NCBI GenBank assembly: GCA_043810345.1
Contig: JBDROF010000006.1
Location: 6,603-70,602 of the forward strand
Source: Bacteroidota bacterium
Lineage (GTDB): Bacteria; Bacteroidota; Bacteroidia; Bacteroidales; FEN-979
Direction of reading: 5' to 3'
Length of the DNA: 64,000 bases
Numbering within the stretch: the stretch's first letter is position 1; each line of letters opens with the position of its first letter. The notes beneath the pieces are model-generated. The model was not told where the DNA came from, ran no database searches, and worked only from the letters and a program-made list of their open reading frames with translations. This document shows positions 1 through 64,000 of the stretch, one piece after another. The translations under genes were made by a program, and so were the position numbers.

Positions 1-600
1 ACAGAGCAGTACCTGCGGCAGTTCCATGTATTCACCATTGCCGATGCCAAGCGTGGCGATATTGGAAACACCTCCAAGCAATACGCCAGGGCGATGTTTG
101 ACCCCGAATCCTCGGGGCTGGATTTTGATGCGGTGACCGTTGCCCCCTATATGGGTGAAGATTCGGTTAAACCGTTCCTTGAATTTGACGACAAGTGGGT
201 GATCCTGCTGGCGCTTACGTCTAATGCAGGATCCGACGATTTCCAGATGATGACCTCGAAAGAGACCAATTTCCGCTTCTTCGAGGAGGTCATGATCAGA
301 TCCCTGAGCTGGGGCACCGAATCCAATATGATGTATGTGGTAGGAGCTACAAGGGCAGAGAAGCTCGAACAGATCCGCAACCTGGTTCCAGACCATTTCC
401 TGCTGATCCCCGGTGTGGGAGCCCAGGGAGGAACCCTGGAGGAGGTGTCGAAGTACGGGTTGAACAAAGATTGCGGATTACTGGTCAACTCCTCAAGAGG
501 AATTATCTATGCATCAAACGGGGAAGATTTTGCTGAAAAGGCCCGGGAGGAGGCGCTGAAATTGCAACAGGAAATGTCACAATACCTGACATCCCGATAA
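1..600 (+). CDS. pyrF: orotidine 5'-phosphate decarboxylase, type 2 (5' end outside window)
   Basis: Frame 1 is open from base 1. Translation ...[19 protein letters not shown]...[11 protein letters not shown]... carries the type-2 OMP decarboxylase motifs. TAA at 598-600. Confidence 0.85.
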
Positions 601-613
601 TCTCACCATCTCA

Positions 614-650
614 CTATTTCGCTATTTCGCTATTTCGCTATTTCGCTATC
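614..650. repeat. (CTATTTCG)x4.6 tandem array
   Basis: Read directly. It overlaps the last codons and stop of ilvE. Confidence 0.9.
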
Positions 651-1664
651 TAATATGGTTATCCACCCCCATTTATCCGGCTCCTCCCCCTCCTGGATGG
701 CACGCAGTTTTCTGTAGAGTTTCTCTGAAACCTTTCCTGCTTTTCCCTCCTTACAATAATGGTATCCATGCGTGGTGTCGCGATCGATGATCGAGCAGAT
801 GGGTGAGATCACTGCTGCAGTGCCGCAAGCTCCTACCTCCTCAAATTCGGCCAGTTCCTCAACCGGAACGGGACGTACCTCTACCTCCAGTCCAAGCTCT
901 TTGGCAAGCACCTGCAATGACTTGTTGGTGATGGAGGGAAGGATGGAGCTGGAGGCGGGCGTTACATAAGTGTTTCCTTTGATCCCGAAGAAGTTGGCCG
1001 GACCGGCTTCATCGATATACTTCTCCTCTGCTGCATCCAGAAAGAGGACCGATGCATACCCATCCTGGTGTGCACGGTGGGCAGGAACAAGGCTGGCTGC
1101 GTAGTTTCCGCCCACCTTGATATGGCCGGTTCCTTTGGGAGCTGCACGGTGGTAATCCCGAACGATCTCCATCTTCACCGGGTTGAATCCTTCTTTGAAG
1201 TAAGGACCCACGGGTCCGACAAACACCAGGAAAAGATATTCGGTAGCTGGTTTGACACCGACCTGGGGACCGGTACCAAGGAGGAGAGGACGGATGTAAA
1301 GGGAGGCTCCCTCTCCAAAGGGTGGCACGTATGCCTGGTTCAGCCTGACTGCCGTAAGTACAGCTTCATGAAAAAGTTCCCACGGCACCTCGGCCATCAT
1401 GATCCCCCGGGCCGAGTTGTTCATCCGTTTCCAGTTTTCATCCATCCGGAAGATACGGATCTTTCCGTCTCTTCCGCGAAATGCTTTCAGCCCCTCAAAC
1501 GCCTCCTGCCCATAATGGAGACAGGTGGCAGCCATGTGCATGGTGATCTGTTCGGAAGAGGAGATCTCCAGTTCCCCCCACCGGCCATCGCGGTAGTAAG
1601 AACGTACATTGAAGTCGGTCTTGAAATAACCGAAGGGAAGGTTTTTCCAATCAATCTGGTTCAT
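630..1664 (-). CDS. ilvE: branched-chain amino acid aminotransferase
   Basis: 344-aa ORF with a class IV aminotransferase-like sequence (EGLKAFR, GGNYAASL, CGTAAVISP). The last 6 codons and the TAG lie inside the 8-bp repeat array. Confidence 0.9.
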   Translation of the reverse strand: MNQIDWKNLPFGYFKTDFNVRSYYRDGRWGELEISSSEQITMHMAATCLHYGQEAFEGLKAFRGRDGKIRIFRMDENWKRMNNSARGIMMAEVPWELFHEAVLTAVRLNQAYVPPFGEGASLYIRPLLLGTGPQVGVKPATEYLFLVFVGPVGPYFKEGFNPVKMEIVRDYHRAAPKGTGHIKVGGNYAASLVPAHRAHQDGYASVLFLDAAEEKYIDEAGPANFFGIKGNTYVTPASSSILPSITNKSLQVLAKELGLEVEVRPVPVEELAEFEEVGACGTAAVISPICSIIDRDTTHGYHYCKEGKAGKVSEKLYRKLRAIQEGEEPDKWGWITILDSEIAK

Positions 1665-1783
1665 AGATCAGGTGTTTAGGTTATTCAGTTCAGGACAATA
1701 CTGTAAAAGTAGAAAAAAAATCACATTTACTAACAATCTGTTAACATCCGCATAGTGGAACTAAATTTTCCCTTTTTTTTTCG

Positions 1784-1791
1784 TATATTTG
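1784..1791 (+). promoter_or_regulatory. Bacteroidota-type -7 promoter box
   Basis: TATATTTG (TAnnTTTG), 26 nt before the ATG at 1817. Confidence 0.4.
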
Positions 1792-1816
1792 TTATCAACA
1801 ATCAGTTTACAATGGC

Positions 1817-2221
1817 ATGAAAAGCAGATACGCCACCGCCCTGACCATTGCGATGTTCACCCTGTTCCTGGTGTTTTCAACCGGATGCAGAAAAGAGTTC
1901 GTCATCATTGATCCCAGACCGGGTCCTGACAACCCCCTGGAACTCGTGGTGAACAACACATTCGACTGGAAGACCAGCCGGAACATCACCCTGGTGGTGA
2001 CCGGGCTTCAAGTACCTGTCAGCATCCGAAATACGCTGCAGGTAAAATCGACAAACGAAGAGAAGGTCTACCTCAGAAACCAGCTTTTTATGAACCGGAA
2101 TTATACCCTGAAATTTACGATTCCGGCTTACGATACAGCAGTAATCATCACCTACGGATCGATCAGGAAAACAGTTGACGCTACTCCTGAAGTGATCTAT
2201 TTTAATTATCATTTACAATAA
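1817..2221 (+). CDS. hypothetical lipoprotein
   Basis: 134-aa ORF with an N-terminal signal peptide and a lipobox-like VFSTGC. It sits 8 nt upstream of the LruC-domain gene, and a TAtaTTTG box lies 26 nt upstream. Confidence 0.5.
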   Translation: MKSRYATALTIAMFTLFLVFSTGCRKEFVIIDPRPGPDNPLELVVNNTFDWKTSRNITLVVTGLQVPVSIRNTLQVKSTNEEKVYLRNQLFMNRNYTLKFTIPAYDTAVIITYGSIRKTVDATPEVIYFNYHLQ

Positions 2222-2229
2222 AATCAACC

Positions 2230-3657
2230 ATGGTGAAGTATTTTCTGTTCATAATCATTTCGTTTATTTTCCTTGTGGCAACACCTTCCGCCTTCAGTCA
2301 ATATGAGGTCGACTTTAATTCAGGTAACACAAATTATTACGAAGCGCTTTGCTGGAATATTGAAGAAGCCTCGGTCAACACATCGCAACCCATTGAAGGA
2401 AGCAGGTCTATCCGGACCTCCAAACTGGACGATGACATCGGGATCATTATATCCCCCTGGGTGCTTCTTTCCGGTTCCGGTAATCTTACCTTCAAGCACC
2501 GGATCTACAATTTTGACGGCACGCGGAATCTAAAGGTCTACATTATCAGTGAGGCCAATCCAGGCGGGGATCTTCTCTTCGATTATAACTATTCGAACGG
2601 AGTCACCATCACCTCCGCCATCTCAGTTTCCCAGAGCGGGTTATATCAATTCAAGTGGCGTTTCTCCGGGTCCGGTGGAGACTCCAGGGGACAACTGGAT
2701 GTCATCTCTATCCCCGGCACCTATGCTTCGGATCCATCCAATAATTGTGCCCCCATCAACCCCAATCCGGATACCGACGGGGATGGGGTTCCCGATAGTG
2801 AGGATGACTATCCCACCGATCAGTACCGTGCTTACAACAACTTTTATCCGGCAACCGGGCAGTCGACCCTGGCGTATGAAGACCTCTGGCCATCCAGCGG
2901 GGATTACGACCTGAACGACGTAGTAATTGGATACAGTTTCAAAATTGTAACCAATGCCGACGATAATGTGGTAGATCTGATCGGCACCTTTGTGCTTCGT
3001 GCCTCCGGGGCCGGACTGCACAACGGATTCGGCTTTCAGCTTCCGGATGTAGCTCCCACCTCCGTCATTAGCACCACGGGGTATGATGTACTTCCTTCGG
3101 CCGGCTATACGTTTGGATCCAATGGCCTGGAAACCGGTCAAACCTATGCCACCGTGATCGTGTTTGACGACTTCTTCAGGTTCCTGGTCCCATCAGGCGG
3201 CGGTACCGGGGTCAACACCTCGGCCGGTCAAACTCCAGTTCCATATGATACAATAACCGTCACGATGGTCTTTATGAATAACGGCACCCCCGGAGCCGGT
3301 GGGGTAGTGAGCCTTACCACCCTGAACATCTCTGAGTTCAATCCCTTCATCATCGCCAGGATGGAACGGGGAAGAGAGGTTCATCTCCCCGATTGCGAAC
3401 CTACTGACAAAGCCGACACAACCTTATTCGGCATCGGGGACGACGACACCAACCCTGTCACCGGGAAATATTATAAAACCGACGCCAATTTACCGTGGGC
3501 ACTGAATATCTATGAAACGTTTGATTACCCGCTGGAGGAGGTCTCGATCATTGATGCCTACCTGAAATTCGGCGATTGGGTGGAAAGCAACGGAGTACAA
3601 TACCCCGACTGGTACCAGGATAATGCAGGATACAGGAATGCGGCTAATATTTATTAA
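2230..3657 (+). CDS. LruC domain-containing secreted protein
   Basis: Signal peptide, a thrombospondin-type-3-like DTDGDGVPDSEDDYPTD, then AYEDLWPSSGDYDLNDVVIGY. I recall the latter as the LruC/DUF4842 signature. Confidence 0.65.
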   Translation: MVKYFLFIIISFIFLVATPSAFSQYEVDFNSGNTNYYEALCWNIEEASVNTSQPIEGSRSIRTSKLDDDIGIIISPWVLLSGSGNLTFKHRIYNFDGTRNLKVYIISEANPGGDLLFDYNYSNGVTITSAISVSQSGLYQFKWRFSGSGGDSRGQLDVISIPGTYASDPSNNCAPINPNPDTDGDGVPDSEDDYPTDQYRAYNNFYPATGQSTLAYEDLWPSSGDYDLNDVVIGYSFKIVTNADDNVVDLIGTFVLRASGAGLHNGFGFQLPDVAPTSVISTTGYDVLPSAGYTFGSNGLETGQTYATVIVFDDFFRFLVPSGGGTGVNTSAGQTPVPYDTITVTMVFMNNGTPGAGGVVSLTTLNISEFNPFIIARMERGREVHLPDCEPTDKADTTLFGIGDDDTNPVTGKYYKTDANLPWALNIYETFDYPLEEVSIIDAYLKFGDWVESNGVQYPDWYQDNAGYRNAANIY

Positions 3658-3688
3658 CGTGGGCCGTTAGACGAGGGTAAAAATGTGT

Positions 3689-3696
3689 TATATTTG
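3689..3696 (+). promoter_or_regulatory. Bacteroidota-type -7 promoter box (Fic gene)
   Basis: TATATTTG, 53 nt before the ATG at 3749. Confidence 0.4.
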
Positions 3697-3748
3697 CCCT
3701 TGTAAATTAAACGAAGGCAACATTCACCTTTGTTGAAAAAAAGAGATT

Positions 3749-4831
3749 ATGGCATTCAATCCTGAGAATCCATATAACGAGCTCCCTTTGTTGCCCCCTT
3801 CAGCAGAGATAGAGAACGCCACTATTTTGAAAAAGACTATCGGGGCAAGCCGTGCATTGTCGGAACTTAAAGGTGTAATTACCAGCTTACCCAATCCAAC
3901 CTTGTTCATTGATACTATCAATTTACAGGAAGCACAGGCAAGTTCAGCAATTGAAAATATTATTACTACTCAGGATGAACTTTTTAAAGCATCTGTTGCC
4001 GGAAAAAAATCAGTCAGTCCGGCCACAAAGGAGGTGCTGCATTACAAGGATGCTCTTTGGTGGGGTGTGGCACGGATTAATAGAAGACCAATCCTAACAA
4101 CTAATCTCTTTGTGACTTTGATGCAAATTATCAAAGAGAATCAATCTGGAATCCGCAATGTGCCTGGTACACAGTTGAAAAATCCGGTTACTGGCCGGGT
4201 GGTTTACACCCCTCCCGAAGGGGAAAACGTAATCAGAGAGAAACTAAAAAATCTGGAGGACTTCATTCATGCGGTTGATGGCATAGATCCATTGGTAAAA
4301 ATGGCTATCCTGCATTATCAGTTTGAATCAATTCATCCGTTTTTTGATGGGAATGGCCGTACCGGCCGGATTATCCTGTTGCTTTACCTTAAACTGACCG
4401 GACTTTTAGATATTCCTGCATTATATCTGAGTGATTATATTAGTAGGCACAAAAATGACTATTACGAATTTCTCCGACGGGTTACTGAAGAAAATGACTG
4501 GCAGAGCTGGATTCTATATATGCTGGACATGATTGAACAAACCGCGATGAAGGGTCGTCAGCAAATAACCGAAATTGAACAATTGATGGGTCAAACCAGC
4601 AAAGAAATTCAGCAAAAGCTTCCAAAAGTCTATTCCAAAGACCTGATAGAAGTTCTTTTCAAATTACCTTATACCAAACGCTCACATCTGGAAATTGCCG
4701 GACTTGGAAACCTGAAAACCGTTGGCAGCTACCTTGCAGCATTGGAAAAGGCAGGTATTCTGAAAAGCGAACGGGTTGGGAAAGAAAAATTGTACCTGAA
4801 CGATAAATTATTAGCAGTGCTAAAAAAATAG
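3749..4831 (+). CDS. Fic family protein (AMPylase-type)
   Basis: Canonical Fic motif HPFFDGNGRTGR, an N-terminal Fic_N-like region and a C-terminal wHTH-like tail. Confidence 0.9.
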   Translation: MAFNPENPYNELPLLPPSAEIENATILKKTIGASRALSELKGVITSLPNPTLFIDTINLQEAQASSAIENIITTQDELFKASVAGKKSVSPATKEVLHYKDALWWGVARINRRPILTTNLFVTLMQIIKENQSGIRNVPGTQLKNPVTGRVVYTPPEGENVIREKLKNLEDFIHAVDGIDPLVKMAILHYQFESIHPFFDGNGRTGRIILLLYLKLTGLLDIPALYLSDYISRHKNDYYEFLRRVTEENDWQSWILYMLDMIEQTAMKGRQQITEIEQLMGQTSKEIQQKLPKVYSKDLIEVLFKLPYTKRSHLEIAGLGNLKTVGSYLAALEKAGILKSERVGKEKLYLNDKLLAVLKK

Positions 4832-4835
4832 AGGA

Positions 4836-4858
4836 CTGCCAACTGCCAACTGCCAACT
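4836..4858. repeat. (CTGCCAA)x3.3 heptamer array
   Basis: Read directly, starting 5 nt after the Fic stop codon. Confidence 0.9.
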
Positions 4859-5459
4859 AGCGTCCGACAGGCACCGTAAAGCTAAAGGTGCTTCCTTTCC
4901 CCTCTTCACTCTCCACCCATATCTTTCCGCCGTGTTTATCGATAAACTCCTTACACAGAATCAATCCTAAACCGGTTCCCTTCTCATCGGCTGTGCCCCT
5001 GGTGCTGTATTTGCTTTCGATCCTGAAGAGTTTCTGAATATCCTCTTTCGGAATCCCAATACCGGAATCCCTGATGGAAATCTTAACCTGATCGTCGTCC
5101 AAGCTCACGGAAACAACGATCTCACCGCCAAATGGGGTATATTTGACCGCGTTGGAGATCAGATTTCTCAGCACTGTCCGGATCATGTGCTGATCCCCAA
5201 AGGCCATGGGATCATCTTTCATCGCAATGGCTATCCGGATACCTTTATTCGAGGCGGGACCATCCATCAACGAGATGCTCTCTTCAATAAGACTTCTCAG
5301 GTTGACCGGCTGAGGGCTGAACACAATTTGACCGGTTTGGGCATTGGCCCAGACCAGAAGGTTTTCGAGCAACTCAAAGGCTTTCTCAGAAGAGTTTTTT
5401 ATGGTTGTCAGGAGGTTTTTGATTCTATTTTCATCCAAACCTGCAAAATTTTCCAACAA
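4857..5459 (-). CDS. sensor histidine kinase, C-terminal fragment (HATPase_c); 3' part of a frameshifted gene
   Basis: N-box NLISNAVKYT, plus DSGIGIP and GTGLGL. The H-box (IAHDLKSPFNAILG) is readable just upstream in this frame. Confidence 0.75.
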   Translation of the reverse strand: MLENFAGLDENRIKNLLTTIKNSSEKAFELLENLLVWANAQTGQIVFSPQPVNLRSLIEESISLMDGPASNKGIRIAIAMKDDPMAFGDQHMIRTVLRNLISNAVKYTPFGGEIVVSVSLDDDQVKISIRDSGIGIPKEDIQKLFRIESKYSTRGTADEKGTGLGLILCKEFIDKHGGKIWVESEEGKGSTFSFTVPVGR

Positions 5460-5497
5460 CGCATTTGTCAGTCCCAGGATAGCATTAAACGGGCTCT

Positions 5498-6295
5498 TCA
5501 GATCATGGGCAATGTGGAGAAGAATTTATCCTTGGTGGCATTCAGTTCCTGTAACATCCTAGTGTGCTCCTCAAGTTCCGCTTCCACCAGTTTACGATTG
5601 GTTATGTCGCGGAAAATGCCGAAGGTTCCGGTGAATGCTCCTTCACTGTTTATCTGTGGAGTGGCGGTCACAAGCAAATTTAAGACCTTGGCAAGCTGAT
5701 CCGGAAGAAGAAAGTCTTTCACCGTATGTCCCACCAAGCCTCCCGGAGGAACCCCAAAAATCCGTTCTGCTGCCGGATTGGCAAACACGAAGTGTTCATT
5801 CGGATCAACCAACCCGATCCCTTCGCCCTGGTTCTCGACAATCAGCCTGTACCGTTCTTCGCTTTCCTGTAAAGCCTTTTCCAAATTTTTACGTTCGGTG
5901 ATATCCATGGCATATTCGATGACTTGTGAAAGGTTGCCATCTTTGTCGAGTACAGGATAAGCATGTACTTCGACATTCCTCGGACAGCCGTCTTTGCCCG
6001 TATGAACATGCTCTAATACTACGGGCTTCCGGGTAGATTTAATGATGTCAACCGGGCAGGGATGATCTTCCCCTCCGCAAGGTACAGGTATGCCATGGGA
6101 TAGCGCATGGCAGGTCGTTTTATTCATCACGCCATCCCATCCACTTGCTCTATTCCCCATCTGGACAGTATAATCATCAGGGTCTATAACGCAGAAAGGA
6201 TAAGGCAAGGATTCAATTATTGTGTTAAACCATTCATTCTGTTTTATTTCTATTTTCATTATGAACCAGATATTAATTTTCTGTAATTGTTTCAT
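5498..6295 (-). CDS. PAS-domain sensor fragment; 5' part of the same frameshifted histidine kinase
   Basis: Two PAS-like modules. It ends ...NATKDKFFSTLPMI*, exactly where the H-box should begin. Confidence 0.7.
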   Translation of the reverse strand: MKQLQKINIWFIMKIEIKQNEWFNTIIESLPYPFCVIDPDDYTVQMGNRASGWDGVMNKTTCHALSHGIPVPCGGEDHPCPVDIIKSTRKPVVLEHVHTGKDGCPRNVEVHAYPVLDKDGNLSQVIEYAMDITERKNLEKALQESEERYRLIVENQGEGIGLVDPNEHFVFANPAAERIFGVPPGGLVGHTVKDFLLPDQLAKVLNLLVTATPQINSEGAFTGTFGIFRDITNRKLVEAELEEHTRMLQELNATKDKFFSTLPMI

Positions 6296-7406
6296 GCATA
6301 TATTTATCGATCATCTGATAGAGGTCAGCTTTCCGGATCGGTTTGGTCAGCAGGTCATTGCATCCCTCGGTGATGGCTGCCTCCCGGTCAGCGGGCATGG
6401 CATAGGCGGTTTGCGCAAGAATGGGGAGTTGGGGGTTGGCTTCCCGGATCAGCTGGGTCGCTTCGAATCCGTCCATCACCGGCATCTTCAGGTCCATCAG
6501 CACCAGGTCAATGTGTGGATTTTCGGTGTACAGCTCAACAGCCTCCTGGCCATTTCGTGCCCAAAGTATAGAGAGCTCCATGGCAGATACTAAGATATCC
6601 AGCAATTCAAAATTCGACTCTTCATCTTCTGCTACCAATACTGTTTTGCCCGGGTATTTCATCATTCCTGCAGGTTTGGCTGGTGGTTCAGCTTGTTCGA
6701 CAGGTTTCTTCACTTCCATGGGGATGGTAAAATAAAAAGTTGATCCCAGCCCCACTTCCGATTCCACCCAGATGGTGCCCCCTAACAGCTCTACCAGTTT
6801 TCTGGCAATCGATAATCCGATACCGGTGCCGCCGTGGGTGCGGGTATGCGATTCATCGGCCTGGCGGAACAGGTCAAAGATAATTTGCTGCATATTTTGC
6901 GGTATTCCTATCCCGGTATCCCTGACGAAAAATTTCAAAAAGGTTATATCGTCCTTTACCTCCTGTTGAACCCCATATTCAATCGACCCCTCTTCCGTAA
7001 ATTTTAACGCATTCCTTACCAGGTTCATCAGAACCTGTTTCAGTTTTTCACAGTCAGTGAAGATCAACGGATCCGGATCCTTTTCCAGAGGCGTAAACAA
7101 CATGGTTATATCCGGTTTTTGGATTTTTATCTGTTCTTTTTTGATCAACCTGTCAATCTCCTCCAGAATCGCATTCAGGGAATGATTCTCTTTGTTTAAC
7201 TCCACCTTGCCGCTTTCAATGACTGAGATATTTAAAATATCTTCGATGATTCCCAGTAAATGGTACCCCCCTTTGTGAATGTGTTCTACAAATTCCAGAA
7301 TATCTTCCATAGAAGTTTCCCTGTCAATGAGCTGTGAAAAGCCAATTACAGCATTCAACGGGGTACGCAATTCATGCGACATGGTGGCCAGGAAAGCAGA
7401 TTTCAA
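6273..7406 (-). CDS. hybrid histidine kinase module (HisKA-HATPase-REC); downstream part of a gene interrupted by an in-frame TAA
   Basis: H-box SHELRTPLNAV, then DTGIGIP, GTGIGLS, and a C-terminal receiver (VLVAEDEESN...DLVLMDLKMP). Confidence 0.8.
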   Translation of the reverse strand: MKSAFLATMSHELRTPLNAVIGFSQLIDRETSMEDILEFVEHIHKGGYHLLGIIEDILNISVIESGKVELNKENHSLNAILEEIDRLIKKEQIKIQKPDITMLFTPLEKDPDPLIFTDCEKLKQVLMNLVRNALKFTEEGSIEYGVQQEVKDDITFLKFFVRDTGIGIPQNMQQIIFDLFRQADESHTRTHGGTGIGLSIARKLVELLGGTIWVESEVGLGSTFYFTIPMEVKKPVEQAEPPAKPAGMMKYPGKTVLVAEDEESNFELLDILVSAMELSILWARNGQEAVELYTENPHIDLVLMDLKMPVMDGFEATQLIREANPQLPILAQTAYAMPADREAAITEGCNDLLTKPIRKADLYQMIDKYMHETITEN

Positions 7407-7544
7407 CCTGTCCGACTTCTGCGCTTTTTCCAGAGCGATCTGCAGTTCCTTTTCAGCTTTCTTTCGTTCAATGGAGACACTGACCTGCTGGGAAACAAAC
7501 TCCAGTTTTTCCAGATCAGTCTCATCAAAGGCGTGCTTGTCGTT

Positions 7545-8909
7545 TTAATTTTGCAGCACCAGCACCCCCACCAGTTCACCATTTGATTTTAATGGGACCC
7601 CTAACCAGTTCGCGGCAGTGGTTCCGAACAGTTCAATCTCGCCTGCCTGGTGAAGCTTCAGAATCTCCTCTTTGGTGAACAACATGGGTCGGTGATGTTT
7701 GATGATATATCCTGACAGGGAACCTTCCGCCGGCCAGGAGGTCAGGCCATCTTTTTCTTCAATGGCATAAGGAGATGAAAACAGGTCATTTTCCTTGTCA
7801 TAAAAGGCAATGAAAAAATTGGTGGTGTCAACCAGTGTCCCAATCAGGGTTCGGATAGTCCCGATCAGCTCCTCAATCGTATTCGCCGTAATGGCAGCAT
7901 TTGCAATCTGGTAGAGTATTTTTTTCATCCTTTCCGATTCCATCCGTATAAAGGCGATTCCCAGCATAGTCCCGATCTCTTCAAAAAACCGGACCATGGG
8001 AAGGGTAAACCGGTTGGGCCGTTTGTCGTTCAACTGAAGCAACCCGACCACTTCATACCGGGAACACAATGGGATCAACGCAACCGATTCATACCCGTTT
8101 TGATTGCACCGGTTTCGTGTAAGGGCCGGCCAGTCTGCTTCGGATGTGTCGGCCAATAATTTGGTGGTAGAATTGGTCCAGAAACTCCCTCCTTCAGAAT
8201 AAAATGGCAGTGATGGATCATATTGTCCCCGGAGGATATTTCCACACATACACTCCAGCACCGGGTTCCCTGTTGAATCGAGCAGGAGCTCCCCGTTTTG
8301 GGTCCGGGAACACAGGTAATTCTCGGCTTCAATAAAATCGCCCGGAAAGCCGGTATATTCAAAGTAGGGATAATGCTGACCCTCTTTAAGCCGGATGCCG
8401 ACCGCTTCCATCCCGGTGGACTCCCGGATCTCTGCAAGAATGTCCCGGAGCAGCTTTTGCCAGATATTCTGCCGGTTCAGAATGGCAAGAATCCGGTTCA
8501 TCAGTTGCCGCTGGTTCTCAGCCTGTTTGCGTTCGATCGCATAGATGACCATTCGGGACAGGATGCGTTCATCCACCTCTCCTTTTATCAGGTAATCCTG
8601 TGCTCCTTTCTGAACAGCTTCCAGCCCCAGCGTCTCATCGTTTAAGCCCGTCAGCACAATGACGGGAACCGCCGGATTTGCAGCAATCAGGTGTACCACC
8701 GTATCGATCCCCTGACTGTCGGGCAATCCCAGGTCTAAAAGCACCACATCAACCTGGTTAGTCTCCAGATGATCTGTGCCTTCCGCCAGGGAGGTTTCGC
8801 AACGGATCTCGAAATCCTTTCCGGACAACCCGGTTAACGATGCCTGAATCAGCCGGGCATCGCCCGTGTTGTCTTCGATCAGAAGGATCTTGATTGTTTC
8901 TGGTTTCAT
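7545..8909 (-). CDS. response-receiver plus GAF-domain protein; upstream part of the TAA-interrupted hybrid kinase
   Basis: N-terminal REC (ILLIEDNTGD...VVLLDLGLPD) followed by two GAF-like regions. It ends ...GVLVLQN* in the same frame as the downstream HisKA module. Confidence 0.8.
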   Translation of the reverse strand: MKPETIKILLIEDNTGDARLIQASLTGLSGKDFEIRCETSLAEGTDHLETNQVDVVLLDLGLPDSQGIDTVVHLIAANPAVPVIVLTGLNDETLGLEAVQKGAQDYLIKGEVDERILSRMVIYAIERKQAENQRQLMNRILAILNRQNIWQKLLRDILAEIRESTGMEAVGIRLKEGQHYPYFEYTGFPGDFIEAENYLCSRTQNGELLLDSTGNPVLECMCGNILRGQYDPSLPFYSEGGSFWTNSTTKLLADTSEADWPALTRNRCNQNGYESVALIPLCSRYEVVGLLQLNDKRPNRFTLPMVRFFEEIGTMLGIAFIRMESERMKKILYQIANAAITANTIEELIGTIRTLIGTLVDTTNFFIAFYDKENDLFSSPYAIEEKDGLTSWPAEGSLSGYIIKHHRPMLFTKEEILKLHQAGEIELFGTTAANWLGVPLKSNGELVGVLVLQN

Positions 8910-8948
8910 AATTCCTTATTCCTCATTTTCTTCTTTCCTCTTCCCTCT

Positions 8949-8987
8949 TACCACCCCTCCCTAAATCCCTCCCCAACAAGGGAGGGA
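8949..8987. repeat. GC-tract hairpin element (intergenic copy)
   Basis: ...CCCTCCCTAAATCCCTCCCCAACAAGGGAGGGA. The 21 nt CCCTCCCCAACAAGGGAGGGA are identical to valS 36235-36255. Confidence 0.8.
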
Positions 8988-9003
8988 CTTTCTTCCCTGT
9001 TCC

Positions 9004-9450
9004 CTACTTCTCCCCATCCGGCAGTTTGACAATGGTGAGCCAGAACTCTTCGATGGAATGAACCACATCTATAAACCGGTTGAGGTCAAGTGGCTTGGTG
9101 ATGTAACAGTTGGCATGCAGGTTATAGCTTTTAATGATATCTTCTTCCGCTTGTGACATGGTGAGGATCACCACCGGGATCCACTGCAGTTTTTCATTGG
9201 TTTTGATCTCTTTCAGCACCTCCAGGCCGTTTTTCCTTGGCAGATTCAGGTCCAGCAGGATCAGACCCGGACGTGGGACATGGGTGAAAGGAGCCTCTTT
9301 CATTAAAAATTGCATGGCCTCCACGCCATCTTCTGCCACATAAAGGTTGTTTCTCAGCTTGCTGTCTTTCAGCGCCTCTTTGGCTAATCGGACATCTCCT
9401 GGATTGTCATCCACCAGCAAAATGTCAATGGGTTTTAAATCATTACTCAT
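9004..9450 (-). CDS. single-domain response regulator (Rcp1-like receiver)
   Basis: 148 aa with ILLVDDNPGDVRLAKEAL...LILLDLNLPRKNG...TKP. There is no output domain. Confidence 0.9.
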   Translation of the reverse strand: MSNDLKPIDILLVDDNPGDVRLAKEALKDSKLRNNLYVAEDGVEAMQFLMKEAPFTHVPRPGLILLDLNLPRKNGLEVLKEIKTNEKLQWIPVVILTMSQAEEDIIKSYNLHANCYITKPLDLNRFIDVVHSIEEFWLTIVKLPDGEK

Positions 9451-9483
9451 GGCTTGTTACTTTTCTCAATTTCTATTTTCATA

Positions 9484-11013
9484 CTATTGTTTCAACGTGA
9501 AGCAGAAGGTGCTCCCCTTCCCTAACTCAGAATCAACCCAGATAGTTCCTCCGTGGCGTTCCACGATCCGCTTGCAGATGGCCAGGCCGATGCCTGTTCC
9601 GGGGTACTGCTCTTTTTTATGCAATCGCTGAAAGATCGTGAATATCCGGTCAGCGTAGATCTCATTGATCCCGATGCCGTTATCCTGGATGGAAACAGTG
9701 ACCCTCTTCCCCTCCGTTTTTGCTGCGATTGATATCCTGGGCGGGGCATCTGCCGTAAATTTGATCGCGTTTTCAATCAGGTTCTGGAATAACCGGATCA
9801 ACTGGTTCTCATCTCCTTCTACAATCGTCAGGTGATCGTAGACAATGAGGGCTCCGGTTTCATTGATTGTCTGCTCCAGGTTGACAAGGGCCTTTCCCAG
9901 CACATCTGATAATCCTAGGTTTTGGAACGGTTTCCCGCGCGTTGTCACCCGGGAATAGTCGAGCAGATCATTGATCAGCTGTTGCATGCGGTTGGCTCCG
10001 TCAACAGTAAAGTTTATAAAATCGCGGGCATCGTCATCCAGTTGTTCTTTATACCGTCTTTCCAGTAGCTGGGTGTAACTCGAAACCATTCTCAGCGGCT
10101 CCTGCAGGTCGTGGGAAGCTACGTAGGCGAACTGTTCCAGCTCTTTGTTGGAGCGTTCCAGTTCCACTACTTTTTCCGCCAGGGAATTCTCCGCCACGGT
10201 TCGGCGTTTCTCTTCCATATCCCGTTCCACCCGGGCTGAAAGGATCGGAGCAATAGATGCAGCCAGCGCTTCCAGCAGTTGGACATCCTTTATGGTATAA
10301 TCTGTCTCCTTATTCGCAACCTGGAGTAGCCCTACTACCCTGGTTTGGTGGATAACCGGTACATTTACGTGCCGTGTGATCCCGATATGACCTGCCGGGG
10401 TGTTGGTGGATGGTTCATTCGTGAAATTCGATTGCTTCTCCCGGATGGCCGTGGGCCAGGTACTCTCTCCCCAGGTCTCTTTCGGAAATACAATGTCCTT
10501 GTCAGGAATATTGCACTCCTCCCAGATATGCCGGGTCATGGATGGAACGATTAAATCTCCACGCTGGTCAATGTATCCGAAAACCCCATACGGGCTCTCC
10601 ATGGCATCCAGGATGATCTTCAGCACATCATGGAACATCTCATCATCAGAGACGATAAGGAATTTTCTGACAATCTGGTTTCTGAAAACCAGCTCCTCGG
10701 CGAACTGTTTTCGCTCGGAAATATTTACCATATCGGCAATAAAAAACAGGGGATCGCCGGCAGCATCCCTGACCAACACGATATTCAGATTAATCCAGAG
10801 GGGGGGGGCGGTTTTATGAACGAACTTGCAATCAAAAAAGACAGAATGGCTTTCGTTTTTCATCAATTTTTCAGTCATTTTAAAGCTTAGATCCAGAAAC
10901 TCCGGATGGGTAATATCCATCCATGTTTTTGTCAGCAGCTCCGACTCATCGTACCCAAGTGTCTGACATATAGCCTGGTTCACTTTGATAAAGTCCCCCT
11001 CAATATTTGTCAT
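9484..11013 (-). CDS. PAS-GAF sensor histidine kinase (phytochrome-type HisKA); 3' part of a frameshifted gene
   Basis: H-box FAYVASHDLQEPLRMV, plus NLIENAIKF, DNGIGI and GTGIGLAICK. The PAS domain is cut at the N-terminus. Confidence 0.85.
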   Translation of the reverse strand: MTNIEGDFIKVNQAICQTLGYDESELLTKTWMDITHPEFLDLSFKMTEKLMKNESHSVFFDCKFVHKTAPPLWINLNIVLVRDAAGDPLFFIADMVNISERKQFAEELVFRNQIVRKFLIVSDDEMFHDVLKIILDAMESPYGVFGYIDQRGDLIVPSMTRHIWEECNIPDKDIVFPKETWGESTWPTAIREKQSNFTNEPSTNTPAGHIGITRHVNVPVIHQTRVVGLLQVANKETDYTIKDVQLLEALAASIAPILSARVERDMEEKRRTVAENSLAEKVVELERSNKELEQFAYVASHDLQEPLRMVSSYTQLLERRYKEQLDDDARDFINFTVDGANRMQQLINDLLDYSRVTTRGKPFQNLGLSDVLGKALVNLEQTINETGALIVYDHLTIVEGDENQLIRLFQNLIENAIKFTADAPPRISIAAKTEGKRVTVSIQDNGIGINEIYADRIFTIFQRLHKKEQYPGTGIGLAICKRIVERHGGTIWVDSELGKGSTFCFTLKQ

Positions 11014-11069
11014 AGCCTTTCCAATGACGGCATTGTCGAAGGCCAGCCTGAACTTCTCTTCGCTTGTTT

Positions 11070-12059
11070 TTAACGCCTCTGTCCGTCTTCTACTTTGAGC
11101 TCTAATTCCTGATGGGCATCACGAAGCGCTTCTTCGGCTTTTTTCCTTTCAGAGATATCTGTATGAACGGAAACAAGTACCTTCCCATATTCATGATGAT
11201 CGAATATGGAAACATTTGCGTAACACCAAAACGAAATACCATCTTTCTTAACATTCTTCACCTCTCCATGCCATTCCCCTGTTTTAATGAGGACTTCCAT
11301 AATTTCCTTTGCTGTCTCTTCCGGGTCTTTTGCATCGGGTGAGTTTACGATTGAAACGTGCTTCCCAACCATTTCCCCGGAAGCATACCCGAACATCTCT
11401 TCAAATTTTGGATTGGTATAAACAATGATGCCATCACTCATACGGATCAGATAGATCCCTTCTGACAAATTCGTGGCGATTTCGCTTTGAAGACGCAACG
11501 CTTCAGCTACCCTGGTACGTTCGTTTTCTTTAACGTCCCGTTGCAATCGTGCATCAAGAATAGGAGCAATATGATTGACTAACTTTTCCAATAAATCCTG
11601 GCTATTTTTGTCATAACCAGGCTCACTGTTGGCCACCTGCACAATCCCAATTACGTTTTCCATATACATAACAGGTACCACCAGCACATTGTTGATAGGA
11701 AGATGACCTTCGGGAACATTCAAGGGATCATTTGTGAAGAGACTTTTTTTCTCCGTCAAGGCTCTGCCCCAAATTCCACCCCAACTGGTGCGAGGGAATA
11801 AAATGGCCTTCTCAGGTACCTGACAATTCTCCCATATCTCTCTTGTCATCGATGGAATTACCAGGTTTCCCTGTTCATCAATGTATCCGAATAACCCGTG
11901 TTTACTTTCCATAACTTCCAGGAGGATTTCCAACACCTCTGCATACATTTCATCGCCGGGAATCGTAAGAAAAACCTGGTTAATTTCATTTTTATGGGAC
12001 AACTCCACGTGCGATTGATTACGTGTTTGTTCCATTTGCAGATTTCGTCTGTTTTTCAT
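11070..12059 (-). CDS. GAF-PAS sensor fragment; 5' part of the same frameshifted kinase
   Basis: GAF and PAS modules paralogous to the downstream gene. The start is taken at MKNRRNL (cat at 12057-12059), just after the upstream receiver gene stop. Confidence 0.7.
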   Translation of the reverse strand: MKNRRNLQMEQTRNQSHVELSHKNEINQVFLTIPGDEMYAEVLEILLEVMESKHGLFGYIDEQGNLVIPSMTREIWENCQVPEKAILFPRTSWGGIWGRALTEKKSLFTNDPLNVPEGHLPINNVLVVPVMYMENVIGIVQVANSEPGYDKNSQDLLEKLVNHIAPILDARLQRDVKENERTRVAEALRLQSEIATNLSEGIYLIRMSDGIIVYTNPKFEEMFGYASGEMVGKHVSIVNSPDAKDPEETAKEIMEVLIKTGEWHGEVKNVKKDGISFWCYANVSIFDHHEYGKVLVSVHTDISERKKAEEALRDAHQELELKVEDGQRR

Positions 12060-12072
12060 AATCACACCGTTG

Positions 12073-12462
12073 TTACTTGTGTTCGTAAATCTTTCGCAGG
12101 ATCTCCCTGATCGATGCAAACTCACTTGTTTTATCCACAAAATAATCTGCTCCCAGCTCCATGCATTTCTTCCGGTACTGGGGATAGGGAAAATTGGTGA
12201 GGATGATGATCTTCACGATGGTGTTTTTCTTCCGGATCTTCTCCAGGATCCTGATCCCGTTTTCACCGGGGAGGTGGATATCGAGAATGATCACATCAGG
12301 GTAAACTTCGCTGCAGGAGGCATAGGCCTCTTCTGCATTGCCTGTAAGTCCGGCAATTTCTATATCATCAAGTTCATGGAGCATCGTGATCAGCCGCTGT
12401 CTGATCAAATCTGAATCGTCGACAATGAGTACCTTCATTTTTACAAGTTTTATTGTGTGCAA
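12073..12462 (-). CDS. single-domain response regulator
   Basis: 129 aa with VLIVDDSDLIRQRL...VIILDIHLPGENG. Receiver domain only. Confidence 0.85.
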   Translation of the reverse strand: MHTIKLVKMKVLIVDDSDLIRQRLITMLHELDDIEIAGLTGNAEEAYASCSEVYPDVIILDIHLPGENGIRILEKIRKKNTIVKIIILTNFPYPQYRKKCMELGADYFVDKTSEFASIREILRKIYEHK

Positions 12463-12562
12463 GGTACGGTGGTGAAGGGGGGTAATGCTATAGGGGAACT
12501 ACTGAAAATCGTGTAGGGAATTGCCTACGAGGGACGGTAGGGGTAAAAAGAAATATTGTCGC

Positions 12563-13015
12563 TCAGGTATTTTTAGCTTCCAGATTATCCAGATCCGCCA
12601 AATCCTGCAACCTGCCGGTTGCTTTTTTATTTTTTTTCAGGTTTTCCAGATCGATGAAATTAATTATGAGCCCATCCACTTCAACTACCAACCGGCTTTG
12701 ATAACATGTTGTAAAATCAACTCCATCACATGACAGAACAAGATCAATTCTATTCGGAGGGTAGCCAATTTGAATAAATTCATCAGTTTTTAAAAAATCC
12801 TCCTTTTTTAATCCTATCCCGTCCATACCGAATGCTGAAAGCGCTTTCATTATCTGGTCAGCATTTTCATCGGAAGAAAGCAACCATACGTCCAAATCCT
12901 TAGTATATCTAGGATAGCCATGCAATCCAACGGCATAACCACCTACAATCAGGTACTGGACATCATTTGTATTTAAGGATCCGATAAACTCTCTGAAATC
13001 TTTGTTCAGCACCAT
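12563..13015 (-). CDS. nucleotidyltransferase-fold protein (MNT/AbiEii-like), function unknown
   Basis: 150 aa with YLIVGGYAVGLHGYPRYTKDLDVWL, which resembles the GG/S...DxD minimal nucleotidyltransferase core. Visibly AT-richer locus. Confidence 0.5.
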   Translation of the reverse strand: MVLNKDFREFIGSLNTNDVQYLIVGGYAVGLHGYPRYTKDLDVWLLSSDENADQIMKALSAFGMDGIGLKKEDFLKTDEFIQIGYPPNRIDLVLSCDGVDFTTCYQSRLVVEVDGLIINFIDLENLKKNKKATGRLQDLADLDNLEAKNT

Positions 13016-13492
13016 ATTTCCATAAATTATATTCTTGTCTTATCTCTTCCAAAACGATAAGTCTACTCACCAATGGCTGTGACTGCCAAAATAAAAAATC
13101 ATTTCCTTGTTCAGAGATTTTACCTCTATGAACTACCGTTTTATCAATCATAGCTTCAGTCTGGGATTAATTTGTATGTCAACGTTACCACATCCATCAT
13201 GATGTTTTTCCTTCCGCTAAAGTAACATTTTTTTCAATACTTTTCAAGGTTCCACTTGCTAAAACCTTACAGACATCGTTCTTTTCCAGACATACCCCAA
13301 CTTATTCAACTCGATTTTTCTATTGATCGGGTGTACCAGTAAAAGGTAATACGTCAAGCTCAATTTTTTTTTACCGCAGAGGCAGCAGAGGAAACACAGA
13401 GGTCCTTCGTCCCACGTCATTTTGTCAGCCTGCCCTGCTTGGCACCCTCTTTGTCAATCCCACGGCAACGAATAACCAAAAACTGAACAACT

Positions 13493-15463
13493 ATGCAAAC
13501 AGGAAAGATCAACGTCCAAACGGAGAATATTTTCCCTATCATCAAGAAATTCCTCTACTCGGAACATGAGATCTTCCTCCGGGAGCTGATCTCCAATGCG
13601 GTGGATGCCACTCAGAAACTAAAGACCCTGGCCTCCCTAGGAAAATACAAGGGGAAGCTCGGTGATCTGACCATCCAGGTGAAGGTCAACAAGAAGAAGA
13701 AAACCCTTTCGGTCACCGACCGGGGAATTGGGATGACAGCCGACGAGCTGAATAAGTACATCAACCAGATCGCTTTTTCCAGCGCCGAAGAGTTTGTCAG
13801 CCAGTTCAAGACCAAGTCGGAAGCCGAGATGAATGCCATCATCGGTCATTTCGGACTGGGCTTTTATAGCTCTTTCATGGTCTCCGATAAGGTGGAGATC
13901 AATACCAGAACATACCGGAGCGGAGAGGGTACCGAAGCGGTCATGTGGGAGTGCGATGGGAGTCCGGAATACAAGATGGACACATCAAAGAAGAAAGAGA
14001 GGGGCACCGAGGTGGTCCTTCATATGGCCGACGACTCCCTGGAGTACCTGGAAGATCACCGGGTGCTTGAGATCCTGAAGAAATATTGCCGCTTCCTGCC
14101 GGTACCGATCCAGTTTGGAACGGAGAAGGTGTATGAACCTGTGAAGGACGAAGGACGAGGGACGAAGGACGAAGGACGAGGGACGAAGGACGAAGAGGTC
14201 ATTGCGAGCGAAGCGAAGCAAACCGATGGAAAAGAGCCCAAGACGAAAGAGGTAGAAAAACCCAGGATCATCAATGATACCAATCCGCTCTGGAAGCAGA
14301 AGCCGTCGGAACTTAAGGACGAAGATTATAAGAACTTTTACCGCAAACTCTATCCCTACAGCTTTGAGGAGCCGCTTTTCCATATCCACCTCAACGTGGA
14401 TTTTCCCTTCAACCTCACCGGGATCCTCTATTTTCCCAAGGTAAAGCGGACACTGGAGATCCAGAAAGACAAAATCCAGCTCTATTGCAACCAGGTGTTT
14501 GTGACCGACTCGGTGGAGGGAATTGTTCCCGACTTCCTGACGTTGTTACATGGCGTTCTCGACTCACCGGACATCCCGCTGAATGTATCCCGCAGCTTCC
14601 TGCAGAGTGATCCCAATGTGAAAAAGATCTCCAACCATATCATGAAGAAGGTGGCCGACAAGCTGGAAGAGCTATTCAAGGAGGACCGGAAGAACTTTGA
14701 AAAGAAATGGGACGACATCAAGGTCTTCATCGAATATGGCATCATCTCCGAAGCCAACTTCTACGACCGGGCAAAAAAGTTTTGCCTGCTGAAGAATACC
14801 GAAGGGAAATACTTCACCTTCGAAGAATATGAAAAGCACATTGCTCCTGCCCAGAAGGACAAACAGGGAACCCTGATCTACCTTTACTCCACCAATCCGG
14901 AAGAGCAGTACAGCTACATCCAGGCGGTCAAAGAACGCGGCTACGATGTGTTGTTGCTCGACGGCGTGATCGATTCCCATTTCATCAACACCCTGGAACA
15001 GAAGTTTGAAAAATCGCACTTTACCCGGGTGGATGCCGATACCATTGAGAAGCTGATCAAAAAGGAGGATGCCCAGCCATCCAAACTCAACGAGGATCAG
15101 CAAAAATCGCTGAAAGAGCTGATGGAGAAACAGATCGATTCAAAGAAATACACCATCACCTTTGAAAGCCTGAGTGAAAAGGAGGCCCCGTTCATGCTCA
15201 CCCAGCCGGAATTCATGCGCCGGATGAAAGATATGTCGGCCCTGGGTGGGGGGATGGGGTACATGGGCGAACTCCCCGATCACTTTAACCTCGCGGTCAA
15301 CTCCAACAACCCGGTCATCGGCAAACTGCTGCTGGAACCGGACGGAGGCAAACAGGCAGCCACCATCAAACAGCTCTTCGACCTCGCCCTCCTGGCCCAG
15401 GGTCTGCTGAAAGGAAAGGAGTTGGCGGAGTTTATCAAGCGCAGTACGGAGCTGGTGAAATGA
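13493..15463 (+). CDS. htpG: molecular chaperone HtpG (Hsp90), with repeat-derived linker insertion
   Basis: LRELISNAVDA, GIGMT, IGHFGLGFYS and the C-terminal dimerisation region identify it. Residues KDEGRGTKDEGRGTKDEEVIASEAKQ are encoded by a tandem heptamer array. Confidence 0.95.
   Translation: MQTGKINVQTENIFPIIKKFLYSEHEIFLRELISNAVDATQKLKTLASLGKYKGKLGDLTIQVKVNKKKKTLSVTDRGIGMTADELNKYINQIAFSSAEEFVSQFKTKSEAEMNAIIGHFGLGFYSSFMVSDKVEINTRTYRSGEGTEAVMWECDGSPEYKMDTSKKKERGTEVVLHMADDSLEYLEDHRVLEILKKYCRFLPVPIQFGTEKVYEPVKDEGRGTKDEGRGTKDEEVIASEAKQTDGKEPKTKEVEKPRIINDTNPLWKQKPSELKDEDYKNFYRKLYPYSFEEPLFHIHLNVDFPFNLTGILYFPKVKRTLEIQKDKIQLYCNQVFVTDSVEGIVPDFLTLLHGVLDSPDIPLNVSRSFLQSDPNVKKISNHIMKKVADKLEELFKEDRKNFEKKWDDIKVFIEYGIISEANFYDRAKKFCLLKNTEGKYFTFEEYEKHIAPAQKDKQGTLIYLYSTNPEEQYSYIQAVKERGYDVLLLDGVIDSHFINTLEQKFEKSHFTRVDADTIEKLIKKEDAQPSKLNEDQQKSLKELMEKQIDSKKYTITFESLSEKEAPFMLTQPEFMRRMKDMSALGGGMGYMGELPDHFNLAVNSNNPVIGKLLLEPDGGKQAATIKQLFDLALLAQGLLKGKELAEFIKRSTELVK
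14144..14224. repeat. (GAAGGAC/GAGGGAC)x8 heptamer array plus GTCATTGCGAGCGAAGCGAAGCAA module, inside htpG
   Basis: Read directly. Both are in frame and encode KDEGRGTKDEGRGTKDEEVIASEAKQ. Confidence 0.9.
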
Positions 15464-15547
15464 CGTAAGACGTAAGACGTGAGACGTGAGACGTGAGACG
15501 TGAGACGTGAGACGTGAGACGTGAGACGTGAGACGTGAGACGTGAGA
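15464..15547. repeat. (CGT[A/G]AGA)x12 heptamer array
   Basis: Read directly. It starts at the base after the htpG TGA and ends 2 nt before the stop of the four-helix-bundle gene. Confidence 0.95.
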
Positions 15548-15549
15548 TG

Positions 15550-15939
15550 TTAGACGGACCGGGTTCTACAGAAGAGTTCAGCCCGCTGTTCCATAGTTAT
15601 TAACTGAGCCATGATGTGATCATATTTCTCTCTTAATTGATTATACTCTTCGTCTTTGCAGTATTCGCATGAGAATATAAACTCCAGCCAGGTTTGTGTT
15701 TCAGCAGCTTCCGTTTGGCAATCGGTTACCTTATTAATAAACATCGCGATGTACCTTCGTTTGTGCCAGCTTTCGGCCAGGTTGCTGCAAACAGACCGAG
15801 ATGCTCGTCGTACCTGATCAGTTAAAGAGTATCGTTCCTCCTTTGGAAACTTCTTCGATAATTCAAAGATCTCCATGGCGGCCTGAAATGCAAGTTTATA
15901 TACATTCAGCTCCCGCACATTTTTTGCATGAGTTTTCAT
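15550..15939 (-). CDS. four-helix-bundle protein (23S rRNA intervening-sequence protein family)
   Basis: 129 aa with YKLAFQAAMEIFELSKKFPKEERYSLTDQVRRASRSVCSNLAE...ETQTWL, typical of the TIGR02436-type family as I recall it. Confidence 0.8.
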   Translation of the reverse strand: MKTHAKNVRELNVYKLAFQAAMEIFELSKKFPKEERYSLTDQVRRASRSVCSNLAESWHKRRYIAMFINKVTDCQTEAAETQTWLEFIFSCEYCKDEEYNQLREKYDHIMAQLITMEQRAELFCRTRSV

Positions 15940-16012
15940 TTTTCTGTTTTAAGTTGTTGCCTCCATTAATCCGAAAAAAGTAAAAAGGTTATACATCCTG
16001 AAAAAAAAAGTT

Positions 16013-16042
16013 CGTCTCACGTCTTACGTCTCACGTCTCACG
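16013..16042. repeat. (CGTCT[C/T]A)x4 heptamer array, inverted relative to 15464-15547
   Basis: Read directly. It is the reverse complement of the GTGAGAC family. Confidence 0.95.
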
Positions 16043-16091
16043 AATTTTATATTTGTTACCATTGTATGTAGCACAAAAAATTGTATCTTTG

Positions 16092-16207
16092 TGTACATCC
16101 AGTCCGCATGCTCGTTTCATAAAATGTAAAGTTTTAGATTATTGCGCTAATTTAATCAATTGTGCTTCGAGTACGTAAGGCGCTTGAGCAAGGGACTGGA
16201 TTTTTAT
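16092..16207 (+). ncRNA. candidate structured small RNA (unidentified class)
   Basis: A TAtcTTTG -7 box (16084-16091) lies immediately upstream. A long-range closing helix pairs ATCCAGTCC (16097-16105) with GGACTGGAT (16193-16201), and GCTCG (16110-16114) with TGAGC (16185-16189). A TTTTT run follows at 16201-16205. lemA has its own TAcaTTTG box at 16238-16245. Confidence 0.25.
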
Positions 16208-16237
16208 TAGTCTGTGTGTCAATAGCAGATTTTCATG

Positions 16238-16245
16238 TACATTTG
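16238..16245 (+). promoter_or_regulatory. Bacteroidota-type -7 promoter box (lemA)
   Basis: TACATTTG, 25 nt before the ATG at 16270. Confidence 0.45.
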
Positions 16246-16269
16246 ATAAAAATTTAAACCACCACGCAT

Positions 16270-16866
16270 ATGAAACTCTCCAAAGGCTGGATCATCCTCA
16301 TTGTGGTGATCGCTATCGTTGTCATCCTGGTGGGCTGGGCTACCGGGATTTATAACAAACTCGTCACACAGGACGAAAATGTCGGGAAAGCCTGGGCCAA
16401 CGTAGAAAACGTTTACCAGCGGCGGGCCGACCTGATCCCCAATCTGGTGGCTACCGTTAAAGGTGTGGCTGATTTTGAAAAGTCGACTCTCACCGACGTG
16501 ATTGAAGCGCGTGCCAAAGCGACTTCGGTGACCATTGACCCGAAAAACCTGAATGCTGCATCCCTGCAACAGTTCCAGGCCGCCCAGGACGGTCTCAGCT
16601 CTGCCCTCTCCCGGTTGATGGTGGTGGTGGAAAGATATCCTGAACTAAAAGCTACGCAGAACTTTATGGAGTTGCAGGCCCAACTCGAGGGAACCGAGAA
16701 CCGGATCGCCGTGGAACGGATGAAATTCAACGAAGCGGCCCAGGAGTATAATACGTATATCCGAAGATTCCCGGCTGCCATCTTTGCCGGCATGTTCGGA
16801 TTTGAGAAAAAGGCTTACTTCGAAGCCCAGGAAGGCTCAGAGGTAGCGCCAAAGGTAGAATTCTAG
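16270..16866 (+). CDS. lemA: LemA family protein
   Basis: N-terminal TM helix, then YNKLV...VENVYQRRADLIPNLV...RYPELKA...ENRIAVERMKFNEA. Confidence 0.9.
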   Translation: MKLSKGWIILIVVIAIVVILVGWATGIYNKLVTQDENVGKAWANVENVYQRRADLIPNLVATVKGVADFEKSTLTDVIEARAKATSVTIDPKNLNAASLQQFQAAQDGLSSALSRLMVVVERYPELKATQNFMELQAQLEGTENRIAVERMKFNEAAQEYNTYIRRFPAAIFAGMFGFEKKAYFEAQEGSEVAPKVEF

Positions 16867-16876
16867 ACTGAATCCA

Positions 16877-16904
16877 CGTCTTACGTCTTACGTCTCACGT
16901 CTTA
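16877..16904. repeat. (CGTCT[T/C]A)x4 heptamer array
   Basis: Read directly, between lemA and the first TPM gene. Confidence 0.95.
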
Positions 16905-16913
16905 CATCAAAAT

Positions 16914-17360
16914 ATGCCGATCCCCGCCAGACATTTTTTTACCGAACAGGAGCAACAGGAGATCACCAGGGCGATCCGGGAGGCCGAACTGAATACTTCA
17001 GGGGAGATTCGTGTACATGTGGAGAACAGCTGCAAGGGAGATGTACTCGACCGTGCCGCTTATATATTCAAACAACTCAGCATGCACCGGACACAGCTGC
17101 GTAACGGAGTGCTGTTTCACCTCTCGGTCCATGATCATAAATTTGCAATTCTGGGCGACGTAGGAATCAATCAACGGGTCCCTCCCACCTTCTGGGACGA
17201 GATCAAGGAGGAGATGGCAGCCCGGTTCCGTGAAGGCAACATGGTCTTCGGACTGGTTGATGGGATCCTGAAAGCAGGCGAACAACTCAAAACACACTTC
17301 CCCTACCAGAAGGATGGTATAAATGAACTATCCGATGAGCTATCATTTGGTGAGAGGTAA
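16914..17360 (+). CDS. TPM domain-containing protein
   Basis: 148 aa with FTEQEQQEITRAIREAELNTSGEIRVHV. Occupies the conserved position after lemA. Confidence 0.8.
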   Translation: MPIPARHFFTEQEQQEITRAIREAELNTSGEIRVHVENSCKGDVLDRAAYIFKQLSMHRTQLRNGVLFHLSVHDHKFAILGDVGINQRVPPTFWDEIKEEMAARFREGNMVFGLVDGILKAGEQLKTHFPYQKDGINELSDELSFGER

Positions 17361-17415
17361 GTTACCCCCCAACCCCCTAAAGGGGGAGTAAGTCCCCATC
17401 AGGGGATTTAGGGGC
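17361..17415. repeat. GC-tract hairpin elements (intergenic copy)
   Basis: CCCCCTAAAGGGGGAG...AAGTCCCCATCAGGGGATTTAGGGGC. The second half closely matches valS 36258-36285. Confidence 0.75.
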
Positions 17416-17428
17416 AAAAACAAACCGT

Positions 17429-18214
17429 ATGAGCAATTACAAAATTATTATACTCACCCTCCTCCTCTGTGATGGGATACTGGCGGTTTCACAGGACATT
17501 CCCCTCCGTCCGGAGCCCCCGCGCCTGGTCAATGACCTGGCCGGGATCCTGACACCGGACCAAATTCAACAGCTGGAATACAAACTGGTCAACTTCAGCG
17601 ACTCCACCTCCACCCAGATCGCAGTGGTTACTGTAAAATCCCTTAACGGCTACGACAAAGCCGATTTTGCCTTCCGGATCGGGGAGCAATGGGGGGTGGG
17701 TCAGAAAGGAAAAAACAACGGCATTGTCGTGTTGGTTAAGCCAAAATACGGGGAGGAGCGTGGAGAAGCATACATTGCTATCGGTTATGGCCTCGAAGGG
17801 GTGATCCCCGACGCCATCGGGATACGTATCGTGGAGTATGAGATGATTCCGAACTTCAAGGAGGGCAACTATTTCGGGGGGCTTGATGCCGCCGCCACCA
17901 CCCTGATGGAGCTGGCCAGCGGCGAATTCACGGCTGATCAGTACGTGAATAAGACACAACGAAACCCCTATGCGATCTTTATCCCCATTCTGGTTTTGCT
18001 GCTGATCTTTTTCCTTATCCGCTCCAGTCGTGCACGCTCCCATTCGGTGGGCAAGAGCATTCCTTTCTGGACTGCTTTCTGGTTACTGGGGAGTATGGGT
18101 GGACACAGCGGCAACTGGAAGAATTTCTCCTCCGGCGGTGGCTCTTTCGGAGGCGGAGGAGGGGGATTCGGCGGAGGTAGCTTTGGCGGAGGCGGCGCCG
18201 GGGGGAGCTGGTGA
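17429..18214 (+). CDS. TPM domain-containing membrane protein (YgcG-like)
   Basis: Signal peptide, a TPM domain (LVNDLAGILTPDQIQQLEYKL...TQIAVVTV), a TM helix and a Gly-rich tail. Confidence 0.8.
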   Translation: MSNYKIIILTLLLCDGILAVSQDIPLRPEPPRLVNDLAGILTPDQIQQLEYKLVNFSDSTSTQIAVVTVKSLNGYDKADFAFRIGEQWGVGQKGKNNGIVVLVKPKYGEERGEAYIAIGYGLEGVIPDAIGIRIVEYEMIPNFKEGNYFGGLDAAATTLMELASGEFTADQYVNKTQRNPYAIFIPILVLLLIFFLIRSSRARSHSVGKSIPFWTAFWLLGSMGGHSGNWKNFSSGGGSFGGGGGGFGGGSFGGGGAGGSW

Positions 18215-18245
18215 GACGTAAGACGTGAGACGTGAGACGTGAGAC
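18211..18245. repeat. (GT[G/A]AGAC)x5 heptamer array
   Basis: Read directly. The TGA stop of the second TPM gene lies in the first unit. Confidence 0.95.
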
Positions 18246-18274
18246 GAGGATTATTGAATTTTTAATTCCGAACT

Positions 18275-18487
18275 TTGAATTTCCTGAAAAACGTTTGGCT
18301 CCTGTACTATGACGGCTTTCGTTCCATGACCGTCGGGCGGAACCTCTGGGCCATAATCCTCATTAAGTTATTCATCATCTTTGTACTCCTGAAACTTATT
18401 TTTTTTCCTGATTTTCTGGACACGAAATTTGAGAGTGATCAGGAGAAGGGTGAATATGTCAGGGATCAGCTGATCATCCGTGAGTAG
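18275..18487 (+). CDS. DUF4492-like small membrane protein preceding cydAB
   Basis: 70 aa with a TTG start. WLLYYDGFRSMTVGRNLWAIILIKLFIIF plus the position upstream of cydA match the Bacteroidota DUF4492 context. Confidence 0.6.
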   Translation: MNFLKNVWLLYYDGFRSMTVGRNLWAIILIKLFIIFVLLKLIFFPDFLDTKFESDQEKGEYVRDQLIIRE

Positions 18488-18539
18488 TACAAGAGTTTTT
18501 TTTATTTTTGAATGCTTCATTCATAATCCTTGACCCAGT

Positions 18540-20117
18540 ATGATCGATCAAATAGACCTGAGCATGGTAGATTGGGCGCGCGCGCAGTTTGCGCTGACAG
18601 CCATCTACCACTGGTTGTTTGTGCCGCTTACGTTGGGCTTGTCGTTCATTGTGGCCATCATGGAGACGATTTACGTCAGGACAGGCAATCCGGAGTGGAA
18701 GAAGATCACCAAATTCTGGATGATCCTCTTCGGGATCAATTTTGCCATTGGCATAGCCACCGGGATCATCCTGGAGTTCCAGTTTGGCACCAACTGGTCA
18801 AACTACTCCTGGTTTGTGGGTGATATTTTCGGCGCCCCCCTGGCCATCGAAGGGATCATGGCCTTTTTCCTTGAATCGACCTTCATCGCGATCATGTTTT
18901 TCGGCTGGAATAAAGTCAGCAAAGGATTCCACCTCACTGCTTCCTGGCTGACCGCGATCGGAGCCAACCTGTCGGCGCTCTGGATCCTGGTAGCCAATGC
19001 CTGGATGCAACATCCCGTTGGGATGGAATTCAATCCGGATACAGCCCGCAACGAAATGGTCAATTTCTGGGAGATCCTCTTCTCCCCGATGGCAGTAACT
19101 AAATTCCTTCACACCATCTCCAGCGGGTATGTGATCGCTTCCATTTTTGTGATCGGCATCAGTGCCTGGTTCCTGTTGCACCAAAGGCATGTCCTGACTG
19201 CTAAACGAAGTATCCTGGTGGCCGCTATCTTCGGCATCATCTCCTCCCTCTTCCTGGCGTTCACTGGCGACGGATCAGCCTTTACCATTGCCCAGAAACA
19301 ACCGATGAAGCTGGCCGCTATGGAGGGGTTGTACGAGGGTGAATCGGGCGCCGGCCTGGTTGCATTCGGGATCCTGAATCCCTCCAAGAAACCTGGCAAT
19401 AATGAAGATCCATTTCTGACGAAGATCGAGGTCCCACAACTCCTCTCCATCCTGGGATATCGTGACGCAAATGCCTTTGTTCCCGGGGTAAACGACATCA
19501 TCAACGGAGGATACAAACCCTGGTTTGAGAACATCCCCGAAGAGGAGAGAGAGATGACCTATTCGGTGGCTCAGAAGATCGAGAAAGGGAAGCTTGCGAT
19601 CGCAGCACTGAGAGATTATAAAACGGCATCAAAGGCAGGAGATACCATCATGGCGAAAATTTCACGGAATCAGCTGAAAGAGAATTTTGCCTACTTCGGT
19701 TACGGTTACCTCAACAAGCCCGAATCGGTAGTCCCCAATATCCAGCTCACCTTTTACAGCTTCCACCTGATGGTGATCCTGGGATTCTATTTCATCCTGC
19801 TCTTCATCGTGGTGCTCTATTTCCTCAACCGGGGGACACTTGAAAAACAACGGTGGCTCCTGTGGTTGTCGTTGTGGACGATTCCCCTTGTTTACCTGGC
19901 AAGCCAGGCTGGCTGGGTGGTGGCGGAGGTCGGACGGCAACCCTGGGTCATCCAGGATCTACTGCCTACCGTTGCCGCTATTTCCATGATCGACTCCTCC
20001 TCGGTAAAAATCACCTTCTGGATCTTTGCCGGGCTCTTCACCGCATTATTGATTGCTGAAGTGATGATCATGGTCCGACAGATCAAAATAGGGCCCAGAG
20101 ATGGAGGGCAAAAGTGA
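18540..20117 (+). CDS. cydA: cytochrome bd ubiquinol oxidase subunit I
   Basis: 525 aa with multiple TM helices, a Q-loop, and conserved FHWLFVPLT, GTNWS and AGWVVAEVGRQPW. Confidence 0.95.
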   Translation: MIDQIDLSMVDWARAQFALTAIYHWLFVPLTLGLSFIVAIMETIYVRTGNPEWKKITKFWMILFGINFAIGIATGIILEFQFGTNWSNYSWFVGDIFGAPLAIEGIMAFFLESTFIAIMFFGWNKVSKGFHLTASWLTAIGANLSALWILVANAWMQHPVGMEFNPDTARNEMVNFWEILFSPMAVTKFLHTISSGYVIASIFVIGISAWFLLHQRHVLTAKRSILVAAIFGIISSLFLAFTGDGSAFTIAQKQPMKLAAMEGLYEGESGAGLVAFGILNPSKKPGNNEDPFLTKIEVPQLLSILGYRDANAFVPGVNDIINGGYKPWFENIPEEEREMTYSVAQKIEKGKLAIAALRDYKTASKAGDTIMAKISRNQLKENFAYFGYGYLNKPESVVPNIQLTFYSFHLMVILGFYFILLFIVVLYFLNRGTLEKQRWLLWLSLWTIPLVYLASQAGWVVAEVGRQPWVIQDLLPTVAAISMIDSSSVKITFWIFAGLFTALLIAEVMIMVRQIKIGPRDGGQK

Positions 20118-21283
20118 TGTTTGAAACGATGTCGCTTCTCGCCTTACAACACTACTGGTGGATCATCATCTCCATGCTGGCCAGTTTCCTGGTCTTCCTG
20201 ATGTTCGTACAGGGAGGGCAAACGCTGATCTATACTCTGGGAAAAACCAAAGCTGAACGAACGATCATTGTCAATACGCTCGGGCGAAAATGGGAGTTCA
20301 CCTTTACCACGTTGGTGACCTTTGGCGGAGCCTTTTTCGCCTCCTTCCCCCTCTTCTACGCTACCAGCTTTGGAGGAGCCTACTGGATGTGGATGGTGAT
20401 CCTCTTCGCCTTTGTGATCCAGGCTGTATCCTACGAGTTCAGGACCAAACCAAACAACTTTCTTGGACAGCGCACGTTCGAGATCTTCCTCTTCATCAAC
20501 GGAGCGCTCGGGACCATCCTGATCGGCGTCGCGGTATCCACCTTCTTTACCGGCTCGGAATTCTCCGTTAACAAGCTGAACCTGACCAACATCACCAGCC
20601 CTGTCATCTCACGCTGGGAGGGTCCTGCCCATGGCCTGGAAGCGGTGTTGAACTGGCGTAATGTCGACCTGGGGCTGGCGATCTTCTTCCTGACCCGGGT
20701 ACTGGGAATCCTCTATATTTTGAATTCTGTAGATCACGAAGCCATCGCCAGAAGAAGCCGCAAACAGTTATGGGTCAATGCGATTCCTTTCCTGGTCTTG
20801 TTCCTGGCCTATGTGACCGCCCTGATGCTGGCCAACGGTTTTGCCGTTGCGCCTAAATCCGGTAAAGTGTTCCTGGAACCATACAAATACTGGCACAACC
20901 TGCTGGAGATGCCGGTAGTAGCTATTCTGTTTATCGCAGGAGTTGTGCTGATCCTTTTCGGGATCTTCCAGCCGCTGATGAGATTCAAAACCTGTTGCTC
21001 CAGAGGAATCTGGTGTGCAGGGTTGGGAACAGTTCTGACCGTTTTTTCCCTCTTTCTGCTGGCAGGATTTAATCATACCTCCTACTATCCCTCTACCTAT
21101 GATCTTCAGAGTTCCCTGACCATCATGAACAGTTCATCCAGTCACTATACCCTCACTGCCATGAGCTATGTTTCCCTGATGGTTCCGTTTGTCCTGGCCT
21201 ATATCATCTATGCCTGGAGGTCTATCAACCGGAAGAAGATCACGGAAGAGGAGATGGAAGAAGAGGGAGGACATACCTATTAG
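20114..21283 (+). CDS. cydB: cytochrome bd ubiquinol oxidase subunit II
   Basis: A 4-nt overlap (GTGATG) with cydA. 389-aa polytopic membrane protein. Confidence 0.9.
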   Translation: MMFETMSLLALQHYWWIIISMLASFLVFLMFVQGGQTLIYTLGKTKAERTIIVNTLGRKWEFTFTTLVTFGGAFFASFPLFYATSFGGAYWMWMVILFAFVIQAVSYEFRTKPNNFLGQRTFEIFLFINGALGTILIGVAVSTFFTGSEFSVNKLNLTNITSPVISRWEGPAHGLEAVLNWRNVDLGLAIFFLTRVLGILYILNSVDHEAIARRSRKQLWVNAIPFLVLFLAYVTALMLANGFAVAPKSGKVFLEPYKYWHNLLEMPVVAILFIAGVVLILFGIFQPLMRFKTCCSRGIWCAGLGTVLTVFSLFLLAGFNHTSYYPSTYDLQSSLTIMNSSSSHYTLTAMSYVSLMVPFVLAYIIYAWRSINRKKITEEEMEEEGGHTY

Positions 21284-21302
21284 GTAGCGAGGTAGCGAAA
21301 TA

Positions 21303-21327
21303 AATTCATAATTCGTAATTCGTAATT
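21303..21327. repeat. (AATTC[A/G]T)x3.5 heptamer array (preceded by GGTAGCGAx2)
   Basis: Read directly, just after the cydB stop. Confidence 0.9.
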
Positions 21328-21330
21328 AAT

Positions 21331-21453
21331 ATGTACACCATCTCCATCCTCTGGTACCTGGCCTGTCCGGTGCTGATCACCGTTACCACGATCATCATCT
21401 TGTACGCGGTCAAACAGTTTGATTTCAAAAATCAAAAAAGAACCGAATCATGA
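21331..21453 (+). CDS. candidate 40-aa single-TM peptide downstream of cydB (possible CydX-like subunit)
   Basis: Hand translation gives ATG...TGA, MYTISILWYLACPVLITVTTIIILYAVKQFDFKNQKRTES. It has one hydrophobic helix and is on the same strand, 48 nt after the cydB stop. It is below the ORF-track size cut-off. Confidence 0.3.
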   Translation: MYTISILWYLACPVLITVTTIIILYAVKQFDFKNQKRTES

Positions 21454-21475
21454 AACGAACAACTCTGATTTTGCT

Positions 21476-22120
21476 ATGGAGGCAATCACCGATTTTTTTG
21501 ACCTGCTAATCCATTCGGACAAACTGATCCGGCTGGGTGGGCTGACGTTACTGCTGCTCATTGTTTACATGGAAACCGGTGTCTTTTTTGGGTTTATTTT
21601 TGCCGGGGATGCCCTGTTATTCAGCGCCGGCCTTTTGTGCGGGACCGACTTGCTGGACGTCAACCTCTTTGTCCTTTTATTTCTGGTCACCGCCGCTGCC
21701 ATTGCCGGCAACCTCACCGGATATTATACGGGGAAATTTCTTGGGAAGAAGCTACATACAAAACAGGATTCCTGGTTCTTTAAAAAGCGACACCTGGAGA
21801 AAACACATCTCTTTTATGAAAAATATGGTGGGATGTCACTGGTCGCCGGGCGCTTTGTCTGGATCGTAAGAACCTTTGTCCCCATCCTCGCCGGAGCTTC
21901 CGACATGAGCTTCCGGAGGTTTAATTTCTTTAACATCCTGGGAGCATTCCTGTGGGTCTGGTCCATCATCCCACTGGGCTACCTGGCTGGCCACCTGATC
22001 CCGAATGCAGAGGAGAATCTGGAATACTTTGTACTGGCAATTACGTTGATAGCAACGATGATCCTTGTGCGGGGAATCTACAATGTATCCAGGCGAAAAA
22101 ACGAAGGTAGCAATTCGTAA
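21476..22120 (+). CDS. DedA/VTT family membrane protein
   Basis: ETGVFFGFIFAGDALLFSAG...AGRFVWIVRTFVPILAG. The start is taken at the first ATG (MEAITDFF); the track ORF begins at an upstream TTG. Confidence 0.8.
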   Translation: MEAITDFFDLLIHSDKLIRLGGLTLLLLIVYMETGVFFGFIFAGDALLFSAGLLCGTDLLDVNLFVLLFLVTAAAIAGNLTGYYTGKFLGKKLHTKQDSWFFKKRHLEKTHLFYEKYGGMSLVAGRFVWIVRTFVPILAGASDMSFRRFNFFNILGAFLWVWSIIPLGYLAGHLIPNAEENLEYFVLAITLIATMILVRGIYNVSRRKNEGSNS

Positions 22121-22129
22121 TTCGTAATT
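22112..22129. repeat. (AATTCGT)x2.5 heptamer array
   Basis: Read directly. It contains the dedA TAA stop. Confidence 0.85.
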
Positions 22130-22183
22130 AATTTAGAAGTCGTACCTTTACATCGTCAACCAACCAAATCATTTCCTGAGCTT

Positions 22184-25100
22184 ATGAAAAAAGTACTCCT
22201 TATTTGTTTAGGACTAATTTTCACAACATTAGTTGCGAAGTCGCAGTCCGCTGATCCTTCATCTGCTACCTTGAACGACGCCGCAGACTATCCTTACTGG
22301 ATAGCCATGATGCAGGATCCCAATGCAAACTTCTTTGAAACACAGCAAGCTTTCAACCGATACTGGGAACACCGCCCCATCACGAAAGGGTGCGGCTGGA
22401 AAGTATTTAAACGCTGGGAATACATGATGCAAGACCGGGTTTCGGCCGACGGAGTAAAACCAGCACCGGATTTCACGTATCAGGCCTATACCGACTATAT
22501 TCAACCTGTCCGTTCCACCGGGGGCGCCTGGACCTCTCTGGGTCCTTCCCAGATCCCGTTACCCGGACCGGCCGGTTATGAGGGATTGGGACGACTGAAT
22601 AACATCGCCTTCCATCCTACGGATCACTTCAAGTGGTTTGTTGCTGCTCCCTCCGGCGGGTTGTGGATGACCAGTGACGGAGGTGGCACGTGGGAGACCC
22701 ATACAGATACCCTTCCCACCCTTGGCGTATCTGCCATTGTGCTGGACTATACCAACCCGAATATCATCTACATCGGAACCGGTGACCGGGATGCCGGGGA
22801 TGCACCCGGATTGGGTATCTTTAAAAGCACTGATGGAGGTTACACCTGGGTTCAATCGACACTGGGAATGGGTGAAAAGACCGTCGGCGAGATCCTGATG
22901 CACCCCACCAACCACCTGATCCTCATCGCTGCCGCCAATGGGGGGATCTACCGGAGTACTGATGCAGGTGCTAACTGGAGTTTATCTACCCCGGGGAACT
23001 TCAAGGATATCGATTTCAAACCCAATGATCCCAATATCGTTTACGCAGCAGCAGGAGCAAATTTCTACCGCTCTTCGGATAACGGGGTAACCTGGACCCA
23101 TATCACTTCCGGCCTGACCAGCGGACAGCGTGGAACCATTGCTGTTACCCCTGCCAATCCAAACTATGTCTATTTTGTCCAATCAGACAACAGCAGCGGT
23201 TTCAAAGGCCTGTACCGGTCGACCGATGTGGGACTCACCTTTACCACCCGCTCCACCTCGCCGAATATCCTCGACTGGTCCTGCAACGGTTCCGGATCAG
23301 GCGGACAGGGGTGGTATGACCTTTCCCTGGAAGCAGATCCGGCGAACGCAGAGGTGATCTATGTGGGGGGGGTCAATGTTTGGAAATCGACCAATGGCGG
23401 AACCACCTGGAACATCAACTCCCACTGGTACGGAGGCTGCGGTGTGATGGCAGTGCATGCCGACTGCCACATGCTGAAATACTCGCCAGTTAGTGGGAAG
23501 CTCTATGCCTGCAACGACGGCGGTGTATACAACACCAGCAATGGAGGCACTACCTGGACCGATTATACCGAGACCATGACCATCGGACAGATTTACAAGC
23601 TGGGGCAGGCACAAACAATGAAAGAGAAGGTGATCAACGGCTTCCAGGATAACGGCACCTATACTTACCTGGTGCCCGAATGGGTGACTACCGGAGGAGG
23701 CGACGGGATGGAGTGCGTCATTGACTATACCAACGCTTCCTGGACCTACCATACCATCTACTACGGGGATATCTTCCGTAAGTACAACAACGGCAATGAA
23801 AAGAAGATCGCCGGGAACGGCACCTTTGGCATCAACGAGAGTGGCGCCTGGGTCACCCCTTTTATCCTGCATGAAACCAATCCTGAAGCGATGTTTGTCG
23901 GCTTCAAGAATGTCTGGAGAAGTGAAAATATCAGAGCTGGCAGCCTTACCTGGACTAAGATCTCCGATTTGGGCCTGGGCAACAACTGTGTGGTAGTGGA
24001 ACAATCTCCCGCCAACACCGATATCCTGTATGTGGCCAGGTATGATAACCGGCTCTTTCGCTCTGATAACTGCAACGCGGCAAGTCCCTCCTGGCTCGAG
24101 CTTACTTCGTTTTTACCATCGTCGGGTTACCCAACTGATGTAGAGGCTCATCCCACCGATCCTGACGTGGTCTACATCACCATCAATAACGGTGTCTATA
24201 AATCCACGGATAAAGGACTTACCTGGACCGGGATCACAGGCAATCTACCCAATATCCATCTCAACAGCATCACCTACTATAAAAATGCCATGGAAGGGCT
24301 ATATGTGGGTACCGATGCCGGCGTCTACTACAAAGACGCTTCGATGACCGACTGGATCCCCTTCAGTGATGGGCTCCCGGTTAGTGCTATCGTCACAGAA
24401 CTGGATATTTATTACGACGATACCATTGCCAACGATGCCATCCGTGCCAGCACTTACGGAAGAGGCCTCTGGGGATCCGATATGTACCATTCCGCTCCGG
24501 ATGCCGACTTTGAAGCTGATAAGACCACCATCCCTGTGGGTTGCGGGGTCAACTTTACTGATCTCTCCTACGGCGTGCCTACTGAATGGTTGTGGAGCTT
24601 TGCAGGCGGAACCCCTTCCTCCTCTACGTTGAAACATCCGGTGGATATCGTCTACAATGCCATTGGGTCTTACGAAGTGAAGCTGGTGGTATCCAATGAA
24701 GCAGGAACCGACTCCATTACCAAATCTGCTTACATCACCGTGAGCGATAGCCTCCTTCCCGAGGTGGATTTTACAGCCGATAACAATGTGATCTGTGCAG
24801 GCGAGGTGGTACACCTGACCGATCTTACCGAATACTGTCCCTCCTCCTGGAGCTGGCAGTTCTCACCCAACCAGGTGGTCTACCTGGAGGGAACCACTTT
24901 GAACAGCCAGAACCCCATCGTGATGTTCACCCAAAACGGAGCTTTCACCGTCACCCTGACGGCCACCAATTCAGTTGGCTCCTCCAGTACAACCAAAACG
25001 AATTTCATCATGAACGGAGGGTACCAGCTTCCCTTCACAGATGATTTTGAGACCGGGTTTGGAACCCAGTACTGGACCATATATAACCCTGATAATCAGA

Positions 25101-25846
25101 TCACATGGGATACCATTTCGGTCTCCGGAATTACCTCTGACAACAAGGCTGCCTGGATGAACTTCTACGATTACGTTTACATGTATAAGCGTGATCAGCT
25201 CATCAGCCCGGTGTTTGATTTCTCCAACTTCTCCAGTATCCTGCTCACCTTCCGCCATGCATATGCACAGCGGGACGTGTTGAAAGATTCCCTGATCATC
25301 CTGGTTTCCGACGACTGTGGATCAACAAATACCCGTGTTTTTGCGGAAGGACCGGATGGTACTCCCAATAGGTTTGTGACCCATGAACCCATGATGGACG
25401 CCTTCTACCCGGAAAGCGCCGACGACTGGTGCAGCGGAAGTTACGGCGTAAGCTGTTACGAAGTGGATCTCAACGCTTACTCCGGTAAACCAGATGTGAA
25501 GATTGCCTTTGAATCTTACAACCGCCGCGGGAATAACCTCTTCCTCGACGACATCACCATTACAGGAATCGTTGGGATCTCTGCCGGAACCGATCACTCC
25601 CATTCGATCCGGGTCTATCCAAACCCGACCAAAGGAGTTGTGAATATCTCGATCGACCGGCTCTCCGGAGTTGCCACCATGAAACTATTTACGATGCAAG
25701 GTCAACATGTGTGGTCAGAACAAATCGCGGAGGCAACCGGACCAGTCACCAGGCAGTTCGACCTGAGTTCGCTGACCAGAGGGATCTACTTCCTGAAGGT
25801 GACCACCAGTCAGGCCATCCTGGTAAAAAAGATCGTGAAGGAATAA
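22184..25846 (+). CDS. T9SS-secreted multi-domain protein (BNR/Asp-box beta-propeller, 2 PKD modules, C-terminal sorting domain)
   Basis: Signal peptide and repeated SxDxGxTW Asp-boxes (TSDGGGTWET, STDGGYTWVQ, STDAGANWSL, SSDNGVTWTH, STNGGTTWNI, STDKGLTWTG). It also has PKD-like WLWSFAGGTPSSS and a C-terminal YPNPTKGVVNISI...GIYFLKVTT. Confidence 0.85.
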   Translation: MKKVLLICLGLIFTTLVAKSQSADPSSATLNDAADYPYWIAMMQDPNANFFETQQAFNRYWEHRPITKGCGWKVFKRWEYMMQDRVSADGVKPAPDFTYQAYTDYIQPVRSTGGAWTSLGPSQIPLPGPAGYEGLGRLNNIAFHPTDHFKWFVAAPSGGLWMTSDGGGTWETHTDTLPTLGVSAIVLDYTNPNIIYIGTGDRDAGDAPGLGIFKSTDGGYTWVQSTLGMGEKTVGEILMHPTNHLILIAAANGGIYRSTDAGANWSLSTPGNFKDIDFKPNDPNIVYAAAGANFYRSSDNGVTWTHITSGLTSGQRGTIAVTPANPNYVYFVQSDNSSGFKGLYRSTDVGLTFTTRSTSPNILDWSCNGSGSGGQGWYDLSLEADPANAEVIYVGGVNVWKSTNGGTTWNINSHWYGGCGVMAVHADCHMLKYSPVSGKLYACNDGGVYNTSNGGTTWTDYTETMTIGQIYKLGQAQTMKEKVINGFQDNGTYTYLVPEWVTTGGGDGMECVIDYTNASWTYHTIYYGDIFRKYNNGNEKKIAGNGTFGINESGAWVTPFILHETNPEAMFVGFKNVWRSENIRAGSLTWTKISDLGLGNNCVVVEQSPANTDILYVARYDNRLFRSDNCNAASPSWLELTSFLPSSGYPTDVEAHPTDPDVVYITINNGVYKSTDKGLTWTGITGNLPNIHLNSITYYKNAMEGLYVGTDAGVYYKDASMTDWIPFSDGLPVSAIVTELDIYYDDTIANDAIRASTYGRGLWGSDMYHSAPDADFEADKTTIPVGCGVNFTDLSYGVPTEWLWSFAGGTPSSSTLKHPVDIVYNAIGSYEVKLVVSNEAGTDSITKSAYITVSDSLLPEVDFTADNNVICAGEVVHLTDLTEYCPSSWSWQFSPNQVVYLEGTTLNSQNPIVMFTQNGAFTVTLTATNSVGSSSTTKTNFIMNGGYQLPFTDDFETGFGTQYWTIYNPDNQITWDTISVSGITSDNKAAWMNFYDYVYMYKRDQLISPVFDFSNFSSILLTFRHAYAQRDVLKDSLIILVSDDCGSTNTRVFAEGPDGTPNRFVTHEPMMDAFYPESADDWCSGSYGVSCYEVDLNAYSGKPDVKIAFESYNRRGNNLFLDDITITGIVGISAGTDHSHSIRVYPNPTKGVVNISIDRLSGVATMKLFTMQGQHVWSEQIAEATGPVTRQFDLSSLTRGIYFLKVTTSQAILVKKIVKE

Positions 25847-25865
25847 AGGAAAATTGGGTTCCTGA

Positions 25866-28379
25866 ATGAAAAGTCTGTCTGGAATAGTAATCATTCTTCT
25901 TTTTTCGGTACTCAGCCTGGGTCAAACCAGATGGCGTCCCGGCGAAATGGAGGCAAAAGTCTATCTTCATACGCCCGAGGATGTCACTACCCTCAAGAGC
26001 CTGAAACTGATGGATGAGCCGGCGCTTGAGAACGGGGTTGTCATGGCCTGGGTCTATCTGACGCCATCTGAACTGGAGAAACTGAAGGCATCCGGACTGG
26101 AATACGTGATTACCAATCCTGACCTCAACACCCACAGTCTGCATTTCTGGGATCAGGCCGTTCTGGAAAACTACCATAACTACAACCAGTTAGTTGAACT
26201 CTCGGACAGCCTGGCTACAAATTTCCCGGCCATTTGCCAGAAAACGATCCTTGGGACTTCACCCGGAGGCCGTGAGATGGGCATTTTGAAGATCAGTGAT
26301 AATGTGAATGTCAATGAGAACGAAGCGGAAGTGATGTTTGATGGGGGCATCCATGGCGACGAGATCATGGGGCCGGAGGTGGTAATCCGCTATGCCCGGG
26401 ATTTATGCCTGGGATATGGGAATGACTCCACTATAACCGATATTATCAACAACCGGGAGATCTGGTTGTACTACCTGGTCAATCCCGATGGATTTGCCAA
26501 TGGGATCCGGTACAACTCCAACGGGGTGGACCTGAACCGCGATGCCGGATTCATGTGGGGTGGAGAGGGATACAGTTCCGCTCCCTTTTCGCAACCCGAA
26601 ACAAAGATCCTGAGATCGCTGTGGCATGAACACAATTTCACGCTGTACAATAATTTCCACGGCGGCACCGAAGTGATCTCCCTGCCATGGAGTTACCGCG
26701 TTTCCCAGCCTCCCGACTGGGCCCATATCAACCAGCTGGCTTCTACCTATTCCAGTACATCGGGATACCCCAACCTGGGATATGGACAGGGGTGTATCAT
26801 CATGTACCAGATCATGGGCTCCACGAAGGACTACAATTATGGTATCCTGGGTCAGGTTGGATGGTCGATGGAGATCTCCATGCTGAAACAGCCTCCTGCC
26901 AGTTTGATTCCCATGTATTATAACTACAATAAACCGGCGATCACCGAGACGATTACCAGGATTGGCTGGGGTGTGGAGGGGATCATCACCGATTCCGTTA
27001 CGGGTAGTCCGGTCAAAGCGGCCGTGTTCGTCGGCTCATACTATCCGGTCTATACCTATCCGCAACTGGGCGATTACCATAAATATGTACTCCCGGGCAC
27101 CTACTCGGTCACTGTAAAAGCCAGCGGGTATGAGACCAGAACCATCACGGGGGTAACGGTCCCGGCACAGGGCTCTGTGGTCGCCAACATCCAGCTGGCT
27201 CCGGCTCCCGGCTGGTATGCGTACCGTACCATGGTGACCAATATTCCCTATTTCCCAAGTTCGGGATCCTATGCAGATGAGTCGTATGTCCCCGGCATCA
27301 TCGGACCGCCCGACTCGGTCAACTACAGCATCGGACGAAGCGGATACATCATCATCGACATGGGAGACACCATCTACGATGGGACTGGAGATGATTTCAA
27401 GGTCTTTGAAGGCGATTTGTCGCCCGAAGGTTACTACTGCCATGTAAGTACTGCAGTGGACGGTCCTTGGACCAGCATGGGTTCAGCTACCGGGACCACT
27501 GCATTTGATCTCTCCACCGGGTCCATTTCCGGGATCAGGTACATCAAGATTACGGATGATGGCGACGGGCAAACCAATGTCAATGATGCCGGCTTTGATC
27601 TGGACGGGATCGGGATCCTGACCCCTCCACTGATTGCCGATTTCATTGCCAGCAACAATACACCCTGTATAGGAGATAGTGTAAACTTTTACGATCAGTC
27701 TACCGGCAATCCAACGGGGTGGTTATGGGAGTTTCCCGGTGGAACCCCTTCCTCCTCCACGCAGCAGAATCCAACGGACATCTTCTACCCAACTCCCGGT
27801 TCGTACGATGTGACCCTGACCGTCATTAACAGTTACACACAGATCACCCTTACCAAAACGGATTTTATCAACGTAGTGGAGCCTCCGGAGGTATTTCTTG
27901 GCCCCGACACCCTGATCTGTTCATGGGAATCGGTTACGCTGGATGCGGGGAATCCGGGATGCACCTACGAATGGTCAACGGGTGAGACTACCCAGACCAT
28001 TACCGTTGATTCAACTGGTTTCGGGATGGGAATGCACTCCATCTGGGTACAGGTGACCAACAGTGAAAATTGCCAGGATCTCGATACCATCCTGGTCACC
28101 ATAGACGCCTGCACGGGTTTGGCCGAATCCCCTCTCCCCCCATCCGTCAGGATCTATCCAAACCCCAGTACAGGTACATTCTACCTGGTTGTGAATAATC
28201 ATCATGGGTCAGGAGTATGTGAGATCCTGACCACCCAGGGCAGGGTTGTTTACGCGACCGTACTGGAAAAACCAGCCGAAGCTAGGAAGATGTTCCTGCC
28301 GCATTTGAAAAAAGGCCTCTACCTGTTGCGTTTACGGTCTGACAATCAAACCGTTATTGAGAAAGTGATCATACAATAA
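25866..28379 (+). CDS. T9SS-secreted M14 family zinc carboxypeptidase
   Basis: GGIHGDEIMG zinc motif, a CarboxypepD_reg-like LPGTYSVTVKASGYETR, a PKD module WLWEFPGGTPSSS, and a C-terminal IYPNPSTGTFYLVV...GLYLLRLRS. Confidence 0.85.
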   Translation: MKSLSGIVIILLFSVLSLGQTRWRPGEMEAKVYLHTPEDVTTLKSLKLMDEPALENGVVMAWVYLTPSELEKLKASGLEYVITNPDLNTHSLHFWDQAVLENYHNYNQLVELSDSLATNFPAICQKTILGTSPGGREMGILKISDNVNVNENEAEVMFDGGIHGDEIMGPEVVIRYARDLCLGYGNDSTITDIINNREIWLYYLVNPDGFANGIRYNSNGVDLNRDAGFMWGGEGYSSAPFSQPETKILRSLWHEHNFTLYNNFHGGTEVISLPWSYRVSQPPDWAHINQLASTYSSTSGYPNLGYGQGCIIMYQIMGSTKDYNYGILGQVGWSMEISMLKQPPASLIPMYYNYNKPAITETITRIGWGVEGIITDSVTGSPVKAAVFVGSYYPVYTYPQLGDYHKYVLPGTYSVTVKASGYETRTITGVTVPAQGSVVANIQLAPAPGWYAYRTMVTNIPYFPSSGSYADESYVPGIIGPPDSVNYSIGRSGYIIIDMGDTIYDGTGDDFKVFEGDLSPEGYYCHVSTAVDGPWTSMGSATGTTAFDLSTGSISGIRYIKITDDGDGQTNVNDAGFDLDGIGILTPPLIADFIASNNTPCIGDSVNFYDQSTGNPTGWLWEFPGGTPSSSTQQNPTDIFYPTPGSYDVTLTVINSYTQITLTKTDFINVVEPPEVFLGPDTLICSWESVTLDAGNPGCTYEWSTGETTQTITVDSTGFGMGMHSIWVQVTNSENCQDLDTILVTIDACTGLAESPLPPSVRIYPNPSTGTFYLVVNNHHGSGVCEILTTQGRVVYATVLEKPAEARKMFLPHLKKGLYLLRLRSDNQTVIEKVIIQ

Positions 28380-28387
28380 GGAAGTCT

Positions 28388-28840
28388 ATGAAGAAACTAC
28401 TTGTTTTCATCCTGATCGGACTGGTTGCCTGTGACAACTCCGTGGATCGTCAGAAAGAGGCAAAAAAAGAGATCCTGAGTACCGATAGGGCCTTTTCTGC
28501 CCGGAGTGCTGAAGAAGGCATGAATGAAGCGTTTCTCCATTTTGCCGCTGAGGATCTGGTGAAACTGCAGGAAGGACGATTCCCGGTGATCGGGAAAGAG
28601 GCCCTGCGCGATGCGTTTACGGGTATGGCCGACAGTATGTACCGCCTTACCTGGGAGTCAGTGAAGGTGGAGGTCAGTAAATCCGGCGACCTGGGTTACA
28701 CCTTTGGGAACTACGAACTTTACGATTTTGCCCGCCGTGAGATCCGGTACGGTAACTACTTTACCGTTTGGAGGAAAGAGACTGACGGAACCTGGCGCTG
28801 GGTGCTGGACGGGGGCAACTCTACTCCCCGACCTGAATAA
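28388..28840 (+). CDS. SnoaL/DUF4440-like (NTF2 fold) lipoprotein
   Basis: Lipobox LVAC. The NTF2-like pattern ...GNYFTVWRKETDGTWRWVLD is typical of DUF4440. Confidence 0.6.
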   Translation: MKKLLVFILIGLVACDNSVDRQKEAKKEILSTDRAFSARSAEEGMNEAFLHFAAEDLVKLQEGRFPVIGKEALRDAFTGMADSMYRLTWESVKVEVSKSGDLGYTFGNYELYDFARREIRYGNYFTVWRKETDGTWRWVLDGGNSTPRPE

Positions 28841-28848
28841 CCCTCTGA

Positions 28849-30033
28849 ATGGCATTCTCTTCCCACGGTCACCTCTGGAGCCGCAGCTTTATCATGCTGG
28901 CGCTGGGAAACCTGATGATGGCCACGGGGTTCTATTTCCTCATCCCTACCCTGCCGGTCTATGTGGTGGAGGTACTGAAGGCCCGAACCAGTGATGTGGG
29001 ATACATCCTCGCTGCATACACCGTTTCAGCCCTGATCATCCGCCCCTTCACCGGAATCGCCCTCGATACCTGGGGGCGAAAATGGATTTACCTGATCTCG
29101 TTGCTGATCTTTACCCTCACCATCCTGTTCTATCCCATGATCACCTCGTTTGGCTTTTTGTTGATCCTCCGTTTTTTCCACGGTTTCTCCTGGGGAGCGA
29201 CCACCACCTCAGGCATGACGGCCGTGGTGGATGTGATCCCTCCCATGAAACGTGGTCGCGGCATCGGGTACTTCGGCATCTCGTTCACCCTCGCCATGGC
29301 AATCGCACCGGTCATCGCCCTGATGGTACTCAAATCCTGGGGGTATTACTCGATGTTCCACCTGGCTGCTGCGATCTCTATGGGCGGGTTGATCCTCGTA
29401 CTCTTCGTCCGGTATCCGGTCTTTCAACCTTCTTCGGAAAAGGTAAAAATTACCTGGAAGCGGTTCATCGAACCCATGGCTGTTCCCATTTCCATTCCGA
29501 TGGCACTATTCGGAGTATCGTATGGTGGGATCGTCTCCTTTATTACCCTCTATGACAAGGATCTGGGGTTGGCCCAGGCAGGCGCCTTTTTCATGATACT
29601 GGCCGGCGGGGTTACCGCATCCCGCCTCTTTGCCGGACAGATCTTCGACCGGTACGGCCCCAACTACCTCATGCTCTGCGGATTTCTGGCCAATATTGCG
29701 GGATTGCTGTTCCTGGCACTGATGCTGAACACCACCGGATTCCTGATCTCCGCCGGGTTGATCGGCCTGGGTGTCGGGATCCTGATGCCCACGTTGCAAA
29801 CCATGGTGAACAACGTGGTAACTGTCCACCGGAGAGGAGCTGCCAATGCAACCCTGATCACAGCCTTTGACCTCGGGATAGGTCTTGGTTCACTCGGACT
29901 GGGCTACCTTTCGGAATGGATCGGTTTCGACGGCATGTACCTGGTGTGCGTAGGGATCATGGTACTTGCCGTGATCCACTATTTCGCACACGTGAGGGAG
30001 TTCTATTCGAAGAATGTAAGACCGGAGACGTGA
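28849..30033 (+). CDS. MFS transporter
   Basis: 394 aa with about 12 TM helices and an MFS loop motif, GIALDTWGRKW. Confidence 0.85.
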   Translation: MAFSSHGHLWSRSFIMLALGNLMMATGFYFLIPTLPVYVVEVLKARTSDVGYILAAYTVSALIIRPFTGIALDTWGRKWIYLISLLIFTLTILFYPMITSFGFLLILRFFHGFSWGATTTSGMTAVVDVIPPMKRGRGIGYFGISFTLAMAIAPVIALMVLKSWGYYSMFHLAAAISMGGLILVLFVRYPVFQPSSEKVKITWKRFIEPMAVPISIPMALFGVSYGGIVSFITLYDKDLGLAQAGAFFMILAGGVTASRLFAGQIFDRYGPNYLMLCGFLANIAGLLFLALMLNTTGFLISAGLIGLGVGILMPTLQTMVNNVVTVHRRGAANATLITAFDLGIGLGSLGLGYLSEWIGFDGMYLVCVGIMVLAVIHYFAHVREFYSKNVRPET

Positions 30034-30138
30034 GATAGGGCGCAGGGCGCAGGAACCAGCAGGACAACCGGAACCGACCACTGACAACAGCCGTGAGACC
30101 CGGCAACCAGAAACAAGCAACCAGAAACCATTCCCAAA

Positions 30139-30842
30139 ATGAACCTCTTCTTTTCTCCGGCGATTACCCCTCCTTCCCACCAGTTCGACAAAGAGGAATC
30201 GGGACATATCATCCGGGTTTTACGACTGAAGGAGGGGGATGCGATTCATCTGACCGATGGAAAGGGAAATATGTTTCCCTGTGAGATCACTGTGTCAGAT
30301 CCGAAACAGTGCAAGGTCAGGATCCTTTCCACCACTCATACCCCCCCCCTACTTCACATGGCCTGCATATCGCCATAGCTCCTACGAAAAACATGAACCG
30401 GTTTGAATGGTTCCTGGAGAAAGCGACCGAGATCGGGATCGATGAGATCACCCCGTTGATTTGTGCACATGCTGAACGGGCTACGGTAAAATCCGAACGG
30501 CTGAAAAAGATCCTGATCGCAGCCATGAAACAATCGCTGAAAAGCTGTCTGCCCGTGCTTCATGAACCGCAACCGTTCGGAGAGCTGATCCGGAAAAGGT
30601 GCCCCGGACAAAAATTCATTGCCTATTGCGAAACAGGGACCGAAGCATTACTTCAAAAGGTACTGAAGAGGGGGGAATCCGCTTTGATCCTGATCGGTCC
30701 TGAAGGGGATTTCTCTCCGGAGGAGGTAGAACAGGCCAGAGAGGCTGGTTTCATCCCTGTCAGCCTCGGAAAAAGCCGGCTGCGGACGAAAACGGCGGGG
30801 GTGATGGCGTGTGTGGTGTTTCATGTAATGAACATGCAGTAG
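30139..30842 (+). pseudogene. rsmE: 16S rRNA (uracil1498-N3)-methyltransferase RsmE, frameshifted in a C9 run
   Basis: ORFs 30139-30378 and 30309-30842 are the N- and C-terminal halves of RsmE (...HLTDGKG... / ...LHIAIAPTKNMNRFEWFLEKATEIGIDEITPL...IGPEGDFS). The frames switch at CCCCCCCCC, 30341-30349. Confidence 0.8.
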
Positions 30843-30864
30843 GGGCGGGTTCTGAACCCGCCCC
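30842..30864 (+). terminator. GC-rich hairpin after rsmE
   Basis: GGGGCGGGT-tctga-ACCCGCCCC, a 9-bp perfect stem starting at the stop codon. There is no clear U-tract. Confidence 0.5.
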
Positions 30865-30909
30865 TACAAATTATTATTGATTACCTTTGTGTCCTGATTA
30901 CCGATTCCC

Positions 30910-31563
30910 ATGAAACACTTCCTCTTTCTGCTCCTTATCCTGATTACTGGCCTCTCCGCAACACAGCCCTCGTTCCAGATCGCGTTGCTGAAATACAACG
31001 GCGGGGGCGACTGGTACGCCAATCCCACCTCCCTGCCCAACCTCGTGAAGTTTGCCAACCAGCACCTGGGAACCAATATCAGTGAGGAGATCGCTACGGT
31101 GGAGGTGGGAAGCAACGAACTCTTCCACTACCCGTTCATCCATATGACCGGCCATGGGAATGTGCTCTTTTCGCAACAGGAGGCCCGGAATCTCAGGGAA
31201 TACTTACTGGCTGGAGGATTCCTGCACATCGACGACAATTACGGGCTGGATAAATATATCCGTCCGCAAATGAAACTGGTATTTCCGGAGTTGGATTTTA
31301 TCGAACTCCCGTTCTCTCACCCTATTTACCACCAGAAATTCAATTTTCCGAACGGACTTCCCAAGATCCATGAACACGACAATCAGGCTCCCCAGGGATT
31401 TGGCCTGATCTGGCAAGGGAGGCTGATTTGCTTCTACTCTTATGAATGCGACCTCGGAGATGGCTGGGAGAACCAACAGGTGCATCACGATTCTGAAGCC
31501 ACCCGGTTGAAGGCCCTGCAGATGGGAGCCAATATGCTGGAGTTTGTTTTTACCCAAGAATAG
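30910..31563 (+). CDS. DUF4159 domain-containing protein
   Basis: Signal peptide plus LLKYNGGGDWYANPTSLPNL...GGFLHIDDNYG...HPIY, which I recall as DUF4159. Confidence 0.7.
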   Translation: MKHFLFLLLILITGLSATQPSFQIALLKYNGGGDWYANPTSLPNLVKFANQHLGTNISEEIATVEVGSNELFHYPFIHMTGHGNVLFSQQEARNLREYLLAGGFLHIDDNYGLDKYIRPQMKLVFPELDFIELPFSHPIYHQKFNFPNGLPKIHEHDNQAPQGFGLIWQGRLICFYSYECDLGDGWENQQVHHDSEATRLKALQMGANMLEFVFTQE

Positions 31564-31671
31564 GAATGCAGGAATGCAGGAATGCAGTAATGTAGGAATA
31601 ACATGATGCACCTGTCTAACCTGTCTAACCTGTCTAACCTGTCTAACCTGTCCACTTGTCCGCTTGTCCGC
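31562..31671. repeat. composite micro-arrays: (AGGAATGC)x3, (CCTGTCTAA)x4, (CTTGTCCG)x2
   Basis: Read directly, between the DUF4159 gene and the hdr-like locus. Confidence 0.9.
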
Positions 31672-31678
31672 TTTTTCA

Positions 31679-31686
31679 TACATTTG
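31679..31686 (+). promoter_or_regulatory. Bacteroidota-type -7 promoter box (hdr-like locus)
   Basis: TACATTTG, 19 nt before the ATG at 31705. Confidence 0.4.
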
Positions 31687-31704
31687 CTCAAAAATTCCCC
31701 TCGT

Positions 31705-32123
31705 ATGGGCAAACTCTACGATCTTCTGGCAGCCGACGTGCGGTTCAAGGAGGGGCTGAAAGCCTGCCTTCATTGCGGTACCTGCACGGCTATTTGTCCG
31801 GCTGCCGAGTTTTACAATTACCTGCCCCGTCAGATCGTGGATATCTTCCAGATGAAAGATGACGGGAAAATCGAAGCATTGCTAAAAGGCGAGATGATCT
31901 AGTACTGCGGGGAGTGCATGTCGTGCGTCACCCGATGCACATCCTGAGCAGGGACCTGTCTGGCGGTGGGAGATCGAACATATCGAAGAGGTGATGGAAC
32001 GTCTGGGAGCCAACTACCTCAAGACCGGGCCGGGAGTTCGAAATCCCGGCGAACGTCGCTCATGCCAGCGATGTCATTTTCAGGTTCAGGAAAGAGATTA
32101 GCATCCGGGGAAAGTGGCGGCTG
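31705..32123 (+). pseudogene. HdrC-like 4Fe-4S protein, disrupted (TAG for Trp, then frame changes)
   Basis: MGKLYDLL...CLHCGTCTAICP...KGEMI-TAG-YCGECMSCVTRC. Sense continues only by hopping frames (ILSRDLSG / RWEIEHIEEVMERLGANYLKTG / REFEIPANVAHASDVIFRFRKEI). Confidence 0.55.
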
Positions 32124-32702
32124 GTGCACCATCAAACCGGGCAGCCACTGCGTGTGGTCGAACACATCGGATGTCATTACTCAAAAATGTTCCCTTCAAA
32201 AGGGGTGGGTGGTGCAGAATATCCCTATGTACTGATAGGGATGGTGGAAGAGTGGGGAGGTGAAGTGATCGACTATCCCGAGCGCAGGCATTGTTGCGGG
32301 TTTGGCTTCCGGCAGTATGTAGTCAGGGCAAACAGGGGGTACTCCCCGGCAAACTCGAAAAAGAAATTTGAGTCGATGAAGCCCTATAAACCCGATTTTA
32401 TCCTGACGAACTGTCCGGGCTGTCCGATGTTCCTGGACAGGTGGCAATATACGCTCAGCGAAATGGAGGGAGTTACGTATGGTGAAAACGGTGAGGGGAT
32501 TCCTGTACTTACTTACGAAGAGCTGGCCGGATTGATCCTGGGATACGACCCCTGGGATCTGGGATTTCAGGTACACCAGGTACCGGTCGAACCGCTGCTG
32601 GATAAGATCGGGATCCCTTATGACCCTGCTGAAAAATTTTTGGGTAAGGAGGGCAAGGATCTGGGTAAGCCGGCATCTCCGTCGGTGCTAAAGTTATTCT
32701 GA
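32124..32702 (+). CDS. HdrB-like CCG-domain protein (N-terminus probably lost in the disrupted stretch upstream)
   Basis: IGCHYSK...HCCGFGF...TNCPGCPMFLD. These are cysteine-rich CCG-type motifs. Confidence 0.65.
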   Translation: MHHQTGQPLRVVEHIGCHYSKMFPSKGVGGAEYPYVLIGMVEEWGGEVIDYPERRHCCGFGFRQYVVRANRGYSPANSKKKFESMKPYKPDFILTNCPGCPMFLDRWQYTLSEMEGVTYGENGEGIPVLTYEELAGLILGYDPWDLGFQVHQVPVEPLLDKIGIPYDPAEKFLGKEGKDLGKPASPSVLKLF

Positions 32703-32703
32703 T

Positions 32704-32970
32704 ATGGCTAAGACTACAGTTGTCATTGGAGGAGGAGTAGCCGGTATGACTGCCGCTTCCCGGCTGGCGGATCTAGGAGAGAAGGTGGGGATTGCGGTGG
32801 GGGAAGATCGCTTCCTGGAACCTGTCGATGAACACACCCGGTTCAACCTTACCAGCCAGCCTGGTGTTTTTCTGGCCGGTGCTAGCAAAGGGCCGCTCAC
32901 CATTTCAAATACCATAGCCGACGCCGGCGAGGCTGCCCTGCAAATTCATGAATACCTGAAAACCCTTTAA
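32704..32970 (+). CDS. 88-aa remnant of an HdrA-like FAD oxidoreductase (N- and C-termini fused)
   Basis: VVIGGGVAGMTAASRLADLG (Rossmann GxGxxG) is joined after about 25 aa to PGVFLAGASKGPLTISNTIADAGEAALQI, the usual C-terminal FAD motif. Confidence 0.55.
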   Translation: MAKTTVVIGGGVAGMTAASRLADLGEKVGIAVGEDRFLEPVDEHTRFNLTSQPGVFLAGASKGPLTISNTIADAGEAALQIHEYLKTL

Positions 32971-32972
32971 CA

Positions 32973-33314
32973 GTGGCTTCTGTGATAGAGTTCGGATACC
33001 AGGTTAACAAAGAGAGGCTCATCGATTATGACAAAAACGATAAACGGATCCTGGAGCATCTGAAAAAGCATGAACCATCCGTTCTGACCTGCATCGCGTG
33101 TGGAAGCTGCACAGCCACCTGTAGTGCGGGGCAGTTTGTTGACTTCAACATCCGCCTGGTTCAAACCCTCCTGCGGAGAGGAGAGATCGAACCGCTGAAA
33201 AAGGAGGTTCAGAAATGCATGCTCTGCGGGAAGTGTATCCTGATATGCCCCCGTGGCGTGAATATGCGGAACCTGATCCTGGCCATCCAAACCGCAATTG
33301 ATAAACTGAAATGA
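32973..33314 (+). CDS. 4Fe-4S dicluster domain protein (HdrC-like)
   Basis: CIACGSCTATC...CMLCGKCILICP. GTG start. Confidence 0.7.
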   Translation: MASVIEFGYQVNKERLIDYDKNDKRILEHLKKHEPSVLTCIACGSCTATCSAGQFVDFNIRLVQTLLRRGEIEPLKKEVQKCMLCGKCILICPRGVNMRNLILAIQTAIDKLK

Positions 33315-33796
33315 TCTCCTTCAACCTGTTTGTGCTGCCCTTCTCCCTGGGATTGATCTACCTGCTCTATATGATCATCCGATGGTGGATCAAATGGATC
33401 AGGGGCCTGCCGGCAGAGGGTCATAAGAGGTTCCGGCGCAATGCCCTGCTTGGGTATATGCACATGAGTTTCGCCTTTGGTTGGTTTCTGTTGATCCTGT
33501 TTGGAAACATCGAAAGCCGGATCTACAGCACTACGCATGTGAATCCTCCGTATTACCCGATCTTCCTGAAATTCTTTATCCACGACAAAACAGTCCAGTG
33601 GTTCGAGATCTATACCGTTCCCGGGTTTTTCAGGTTCCTGATGGATTTTCTGCTGCTGTTTGTGCTTTCTGGATTGGTCCTGGCCATGGTGAAAAGAGGA
33701 AGGTCAAGGTGGTTTGGCATGAAACGGACCACCCATTATCAGCTAACTGATAAGGTAGCGTTAATCTGCCTCTGGCTTTGGGGATCTTTTTCGTAA
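33311..33796 (+). CDS. membrane domain of an (Fe-S)-binding protein, probably split from the next ORF
   Basis: 161 aa with about 4 TM helices. It ends 19 nt after the next ORF starts, and a TM helix appears to continue across the junction in another frame. Confidence 0.55.
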   Translation: MISFNLFVLPFSLGLIYLLYMIIRWWIKWIRGLPAEGHKRFRRNALLGYMHMSFAFGWFLLILFGNIESRIYSTTHVNPPYYPIFLKFFIHDKTVQWFEIYTVPGFFRFLMDFLLLFVLSGLVLAMVKRGRSRWFGMKRTTHYQLTDKVALICLWLWGSFS

Positions 33797-34611
33797 CGCT
33801 CCCATTCTCCCGTTACTGGCATATCCCCACCGAGGTGCTGCTGATTTTCTTCCGGCACTTCGGAATCACTCCGCAAAAAGTCACTACCTCATTCACGGAG
33901 GTGGAGATCGGAGCGTGTTCACGATGTGGGGTCTGTATCGATGTCTGCCAACTTGGATCCGCTGCCCATATTCATGATATCCAGGCTGTTAATTTTCTCA
34001 GGTCGGTGAGGGATGAGCAGGTCAACCGCGATATTGTGTTGAGGTGCCTGGTATGCGGACGCTGTCAGGAAACGTGTCCGGTTGGCATCAACGCCGACAA
34101 CATCCGTTTGATTGAACGAAACAAGTTCTCCGGATCTCATGACTCTGATTTCTCCTATCTCACGGCCGATATTCCCCGTCAGGCGTCCGTGCTCTATTTC
34201 GCCGGATGCATGACACATCTTACTCCGGCCATCATCCGGGCCATGGAAGGGATCCTGAAACATGCCGGTGTGGACTACCTTTTTATAGATAAGAAAGGTA
34301 CCGTTTGTTGTGGCAGACCGATGATGCTTTCAGGAAAATATGAACAGACAGAGAAGCTGGTTCTCTTCAACCGGGAGCTTATCCTCCGGTCAGGAGCTCA
34401 TACCCTGGTCACCTCCTGCCCGATCTGTTTCAGGGTTTTCATGGAAGAGTATAAACTGCCTGTCCGAGTGATGCACCACTCCCAGTTTTTGCTGGAACTG
34501 ATCAAAACTGGTAAAATCCCGCTGCAGGCCTACCATCGGAAAGTGGCCTACCATGCCCCTGCGACCTGGGGAGAGGAGGTCGGGAATGCAACGCACCCAG
34601 GGAGTTGCTAG
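33778..34611 (+). CDS. (Fe-S)-binding protein with CCG domain (HdrD/DsrK-like), 3'-frameshifted
   Basis: CSRCGVCIDVC...CLVCGRCQETCP...YFAGCM...VCCG...TSCPICF. It ends VAYHAPATWG... where the +2 frame reads PCDLGRGG... Confidence 0.7.
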   Translation: MGIFFVTLPFSRYWHIPTEVLLIFFRHFGITPQKVTTSFTEVEIGACSRCGVCIDVCQLGSAAHIHDIQAVNFLRSVRDEQVNRDIVLRCLVCGRCQETCPVGINADNIRLIERNKFSGSHDSDFSYLTADIPRQASVLYFAGCMTHLTPAIIRAMEGILKHAGVDYLFIDKKGTVCCGRPMMLSGKYEQTEKLVLFNRELILRSGAHTLVTSCPICFRVFMEEYKLPVRVMHHSQFLLELIKTGKIPLQAYHRKVAYHAPATWGEEVGNATHPGSC

Positions 34612-34865
34612 CCAATGTCGCCGACCTGGTGGAGGTGCCGCAGGATGGTGAGGACTCATTATGCTGTGGCGGCAGCCTGGGAATCTTTACGATCTCCTCC
34701 CGGAAGCGTGACCTGATCACCCGTGATGCACTGAAACAACTCACCACCGCTCAACCGGAAGCAATCGCCACAGCGTGCCCCCTCTGCAAGAAAACCTTTT
34801 CGAAACATGCCGCAGTGAAGGTCCTTGATATCGCAGAGATGGTGTATGATGCTATACCTGAATAA
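34605..34865 (+). CDS. C-terminal CCG-domain fragment of the preceding gene
   Basis: LANVADLVEVPQDGEDSLCCGGSLG...ATACPLCKKTF. Confidence 0.6.
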   Translation: MLANVADLVEVPQDGEDSLCCGGSLGIFTISSRKRDLITRDALKQLTTAQPEAIATACPLCKKTFSKHAAVKVLDIAEMVYDAIPE

Positions 34866-34933
34866 TTTTTTAGTTAATTTGATGGTTCCATCGCAGAGAG
34901 CATTCAAATGACTTTTATATAGCTTAAACCGAT

Positions 34934-35779
34934 ATGACATTCACTGAGCTTCTTGAATACCACCTCGCCGACATCGGGAACTTCTCCCTCACGGTTTCCG
35001 AATTGTTACTCATCGTGGTGATCTTTATCGCAACGTGGTTCCTCCTTTTTTTGATCAAAAGAGTGGTAGTCAGAACCATGTCAAAAGACAAATATGTAGC
35101 CGGACGACAATACTCCGTCTTCCTGCTGATAAGATACCTGGTCTGGATCATTGCCATCGTACTGATCATCGAAACGATCGGGGTGAAGGTCACGTTCCTG
35201 ATCGCCAGCTCTGCTGCTCTTCTGGTCGGACTTGGCCTGGGTTTGCAACAGATCTTTCAGGACATCGTCTCGGGAATTTTTATCCTTTTTGAGGGGACTA
35301 TCAAGGTAGACGACATCCTGGATGTAGGAGGGATAGTTGGAAAAATCAAAGAGATCCACCTCCGTACTTCTACCCTCCTGACCCGGGACGGAACGGTGCT
35401 GATCATCCCTAACCATAAGTTCATCAACGAGAATGTGATCAACTGGAGCCATAACCTCGAACCCACCCGTTTCCGGGTGCAGGTTGGCGTCTCTTATAGT
35501 TCAGATGAGACACAGGTGCGGGATATCCTCTATCAGTGTGCGGCCGAACATCCAGAGGTGATCAACGACCAGCCGGAGATCAAACCCATCGTACGAATTA
35601 TCGATTTCGGCGACAGCTCCGTGGTTTTTGAGATCCTCTTCTGGAGTCACGACATGTTCTGGATCGAAAACATCAAAAGCGATATCCGCTTCAAGATCCG
35701 GGAGAAATTCAGGAAAGAGGGAGTTGTTATTCCATTCCCGCAGAGAGATGTGCACGTAATTGCTCCTCCAGCACCCTGA
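34934..35779 (+). CDS. mechanosensitive ion channel (MscS family) protein
   Basis: Three TM helices, then [22 protein letters not shown]...[20 protein letters not shown]. Confidence 0.85.
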
Positions 35780-38465
35780 TCCTCGCTTTCGCGTCGGCTT
35801 TTTTCTTTCGTTCGTTCTCGACCACGTTTGACGGCGCGTTGCTGACAAACCGTTCGTTGCACAGCTTCTTCTCTACCGAGGCCAGAAATCCCCGGGTATA
35901 GGCCAGCTCCTCCTGCAGCTTGCGAAGCTCCTCTTCGCGATCCACCTGTGCGGAGAGAGGAATGTAGAATTCAGTGGTCCGCACCACAAACGAAACCGTG
36001 CCGGCCTGCTTCTCATCCACATAAGCCAGTTCGTCGATCCCGCAGAGCTTCATCACCACCTCATCAAAGGTGACATCCACCGGTTCGGAGTGGTTCTTTT
36101 TGATCATCATCCGGATCTTCTCCTTCTGGGCGATGTTTTTCTCTTTCCTGACCGTCCGGATAGCGGTGACAACCTCCTTTGCAAATTCGAATGATTTAAG
36201 TAATCCGGGATCCGGTAAATACCCCTCCCCCAGCCCCTCCCCAACAAGGGAGGGAGATAAGCCCCCTTCAGGGGATTTGGGGGTACAATCCGGGATCGGC
36301 GCTATCATTATCGAGGCTCCCTGTTCCCTTTCAGCCAGCCGCTGCCAGATCTCTTCGGTAATAAAAGGGAGGAAAGGATGAAGCACCCGCAGGAGTTCAT
36401 CAAAAAAACCGACCGTTGCCTGGAAGGTCATGGAATCGATGGGCTGCCGGAAACCAGGTTTGATCATCTCCAGGTACCACGAACAGAAATCATCCCAGAA
36501 GAGCTTATAGATTGCCATCAGGACTTCTGACAACCGGTAGGCCACAAACAACTCTTCGATCTCCTTCAACGATTGGGCAAACTGACTCTCAAACCAGGCT
36601 GCGGAAACCTGACATGCCTGTGTTTGCCCCTGAGATGCATCCACCTCCCACCCCTTTACCAACCGGAATGCGTTCCATAACTTATTGCAGAAGTTCCTTC
36701 CCTGTTCAATCAATCCTTCATCAAAGAGCAGATCGTTGCCTGCCGGGGAACATAAAAGCATCCCCATCCTGACTGCATCGGCTCCGTGCTGATCAATCAG
36801 CCGAAGGGGTTCAGGCGAATTTCCCATCGACTTGGACATCTTTCGCCCCGTTTTATCCCGCACAATACCCGTAAAATAGACGTTGTGAAAAGGGATCTCG
36901 TTCCGGTATTCCAGTCCGGCCATGATCATCCGGGCCACCCAGAAAAAGATGATCTCGGGAGCGGTAACCAGGTCATGGGTCGGGTAGTAGTAATTGATAT
37001 CCGGGTTATCCGGCTTCCTGATGCCATCAAACACCGAGATCGGCCACAACCAGCTGGAGAACCAGGTGTCCATGACATCAGGATCCTGGGTAAGATCGTG
37101 AATCGTGAGACGTGAGACGTGAGACGTGATTGCGGACTGCGGACTGTGGACTGCAGACTTGGCTTTTTCAAAGGCCTCTTCTTTGCTCTTCGCCACGATC
37201 ACCGTCCCATCGGGGAGGTACCAGGCCGGGATCCGCTGTCCCCACCAGAGCTGGCGGGAGATGCACCAATCCTGGACGTGTTCCATCCAGTGACGGTACA
37301 TGTTCTTGTATTTGGAAGGGTGGAAACGAACCGTATCGTTCTCAACCACCTCCAATGCCGGGCCTGCCAGCTCTTTCATCCGGAGGAACCACTGCACGGA
37401 GATCCTCGGTTCGATCACTTCATCGGTGCGTTCGGAGTAGCCAATCTTATTTGCGTAATCTTCAATTTTTACAATGTGCCCGGCGGCATCAAGGTCGGTC
37501 ACGATCTTTTTCCGCACGGCAAACCGCTCCTCACCAATGTAAAGTTGGGCAGCTTCACTCATGGTGCCATCGGGGTTGAAGGTATCCACCACCTCCAGGT
37601 TGTGTTTGAGTCCCAGGTTGTAATCGTTGATATCATGGGCCGGCGTGACTTTCAGTGCGCCAGTTCCAAACGCTATATCTACATAGTCATCAAAGATGAC
37701 CGGCACCGACCGGTTGATCAGCGGAATGAGAATACGTTTGCCTTTCAGATGGGCATACTTGTCATCATCCGGGTGGACGCAAATGGCTGTGTCGCCCAGG
37801 ATCGTTTCGGGCCGGGTGGTAGCAATCGTCACATGCTCATCAACCGTATCCTCTATCTTGTACCGGAGGTAATATAACTTCGATTGCACCTCTTTGTAGA
37901 TTACCTCCTCATCGGAAACAACTGTCAGCGCCAAGGGGTCCCAGTTCACCATACGGGCTCCACGATAGATTAATCCCTTGTTATACAGATCGATAAATAC
38001 ATCGATAACCGAATCGTACCTGGCTTCATCCATGGTAAAACAGGTCCGATCCCAGTCGCACGAAGCTCCCAGCTTCTTCAACTGTTCCAGGATGATCCCC
38101 CCATGTTTCTCTTTCCACGTCCAGGCATGCTCCAAAAACTGCTCCCGGTTAAGTTCCGATTTATCGATCCCCTCCTCTTTGAGTTTCGCCACTACCTTGG
38201 CCTCTGTGGCAATGGATGCATGATCGGTGCCGGGAACCCAGCAGGCATTTTTGCCGCTCATCCGGGCTTTCCTGACCAGGATATCCTGGATCGTATTGTT
38301 GAGCATGTGCCCCATGTGGAGGACACCGGTTACATTCGGAGGGGGAATTACAATGCAGTAAGGTTTGCGGTTGTCGGGTTCAGAATGAAAATATCCCTGT
38401 TTCATCCAGTAGTCGTACCATTTGCTCTCAACTAATGCAGGGTTATATCTTGAAGGAATCTCCAT
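35727..38465 (-). CDS. valS: valine--tRNA ligase, with two repeat-derived in-frame insertions
   Basis: [13 protein letters not shown] (HIGH), KMSKSMGN (KMSKS), the editing domain and a C-terminal coiled coil. Insertions are at about 37097-37159 and 36211-36296. Confidence 0.95.
36211..36296. repeat. two GC-tract hairpin modules inserted in frame in valS
   Basis: Encodes ...[27 protein letters not shown]... Matches the intergenic copies at 8967-8987 and 17388-17415. Confidence 0.8.
37097..37159. repeat. 9 heptamer units (5x CGTGA[G/A/T][A/T] plus 4x G[C/T][G/A]GACT) in frame in valS
   Basis: Read directly. 63 bp = 21 codons, encoding [20 protein letters not shown]. Confidence 0.9.
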
Positions 38466-38544
38466 CGTGTATCAGTCAATTTAGAAGCTGCAAAATTACG
38501 AAAACCGGGATAAATACTTCCTCCCAGCCCCACATAACAGGGCT

Positions 38545-38576
38545 AATTCATAATTCGTAATTCGTAATTCGTAATT
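38545..38576. repeat. (AATTC[A/G]T)x4.5 heptamer array
   Basis: Read directly, in the valS upstream / DUF58 downstream intergenic region. Confidence 0.9.
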
Positions 38577-38612
38577 GGCTCCGCCGAACTCCGCTTCGCT
38601 CCGGTTCGTAAT

Positions 38613-39569
38613 TCAATACAGTTTGCTCCTCTTGACCAGGTAAGGCAGCAGCACCTGTTCAAACCCTCTTTTAATATCGGCCTCCACCAGGTCAATGCGG
38701 TACTGTCCGCACCGGAGCTTCAGCTCCTCCCTGAACCGGCCAACCGCCTCCATGTATTGTTGCTTCACCTCCGAAGGGAAAAGTTTGACCTGCTGTCCGG
38801 TCTCCATGTCGATGAAGCGGTAGGGACGGTTCTCAAAGGAAAAATCAACCTCTTTGGATTGATCCGTGACGTGAAAGAGGACGACTTCATGCCTGTTATG
38901 CTTCAGGTGCTGGAGCGAGGCAAAGAGTTCATCGGGATCCCGGGTATTTTCAAACATATCGCTGAAGATGACGACCAGGGAGCGTTTATGGATCCGTTCT
39001 GCCAGTTCATGGATGGTATCTGCCACAGCCGTTCTCTTCCTGGTGCCCGGTGATATGGGATGAATCAGCTTCTCCAGCTCCGAAAAGAGGTATTTGTGAT
39101 GGACGTTACTGGATTTGGATGGGGTGTGGAGTTCAATCATGTCTGAAAAAATACTGACCCCGGCAGCATCCCGTTGCTTGCGGAAGAGATAGATCAATGC
39201 AGCACTGACATAGATGGAAAAGGTGATCTTATTGGGATGGTCAATATCGGGTTTCTCCAGCACGGGGTAGTACATGGAAGAAGAGTTATCGATCAGGATC
39301 TGGCAGCGCAGGTTAGTCTCTTCCTCATACCTTTTTACATAGAGTCTGTCAGTGCGGCCATAGAGTTTCCAGTCTATGTTGCGGATCGACTCTCCGGAGT
39401 TGTACAACCGGTGTTCGGCAAACTCGACGGAGAATCCATGAAAGGGGCTTTTATGCAATCCTGTGATAAATCCCTCTACCACCTGGCGGGCAAGGAATTC
39501 CAAGGAGCTGAACTGTTCCAGGCGGGATTGGTCAATGGGGGGAGGAGGCAATTTATAAATGTTTTTCAA
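38613..39569 (-). CDS. DUF58 domain-containing protein (MoxR-associated, vWA-like)
   Basis: HKSPFHGFSVEFAEHRLYNSGESIRNIDWKLYGRTDRLYVKRYEEE is the DUF58 signature as I recall it. Confidence 0.8.
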   Translation of the reverse strand: MKNIYKLPPPPIDQSRLEQFSSLEFLARQVVEGFITGLHKSPFHGFSVEFAEHRLYNSGESIRNIDWKLYGRTDRLYVKRYEEETNLRCQILIDNSSSMYYPVLEKPDIDHPNKITFSIYVSAALIYLFRKQRDAAGVSIFSDMIELHTPSKSSNVHHKYLFSELEKLIHPISPGTRKRTAVADTIHELAERIHKRSLVVIFSDMFENTRDPDELFASLQHLKHNRHEVVLFHVTDQSKEVDFSFENRPYRFIDMETGQQVKLFPSEVKQQYMEAVGRFREELKLRCGQYRIDLVEADIKRGFEQVLLPYLVKRSKLY

Positions 39570-39870
39570 TTATCCCCTTATACGTAGCCTTGGGGACAGC
39601 TCCCACCTGTTTGTCAACAATCTCTCCATTCTTAAAAAAGAGTACAGTAGGAATATTCCGGACATGGTAAGTAGCTGTGGTAGAGGGGTTTTCGTCAACA
39701 TTTAGCTCTCCGGCCACAATACGGCCTACGTATTCATCTGCCAGTTCATGGATGATGGGGCCTACCATCCGGCATGGTCCGCACCATTCAGCGCTCAGGT
39801 CGACTACGGCGAGCTTGTCAGCTTTGATGACTTTCTCATCAAAATTGGCATCGGTGAAAGATTCAAACAT
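39553..39870 (-). CDS. trxA: thioredoxin
   Basis: 105 aa with the WCGPC active site. Confidence 0.95.
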   Translation of the reverse strand: MFESFTDANFDEKVIKADKLAVVDLSAEWCGPCRMVGPIIHELADEYVGRIVAGELNVDENPSTTATYHVRNIPTVLFFKNGEIVDKQVGAVPKATYKGIIEKHL

Positions 39871-39909
39871 AGGTTATTCAATTAAGAATTAAGCATTACA
39901 AAGATAGGG

Positions 39910-42900
39910 TTATTCCTGAGATACACGTACTTCAAGTTCATCAGAATCGGCAAGCTGGTCGATCATCTCTCTTGGGTTCACTTTAAATTTTCTGGAGGGC
40001 AAATCGATCGCCAGTTCAGCATCCTTATCGTAGACGCGGACCCTCAGGCTGCATTTCCCTTTTTTACTTTTTGCCAGTGCATAGGTCTTTTCTATCAACT
40101 CCGCGTTCAGGTCGCTGAGCTTCACGGTAACTGAGAGATTCTTTGCGTATTTCTCCATCACCTCCGTCAACAGAGTCATGTTCGTGACTTTCACCCGGAG
40201 CTGGTCAGGTGCATCATAGCGGGTCTCTACACGAGCTTTCACGTAAACATACATACCCTCCTCCAGCAGGTGCTTCCATTTCAGGTAATCCTCCGAATAG
40301 AGAAAGAGGTTCATGGAGTCGAGGTAATCTTCGAGGGTGAATGAGCCATATGGTTTCCCGTTTTTCCCTATCTTATGAGCAGAGGCGATCACAATTCCGG
40401 CAAACGAAACATCCCTATTCCGGAACTCCTTCATATCGGCCTTCAGCTTTTCGAGGGTAACTGTACAGAAACTCTTCATCTCCATGTTGAAATCGTCCAG
40501 CGGATGACCGGTCATATAGAACCCTGTAATCTCTTTTTCATGCTTTAATTGTTCAATCCTCGTCCAGGGATGGCATTCAGGAAGCTGCAATTCGGTCATT
40601 TCGATCTCCTCATCCTCTCCGAACAGCGACTGCTGAGAGGAGTTCTTCCGGGCTGCGTAATCGGCAGCATGACGGATGACCTTCTCCAGGAAGGTGTTCT
40701 CTTCACCCGGTTCCTGGAAAAAGTACTGGGCACGGTGGGTATGTTCAAACCCATCGAACGCCCCGGCTTTGGCAAGCGCTTCAAGGCAACGTTTGTTGAC
40801 GGTATGGGCATTGACGCGGGTGGTGAGGTCGAAGATGCTGGAGAAGGGTCCGTTTTTCGTTCGTTCCTCTATGATGCTCATCACGGCCGACTCCCCTACA
40901 TTTTTAATTCCTGCCATGCCAAACCGGATCTCCCCTTTTTTATTGACAGTGAATTTCAGCTCGCTCTCATTGACATCCGGTCCCAGCACAGAAAGATGCA
41001 TCCGTTTACACTCCTCGATGAAAAGGGTGATCTCCTTCAGGTCAGTGAGGTTACGGCTCAACACTGCAGCCATGAATTCGGCCGGATAGTGTGCTTTTAG
41101 GTAAGCCATCCGGTAGGCTACATAGGCATAACAGGTGCTGTGAGATTTGTTAAAGGCATAATTGGCAAAAGCTTCCCAATCTTTCCAGATCTTGATGACG
41201 ATCTTTTCATCATGCCCGTTTTGTTTACACCCTGCGATGAATTTGGGTTTCAGCTCGTTCATCATCGACTCGATCTTTTTTCCCATGGCCTTACGCAGCG
41301 AGTCGGCCTCCCCTTTGGTAAACCCTGCCAGCAACTGGCTCAGAAGCATCACCTGTTCCTGATACACGGTGATTCCATAGGTGTCCTTCAGGTACTTCTC
41401 CATTTCAGGAATGTCGTAAGAGATCTTCTCCCGGCCATGTTTCCGGTTGATGAACCTGGGGATGTAGTCCATTGGCCCGGGCCGGTAGAGGGCGTTCATG
41501 GCAATCAGGTCCTCGATCTTATTCGGCTTCAGGTCCCGAAGGTACTTTTTCATCCCGTCCGACTCAAACTGAAAGATCCCGGTGGTTTTTCCCTGGCTGA
41601 ATAACTGGTATGTCAGTTCATCATCCAATGGAATGGATTCGATATCAATCGTAATCCCTTTGGAGTTTTTCACATTCCTGACCGCATCGTTGATGATAGC
41701 CAGGGTTTTCAGTCCCAGGAAATCCATCTTCAGCATCCCCACTTTCTCGATATGGTCTCCATCATACTGGGTGACCAGGAGGTCTGACTCTTTCGAAACG
41801 GTAATCGGGACATGTTCGATCAGGCTGTTTTTCCCGATGATGATTCCACAGGCATGCAGTCCGGTTTGCCGGATGGACCCTTCGAGTGTCTCCGCATACT
41901 TCAGTGTTTCGGAGACCAGTTTGTTGGCTGACATCCGCAACGCTTTCAACTCAGGAACCTCTTCGTAGGCCTGTCTCAGGGTGATCCCCGGCCTGGAGGG
42001 AACCAGTTTGGTGATGCGGTTGACTTCATCCAGTGGCATCTCGTGTACCCTGGCCACATCGCGGATCGCACCTTTAGCTGCCATCGTTCCGAAGGTGATG
42101 ATCTGGGCTACCTTGTCTTTCCCATACTTCTCCACCACCCATTTGAGCACCTTCTCTCGGCCGTCTTCATCGAAATCGATATCGATATCCGGCATCGAGA
42201 TCCGGTCGGGATTAAGGAACCGCTCAAATAGCAGGTGGTACTGCAATGGATCTATATCGGTGATCCGGGTGGCGTAAGCCACCACCGATCCGGCAGCGGA
42301 GCCACGACCCGGGCCTACGGATACGCCCATTTCCCGGGCAGCGTCCAGCAGATCCTGAACGATCAGAAAATAGCCCGGGTAACCCATTTTTTTAATCGTA
42401 TCCAGCTCGAAATCGATCCGTTCCCTGATCTCCCCGGTAATCTCCGGATAGCGCCTGGCTGCTCCCTCATAGGTTTGATGCCTCAGGTAAGCGTCGGCAT
42501 CCTCGAAGCCTTCAGGGATGGAAAAATCCGGCATGACCGGATCCCTGTCCAGGGAAAATTTCTCAACCTTCTCCGCGATCTCCAGGGTATGATCAAGTGC
42601 TTCCGGGATATCAGCGAAAAGTTCATTCATCTGCTTGCGCGACTTAAACCACTCCTGACCCGTGTATCGAAGCCTGTTTGTCTCAGTCATCACCTTGCCG
42701 GTATTGATACACAGCAACCGGTCATGTGCTTCAGCATCCTCTTCATGGAGAAAGTGAACATCATTGGTGGCGATCAGTTTGACCCCTGTCGTTCTGGAGA
42801 GTTCAATCAAGGCATTGTTGACCAGCGTTTGCCGCTGAAACACACTCGCATCGCGGGTGGAGTCTGTCACCTGATGGCGAATGAGCTCCAGGTAGAAATC

Positions 42901-43407
42901 CTCTCCAAATATCTCTTTAAATTCAAGAATGTTTCGTTCTGCCCGCTCCGGATCATCCGCCAGGATAGCTCGTGGGATCTGTCCGGCCAAACAGGCGGAA
43001 GAGGCGATCAGACCCTCGTGAACCTGCTTCAGTAACTCTTTGTCGATCCTGGGTTTGTAATAGTGTCCCTTTGTCCATGCCAGCGAGATCAGCTTCACCA
43101 GGTTGTAATAACCTGTCCTATTTTTAACCAGCAGGATAAGATGATCTCCCTTTCTGTCAACCACATCCACCTTATCCACCATCCCACGCCTGGCAACATA
43201 GGTTTCACACCCGATGATCGGAGTGAAATCAGTAAATGCTTTGCAAGTCTGCGTGAACTCCTTCACCCCGAAGAGATTTCCATGATCGGTAACGGCCACG
43301 CCCCGCATCCCGTCATCGACGGCCTTCTGTACCAAACTCTTGATATGACAGGCTCCATCGAGGATGGAGTAGGGTGAATGCACATGCAAATGGACGAAAT
43401 CCCTCAT
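39910..43407 (-). CDS. dnaE: DNA polymerase III subunit alpha
   Basis: The PHP domain starts FVHLHVHSPYSILDG, followed by the polymerase core, HhH and OB regions. The start is taken at MRDFVHL (cat at 43405-43407) rather than the longest ORF. Confidence 0.95.
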   Translation of the reverse strand: MRDFVHLHVHSPYSILDGACHIKSLVQKAVDDGMRGVAVTDHGNLFGVKEFTQTCKAFTDFTPIIGCETYVARRGMVDKVDVVDRKGDHLILLVKNRTGYYNLVKLISLAWTKGHYYKPRIDKELLKQVHEGLIASSACLAGQIPRAILADDPERAERNILEFKEIFGEDFYLELIRHQVTDSTRDASVFQRQTLVNNALIELSRTTGVKLIATNDVHFLHEEDAEAHDRLLCINTGKVMTETNRLRYTGQEWFKSRKQMNELFADIPEALDHTLEIAEKVEKFSLDRDPVMPDFSIPEGFEDADAYLRHQTYEGAARRYPEITGEIRERIDFELDTIKKMGYPGYFLIVQDLLDAAREMGVSVGPGRGSAAGSVVAYATRITDIDPLQYHLLFERFLNPDRISMPDIDIDFDEDGREKVLKWVVEKYGKDKVAQIITFGTMAAKGAIRDVARVHEMPLDEVNRITKLVPSRPGITLRQAYEEVPELKALRMSANKLVSETLKYAETLEGSIRQTGLHACGIIIGKNSLIEHVPITVSKESDLLVTQYDGDHIEKVGMLKMDFLGLKTLAIINDAVRNVKNSKGITIDIESIPLDDELTYQLFSQGKTTGIFQFESDGMKKYLRDLKPNKIEDLIAMNALYRPGPMDYIPRFINRKHGREKISYDIPEMEKYLKDTYGITVYQEQVMLLSQLLAGFTKGEADSLRKAMGKKIESMMNELKPKFIAGCKQNGHDEKIVIKIWKDWEAFANYAFNKSHSTCYAYVAYRMAYLKAHYPAEFMAAVLSRNLTDLKEITLFIEECKRMHLSVLGPDVNESELKFTVNKKGEIRFGMAGIKNVGESAVMSIIEERTKNGPFSSIFDLTTRVNAHTVNKRCLEALAKAGAFDGFEHTHRAQYFFQEPGEENTFLEKVIRHAADYAARKNSSQQSLFGEDEEIEMTELQLPECHPWTRIEQLKHEKEITGFYMTGHPLDDFNMEMKSFCTVTLEKLKADMKEFRNRDVSFAGIVIASAHKIGKNGKPYGSFTLEDYLDSMNLFLYSEDYLKWKHLLEEGMYVYVKARVETRYDAPDQLRVKVTNMTLLTEVMEKYAKNLSVTVKLSDLNAELIEKTYALAKSKKGKCSLRVRVYDKDAELAIDLPSRKFKVNPREMIDQLADSDELEVRVSQE

Positions 43408-43572
43408 GGCTGTAAAAGTACTTAAAATCCTTCCGGCGATCGGGCAATGTTGATAAAAATGTACTATCTTTGTTAACAACTATAAAACACCTCCGCATCC
43501 TTTTTCAACTCCTGATCCTGGTACTATGCTAGTCAGCCTGGCCACACCTGAACCTTGAAGGGTATCATCATA

Positions 43573-43604
43573 TTTGTTTCTTATAATTTAAAGTGCTACT
43601 TTTG
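43573..43604 (+). promoter_or_regulatory. Bacteroidota-type promoter (-33 TTTG / -7 TAnnTTTG) of rpsP-rimM
   Basis: TTTG at 43573-43576 and TACTTTTG at 43597-43604, separated by 20 nt. The ATG is at 43649. Confidence 0.5.
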
Positions 43605-43648
43605 CACCCCAATTTCATACACCTAATTTTGCAATTCATTGAAGTAAC

Positions 43649-44374
43649 ATGCCAGCAAAGATCAGATTACAGAGAAGGGGTAAAAAGGGACAACCTTTTT
43701 ATCACATTATGATTGCGGATGGTCGTGCACCACGTGACGGAAGATTCATTGAAAAAATTGGCTATTACAATCCTCTGACCAAACCTGCAGAGATTGAGAT
43801 CAATTTTGAGAGCGCCCTTTACTGGTTGCAGAAGGGAGCACAACCCACGGATACGGTCAGAGCCATCCTCTCCTACAAAGGAGTTATGTACAAAAACCAC
43901 CTGCTGAAAGGAGTTCAGAAGGGAGCGTTGACACCCGAACAGGTTGAAGAGAAGTTCCAGGTATGGCTCTCGGAAAAGGAGGCCAGGATCAACTCGAAAA
44001 AGAATGAACAGGAGCTGAGTCTCAAAGAGGCGCACAAAGCTGCCCTCGACCATGAGAAAAAGGTAAACGAAACCAAAGCCCAGGCTCTGGCAAAGAAATA
44101 TGCCAAGGCAAAGAAAGCAGCTGAAGGAGAAGCCGAAGAAGAGGGTCCTGCTGCGAAAGAGGGAGCCACGGAGGTGACCGGGTCTGTAGCGGAACCTGCG
44201 GCCGGAGAGGTGACTGAGGAGGGTGCAAAAGCTGAAGAACCAGCTCCAGAAGAGGAACCAACCCAAGAAGAACCGACCGAAGAAGAACCAACCGGGGAAG
44301 AACCAACCGTGGAAGAACCAACCGTAGAAGAACCAACCGTGGAAGAACCAAAGAAAGAGGAACCGTTGCCGTAA
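43649..44374 (+). CDS. rpsP: 30S ribosomal protein S16 with acidic repeat tail
   Basis: [42 protein letters not shown]. The C-terminal half is Lys/Ala/Glu-rich and ends in EEPTx pentapeptide repeats. Confidence 0.9.
44252..44356 (+). repeat. 7 x 15-bp coding repeat (GAAGAACCAACCnnn; EEPTx) in the rpsP tail
   Basis: Read directly. In frame. Confidence 0.9.
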
Positions 44375-44392
44375 CCCTTGAACTTTGGAGAT

Positions 44393-44917
44393 ATGAATCC
44401 GGATGATTTCTACTACCTGGGGAAGATACTGAAAAGACATGGGAATCATGGTCATTTGATGGCACTCCTCGAAGTGGACGACGCCAGGGATTACCAACAT
44501 CTGAAATCCGTTTATGTCGATGTGTCACATGAACGGATTCCTTTTTTTATTGAATCGGTGGAATTGTTGGAAAAGAAAAAGATACTCCTGAAAATTCAGG
44601 ATGTGTCCACCCCTGATCACGCCGATGCCTTTGCAGGACGTGAGTTGTATCTGCCCCTCTCCTCCCTCCCTGAACTGGAGGGAAACCGATTCTATTACCA
44701 TGAAGTGAAAGGATTCCTCATCATCGACGAGGTGTTTGGTGAATTGGGGATCATCGAAGATATCCTGGAACTGCCCCGGCAGTCCCTGTTTCAGATCAGA
44801 TATCAACATAAAGAGATCCTCATCCCGGTGGTTGATGAAGTGATCCGGGAGGTCAGCCGGGCTAACCAGACCATTTACATCCGTGCACCGGAGGGATTAA
44901 TTGACCTTTATCTTTAG
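44393..44917 (+). CDS. rimM: ribosome maturation factor RimM
   Basis: Directly follows rpsP. YLGKILKRHGNHGHL...FYYHEVKGF... has the RimM/PRC-barrel pattern. The first ATG is chosen over the upstream TTG. Confidence 0.85.
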   Translation: MNPDDFYYLGKILKRHGNHGHLMALLEVDDARDYQHLKSVYVDVSHERIPFFIESVELLEKKKILLKIQDVSTPDHADAFAGRELYLPLSSLPELEGNRFYYHEVKGFLIIDEVFGELGIIEDILELPRQSLFQIRYQHKEILIPVVDEVIREVSRANQTIYIRAPEGLIDLYL

Positions 44918-44936
44918 GAAATAAACAGAATCCATG

Positions 44937-44944
44937 TAACTTTG
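44937..44944 (+). promoter_or_regulatory. Bacteroidota-type -7 promoter box (gdhA)
   Basis: TAACTTTG, 42 nt before the ATG at 44986. Confidence 0.45.
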
Positions 44945-44985
44945 CACACGATTTGTTAATTAATTCACAATATAATCGAAGTAAC

Positions 44986-46323
44986 ATGAACATTGAAAAG
45001 ATCATGCACGACCTGGAGAAGAAGAATCCGGGTGAAGTGGAGTACTTACAAGCTGTCAGAGAGGTATTGGAGTCCATCGAGGAGATCTATAACGAAAATC
45101 CCCAGTTTGAATCCGGCAACATCATCGATCGGATCATTGATCCTGACCGGATCTATACGTTCAAGGTAAGCTGGGTTGGCGATAACGGGAAAGTGCATGT
45201 GAATCGAGGCTATCGCATACAGTTCAACAACGCAATTGGACCGTATAAAGGGGGATTGCGGTTTCACCCAAGTGTGAACCTGAGCATCCTGAAGTTTCTT
45301 GGCTTCGAACAGGTCTTCAAGAACAGTCTGACCACCCTTCCGATGGGCGGAGCCAAAGGGGGTTCAGATTTTGATCCCAAAGGGAAATCCAACGGGGAGA
45401 TCATGCGTTTCTGCCAGGGATTCATGCTGGAACTCTGGAAGATCATTGGCCCTGAGACTGATGTCCCTGCCGGAGATATTGGTGTGGGTGGCAGAGAGAT
45501 CGGCTTCCTCTACGGAATGTATAAAAAACTGGCCAGAGAGAACTCCGGTGTGCTGACGGGCAAAGGGCTGAATTGGGGTGGAAGCCTGATCCGTCCGGAA
45601 GCAACCGGTTTCGGAACCGTCTACTTTGCCAATGAGATGCTGAATACCAAAGGAGACTCCCTTACAGGCAAAATCGTGGCCCTCTCGGGGTTCGGAAACG
45701 TGGCGTGGGGTGCTGCAATAAAAGCAACCGAACTGGGAGCAAATGTTGTAACGATCTCCGGCCCTGACGGATATGTCTATGATCCCGATGGCATCACCGG
45801 TGAGAAGATCGATTACCTCCTGGATCTGAGAGCCTCCAACGAGGATATCGTGAAACCCTATACCTACGAATTCCCCACCGCCCAGTTCCACCAGGGAAAA
45901 CATCCCTGGGAAGTGCAGTGCGATATCGCCCTTCCCTGTGCCACACAGAATGAGTTGAACAAAGAGGATGCCCAGCATTTGATCAACAATGGAGTTTTGT
46001 GTGTTGCTGAGGGAGCAAATATGCCCAGTACGCCGGAAGCCGTTGAGCTGTTCCTTGAGAATAAGGTGCTGTTTGCGCCCGGGAAAGCAGTCAACGCCGG
46101 TGGCGTGTCTACATCGGGACTCGAAATGTCACAAAATGCGATGAAGCTCAGTTGGCCGTTAACCGAGGTTGACAGCCGCCTGCAGCAAATTATGAGCAGC
46201 ATCCACGAGCAGTGTGTGAAGCATGGAACCGACCCCGACGGCTATGTAAATTATGTCAAAGGAGCCAACGTAGCCGGATTCCTAAAGGTGGCAAACGCGA
46301 TGCTGGACCAGGGAATCATCTGA
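44986..46323 (+). CDS. gdhA: NADP-specific glutamate dehydrogenase
   Basis: KGGLRFHPSVNLSILKFLGFEQVFKNSLTTLPMGGAKGGSDFDPKGKS. The start is at MNIEKIM, and a TAacTTTG box lies about 42 nt upstream. Confidence 0.95.
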   Translation: MNIEKIMHDLEKKNPGEVEYLQAVREVLESIEEIYNENPQFESGNIIDRIIDPDRIYTFKVSWVGDNGKVHVNRGYRIQFNNAIGPYKGGLRFHPSVNLSILKFLGFEQVFKNSLTTLPMGGAKGGSDFDPKGKSNGEIMRFCQGFMLELWKIIGPETDVPAGDIGVGGREIGFLYGMYKKLARENSGVLTGKGLNWGGSLIRPEATGFGTVYFANEMLNTKGDSLTGKIVALSGFGNVAWGAAIKATELGANVVTISGPDGYVYDPDGITGEKIDYLLDLRASNEDIVKPYTYEFPTAQFHQGKHPWEVQCDIALPCATQNELNKEDAQHLINNGVLCVAEGANMPSTPEAVELFLENKVLFAPGKAVNAGGVSTSGLEMSQNAMKLSWPLTEVDSRLQQIMSSIHEQCVKHGTDPDGYVNYVKGANVAGFLKVANAMLDQGII

Positions 46324-48395
46324 TGGCCTTCGTCTCTCCATTATTCCTCTATGGCCTCTTTGCCCTGGCGATCCCGATCCTGATCCACCTGATCAACTTC
46401 AGGCGGTACAGGAAGATCTGGTTTACCAATGTCAGGTTCCTGGCGGAGATTAAACAGGAGAGCCGGAAACGGTCCCGGCTCAAGCAATGGATCCTGCTGG
46501 CAACCAGGTTGCTGACCATCACCTCCCTGGTCATTGCGTTCGCCCAACCCTACATTCCCTCTCCCCTGCAACCCGAAAAACCACAACAACAACAGGGGGT
46601 CAGCATTTTCGTGGATAATTCGTTCAGCATGGATGCCGTGGGAAGTGAAGGAAAACTTATGGAGACAGCCAAAGCAAAAGCCAGGGAAATTGTGGAGGCT
46701 TACAAACCCTCTGACCGCTTCCAGTTACTCACCAATGATTTTGAAGGAGCCCATCAGCACCTTGTTTCCCGCGATGAGTTTCTGAAATTGCTGGAAGAGG
46801 TCCGGATCTCGCCAGCCTCCCGGAAAATCTCCCAGGTGGTATCGAGACAACAGGACCTTCTTGCAACCTCCCCCCACCTCTCCCGGAATATCTTCCTTAT
46901 TTCGGATTTCCAGGAGGTGACGAGTGATTTCGATCACCTCACTCCCGATACCTCCGCATCCTTTTTTATCCTGCCGCTTGCAGCCAATCGTACCGGGAAC
47001 CTGTACATTGACACGGCCTACTTTGAGTCGGCCGTGCAGCAGCCCGATCAACTTTCGCACCTGCGGGTTCGCATCAGAAATACGGGGTCAGACCGGCTGG
47101 AGAAGATCCCGGTGAAACTGGTGATCAATAACCGGCAAAAGGCGCTAGCCAGCGCCGGAATCGATCCCGGATCGGAAACGGAACTGATCCTTCCCTTTAC
47201 CAACAACAGGAGCGGGATCCAGTCAGGGTACCTGGAGCTCCCTGATTATCCGATTGTTTATGACGACCGGTGTTACCTCAGTTACCCACTTGTTACCACC
47301 GTTTCAATCCTCTGCATCAACCAGGAGGGCGAGAATCCTTACCTGAATGCCCTCTTTGGGAGCGATTCGGCGTTCCATTTTGTAAACGCCGGGGTGAACC
47401 GGCTCAACTACTCTTCTTTCGGTGGCTATTCCCTGATCATCCTGAACCAGGTAAACCGTATTTCATCCGGACTGGCCCAGGAACTTACGCGGTTTACCCT
47501 CAACGGAGGAAGTCTGCTGGTCATTCTGCCGGTGGAGATCGACCAGGCTGATTACAGGGGGTTTTTCCATGCCCTTGGAATCCCGGAACCAGAGGATGCA
47601 GATACAGCTCTGCTCCGGGTTTCGCAAATCCGCGTGGAAAGCCAGGTCTACAAGGACGTATTTGAACCAAATGCATCGGGCAGGATTGAACTACCCGCTA
47701 ACGCCGATCTTCCCGTGGTCAGCCTGCACTACCCGCTACATCTGACTACCGCCTCCAGGATAGAGCCTTTGCTGCTATTGCAAAACGGTGATGTGCTGCT
47801 GGCCAGGGCGCCCCACGGAAAAGGGGAGGTGTACCTGTTGACCTCTCCTCTTGAACTACGTAATTCAAGCCTGCCGGGACATCTCCTGTTTGTCCCCACC
47901 TTTTATAAAATCGCTTTACTAAGCCAGCCACGCAGCGATCTCTATTATTTTACCGCAACGAACAAGCCGGTTGAAGTACCTGCTGATACGCTTCAGCATG
48001 ACCTGGTGTTCCGGATCGTAAAGCAGGATTCCGAATTGGTGATCATTCCCGAACTGAGATTCGTGGAGGGAAGAATGCTTCTCTATCCCCATGACCAGAT
48101 CCGGGAAGCCGGCCTCTTCACCCTCTATCTCGGGGAGAAGCCCCTGACCGGTCTTGCCTTCAACTTTCCGCGTACTGAATCTGATCTTCACTGCCTGGAT
48201 CCGGTATCTATCCGGGAGATCCTGGAACGTAAAGAAATCAGATCCTTTGTCCTGCTGCAGGCCGACCACCCTTCGCTGACGAAGGAGATCCGGGAGGCCG
48301 GGCGGGGAAAACCACTCTGGAAACTTTTCATCCTGATCGCCCTCTTCCTTCTCGCTCTGGAGATAGTCATTATTAGACTGTTTCCGAAACAATAG
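46323..48395 (+). CDS. BatA-domain / vWA-like membrane protein
   Basis: MAFVSPLFLYGLFALAIPILIHLINFRR is the N-terminal double-TM 'aerotolerance' BatA motif. A C-terminal TM helix is present. The ATG overlaps the gdhA TGA (TGATG). Confidence 0.75.
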   Translation: MAFVSPLFLYGLFALAIPILIHLINFRRYRKIWFTNVRFLAEIKQESRKRSRLKQWILLATRLLTITSLVIAFAQPYIPSPLQPEKPQQQQGVSIFVDNSFSMDAVGSEGKLMETAKAKAREIVEAYKPSDRFQLLTNDFEGAHQHLVSRDEFLKLLEEVRISPASRKISQVVSRQQDLLATSPHLSRNIFLISDFQEVTSDFDHLTPDTSASFFILPLAANRTGNLYIDTAYFESAVQQPDQLSHLRVRIRNTGSDRLEKIPVKLVINNRQKALASAGIDPGSETELILPFTNNRSGIQSGYLELPDYPIVYDDRCYLSYPLVTTVSILCINQEGENPYLNALFGSDSAFHFVNAGVNRLNYSSFGGYSLIILNQVNRISSGLAQELTRFTLNGGSLLVILPVEIDQADYRGFFHALGIPEPEDADTALLRVSQIRVESQVYKDVFEPNASGRIELPANADLPVVSLHYPLHLTTASRIEPLLLLQNGDVLLARAPHGKGEVYLLTSPLELRNSSLPGHLLFVPTFYKIALLSQPRSDLYYFTATNKPVEVPADTLQHDLVFRIVKQDSELVIIPELRFVEGRMLLYPHDQIREAGLFTLYLGEKPLTGLAFNFPRTESDLHCLDPVSIREILERKEIRSFVLLQADHPSLTKEIREAGRGKPLWKLFILIALFLLALEIVIIRLFPKQ

Positions 48396-48412
48396 TGTCA
48401 AAAAAACGTACA
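48396..48412. promoter_or_regulatory. second, imperfect activator site
   Basis: TGTC-AAAAAAACG-TACA (TGTC-N9-TACA). Its centre is 21 bp from the perfect site. Confidence 0.45.
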
Positions 48413-48415
48413 CTA

Positions 48416-48434
48416 GTGTCAAAATATTTGACAC
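48416..48434. promoter_or_regulatory. palindromic upstream activator site (putative EBP binding site)
   Basis: GTGTCAAA-ATA-TTTGACAC has perfect 8-bp arms. The reverse-complement copy lies at 60164-60182. Confidence 0.6.
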
Positions 48435-48454
48435 CTTTAGGTGCTTCCTAAAGG
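48434..48454 (+). terminator. hairpin after the BatA-like gene
   Basis: CCTTTAGG-tgctt-CCTAAAGG, an 8-bp stem 39 nt after the stop, followed by A/T-rich sequence. It lies between the activator sites and the -24/-12 element. Confidence 0.35.
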
Positions 48455-48497
48455 GAAATTATTTTATATCTATCTGTTATACAGATATTTATAATTT

Positions 48498-48513
48498 TGG
48501 TACAATATTTGCA
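48498..48513 (+). promoter_or_regulatory. sigma-54 (-24/-12) promoter of the RiPP operon
   Basis: TGGTAC-aatat-TTGCA compared with the consensus TGGCAC-N5-TTGCW. GG-to-GC spacing is exact, and the precursor ATG is 58 nt downstream. Confidence 0.7.
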
Positions 48514-48570
48514 GTATGGCTAAGTCCATAAGGAAGCAAATAAAAAATATCAATATTAAATTCTAACGCC

Positions 48571-48780
48571 ATGAAAACGTTAAGCATCATCAACCTGCAC
48601 AAAGCCGAGATCAAGAAGAATCTGTTAGCAAAAATCAGAGGTGGAGAAGAAATTAAATGTTTTTGCACGGCGACTAATCCTTACGTCGTCATAAAAAAGC
48701 AGGGCGGTAGCACCAAGCTTTGCTATTGTGATGAAGTAACCACCAGCACTGCAGGCGTTTACAGCAGCACACCGGATTAA
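48571..48780 (+). CDS. RiPP precursor peptide, double-glycine leader, Cys-rich core (GG-Bacteroidales-type)
   Basis: 69 aa. The 25-aa leader MKTLSIINLHKAEIKKNLLAKIRGG is followed by a 44-aa core with CFC and CYC motifs. It sits immediately upstream of the rSAM maturase and downstream of a -24/-12 promoter. Confidence 0.8.
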   Translation: MKTLSIINLHKAEIKKNLLAKIRGGEEIKCFCTATNPYVVIKKQGGSTKLCYCDEVTTSTAGVYSSTPD

Positions 48781-48847
48781 TTCCTAAAAGTGTTACCTTT
48801 GCCACTACCCGAAATGGGCAGGTGTGTAACATGATGTCCAAAGACTG

Positions 48848-50362
48848 ATGAAAAATGCGGTTTTCTTTACATCAGGCAAAGGTAACTGTTATCTGTACAG
48901 CCCGTACAGAAACCAGCTCCGGCTTTGTCATCCTCTGATTCATCACTTTTTTTCTCTCGAAAAAAAAGGCACGAACCTCGGCCGGTGGATCACAACCATT
49001 CAGAAAAATAGAAATCTTACCATTCAGGGAATGGGGACATTCTCCCACTCAGAAGTCAATTATCAGCTGGAAAAATACCGGTTCCTGAAACGAAATGGGT
49101 TCCTGAAACAGGCCAGGGATATCAACATTGAAGGAAGGCTGAAGGCCTCCGATGTGAAGAAAAATATAACCTCCGTCAAGCAGCTCATTTTTGAAGTGAC
49201 GGAAGATTGCAACCTAAACTGCACCTACTGCACCTACAGCAAATATTACATCAACAAAGAGAGACACAACAGCTATTTGTCATTCGGAAATGTCCGGCAT
49301 ACGTTAACGGAGCTGATCTCCAAACGCACCACCTCCCCATCAAACCACCTCATCGTCAGTTTCTACGGAGGCGAACCACTGAAAAATTTCGAACTCATCA
49401 AATCGGTGGTGGAATTTACCGGCAGCTATCCGAAAGATCAGATCTCCTTTACCTACTCCCTCTCCAGCAATGGTCTTTTATTGAAAAAATACATCGCTTT
49501 TCTGGTCGAACATGCCTTTGAGCTCTCCGTTAGCCTCGATGGAGATGAAATAGCCAATTCGTTCCGGGTAACGAAGAACAATAAACCATCGTTTGACATG
49601 GTAACCAAAAACCTCGACTACGTCAGGACACACTATCCCGAATATTTCGAAAAAAACATCAGTTTCCTGACCGTGTTGCATAACCGGAACTCGATCAAAT
49701 CCGTGTTCGAATTCTTCCAGGAACGGTATGGAAAGGTGCCGCAAATGTCGGATGTCAATCCAATCAATCTTAACCCATTGCACGAAAGAGAGTTCCGGGA
49801 GAAGTTGCGATCAAAACCGATCACACCGCAGGAAGAGAAAGAGACCATCAAACAGATGGAGAACAGGCATCCGAAGGTCAGGGAGCTGGCCAAGGTCCTG
49901 GAATATTACTCTGGTTTCGTGTTTAAGAACTACCTGGAGATGATCTCTCCAAAACGGGGAAAGGTCTCTTCCAAAAAGTATATACCAACGGCCACCTGTA
50001 CCCCCTTCTCCATCCGGGCCTATTTTTCGGCCGACGGTACCGTTCTTCCCTGTGAGCATATCAGTCCGTTTTATGGGATCGGCTCCTATTCCGACCACCG
50101 TCTATCCCTTGATCCCGCAGGTATGGCCAGCCTCTACAACAACTATTACGATAAGATCTCCCGGTACTGCAGAAAATGTTATTTCATCGATAACTGCCAG
50201 GAATGTCTCTTCAATACCGGGGTGGAGACAGACCATCCATCCTGCTCATTCTACACCACAGAGACCGGATTCAAGGAGTACCTGAAGAAGCATTACTCCA
50301 ACATTGAGAACGATTATAAGTTTTACCGGAAAACCGCTCAAACCACTTTCTATGAAGGATAA
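48848..50362 (+). CDS. radical SAM/SPASM peptide maturase
   Basis: CNLNCTYC (CX3CX2C) within EVTEDCNLNCTYCTYSKYY. The C-terminal auxiliary-cluster motifs are CTPFSIRAYFSADGTVLPC and CRKCYFIDNCQEC. Confidence 0.9.
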   Translation: MKNAVFFTSGKGNCYLYSPYRNQLRLCHPLIHHFFSLEKKGTNLGRWITTIQKNRNLTIQGMGTFSHSEVNYQLEKYRFLKRNGFLKQARDINIEGRLKASDVKKNITSVKQLIFEVTEDCNLNCTYCTYSKYYINKERHNSYLSFGNVRHTLTELISKRTTSPSNHLIVSFYGGEPLKNFELIKSVVEFTGSYPKDQISFTYSLSSNGLLLKKYIAFLVEHAFELSVSLDGDEIANSFRVTKNNKPSFDMVTKNLDYVRTHYPEYFEKNISFLTVLHNRNSIKSVFEFFQERYGKVPQMSDVNPINLNPLHEREFREKLRSKPITPQEEKETIKQMENRHPKVRELAKVLEYYSGFVFKNYLEMISPKRGKVSSKKYIPTATCTPFSIRAYFSADGTVLPCEHISPFYGIGSYSDHRLSLDPAGMASLYNNYYDKISRYCRKCYFIDNCQECLFNTGVETDHPSCSFYTTETGFKEYLKKHYSNIENDYKFYRKTAQTTFYEG

Positions 50363-51632
50363 TCCTCCATGGCTGTTTCTGGAACCTTATGTACATATGC
50401 TTCACCGGGAGGGAGCCCTTCTTCTATACAATACCATCAGTAAAACCGTGTTGGAGTTCAGCAACTCCCGGGAGCTATCCAAACTTGCAGACGAACTGCT
50501 GGACCCTGACAATGGATATGTGGTCCCCCTGTCTGCCAGTCAGCTTCAGGATCCAGAAGTCCAGGATTTCCTCCACCAGGTCAGGCAACACTTCATGGGA
50601 GATCTCCTCGATCCCTCCTGGTCGGAGTGCAAACCGGTCAACATTGTTCCTGAGCCCTTTGTCAAGCATGGTCTCAGGCCTGTTCCCATACAGAAATCCC
50701 CCCTGAAACCCGGCCTGGAGGTCCGCAATTATTTACAGGAACTCACCCTCTTTTTGAATGCCGGAACCGAACCATCATCCGGTCCATCCGCCAGCGCATA
50801 CCTTCAGTTCTCATACCCCTCCTTAGTTTCAGATAAAGAGGAACAGATGGAGCTTCCCCTCTTCCGTGCGATGATCGATGATGTCAATCTTTATACGCCA
50901 ACGCTGATCCACATCTCCGGTATGAACCTGCTTGCCTATCCCCATTTGGAAGAGGTGATCAGAAAACTGGCATCCAGCCCTTTTCAAAAGAAATATCACC
51001 TCCTTATCGATCACTGGGAGGAACGGATCATCCCTTTTATCCTGGCTCAGAAACAGACTACCCTCGCCCTCTACATCACGTTCCCCTCCCATCCGGAACC
51101 CATCGCCGGGTATCTGCAGAGCCTCCCGGCTCGGAAACTCCTGAAGAGACTGGAGTTCAACTTATTGGTCAGCAACCAGGAGGAGCTGCAGATGGCGCAG
51201 GAAACCGTCAGGATGCTCGACCTTACCAACGTCTATTTCAAGCCTGTCTATAACGGGGAAAATCTTGATTTCTTCAGGCAGCATGTGTTTGTTTCCAGGG
51301 AGGAGATTCTGGCTTCACAACCAGATCAACGGGAGGTGTTCTCCAGGATCTCGATCAACGAAAACGATTTCGGAAAACTCTCTGTTTTCCCCGCAGGGGA
51401 AGCCTATGCCAATTTGAATGATCCCATGATCGGAGAGGCGACAAAGAGCTCCCTGGTTCAGCTGGTCACCCAGGAACTGGACAGGGGAATCAGCTGGCGA
51501 CGAACCCGCGCCGGCGTCACTCCTTGCAACGGGTGTCTCTATCAGTTCCTGTGTCCTCCCATCAGCTCCTATGAGATTTTTCTGAAGCGGTTTAATTTCT
51601 GCGATGTCCATCCAAACGGGAAAGAGTCATGA
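50352..51632 (+). CDS. pseudo-radical-SAM partner protein (no CX3CX2C; SPASM-like C-terminus)
   Basis: The ATG overlaps the maturase by 11 nt. Length and layout resemble the maturase, but the Cys triad position reads ELTLFLNAGTEPSS. C-terminal PCNGCLYQFLCPP...FNFC. Confidence 0.75.
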   Translation: MKDNPPWLFLEPYVHMLHREGALLLYNTISKTVLEFSNSRELSKLADELLDPDNGYVVPLSASQLQDPEVQDFLHQVRQHFMGDLLDPSWSECKPVNIVPEPFVKHGLRPVPIQKSPLKPGLEVRNYLQELTLFLNAGTEPSSGPSASAYLQFSYPSLVSDKEEQMELPLFRAMIDDVNLYTPTLIHISGMNLLAYPHLEEVIRKLASSPFQKKYHLLIDHWEERIIPFILAQKQTTLALYITFPSHPEPIAGYLQSLPARKLLKRLEFNLLVSNQEELQMAQETVRMLDLTNVYFKPVYNGENLDFFRQHVFVSREEILASQPDQREVFSRISINENDFGKLSVFPAGEAYANLNDPMIGEATKSSLVQLVTQELDRGISWRRTRAGVTPCNGCLYQFLCPPISSYEIFLKRFNFCDVHPNGKES

Positions 51633-54016
51633 ACTGGAACTCATTGGTAACCTCTTACCGATTCATGATGAAGAGTAGAATCTTCACCGCCATCAACCTG
51701 ATCGGGCTGACGGCCGGGTTGACGGTCTCCTTTTTCCTGCTGATCTACATCATCAATGAATTAAGTTACAACTCCTTTCATGCCAGAAGCGACCGGATCT
51801 ACCGCATCATCACGCAAACCGAAAAGAATACCATCCCCTTGTCCCCTTCCCTTCTTCCGGCCAGGCTTCAGGAGCAATCCGAGGGTATTTTACAGGCAGG
51901 TGGCATGGTTGAAGTCCAATTCTTAACGGGTCCGGTAAGGGTTAAAAAAGGGCAAAATTACCACGAGGAACCTGGATTTTTCTGTGCCGATCCGGCGGTT
52001 CTGGATATCCTCAGCTTCAACATTGCCGGCGGTGAAGGAGGTGCAGGATTACACAAGGCAGGATCCGTCATGCTTTCACGACCTGTTGCCCTGAAATATT
52101 TTGACCAGGCGGATCCAATCGGGCAGAAGTTGGAGATTAAATCCGGTGGAGTCCCCGTTTCCTTAACCGTTTCCGGTATTTTTGAAAAGCTGCCCTGGAA
52201 CTCCACCATGGAAGTTGACTTTATTGCCGGGATGGATCTTTTCCATTTCCTGCTGAATGAGTTTGGCATTGACCTGGAAACAGAGACGGTGAATTATGCG
52301 GATTTTTATGCAGAAAACTATATTCTGGTTGACCGTCGTGGGAGAATACCTGAACTGATGGATCAGCTCCCATCGCTTCTGGATACCCTGGGACTCACCG
52401 CGCGGAAGATTGCTTTTTCTTTTCAGAACATCCAGGACATTCATCTCGATTCGGAGGAGATTACAAACGATTTCCACCAGAAGGGAACCCGGTCGGCTCT
52501 CTTCTATTATGGCTCACTGGCCTTTGCCATCTTACTGCTTGCCGGCATCAACTACTCTATCCTCAGTACCGCCCGTTCGGCCTTGCGATTTAAGGAGATC
52601 GGGGTCAGGAAGGTCCTGGGAGCTACCAAACGGGAATTACGGATTCAGGTACTCGCCGAATCGATGTTGCTGACCTTTTTGGCCCTGCCCCTCGCTTTTC
52701 TGGTGCTGGGGTTCATTGAGCCCTTTGCCGACCGGTTATATGGGTATGAGATCCAGCTATACACCTGGAACATGCTGATTTACATTCCCCTCTTCGCTGT
52801 CATCACCCTGCTTATCGGATTGACCTCCGGAGGCTATCTTGCCTTTTACCTTTCGGCCCTGAATCCATTGAAAGCTATTAAAAACCAGGTATTTACACGT
52901 CAGCGCTTCAGCCTGAGCAAAGGGTTCATTGTGCTTCAACTGCTGATCACCCTGTTCCTGCTGGGGTGTGTGCTGATCATCTTTGCCCAGCTCGATTATT
53001 GCCTGAATACAAACAGTGGCATACAGAAGAGAGAGCTGTTGATCGTTTCATTCGATCCGGCAGAGTTTCATTTCTACCCCGAGCTTCGTGACCGGATTCA
53101 GGAAGAAGAGGCCGTCGTGTCTGTCTCGGGCAGTTCCATCATTCCTCCCACCAACGCCAGTTCGTTCATCTCGTTTACCATCTCATCCCCCGGTTCATTG
53201 TCAGAAACAGTCCTACTGGAGAATTATTATGTGGACAGAGACTTTTTCACCACCCTTGGTATCGGGATGGTATCAGGTGAAGATATCAGACCGGCAGGGG
53301 GTACCCAATCCGAAGTACCCGTTATTCTCAACCAGGAGGCCAAAGCGCTGCTGGGTCTCGAGCAACCGGTGGGGACCTCTCTTGGTAAAAGCATCGTCAC
53401 GGGAGTGGTCAGGGATTTCAACATCCACTCTTTTCATTCGAAAATTTTACCGGCAGTATTCACCTACAATCCCTCCGAGTGCAGTTACCTGGTGGTCAGA
53501 TGCCAGCCGGGAGCTTTAAAAAAGGCACGTCAACTAGTAGAGAAACACTGGCTTGCGCTGGCACCTGATCTTCCGTTTGCCAGTGCCACATTCGATGATG
53601 AACTGAATCTGATGTACTCCACGGAGCAGAAATTTGGTCAGGTGGTAGCCTCCTTCTCCTTTCTGGCCTTCATCATCACGGGGATGGGTCTTTTTGGTCT
53701 TGCCCTCCTGATGATCGAGCGCCGGTTGAAAGAGATTGCCGTCAGGAAGATCTTCGGCGCCTCGAACCACGACATCCTGTTCCGGGTGCAAAAAGAGTTT
53801 CTGCTGTATATCCTGCTGGCATCAGTGGTTGCCATCCCGGTAACCTGGTATATCATGAACAGCTGGTTATCTTCTTTCTACTATAAAGTTCCGGTACACT
53901 GGTACCTCTTTTTGATTGCCGTCCTGTCCATCACTATTTTTGTATCCTCGATCATCATGATCAGGACCTGGGCTGTTCTGCGTAAGAACCTGATCAACGT
54001 GTTGAGATATGAGTAG
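51629..54016 (+). CDS. ABC transporter permease, FtsX/MacB type (duplicated)
   Basis: 795 aa with a 4-nt overlap upstream. The N-terminal TM helix and periplasmic domain are repeated twice, with FtsX-like TM bundles (...RKVLGATKRELR..., ...RKIFGASNHDIL...). Confidence 0.85.
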   Translation: MNWNSLVTSYRFMMKSRIFTAINLIGLTAGLTVSFFLLIYIINELSYNSFHARSDRIYRIITQTEKNTIPLSPSLLPARLQEQSEGILQAGGMVEVQFLTGPVRVKKGQNYHEEPGFFCADPAVLDILSFNIAGGEGGAGLHKAGSVMLSRPVALKYFDQADPIGQKLEIKSGGVPVSLTVSGIFEKLPWNSTMEVDFIAGMDLFHFLLNEFGIDLETETVNYADFYAENYILVDRRGRIPELMDQLPSLLDTLGLTARKIAFSFQNIQDIHLDSEEITNDFHQKGTRSALFYYGSLAFAILLLAGINYSILSTARSALRFKEIGVRKVLGATKRELRIQVLAESMLLTFLALPLAFLVLGFIEPFADRLYGYEIQLYTWNMLIYIPLFAVITLLIGLTSGGYLAFYLSALNPLKAIKNQVFTRQRFSLSKGFIVLQLLITLFLLGCVLIIFAQLDYCLNTNSGIQKRELLIVSFDPAEFHFYPELRDRIQEEEAVVSVSGSSIIPPTNASSFISFTISSPGSLSETVLLENYYVDRDFFTTLGIGMVSGEDIRPAGGTQSEVPVILNQEAKALLGLEQPVGTSLGKSIVTGVVRDFNIHSFHSKILPAVFTYNPSECSYLVVRCQPGALKKARQLVEKHWLALAPDLPFASATFDDELNLMYSTEQKFGQVVASFSFLAFIITGMGLFGLALLMIERRLKEIAVRKIFGASNHDILFRVQKEFLLYILLASVVAIPVTWYIMNSWLSSFYYKVPVHWYLFLIAVLSITIFVSSIIMIRTWAVLRKNLINVLRYE

Positions 54017-56213
54017 GTTCCCATTTTCACGGCAACTCGATTCCATGGATTGCGGTCCTGCCTGCCTCCAGATGGTCGCCCGTTTTCATGGGAAGAACTA
54101 CTCCCTCTCCACCCTCCGCGACCTCTGTCATATCACCCGCGATGGGGTCACCATGCTGGGGATCAGTGATGCTGCTGAAGCCACCGGATACCATACCCTC
54201 GGTGTAAAGATCAGTTTCGGCGAGCTCCTCGCGGAAGCTCCCCTCCCCTGCATCCTTCACTGGCAACAGAATCACTTCGTGGTGTTGTACCGGGTGAAAG
54301 AAAAGCATGGGAAGAAAAAGCTCTTCATCGCAGATCCGGCCATCGGGAGAGTGAAATACAGTGAGGAGGAGTTTTTGAAAAGATGGCTCTCGGAGGTGAA
54401 ACCGGAGGAAGAACAGAAAGGGATATGCCTGCTTCTGGAACCCACGGAAGCGTTTCATTCAAAGAGGGATGAAGAGACCGGGATGTCGCGCCTCCGGTTC
54501 ATCTTCAGCTACCTGAAACCCCACCGGAAACTCTTCTCACAGCTGGTGCTGGGCATGCTGCTCGGAAGCCTCTTCATGCTGATCTTCCCCTTCCTCACAC
54601 AGTCGATCATCGATGTGGGGATCCAGAACCAGGACCTGAGCTTCATCTTCCTGGTACTGCTGGCCATGATGGCTCTCTTTCTCGGCCAGATCTCAGTGGA
54701 GTTCATCCGGGGGTGGATCCTCCTGCACATCAGTACCCGGATCAACATCTCATTGATCTCCGACTTCCTGATCAAGATCATGAGGCTGCCCATCGGTTTC
54801 TTTGACACCAAACGAACCGGCGACCTGATCCAGCGCATTCTCGACCACGACCGGATACAGTCCTTTCTCACTGTCAGTTCACTCAGCATTCTCTTTTCCA
54901 TCGTGAACTTCATCATCTTCGGACTGGTTCTCCTGGCTTACAACTCCACAATCTTTCTGGTTTTTATAGCGGGCAGCATGCTCTATGGCCTCTGGGTTTA
55001 CCTGTTCATGAACCGCAGGAAAGAGCTCGATTACGCCCGTTTCTCCTACATGGCTGAAAATCAGGGGAACCTCTTTCAACTGGTAACCGCCATGCAGGAG
55101 ATCAAACTGAACAATTGTGAAAGGGAGAAACGATGGGATTGGGAACGGATCCAGGCCAAACTCTTCCGGGTGAGTTTAAGGAGCCTCTCCCTGACACAGT
55201 ACCAGAATGTGGGAGCCCTGTTTTTCATTCGTACCAAAGACATTGTGATCATTTTCTTATCTGCCTCACTGGTATTGAAAGGGGAACTTACCCTGGGGAT
55301 GATGCTGGCTATCCAGTACATCCTCGGACAGGTCAACAACCCGGTGGAACAGATGGTCAACTTCATCCGGGAAGCACAGGATGCCACCATCAGCATGTCC
55401 CGTCTGGATGAGGTAAGCTCCCTGAAAGAGGAAGAGGGGCCGGACGACCATCTTGTGAAGAGCATCCCGCCGGATCATGGTATCCGCATCTGCCAGCTCT
55501 CTTTTCAGTACGAGGGACCTCATTCCCCCTTCGTTTTGAAAGATCTGAATCTGGTCATCCCCGATCAGAAAATCACCGCCATTGTCGGGCCAAGCGGTAG
55601 CGGGAAGACCACGCTGATCAAGCTGATGCTGGGCTTCTATCCACCTGTAAGGGGAACGATCTCTGTGGGAGACCTGCCTCTGCAACACATCTCTCCGCAG
55701 TACTGGCGTACCCTTTGCGGTGCGGTCATGCAGGAGGGATTTATCTTTTCCGACTCCATTGCCAGCAACATTGCCATGAGCCTGGAACAGGTGGAGCCGG
55801 AAAAGTTTTCCCGGGCGATCAGGATCGCCAACCTGACTGAATTCGTAGATTCGCTGCCTACCGGCCTCCGGACCAAGATCGGATCCGAGGGACACGGGAT
55901 CAGCGAAGGGCAAAAACAACGGGTCCTGATCGCCCGGGCGGTCTATAAAGATCCTGAATTCATCTTCTTCGACGAAGCTACTAACTCCCTGGATGCCAAT
56001 AATGAGATGATGATCATCGAAAATCTGAAGGAATTTTTTGCCGGGAAAACGGTGGTGGTGGTAGCGCACCGGCTAAGCACAGTGAAAAATGCCGACCAGA
56101 TTGTAGTGCTCGATCAGGGCTGTATCCTGGAGCAGGGCACTCACCACGAGCTCACCAGTCTCCGTGGGGCTTATTATGAATTGGTTAAAAATCAACTTGA
56201 ACTTGGATATTAA
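54009..56213 (+). CDS. peptidase C39 domain-containing ABC exporter (double-glycine leader cleavage/export)
   Basis: QLDSMDCGPACLQMV (catalytic Cys), HWQQNHFVVLY (His), 6-TM ABC domain, Walker A GPSGSGKTT, signature SEGQKQR, and Walker B IFFDEAT. Confidence 0.9.
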   Translation: MSRFPFSRQLDSMDCGPACLQMVARFHGKNYSLSTLRDLCHITRDGVTMLGISDAAEATGYHTLGVKISFGELLAEAPLPCILHWQQNHFVVLYRVKEKHGKKKLFIADPAIGRVKYSEEEFLKRWLSEVKPEEEQKGICLLLEPTEAFHSKRDEETGMSRLRFIFSYLKPHRKLFSQLVLGMLLGSLFMLIFPFLTQSIIDVGIQNQDLSFIFLVLLAMMALFLGQISVEFIRGWILLHISTRINISLISDFLIKIMRLPIGFFDTKRTGDLIQRILDHDRIQSFLTVSSLSILFSIVNFIIFGLVLLAYNSTIFLVFIAGSMLYGLWVYLFMNRRKELDYARFSYMAENQGNLFQLVTAMQEIKLNNCEREKRWDWERIQAKLFRVSLRSLSLTQYQNVGALFFIRTKDIVIIFLSASLVLKGELTLGMMLAIQYILGQVNNPVEQMVNFIREAQDATISMSRLDEVSSLKEEEGPDDHLVKSIPPDHGIRICQLSFQYEGPHSPFVLKDLNLVIPDQKITAIVGPSGSGKTTLIKLMLGFYPPVRGTISVGDLPLQHISPQYWRTLCGAVMQEGFIFSDSIASNIAMSLEQVEPEKFSRAIRIANLTEFVDSLPTGLRTKIGSEGHGISEGQKQRVLIARAVYKDPEFIFFDEATNSLDANNEMMIIENLKEFFAGKTVVVVAHRLSTVKNADQIVVLDQGCILEQGTHHELTSLRGAYYELVKNQLELGY

Positions 56214-56214
56214 C

Positions 56215-56718
56215 ATGACCCAACAACCAACCGATCAGGAAAAATACAGCCGGGAAGTGGAAGAGATATTGCACAAACGACCTGCCTTGCTGGTTCGCAA
56301 GGGAATCCTCCTGCTCACCATCCTTGTCATCCTCCTCCTGGTGGGTTCCCATTTCATTAAGTACCCCGAGAAACTGACTGCCTCGGTCACGTTCGACACC
56401 GTTGCCGTCCACGATTCGATCCTCCTTCAGGGCCGGATCATCCTGACCTCGGCAGCGGCCTCCATCGTGAAGCCGGGACAACCGGTTGTGATGCTCCTGC
56501 GTACGACTCCAGAAAGCACGCCCGTTGACGTAACCGGAACCATAGAAGCCCTGCTTCCTATGGGCCGGGGCGACTATTACACTGTGCTGGTTCAGCCCGA
56601 TACCCAGACTGAGCTTTTAGGGCATGAAGGTACGGCCAGCATTTTGATAGGTGAAACAAATCTGCTGACCCAAATATTAAATCCGGTTTTTGCAGTATTC
56701 CGATCTGCTGACCAATAG
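56215..56718 (+). CDS. truncated HlyD-family adaptor-like protein (167 aa)
   Basis: The N-terminus SREVEEILHKRPALLVRKGILLLTILVILLLVGSHFIKYPEKLTASV matches the HlyD-type anchor. The C-terminal beta-domain-like part is present, but there is no room for the coiled-coil hairpin. Confidence 0.55.
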   Translation: MTQQPTDQEKYSREVEEILHKRPALLVRKGILLLTILVILLLVGSHFIKYPEKLTASVTFDTVAVHDSILLQGRIILTSAAASIVKPGQPVVMLLRTTPESTPVDVTGTIEALLPMGRGDYYTVLVQPDTQTELLGHEGTASILIGETNLLTQILNPVFAVFRSADQ

Positions 56719-56730
56719 AGGAAGAACGTT

Positions 56731-57402
56731 ATGATAATAATCAAAGAATTGACGAAAGTGTTCCAGGCGGAGGATGTCCAGACGATGGCCCTGAACCAGG
56801 TGGATTTTGAGGTCGCGGAAGGCGAGTTCGTAGCGATCATGGGCCCGTCAGGATGTGGAAAATCTACCCTGCTCAACATCATAGGGATGTTGGACGAGCC
56901 CAACAGCGGCCAATATGAATTCCTGAACCATAACATCTTCGAGCTGCCAGAAAAAGAGCGAACCGCCATACGGAAAAAGAACATCGGTTTTGTTTTTCAG
57001 AATTTCAACCTGATCGACGAATTGACCATATTCGAGAATGTTGAGCTGCCACTGATCTACCTGGGAGTACCTGCACCCGAACGCAAAGTGAAGGTGATTG
57101 AAATGCTGGAAGAACTGGAGATGGCTCACCGGAAAAAATATTTCCCCATGCAACTTTCGGGAGGGCAGCAGCAACGGATTGCTGTGGCCCGGGCGCTGGT
57201 TGTGAACCCCGCTCTCCTGCTCGCAGATGAACCCACGGGTAACCTCGACTCCCTCCATGGAGATGAGGTGATGAACCTCTTCATCAAGCTCAATGATGCC
57301 GGTACCACCATTGTGATGGTAACCCACTCGGCTCGGGATGCCGAATACAGCACACGCATCGTTAACCTGTTCGACGGGCAGATCGTATCGGAGAGGTATT
57401 AA
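56731..57402 (+). CDS. ABC transporter ATP-binding protein (MacB/LolD type)
   Basis: Walker A GPSGCGKST, LSGGQQQR, Walker B LLADEPTGNLD. Confidence 0.9.
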   Translation: MIIIKELTKVFQAEDVQTMALNQVDFEVAEGEFVAIMGPSGCGKSTLLNIIGMLDEPNSGQYEFLNHNIFELPEKERTAIRKKNIGFVFQNFNLIDELTIFENVELPLIYLGVPAPERKVKVIEMLEELEMAHRKKYFPMQLSGGQQQRIAVARALVVNPALLLADEPTGNLDSLHGDEVMNLFIKLNDAGTTIVMVTHSARDAEYSTRIVNLFDGQIVSERY

Positions 57403-58748
57403 ATCCTGATCGTAAACACCGTATTTCCTGGCGACGACTGCACCGTCATGCTGCCGCCGTGGAGCCTGATGATCTGGCGGGAGAGGCTGAGGCCTATGCC
57501 TGAACCCGACTGTTTGGTGGTGAAGAAAGGAACAAAGATATCATCTATCAACTCCGGGGGAATCCCGTTCCCGTTATCGGAGACCTGGATTATCAGTTGA
57601 TCCTGTGCCGAGTGTGCAGCCAGTTCTACCACCGGGGATTCTGCCTCGTCAAGGGCCTCTGATGCATTTTTAACGAGATTGATCAGTACCTGCTCCAGCA
57701 ACGAGCCATCGGCATTGATAAAAATGGAAGGATGGCAGTTGATCCGGAGGTCAATTCCACCGACTGCAAGTTGAGATTCGAAGAGGTGTAATACCCGTTG
57801 CAGAAGGTCCTTGACATTGACAATCTTGAAGTCGGGTTTAGGTAAACGGGTAATGCTGCGGTAGTTCTGCACGAAACTGATCAACCCTTTCCCACGGGAA
57901 TCAATCAGGTCCAGCCCTTTTACTGTCCGGGCCATTATATCATGGGTGACCTCAGCAGGCTCTATCAACTCCGGTTTGTCTCTGCGCCGGAGTTTCTTCA
58001 CGATGCTTCCTACCAGGGTGACGATCGGAGTCATTGAATTCATGATCTCATGGGTCAATACCCGGATCAGACGTTGCCACGATTCGATCTCCTTCTCTTC
58101 CAATTCAGGCTTGATATTCTGAAAAGAGACCAGGTGCAACTCTTCATTCATCGTCCGGAACTTGACCTTTTTGGTAGCCAGCTGGATCAGCTCACCTTCC
58201 AGGATCAGGGAGATCAGTTTCCGGTCGTTCGATGCCAGGTTGATCAGCATCTCGCTGAATCCATCCTTGATGTTGTTCAACTTCCTGAGGTTTCGCAATA
58301 CCTGCATCCCAAATATCTTTTTGGCTGCCTCGTTGAAGAGTTCCACCGAACCATCTGCCTTGAACGAAATCAATCCGACAGCCGTTTCGTCGACGATGGT
58401 TTTGAAGTAGTTGTTCTGTATCTCATTTTTCAGTCTCGCCTGCTCCAGTTTGTCGTTGATCAGGTCGAAATACATATAGAGCGGACTGAATTCATCCTTT
58501 TTGTTCCGGCGCACATTGGATGAGGTAACCTCACCACTGAGGTAAAAGAGAAAAAAGTTCTCGAGCTTCTTGTTGATGGAGTTCAGGTACCGGGTAAGCA
58601 TGACCACCTGGTAAATGAAGAGGGCTCCGAGGGCTATGATGACGGAATAGTTAGGATGGATAAAGAAAGAAAGGCACAGCAGGAAACAGGACAGTGAGAT
58701 AAGTACCAAACGGATGATCAGATGATAGAAATACCTTTTAGAGACCAT
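57399..58748 (-). CDS. membrane sensor histidine kinase (NtrB/ZraS-like), partner of the sigma-54 regulator
   Basis: Two N-terminal TM helices, a PAS-like region, H-box LTHEIMNSMTPI, then NLVKNASEA, DNGNGIP and GSGIGLSLSRQI. Confidence 0.85.
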   Translation of the reverse strand: MVSKRYFYHLIIRLVLISLSCFLLCLSFFIHPNYSVIIALGALFIYQVVMLTRYLNSINKKLENFFLFYLSGEVTSSNVRRNKKDEFSPLYMYFDLINDKLEQARLKNEIQNNYFKTIVDETAVGLISFKADGSVELFNEAAKKIFGMQVLRNLRKLNNIKDGFSEMLINLASNDRKLISLILEGELIQLATKKVKFRTMNEELHLVSFQNIKPELEEKEIESWQRLIRVLTHEIMNSMTPIVTLVGSIVKKLRRRDKPELIEPAEVTHDIMARTVKGLDLIDSRGKGLISFVQNYRSITRLPKPDFKIVNVKDLLQRVLHLFESQLAVGGIDLRINCHPSIFINADGSLLEQVLINLVKNASEALDEAESPVVELAAHSAQDQLIIQVSDNGNGIPPELIDDIFVPFFTTKQSGSGIGLSLSRQIIRLHGGSMTVQSSPGNTVFTIRI

Positions 58749-60120
58749 ACCGTTTCATTTTGTTATAAATGGTCTGCCTCGAGATACCCAGTTCCCGGGC
58801 AGCACTGGTCATGTTACCCATGTGCCGGAGGAGTGCTTTCCGTATGATCTCCTTTTCAAAATCACCGTAGGATCCGTTCATTTCGGCTGGTTGCATCGGT
58901 TGCCCGGGCATTTTCTTCAGGTAAAGGTCCTCCGGCCTCACTGTATTCCCTTCAGCCAGGATGACCGCCTTCTCAATGGAGTGCTCCAGCTCACGAATAT
59001 TTCCGGGCCAAACATAGGTTCTCATGGCCATCAGGGCATCCTTGGAAAATGCCAGTTTACCCCGGTCGTATTTGGCAGTGCACCGGTGCAGAAAATGGTT
59101 AGCCATCAGCTCGATATCACTTCCCCTTTCACGCAATGGGGGAAGATCGATCTGAATGGTATTGATCCGGAAGAGAAGATCCTGCCGGAACAATCCTTCC
59201 ATTACCAGTTTGTCGAGGTTTTTATTTGTGGCACAGATCAGGCGGATGTCGATGGGAATAATTTTATTGGATCCCAGCGGAATGATTTGCCGTTCCTGCA
59301 GAACGTTCATGACCTTCGCCTGCATATTCAAAGAAAAATTTCCAATCTCATCCAGGAAGAGGGTTCCTCCGGAGGCGGTTTCAAAGCGACCGATCCGGTC
59401 CTGCTTGGCATCAGTAAATGCCCCTTTCTTGTGGCCGAACATCTCACTTTCAAAGAGTGTCAGAGGAATGGAGGCCATATCAACGGTGATCATCGCTTCA
59501 TTTGAGCGGGATGAGCGTTTATGGATCTCCCTGGCAATCAACCCCTTGCCGGTCCCATTCTCTCCTGTGATCAGGATATTGACATCGGTTTTACTTACCT
59601 TCTCCACGATCTCCATCACCCGGCTCATCTGGGGGCACTGAACGATGATCTCGGAATACTGCTGATCCAGTTCGGCGGTCAGCTGATCCTGCCGGTTGCG
59701 GAGTTTCTCGATCTCCTTGGTCGACTCCCGGAGCTTTAAGGCTGTACGCAATGTTGCCAGGAGTTTATCATTATCCCATGGCTTGATGATGAAATCAACG
59801 GCACCATTCTTCATGGCCTTCACAGCAAGCTCTACATCTCCGTAAGCTGTCATCATGATGACACTCAAAGAAGGATCCACCTTCAGGATCTCTTTCAACC
59901 AGTAAAGACCTTCGTTTCCCGTCACCACCCCCGCCGAGAAATTCATATCCAGCAAAACCAGGTCAAAGGATTCATTCTTCAGGGTGCTGACGATCATGTT
60001 TGGTGTCTTCAATCCGGTAACCAGGGAAAACTCATCTTCCAGAAACAACTCCAGCGCTTCCAGGATCTCTTTGTTATCTTCAACGATGAGCAGGTTTCCA
60101 TTTTTCGACATATGGTACAA
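58738..60120 (-). CDS. sigma-54-dependent response regulator (NtrC-family enhancer-binding protein)
   Basis: REC (LLIVEDNKEIL...LVLLDMNF), AAA+ domain with GENGTGKG and the sigma-54 contact loop GAFTDA, and a C-terminal Fis-type HTH AARELGISRQTIYNKMKRYG. The start may instead be the ATG at 60111. Confidence 0.9.
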   Translation of the reverse strand: MYHMSKNGNLLIVEDNKEILEALELFLEDEFSLVTGLKTPNMIVSTLKNESFDLVLLDMNFSAGVVTGNEGLYWLKEILKVDPSLSVIMMTAYGDVELAVKAMKNGAVDFIIKPWDNDKLLATLRTALKLRESTKEIEKLRNRQDQLTAELDQQYSEIIVQCPQMSRVMEIVEKVSKTDVNILITGENGTGKGLIAREIHKRSSRSNEAMITVDMASIPLTLFESEMFGHKKGAFTDAKQDRIGRFETASGGTLFLDEIGNFSLNMQAKVMNVLQERQIIPLGSNKIIPIDIRLICATNKNLDKLVMEGLFRQDLLFRINTIQIDLPPLRERGSDIELMANHFLHRCTAKYDRGKLAFSKDALMAMRTYVWPGNIRELEHSIEKAVILAEGNTVRPEDLYLKKMPGQPMQPAEMNGSYGDFEKEIIRKALLRHMGNMTSAARELGISRQTIYNKMKRYGL

Positions 60121-60142
60121 TTTTACACTTTTTTACTACGAG

Positions 60143-60159
60143 TGTCCAAATTTAATACA
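60143..60159. promoter_or_regulatory. second, imperfect activator site (copy 2)
   Basis: TGTC-CAAATTTAA-TACA. Its centre is 22 bp from the perfect site. Confidence 0.45.
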
Positions 60160-60163
60160 ATTA

Positions 60164-60182
60164 TTGTCAAATATTTTGACAC
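60164..60182. promoter_or_regulatory. palindromic upstream activator site (copy 2)
   Basis: TTGTCAAA-TAT-TTTGACAC, in the divergent intergenic region between the EBP gene and the hybrid kinase gene. Confidence 0.6.
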
Positions 60183-60243
60183 TTTTAAAACTTTTTTTTT
60201 ACCCTTCGTAAATAACATATTGATTATCAATAAAATAATTTTA

Positions 60244-60259
60244 TGGCCTGATTTTTGCT
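60244..60259 (+). promoter_or_regulatory. sigma-54 (-24/-12)-like promoter upstream of the hybrid kinase gene
   Basis: TGGCCT-gattt-TTGCT with exact GG-to-GC spacing, about 100 nt upstream of the ATG at 60362. Confidence 0.5.
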
Positions 60260-60361
60260 ATCTTCCTGTGCTACATGGTTAATTTTGCTCCGTTACACCC
60301 TGACTGGCTAGTTGTGTAATTTTTTAGTTAAAACCAGCACTAAAGTGAACTCTTAAGATGT

Positions 60362-62416
60362 ATGAAAAGACGGGATGAGGCAACGCGGAATGTATTAGAG
60401 GTGATCCCTGATATCCTCCTGTGGTTTGATGACCATGGGCAGTTACTCGATTTTCACCCGAACAACCACGCTTTCTTATTCGACAGGGAAGGAGGAGTTG
60501 TTGGCTGTTCACTGGAAGAGATCTTCAACCGGGAGGTCAGCACACAGATGCTGGAACTGGCCGGGATCTGCAGGGAGCAGAACAAACTACAATCGGGACA
60601 GGTTATTTACAGAATCAATGGATCGGTTTCCATGTTCGAGTGCAGGATCGCTCCGGCGGATGCCAATTCCTTTATTACAGGATGGAGAAAGATCACGCAT
60701 CTGAGTGAATCACGAAAAGTCGATCTGATCAACGGCAACAGCCAGGTTACGCTGGTGCTGCTGACCGAGAGTTCACTTGATGAAGCGATCAATCGCTCCT
60801 TAAAGATCCTTGGGGAGACCTATGAGGCCGACCGTATCATCTTATTCCAGAATCATCTCGATCCTGAATCAGGGGAGGCATCCATGACCCTCCAGCAAGA
60901 GTGGTCCCATCCCGATATGGTTCACAGTCTGGGGAACCTGAACTTATCCCATATCTCTTATCATCCTGACCATACCCAGTTATATGAGACGCTGGAAAAC
61001 GACACCCCGGTGATTGCGATCACGGAGGATCTGAACCAGGAGGCCCAGGGGTTTTTAAACCGGATGGACATCCTGTCGGTGGTCATCATGCCGGTCTGCG
61101 TGAGAAAAACCTTCTGGGGTTTCCTGGGCATCGGTGATTGCCGTTTGCCACGTGCCTGGAAAGAAGAGGAGGTTGGCGCTTTCAGGGCAATTTCCATGGT
61201 GCTTGGGGCAGTGATACAAAAACACCAGGATCAGGATGAGCTGACGATTGCCAGGTTACGAGCTGAGGAGTCGGACCGCCTGAAAAGTTCCATCCTGGCC
61301 AACATCAACCATGAGTTACGTACTCCCATGACTGGCATCCTCGGATTTTCAGAGATCCTTTGTGAACAACTGGGAAATGCAGAGGCTCGCCAGATGGCTG
61401 AAAACATCCAGGTTAGTGGCCGCAGACTGTTATCCACCCTGAACAGTATGATTGAGTTATCCCAGTTTGAAGCCAAAAAGGCGCTCTTCAAACTGAGGGA
61501 GACCAAACTCAACGAGTTGATCCTGCTTACATGTGAGCCGCATCTCGCGGGAGCCAAGCAAAAGAAACTTGGTTTTGAGATCTATATGAATGAATCGATA
61601 TTCTCCTATATCGACGAAAAACTTTTCACACAGCTCCTGAACCATATCCTGGAGAACGCAGTGAAGTTCACCCATTCAGGCAGGATTATCGTGGAAACCT
61701 GTAACGAATGGGAGGAAGGGAGACCGTGGTCCTGCATTCGTATTACTGATACAGGCCCTGGTATTCCCGCCGAGTTCCATGAGCTGATTTTTGAAGAGTT
61801 CCGGCAGGTCAGTGAAGGATACAATCGCAGTTTTGAAGGAAGCGGACTCGGACTTACACTTGCTAAAAAGATCGTCGAACTGATGAATGGCAAACTTACC
61901 CTTACCAGCCATAAAGAAAAAGGCAGCACCTTCTCCATCTGGCTCCCCTCCAGTCAGTTGAGTACATCCGAATTCCAATTCTTTGTTAAGGAACCGGTGT
62001 CCTTTCCTGAAACAGTCGAGTGCCCCGTTCCGGAGACGAAAAAGGACCTTCCCACCGTCCTCATCGTGGAAGACAACCGGTTAAACAGTGATCTGATCCT
62101 CATATACCTCAGTGCCCAATACAATTGCGATGTGGCCCGCGATGGCGAATCGGCAGTGGAGATGGCCCTGAACACAAAGTATGACACCATCCTGATGGAT
62201 ATCCACCTGGGATCAGGAATCGATGGCATGGAGGCTACCCGCCGGATCCGATCTCTCAGCGGCTACCAACTCACTCCCATCATCGCTGTCACCGGTTATA
62301 CCATGGAGTCAGACAAAGAAGAGATCATGGATTCAGGGTGTTCCCACTACCTTCCCAAACCAATCGATAAAACAGAGCTGTCCAACCTCATCGCCAGCCT
62401 GGTGGGCAAGAAGTAG
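60362..62416 (+). CDS. PAS-GAF hybrid sensor histidine kinase with C-terminal receiver
   Basis: H-box NHELRTPMTGILGF, plus NAVKFT, DTGPGIP, GSGLGLTLAKK and REC VLIVEDNRLN...ILMDIHLGSGIDG...KP. Confidence 0.9.
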   Translation: MKRRDEATRNVLEVIPDILLWFDDHGQLLDFHPNNHAFLFDREGGVVGCSLEEIFNREVSTQMLELAGICREQNKLQSGQVIYRINGSVSMFECRIAPADANSFITGWRKITHLSESRKVDLINGNSQVTLVLLTESSLDEAINRSLKILGETYEADRIILFQNHLDPESGEASMTLQQEWSHPDMVHSLGNLNLSHISYHPDHTQLYETLENDTPVIAITEDLNQEAQGFLNRMDILSVVIMPVCVRKTFWGFLGIGDCRLPRAWKEEEVGAFRAISMVLGAVIQKHQDQDELTIARLRAEESDRLKSSILANINHELRTPMTGILGFSEILCEQLGNAEARQMAENIQVSGRRLLSTLNSMIELSQFEAKKALFKLRETKLNELILLTCEPHLAGAKQKKLGFEIYMNESIFSYIDEKLFTQLLNHILENAVKFTHSGRIIVETCNEWEEGRPWSCIRITDTGPGIPAEFHELIFEEFRQVSEGYNRSFEGSGLGLTLAKKIVELMNGKLTLTSHKEKGSTFSIWLPSSQLSTSEFQFFVKEPVSFPETVECPVPETKKDLPTVLIVEDNRLNSDLILIYLSAQYNCDVARDGESAVEMALNTKYDTILMDIHLGSGIDGMEATRRIRSLSGYQLTPIIAVTGYTMESDKEEIMDSGCSHYLPKPIDKTELSNLIASLVGKK

Positions 62417-62471
62417 CGCCTGTTTTTAATCCCCGGATAATTTTCTATTTTTACATGGTCAAAACCGCACC

Positions 62472-63683
62472 ATGAAAAAATTCCCGTTACACTGGCAGAT
62501 CCTGGTTGCGCTTATCCTGGGGATCCTTTATGGCGCTTTCCTGGGTGAATATACCGGCTACGTGGAATGGATGGGGGATATCTTCCTGCGGGCGCTCAAG
62601 ATGATCATTATTCCGCTCATCCTGAGTTCTATTATCTCCGGGGTCACCAATATCGGAACCGCAGAGAACCTGGGGCGGTTGGGGCTCAAGACCATCGTTT
62701 ATTACCTCTCTACCAGCATCTTGGCCATTGTTACCGGCTTGTTGTTTGTAAACCTGTTGCAACCTGGTGTAGGGGCCGACCTGGGGTTCAGCAAAGAGAT
62801 AAAAGAGCTGGGCATCATGCAGCAGTCGTTCGGACAGATCCTCATCAACATCATTCCGACTAATATCTTTGAATCCTTCACCCAGGCAAGCATGCTCTCC
62901 ATCATCTTTTTTGCCATCCTGTTTGGATTCTTCATCAATTTAACAAGCGTGAAGTCGAGGACGTTCCTGACGACCTTCTTTGATGCGACCTTTGAAGTGA
63001 TGATGAAGATCACCATGTTCATCATCCGTTTTGCACCCTTCGGCGTGTTCGGGATCGTAGCTTACCAGGTCAGCCAATCGGAGAGCATTTCGGTGCTAGC
63101 CCAAAGCATGGGTCTTTACATGCTGACGGTTTTACTGGGGCTTGCGGTTCACACATTGATCACCCTGCCATTGATCACCCGGTTTGTCGGGCATGTGAAC
63201 CCGTTAAAACATTTCAAGGCAGTGACCACTCCACTGCTCACCGCCTTCTCCACCTCCTCCTCCTCAGCCACCCTCCCACTTACCATCCAGGCAGTGGAAA
63301 ACAACAGCGGAGTCTCCAACAAGATCTCCTCCTTCACTCTCCCCCTGGGAGCCACCATCAACATGGATGGGACAGCACTCTACGAATGTGTAGCCGCGAT
63401 GTTCATTGCGCAAGCCTACGGAATTGAACTTGACTTTGTTCAACAGCTTATCGTGGTGGTTACAGCCCTCCTGGCTTCCATTGGCGCAGCAGGGATCCCG
63501 ATGGCCGGACTGGTGATGATCTCGATCATACTGACAGCCGTGGGACTGCCGCTGGAAGGATTGGGGCTGATCCTGGCAGTGGACCGGATCCTGGATATGT
63601 TCCGCACTGCCACCAATGTGTGGAGTGATACCTGTGGTGCCGTAGTCATTGCAAAATCAGAAGGGGAAACCCTGGTGGTATGA
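62472..63683 (+). CDS. dicarboxylate/amino acid:cation symporter (DAACS/GltP family)
   Basis: FSTSSSSATLPL, GATINMDGTALYE and DRILDMFRTATNVWSD. Confidence 0.9.
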   Translation: MKKFPLHWQILVALILGILYGAFLGEYTGYVEWMGDIFLRALKMIIIPLILSSIISGVTNIGTAENLGRLGLKTIVYYLSTSILAIVTGLLFVNLLQPGVGADLGFSKEIKELGIMQQSFGQILINIIPTNIFESFTQASMLSIIFFAILFGFFINLTSVKSRTFLTTFFDATFEVMMKITMFIIRFAPFGVFGIVAYQVSQSESISVLAQSMGLYMLTVLLGLAVHTLITLPLITRFVGHVNPLKHFKAVTTPLLTAFSTSSSSATLPLTIQAVENNSGVSNKISSFTLPLGATINMDGTALYECVAAMFIAQAYGIELDFVQQLIVVVTALLASIGAAGIPMAGLVMISIILTAVGLPLEGLGLILAVDRILDMFRTATNVWSDTCGAVVIAKSEGETLVV

Positions 63684-63768
63684 TTCACATACTTCCCTGC
63701 CACTTTTCTTGATAAAATCCATCCATTTTCCGAAAATAAGTGGTACCTTGCAGATAAACTTTCACAAA

Positions 63769-63966
63769 ATGAAGCTCGATAAATTTGAAAACAGGCACTA
63801 TCTGTTTAACTATCAGAAGGCTATTCCCAAAGAGAAGCAGGAGAATGGGTCAACCAAGGATAAGTTTCCCGTGGTTCTTGACGACGGGAAGACAATCATC
63901 TTTATATCCGACAAAAAGAAGAAACAAGAGGTCATCGAAAGGTATAAAAACAGGTTGAACCATTAG
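63769..63966 (+). CDS. hypothetical small protein
   Basis: 65 aa from the first ATG (MKLDKFENRHY...). The longer track ORF overlaps the symporter gene. I recognise no motif. Confidence 0.35.
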   Translation: MKLDKFENRHYLFNYQKAIPKEKQENGSTKDKFPVVLDDGKTIIFISDKKKKQEVIERYKNRLNH

Positions 63967-64000
63967 ATTCTGCCGAACACTTTTCAACCAATACTTTTCT

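Follow-up and report, generated by a model that had tools for sequence, protein, structure and literature searches.

Results

A probable sigma-54-class module before a hybrid kinase gene

Positions 60142-60259 of the 64,000-nucleotide stretch of Bacteroidota DNA analysed here (the window) have the sequence features of a sigma-54-class enhancer/promoter module, and we consider this assignment, together with the regulon model built on it, probable; on comparison of sequences, one regulator very probably switches on both an rSAM peptide operon and a gene for a soluble hybrid histidine kinase. A sequence-only reading of the window had located three elements within 60143-60259 and proposed that the adjacent EBP co-activates both targets. 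When the window sequence was re-read, the coordinates of all three elements proved right, and comparison of the palindromes, their geometry and their conservation in 12 genomes lends support to the proposed co-activation. The features are listed in Table 1.

Table 1. Positions of the module elements and genes within the window
Feature	Position	Strand	Sequence	Basis or remark
R1, promoter-distal predicted activator site	60143-60159 (60142-60159)	.	TGTCCAAATTTAATACA (GTGTCCAAATTTAATACA)	Sequence
R2, promoter-proximal predicted activator site	60164-60182 (core 60165-60181)	.	TTGTCAAATATTTTGACAC	
T9 tract, interval between sites and promoter	60192-60200	.		T-run kept in orthologues
Palindromic box	60220-60230	.	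TTGATTATCAA	About -45; centre 20 bp 5' of the first G of GG
Sigma-54-type -24/-12 promoter, predicted	60244-60259	+	TGGCCT-GATTT-TTGCT = TGGCCTGATTTTTGCT	Sequence and pattern match
Conserved element upstream of EBP gene	60121-60128	.	TTTTACAC	10-17 bp upstream of EBP start codon
EBP, NtrC-type response regulator, first gene of EBP-HK operon	58738-60111	-		Pfam and translation
Cognate sensor kinase	57399-58748	-		Pfam HATPase_c and translation
Soluble hybrid histidine kinase, target gene	60362-62416	+		Pfam and translation
Sodium:dicarboxylate symporter (SDF) family gene	62472-63683	+		Pfam SDF 2.9e-130
Left module before peptide precursor	48396-48513	+		Site, palindrome, box, promoter
Peptide operon served by left module	48571-57402	+		Pfam and NCBIfam

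Architecture of the two modules

R1 was found to be of the TGT-N11-ACA type; its left half is good and its right half degenerate, an asymmetry which mirrors that of the left-module site at 48396-48412. R2 contains a perfect 7-N3-7 palindrome (TGTCAAATATTTTGACA, centre 60173) and, as previously read, matches the left palindrome (GTGTCAAAATATTTGACAC, 48416-48434) in reverse complement at every base but the outermost. The sites are centred at 60151 and 60173, 22 bp apart; GG begins 72 bp downstream of the R2 centre and 94 bp downstream of the R1 centre. Within the predicted promoter the doublets GG (60245-60246) and GC (60257-60258) are 10 bp apart as in TGGCAC-N5-TTGCW; the spacing between the leading G of each doublet (12 bp) is canonical and the motif faces the hybrid kinase gene, both in agreement with the earlier description. 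By standard -12 numbering, transcription is predicted to start near 60270. The T9 tract possibly introduces intrinsic curvature.

The left module has, in addition to its first site, a palindrome core at 48417-48433, a box at 48474-48484 and a promoter at 48498-48513 (TGGTACAATATTTGCA). Its site centres (48404 and 48425) are 21 bp apart, and the palindrome centre lies 74 bp from the first G of GG. The module is kept in loci L001-L004, L007 and L008, where the promoter is the canonical TGGCAC-N5-TTGCA. Site order, spacing and orientation in the right module had been described as copying the precursor promoter; this held for the architecture, whereas direct alignment of the sequences gave no similarity beyond the motifs (MAFFT lost the promoter register). 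The likeness of the two modules is therefore architectural, and a recent duplication was rejected.

A conserved palindromic box at -45 was present in both modules and in the 12 genomes, the left-module copy (CTGTTATACAG) also being located exactly 20 bp 5' of the first G of GG. The box may be where an IHF/HU-type architectural protein, or else some other promoter-proximal factor, binds; by eye, the IHF consensus WATCAR-N4-TTR fits the minus strand of the window box, and not all of the orthologues. This element, common to both modules, was absent from the sequence-only reading.

The operon downstream of the left module encodes a precursor, a TIGR04148 rSAM maturase (370.7 bits, cut-off 300), a TIGR04150 pseudo-rSAM protein (312.3 bits, cut-off 250), a MacB/FtsX permease, a C39-ABC exporter, a 180-aa ORF and an ABC ATPase. 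The precursor (48571-48780) gave no match to any Pfam or NCBIfam model; it reads ...KIRGG followed by a Cys-rich core. The operon is classed as a GG-leader rSAM peptide system, TIGR04148 adjoining both TIGR04150 and a GG-leader precursor.

Conservation of the module upstream of the hybrid kinase

Conservation in related genomes had been suggested as a check on the module, and the 12 genomes with a hybrid-kinase orthologue (kinase identity 57-100%) were found to carry the module ahead of that gene, with a near-invariant geometry. The R1 and R2 centres were 22 bp apart in all 12, the distance from the R2 centre to GG was 72 bp in 10 (71 and 74 bp in the remaining two), and TGG and TTG were present in every orthologous promoter. 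The C at -12 (GC) was found in four of the 12 promoters only, with GT in six and GA in two. R1 was identical in 11 genomes, with one substitution in L152.

Mean pairwise identities were computed over six non-redundant genomes. These were 1.00 for R1, 0.92 for R2, 0.84 for the box TTGATTATCAA (in the same register in all 12 genomes), 0.92 for TGGC and 0.82 for TTTTGC, and the T-run reached 0.70 compared to 0.43-0.50 in the spacer beside it. Values for the spacers were 0.33-0.50 and that for the leader was 0.28. The distance from the promoter to the ATG of the kinase ranged from 17 to 105 nt across the 12 genomes, three of them having 17-18 nt; given this variation there is no conserved leader element, and the promoter tracks the sites and not the gene start. 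A search of 59900-60600 against Rfam gave no match and the leader thus contains no known riboswitch or sRNA.

The activator and possible control of its own operon

The EBP carries Response_reg (1.6e-20), Sigma54_activat (PF00158, 1.5e-63), AAA_lid_14 (8.7e-22) and HTH_8 (1.7e-15) domains, the combination of a receiver, a complete sigma-54-interaction AAA+ domain and a C-terminal HTH_8 being that of NtrC-type regulators, and its start was assigned to the ATG at 60111 and not to the TTG at 60120. The loop predicted to contact sigma-54 is GAFTDA, which was also seen in 20 of the 21 relatives examined (GTFTDA in L007). A change of the G at position 5 of GAFTGA to D is a variant occurring in the functional activator FlgR (PMC3162934), and the EBP loop is, as judged from its sequence, an intact loop of the GAFTGA type for sigma-54 contact. 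No RpoN box was found in six-frame translations of the window and of all fetched loci; the presence of sigma-54 is assumed because the EBP, with its PF00158 domain, is present. The sensor kinase gene and the EBP gene overlap by 11 bp, and the kinase is predicted, by eye, to have two N-terminal membrane helices separated by a loop of approximately 5 residues.

In each of the 12 genomes 29-35 bp separate the EBP start codon from the beginning of R1, and autoregulation, which had earlier been raised as a possibility, is held to be plausible. At this distance (approximately 30 bp) the promoter of the EBP-HK operon must overlap the sites, and occupancy of the sites should therefore feed back on activator expression, the feedback most likely being negative by analogy with XylR at Ps/Pr. 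There are two candidates for this promoter, both of which overlap conserved site DNA. The minus strand of R1 holds TAAATTTG, which fits the Bacteroidetes -7 box TAnnTTTG, while a sigma-70-type scan gave TGGACA-17-TAAAAT on the minus strand, a 10/12 match to the pattern. The conserved element TTTTACAC (identity 1.00 in six genomes) is part of the -10-like TAAAAT, exactly 17 bp from TGGACA, the left half of R1, and its minus strand, GTGTAAAA, resembles an activator half-site; it would act as a promoter or operator element of the EBP-HK operon. Inspection by eye of the minus strand of 60112-60361 found no sigma-54 promoter directed toward the EBP gene. A candidate for such a promoter, TGGTTAATTTTGC at 60276-60288, was rejected, having the wrong spacing and not being conserved.

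These features bear on an alternative which we regard as unlikely, namely that the sites serve mainly, or exclusively, as an operator in EBP-HK autoregulation, the -24/-12 motif being a decaying relic of an ancestral permease promoter and the kinase being transcribed from a housekeeping-sigma promoter. The constant proximity of R1 to the EBP start codon, the Bacteroidetes-type -7 box on the EBP strand of R1 and the span of TGGACA-17-TAAAAT over two invariant blocks would all fit an operator, and a relic would fit both the 8 of 12 genomes without C at -12 and the permease gene found in the same slot of distant relatives. In addition, three tandem sites persist beside the EBP gene of L010 with no recognisable -24/-12 motif, and sites of this kind can therefore serve a purpose besides activating a divergent promoter. 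A relic would not, however, stay fixed while the spacer and leader diverge, and here TGG and TTG were retained throughout and the 72-bp distance in 10/12 genomes although spacer and leader identity was down to 28-50%, which disfavours this alternative. The register of the -45 box is also kept and in three genomes the kinase ATG follows the promoter by only 17-18 nt, while a base other than C at -12 (TTGT, TTGA or TTGG) is frequent across the EBP family, occurring in many distant family promoters and in one peptide-operon promoter (that of L010).

Distant relatives and the protein predicted to bind the sites

In L011 and L012, whose EBPs are 68-71% identical to that of the window, the sites plus TGGCCTGATTTTTGCT / TGGTCTGATTTTTGCA are kept in front of a different gene, and in more distant relatives (EBP 42-53% identical) the same divergent layout is usually found before a MacB_PCD+FtsX permease gene. 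Sigma-54 promoters upstream of FtsX-like permeases have independently been predicted to be enriched in Bacteroidia (PMC12316311). As the divergent module is shared by distant relatives, a position adjacent to the EBP gene is the usual slot in this family, and since this arrangement is family-typical the right module should not be taken as a mere copy of the one before the precursor. For annotation of the EBP family, this provides the rule that the activator gene stands back to back with a sigma-54 promoter, usually that of a MacB/FtsX permease. Boxes resembling TTGATTATCAA were also observed in distant family members with other activator sites.

Half-sites were compared with the recognition helix of the EBP HTH: RQTxYNK is found with TGTCAAA/TTTGACA, SRTTLYAK with TGTTCAG/TGAACA and GRTTLYRK with TGTTTCA/GGAACA. 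This covariation of sequences supports the adjacent EBP as the binder of the dyads. Another regulator could in principle bind the palindromes and place both promoters under a different common control, since TGT-N11-ACA dyads are, as a matter of general knowledge, used by multiple families of dimeric regulators; we consider this improbable, as the predicted sites are always located beside the EBP gene (in relatives 42-96% identical), the half-sites change in step with the recognition helix, and both modules place the sites at enhancer distance from a -24/-12 motif.

Expected frequency of the motifs

The palindrome TGTCAAA-N3-TTTGACA, allowing at most 1 mismatch, occurred twice in the 64-kb window, at 48417 and 60165, and 0.00 matches were expected on the basis of 100 dinucleotide shuffles. 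By itself the -24/-12 pattern cannot be called rare, the window having 5 matches where 2.1 were expected (approximately 2.3-fold); two of the five, however, which share a strand, lie 72-74 bp 3' of the two palindromes, the only ones in the window. Given the observed density, the chance of a -24/-12 match within +/-3 bp of that offset is estimated at approximately 3e-4 per palindrome. A metagenome scan with palindrome-N56-68-TGG-N9-TTG returned 70 matches, nearly all of which are attributable to chance, with a few unrelated EBP loci and no close orthologue among the 70. That the whole resemblance is a chance product of AT-rich intergenic DNA, as the modest excess of the -24/-12 pattern might suggest, is effectively refuted by the shuffle result and by conservation of the sites and their geometry in 12 genomes, and is extremely improbable.

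The hybrid kinase and the downstream symporter gene

The hybrid kinase consists of a PAS-like N-terminus followed by GAF (1e-07), HisKA (2.8e-15), HATPase_c (7.5e-26) and receiver (Response_reg, 1.6e-21) domains, and was classed as a hybrid histidine kinase on the basis of HisKA and HATPase_c followed by a receiver in one protein. Every orthologue examined (57-100% identity) is divergent from the EBP-HK pair, and the nearest paralogue is 36% identical and located in an unrelated context. A phosphorelay linking both kinases with the EBP had been suggested; no support for this was obtained, the receivers of the hybrid kinase and EBP sharing 23% identity, which is generic similarity, and no HPt domain being detected in the hybrid kinase using Pfam.

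The SDF gene follows the hybrid kinase gene in every locus long enough. The 55 bp between the two genes showed no terminator-like site, and there is a conserved block directly 5' of the SDF gene ATG; the SDF gene may be co-transcribed with the kinase gene or have its own promoter.

Discussion

Proposed mechanism

We infer binding by the EBP, sigma-54 dependence, looping and the function of the hybrid kinase, and combine them as follows. The membrane kinase (57399-58748) would phosphorylate the activator (58738-60111), which would then bind R1 and R2 as dimers, the sites being two helical turns apart and on the same face of the DNA, and the bound dimers would give rise to an active AAA+ oligomer. 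The intervening DNA, approximately 70 bp, would loop, probably with the aid of the T-tract and of a factor occupying the -45 box TTGATTATCAA, allowing the oligomer to remodel sigma-54 holoenzyme at TGGCCT-N5-TTGCT. Transcription from near 60270 would read through the PAS-GAF hybrid kinase gene and might continue into the SDF symporter gene. The equivalent module at 48396-48513 would let the same activator drive the rSAM peptide operon; with equivalent modules used by one activator, the hybrid-kinase unit and the peptide operon would form one regulon.

A more speculative proposal, which we put forward tentatively, is that the EBP-induced hybrid kinase constitutes a second layer of the circuit, acting either through a cytoplasmic PAS/GAF input or through a phosphate-draining receiver, in either case gating or pulsing peptide production. 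If true, this would, together with the loop-less membrane kinase and the MacB/FtsX transporter encoded within the regulated operon, represent a sigma-54 transporter-coupled, self-limiting peptide-sensing circuit in the Bacteroidota; we know of no such circuit described to date.

Comparison with known systems

The conserved second module is a regulon prediction of a familiar kind and not a new mechanism. The regulons of NtrC-family activators can combine tandem sites with divergent targets, as is the case for DctD at dctA/dctBD in rhizobia and ZraR at zraP/zraSR in E. coli, and NtrC at glnAp2 in E. coli is a further system for comparison. Features in common with this family are the receiver, AAA+ and HTH_8 domains of the activator, two same-face dyads approximately 70-110 bp upstream of a -24/-12 promoter, a target divergent from the regulator operon and, putatively, a bend or IHF-like element in the interval between enhancer and promoter. 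The system in the window differs in having its own site (TGTCAAA-N3-TTTGACA) and its own targets, in having the loop GAFTDA instead of GAFTGA, and in the relaxed -12 of most orthologues.

The proposed arrangement also resembles that of XylR, in which one sigma-54 activator drives a structural operon (from Pu there, the peptide operon here) and, from sites beside its own gene, a further regulatory gene that is transcribed divergently (xylS in that system, the gene for the hybrid kinase here). Activation of Ps lowers xylR transcription, the promoters being divergent (PMC3469447), and from the position of the sites a comparable lowering of activator transcription would be expected on activation of the kinase promoter. 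In contrast to the EBP, which has a phosphorylated receiver, XylR is ligand-activated via a V4R-type domain, and the divergent regulatory gene encodes an AraC-type transcription factor there but a hybrid histidine kinase here. Furthermore, the host here belongs to the Bacteroidota, where housekeeping promoters follow other rules, and the module is a prediction from sequence.

In the Bce-type modules of the Firmicutes (BceRS-BceAB), an ABC transporter of the MacB/FtsX type is coupled to a kinase that lacks a sensor domain. Likenesses to these are the kinase encoded at 57399-58748, with its two predicted membrane helices and loop of approximately 5 residues, the MacB_PCD+FtsX permease as the usual divergent target of the EBP family, and the permease and ATPase inside the regulated peptide operon of the window. 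The regulator is a sigma-54 activator here and an OmpR-type regulator there, the right module would drive a hybrid kinase and not a transporter, and the coupling of kinase and transporter is putative in the present system.

The analysis extends a single promoter prediction to a small regulon with a predicted motif (GTGTCAAA-N3-TTTGACAC), a fixed geometry and a conserved -45 box, for which the composite motif is GTGTCNAA-N3-TTNGACAC-N61-63-TGG-N8-TTG. The setting is a little-studied one, both as regards sigma-54 control in uncultured Bacteroidales/Prolixibacteraceae and as regards regulation of TIGR04148/TIGR04150 rSAM peptide clusters; nothing relevant was found in the literature on sigma-54 control of RiPPs or of TIGR04148 systems. 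On this model, a heterologous host for such clusters would have to supply the EBP-HK pair and sigma-54, and possibly the hybrid kinase as well.

In L010, the slot equivalent to that of the hybrid kinase gene is occupied by a gene for a stand-alone receiver, 55% identical to the receiver domain of the hybrid kinase, an observation which would fit the tentative second-layer proposal if the receiver is the part of the hybrid kinase that matters.

Architecture of the region upstream of the hybrid kinase gene

The intergenic region between the gene for an NtrC-type sigma-54 activator (enhancer-binding protein, EBP; true ATG at 60111) and the divergent hybrid histidine kinase gene was compared with the left module, which precedes the peptide precursor of the rSAM peptide operon (48571-57402). 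A sequence-only reading had proposed that the right module, made up of a promoter-distal activator site (R1), a promoter-proximal palindrome (R2) and a -24/-12 motif, copies the precursor promoter in site order, spacing and orientation. All three elements were found exactly where claimed, and the geometry of the two modules matched: site centres are 21 bp (left) and 22 bp (right) apart, and the palindrome centre lies 74 bp (left) and 72 bp (right) from the first G of the GG. In both modules the outer half of the distal site is good and the inner half degenerate, so site orientation is copied too. A palindromic box (-45 box) exactly 20 bp upstream of the GG is a further element common to both, beyond those originally listed.

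Features of the two modules and neighbouring genes, with mean pairwise identity among six non-redundant genomes
Feature	Sequence	Position	Strand	Identity	Remark
Cognate kinase gene		57399-58748			11-bp overlap with EBP gene end
EBP gene		58738-60111	minus		receiver, sigma-54 AAA+ and HTH_8 domains
Divergent intergenic region		60112-60361			between EBP and hybrid kinase genes
Hybrid kinase gene		60362-62416	plus		GAF, HisKA, HATPase_c and receiver domains
R1	TGTCCAAATTTAATACA	60143-60159		1.00	right module
R2	TTGTCAAATATTTTGACAC	60164-60182		0.92	right module
-45 box, right	TTGATTATCAA	60220-60230		0.84	20 bp upstream of first G of GG
Conserved block	ATAATTTTA			0.89
Putative promoter, right	TGGCCTGATTTTTGCT	60244-60259		TGGC 0.92; TTTTGC 0.82	-24/-12; faces hybrid kinase gene
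Spacers				0.33-0.50
Leader				0.28	downstream of promoter
Distal site, left	TGTCAAAAAAACGTACA	48396-48412
Palindrome, left	TGTCAAAATATTTGACA	48417-48433
-45 box, left	CTGTTATACAG	48474-48484			20 bp upstream of first G of GG
Promoter, left	TGGTACAATATTTGCA	48498-48513

The pattern TGTCAAA-N3-TTTGACA with at most one mismatch occurred twice in the window (48417 and 60165) versus 0.00 in 100 dinucleotide-preserving shuffles, while at three mismatches the number found (5) was at background level (3.9 expected). Taken alone, the -24/-12 pattern TGGY-N7-TTGCW is not unusual (5 found versus 2.1 expected in the window); two of its five copies lie on one and the same strand, each 72-74 bp downstream of one of the only two palindromes in the window. 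A recent duplication as the source of the two modules was rejected, since the left and right sequences do not align outside the motifs, and their likeness is thus architectural.

The sequence TGGTACAAT at 60113-60121 overlaps the region of the EBP start codon and matches the -24 half of the left promoter (48498-48506) base for base; it has no correctly spaced -12, was found only in the window and in the related locus L001, and is probably a coincidence. Directly upstream of the left module (44393-48395) the genes are of a housekeeping kind (RimM, glutamate dehydrogenase and a BatA-like protein). The ORF for the BatA-like protein runs to 48395, right up to the first activator site, so that the regulated island has an abrupt start. 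A 180-amino acid ORF (56176-56718) between the C39-ABC exporter and the ABC ATPase has no Pfam or NCBIfam match; every close relative of the cluster has it (49-68% identity).

Conservation of the module in related genomes

Relatives came from a scan in which each species was represented by one genome and the cognate kinase served as the query; the close ones were uncultured Bacteroidales/Prolixibacteraceae MAGs, with full synteny, including the hybrid kinase, in L001-L004, L006 and L007 (L numbers denote loci from other genomes or metagenome contigs). Alignment of the divergent region gave sharp conserved footprints at the motifs. A search for hybrid kinase homologues set a clear group of orthologues (57-100% identity) apart from the next matches, at 39% or less, and added five distinct genomes (L151, L152 and L156-L158); L154 and L155, both retrieved by a single protein query, are apparently of the same species as L007, and the L154 intergenic region is identical to that of L007. 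In every orthologue context opened, the hybrid kinase gene is divergent from the same operon of EBP and cognate kinase (EBP-HK), and an SDF symporter gene follows it wherever the contig extends far enough. A paralogue with 36% identity has unrelated neighbours.

Among 12 distinct genomes the site centres are always 22 bp apart, R2 is centred 72 bp from the GG in 10 (71 and 74 bp in the remaining two), no genome lacks TGG or TTG, and the register of the -45 box is kept. The EBP start codon lies 29-35 bp from R1, and the distance from promoter to hybrid kinase ATG varies from 17 to 105 nt. The promoter is thus held relative to the sites and not to the gene start, as would be predicted of an enhancer-dependent promoter. 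Conservation in related genomes had been named as a check on the proposal, and the layout is near-invariant.

Of the 12 orthologous promoters, only 4 have the C in the GC of the -12 element; 6 read GT and 2 read GA. This loss was not weighed heavily against function, because the G and the Ts before it are invariant, the peptide-operon promoter of locus L010 is also non-C (TTTGT), and A, T or G often replaces the C (TTGA, TTGT, TTGG) across EBP-family promoters, distant ones included, in which TGG and TTG are fixed. A non-C base may make for a weaker or differently tuned promoter, or may reflect lineage-specific relaxation of the element.

The comparative evidence supports the right module as a sigma-54 promoter of the enhancer-dependent class that serves the hybrid kinase and shares its predicted activator sites, geometry and -45 box with the peptide-operon promoter, and likewise supports the suggested co-activation of both by the EBP. 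Such a module is of a well-known kind; its points of interest are the occurrence in Bacteroidota, the rSAM peptide cluster, a kinase as the target, the relaxed -12 element and the GAFTDA loop of the activator.

Predicted reader of the sites

The C-termini of the EBPs of the window, L001-L012, L043, L048, L052, L057, L066, L077, L078 and L080 were compared with the half-sites next to them. The recognition helix RQTxYNK pairs with TGTCAAA/TTTGACA, SRTTLYAK with TGTTCAG/TGAACA and GRTTLYRK with TGTTTCA/GGAACA, which gives the family a small code of specificity. Of the evidence available, this covariation speaks most strongly for the neighbouring EBP as the predicted reader of the sites. The sigma-54 contact loop of the EBP (59390-59410, residues about 230-236) is GAFTDA instead of GAFTGA, a reading shared by all of the 21 relatives examined except L007 (GTFTDA); the same G5 to D variant occurs in the functional activator FlgR of Campylobacter (PMC3162934). 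A search for RpoN-box ORFs identified no rpoN gene in the window or the fetched loci.

Probable autoregulation of the EBP-HK operon

The EBP-HK promoter must overlap the site array, as only about 30 bp separate R1 from the EBP start codon. There are two minus-strand candidates: a Bacteroidetes-type -7 box (TAnnTTTG), TAAATTTG, inside R1, and a sigma-70-like TGGACA-17-TAAAAT, with one hexamer inside the left half of R1 and the other inside the TTTTACAC block (60121-60128), both of them invariant, at a spacing constant in our own reading of seven aligned genomes. TTTTACAC itself resembles a half-site (minus strand GTGTAAAA). Under either candidate, bound EBP would cover its own promoter. In L010 (3376-4037) three tandem sites, 21 bp apart, adjoin the EBP gene with no recognisable -24/-12, and the slot gene encodes a 155-amino acid stand-alone receiver, 55% identical to that of the hybrid kinase. 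The sites can therefore be retained where no divergent sigma-54 promoter is seen, suggesting that they also serve in autoregulation. The autoregulation raised as possible by the sequence-only reading is thus plausible, and the right module probably doubles as an autoregulatory operator. There is a precedent in XylR, where activation of Ps, a divergent sigma-54 promoter driving a second regulator (XylS, as the hybrid kinase here), lowers xylR transcription from Pr (PMC3469447).

The hybrid kinase and the SDF symporter gene

The hybrid kinase has a PAS-like N-terminus and a GAF domain with no predicted membrane segment, so its signal is probably cytoplasmic. The suggested phosphorelay to the EBP found no support: the hybrid kinase has no HPt domain and the two receivers are only 23% identical. 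The SDF symporter gene begins 55 bp downstream and may be co-transcribed with the hybrid kinase gene. No terminator-like site was found in the gap; a conserved block within it, ATAATTTTCTAYTTTTACATGGTNAAA (62436-62465), just upstream of the SDF start codon, may be an independent promoter.

The module in the wider EBP family

In L011 and L012 (EBPs 68-71% identical) tandem sites are kept with a promoter motif, TGGCCTGATTTTTGCT (identical to that of the window) or TGGTCTGATTTTTGCA, at 72-73 bp. Downstream, the hybrid kinase is replaced by a 260-amino acid protein that is anchored in the membrane by its N-terminus and matches nothing in Pfam (L011, 2438-3217; L012, 2170-2958).

More distant EBPs (42-53% identical; Cytophagales, Roseivirga, Rikenellaceae and other MAGs) have a similar divergent layout. 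In L043, L052 and L057 two TGT-N11-ACA dyads were detected, 22-23 bp apart and from about 40-90 bp off the EBP start, with TGG-N8-TTG (read by eye in L057) about 74 bp past the proximal dyad and directed away from the EBP gene. A single dyad was detected, again at this distance from the motif, in L066, L077 and L078. L048 and L080 carry two dyads together with a motif of the TGGCAC type that escaped the automatic scan, and L013, L015 and L016 have the divergent motif but no dyad passing the filter.

The divergent gene encodes a duplicated MacB_PCD+FtsX permease of about 790 amino acids in the six relatives scanned with Pfam (L013, L015, L048, L052, L066 and L077), and the ORFs of L016, L057, L078 and L080 are alike by eye; L043 (6237-8540) instead has a TPR and S15 X-Pro dipeptidyl-peptidase gene behind the module. 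In Bacteroidia, an independent in-silico survey reported sigma-54 promoters to be enriched ahead of FtsX-like permeases (COG0577; PMC12316311). Divergent sites with a sigma-54 promoter look like the default architecture of the whole family, and the EBP-adjacent module appears to be its usual slot, filled in the window's clade by the hybrid kinase. A permease of the same family (51629-54016) is placed in that clade's peptide operon, behind the second module.

The habitual pairing of the cognate kinase family with MacB/FtsX transporters recalls Bce-type transporter-coupled sensing. The N-terminus of the window's cognate kinase (58600-58748) has two putative membrane helices joined by a loop of about 5 residues, as in the intramembrane-sensing type. 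Three metagenome contigs (L083, 668-762; L146, 174-272; L110, 13314-13411), one from the human gut, have tandem TGTCTAATTTTTWGACAC sites upstream of TGGCAC-type motifs and are probably more members of the same regulator family.
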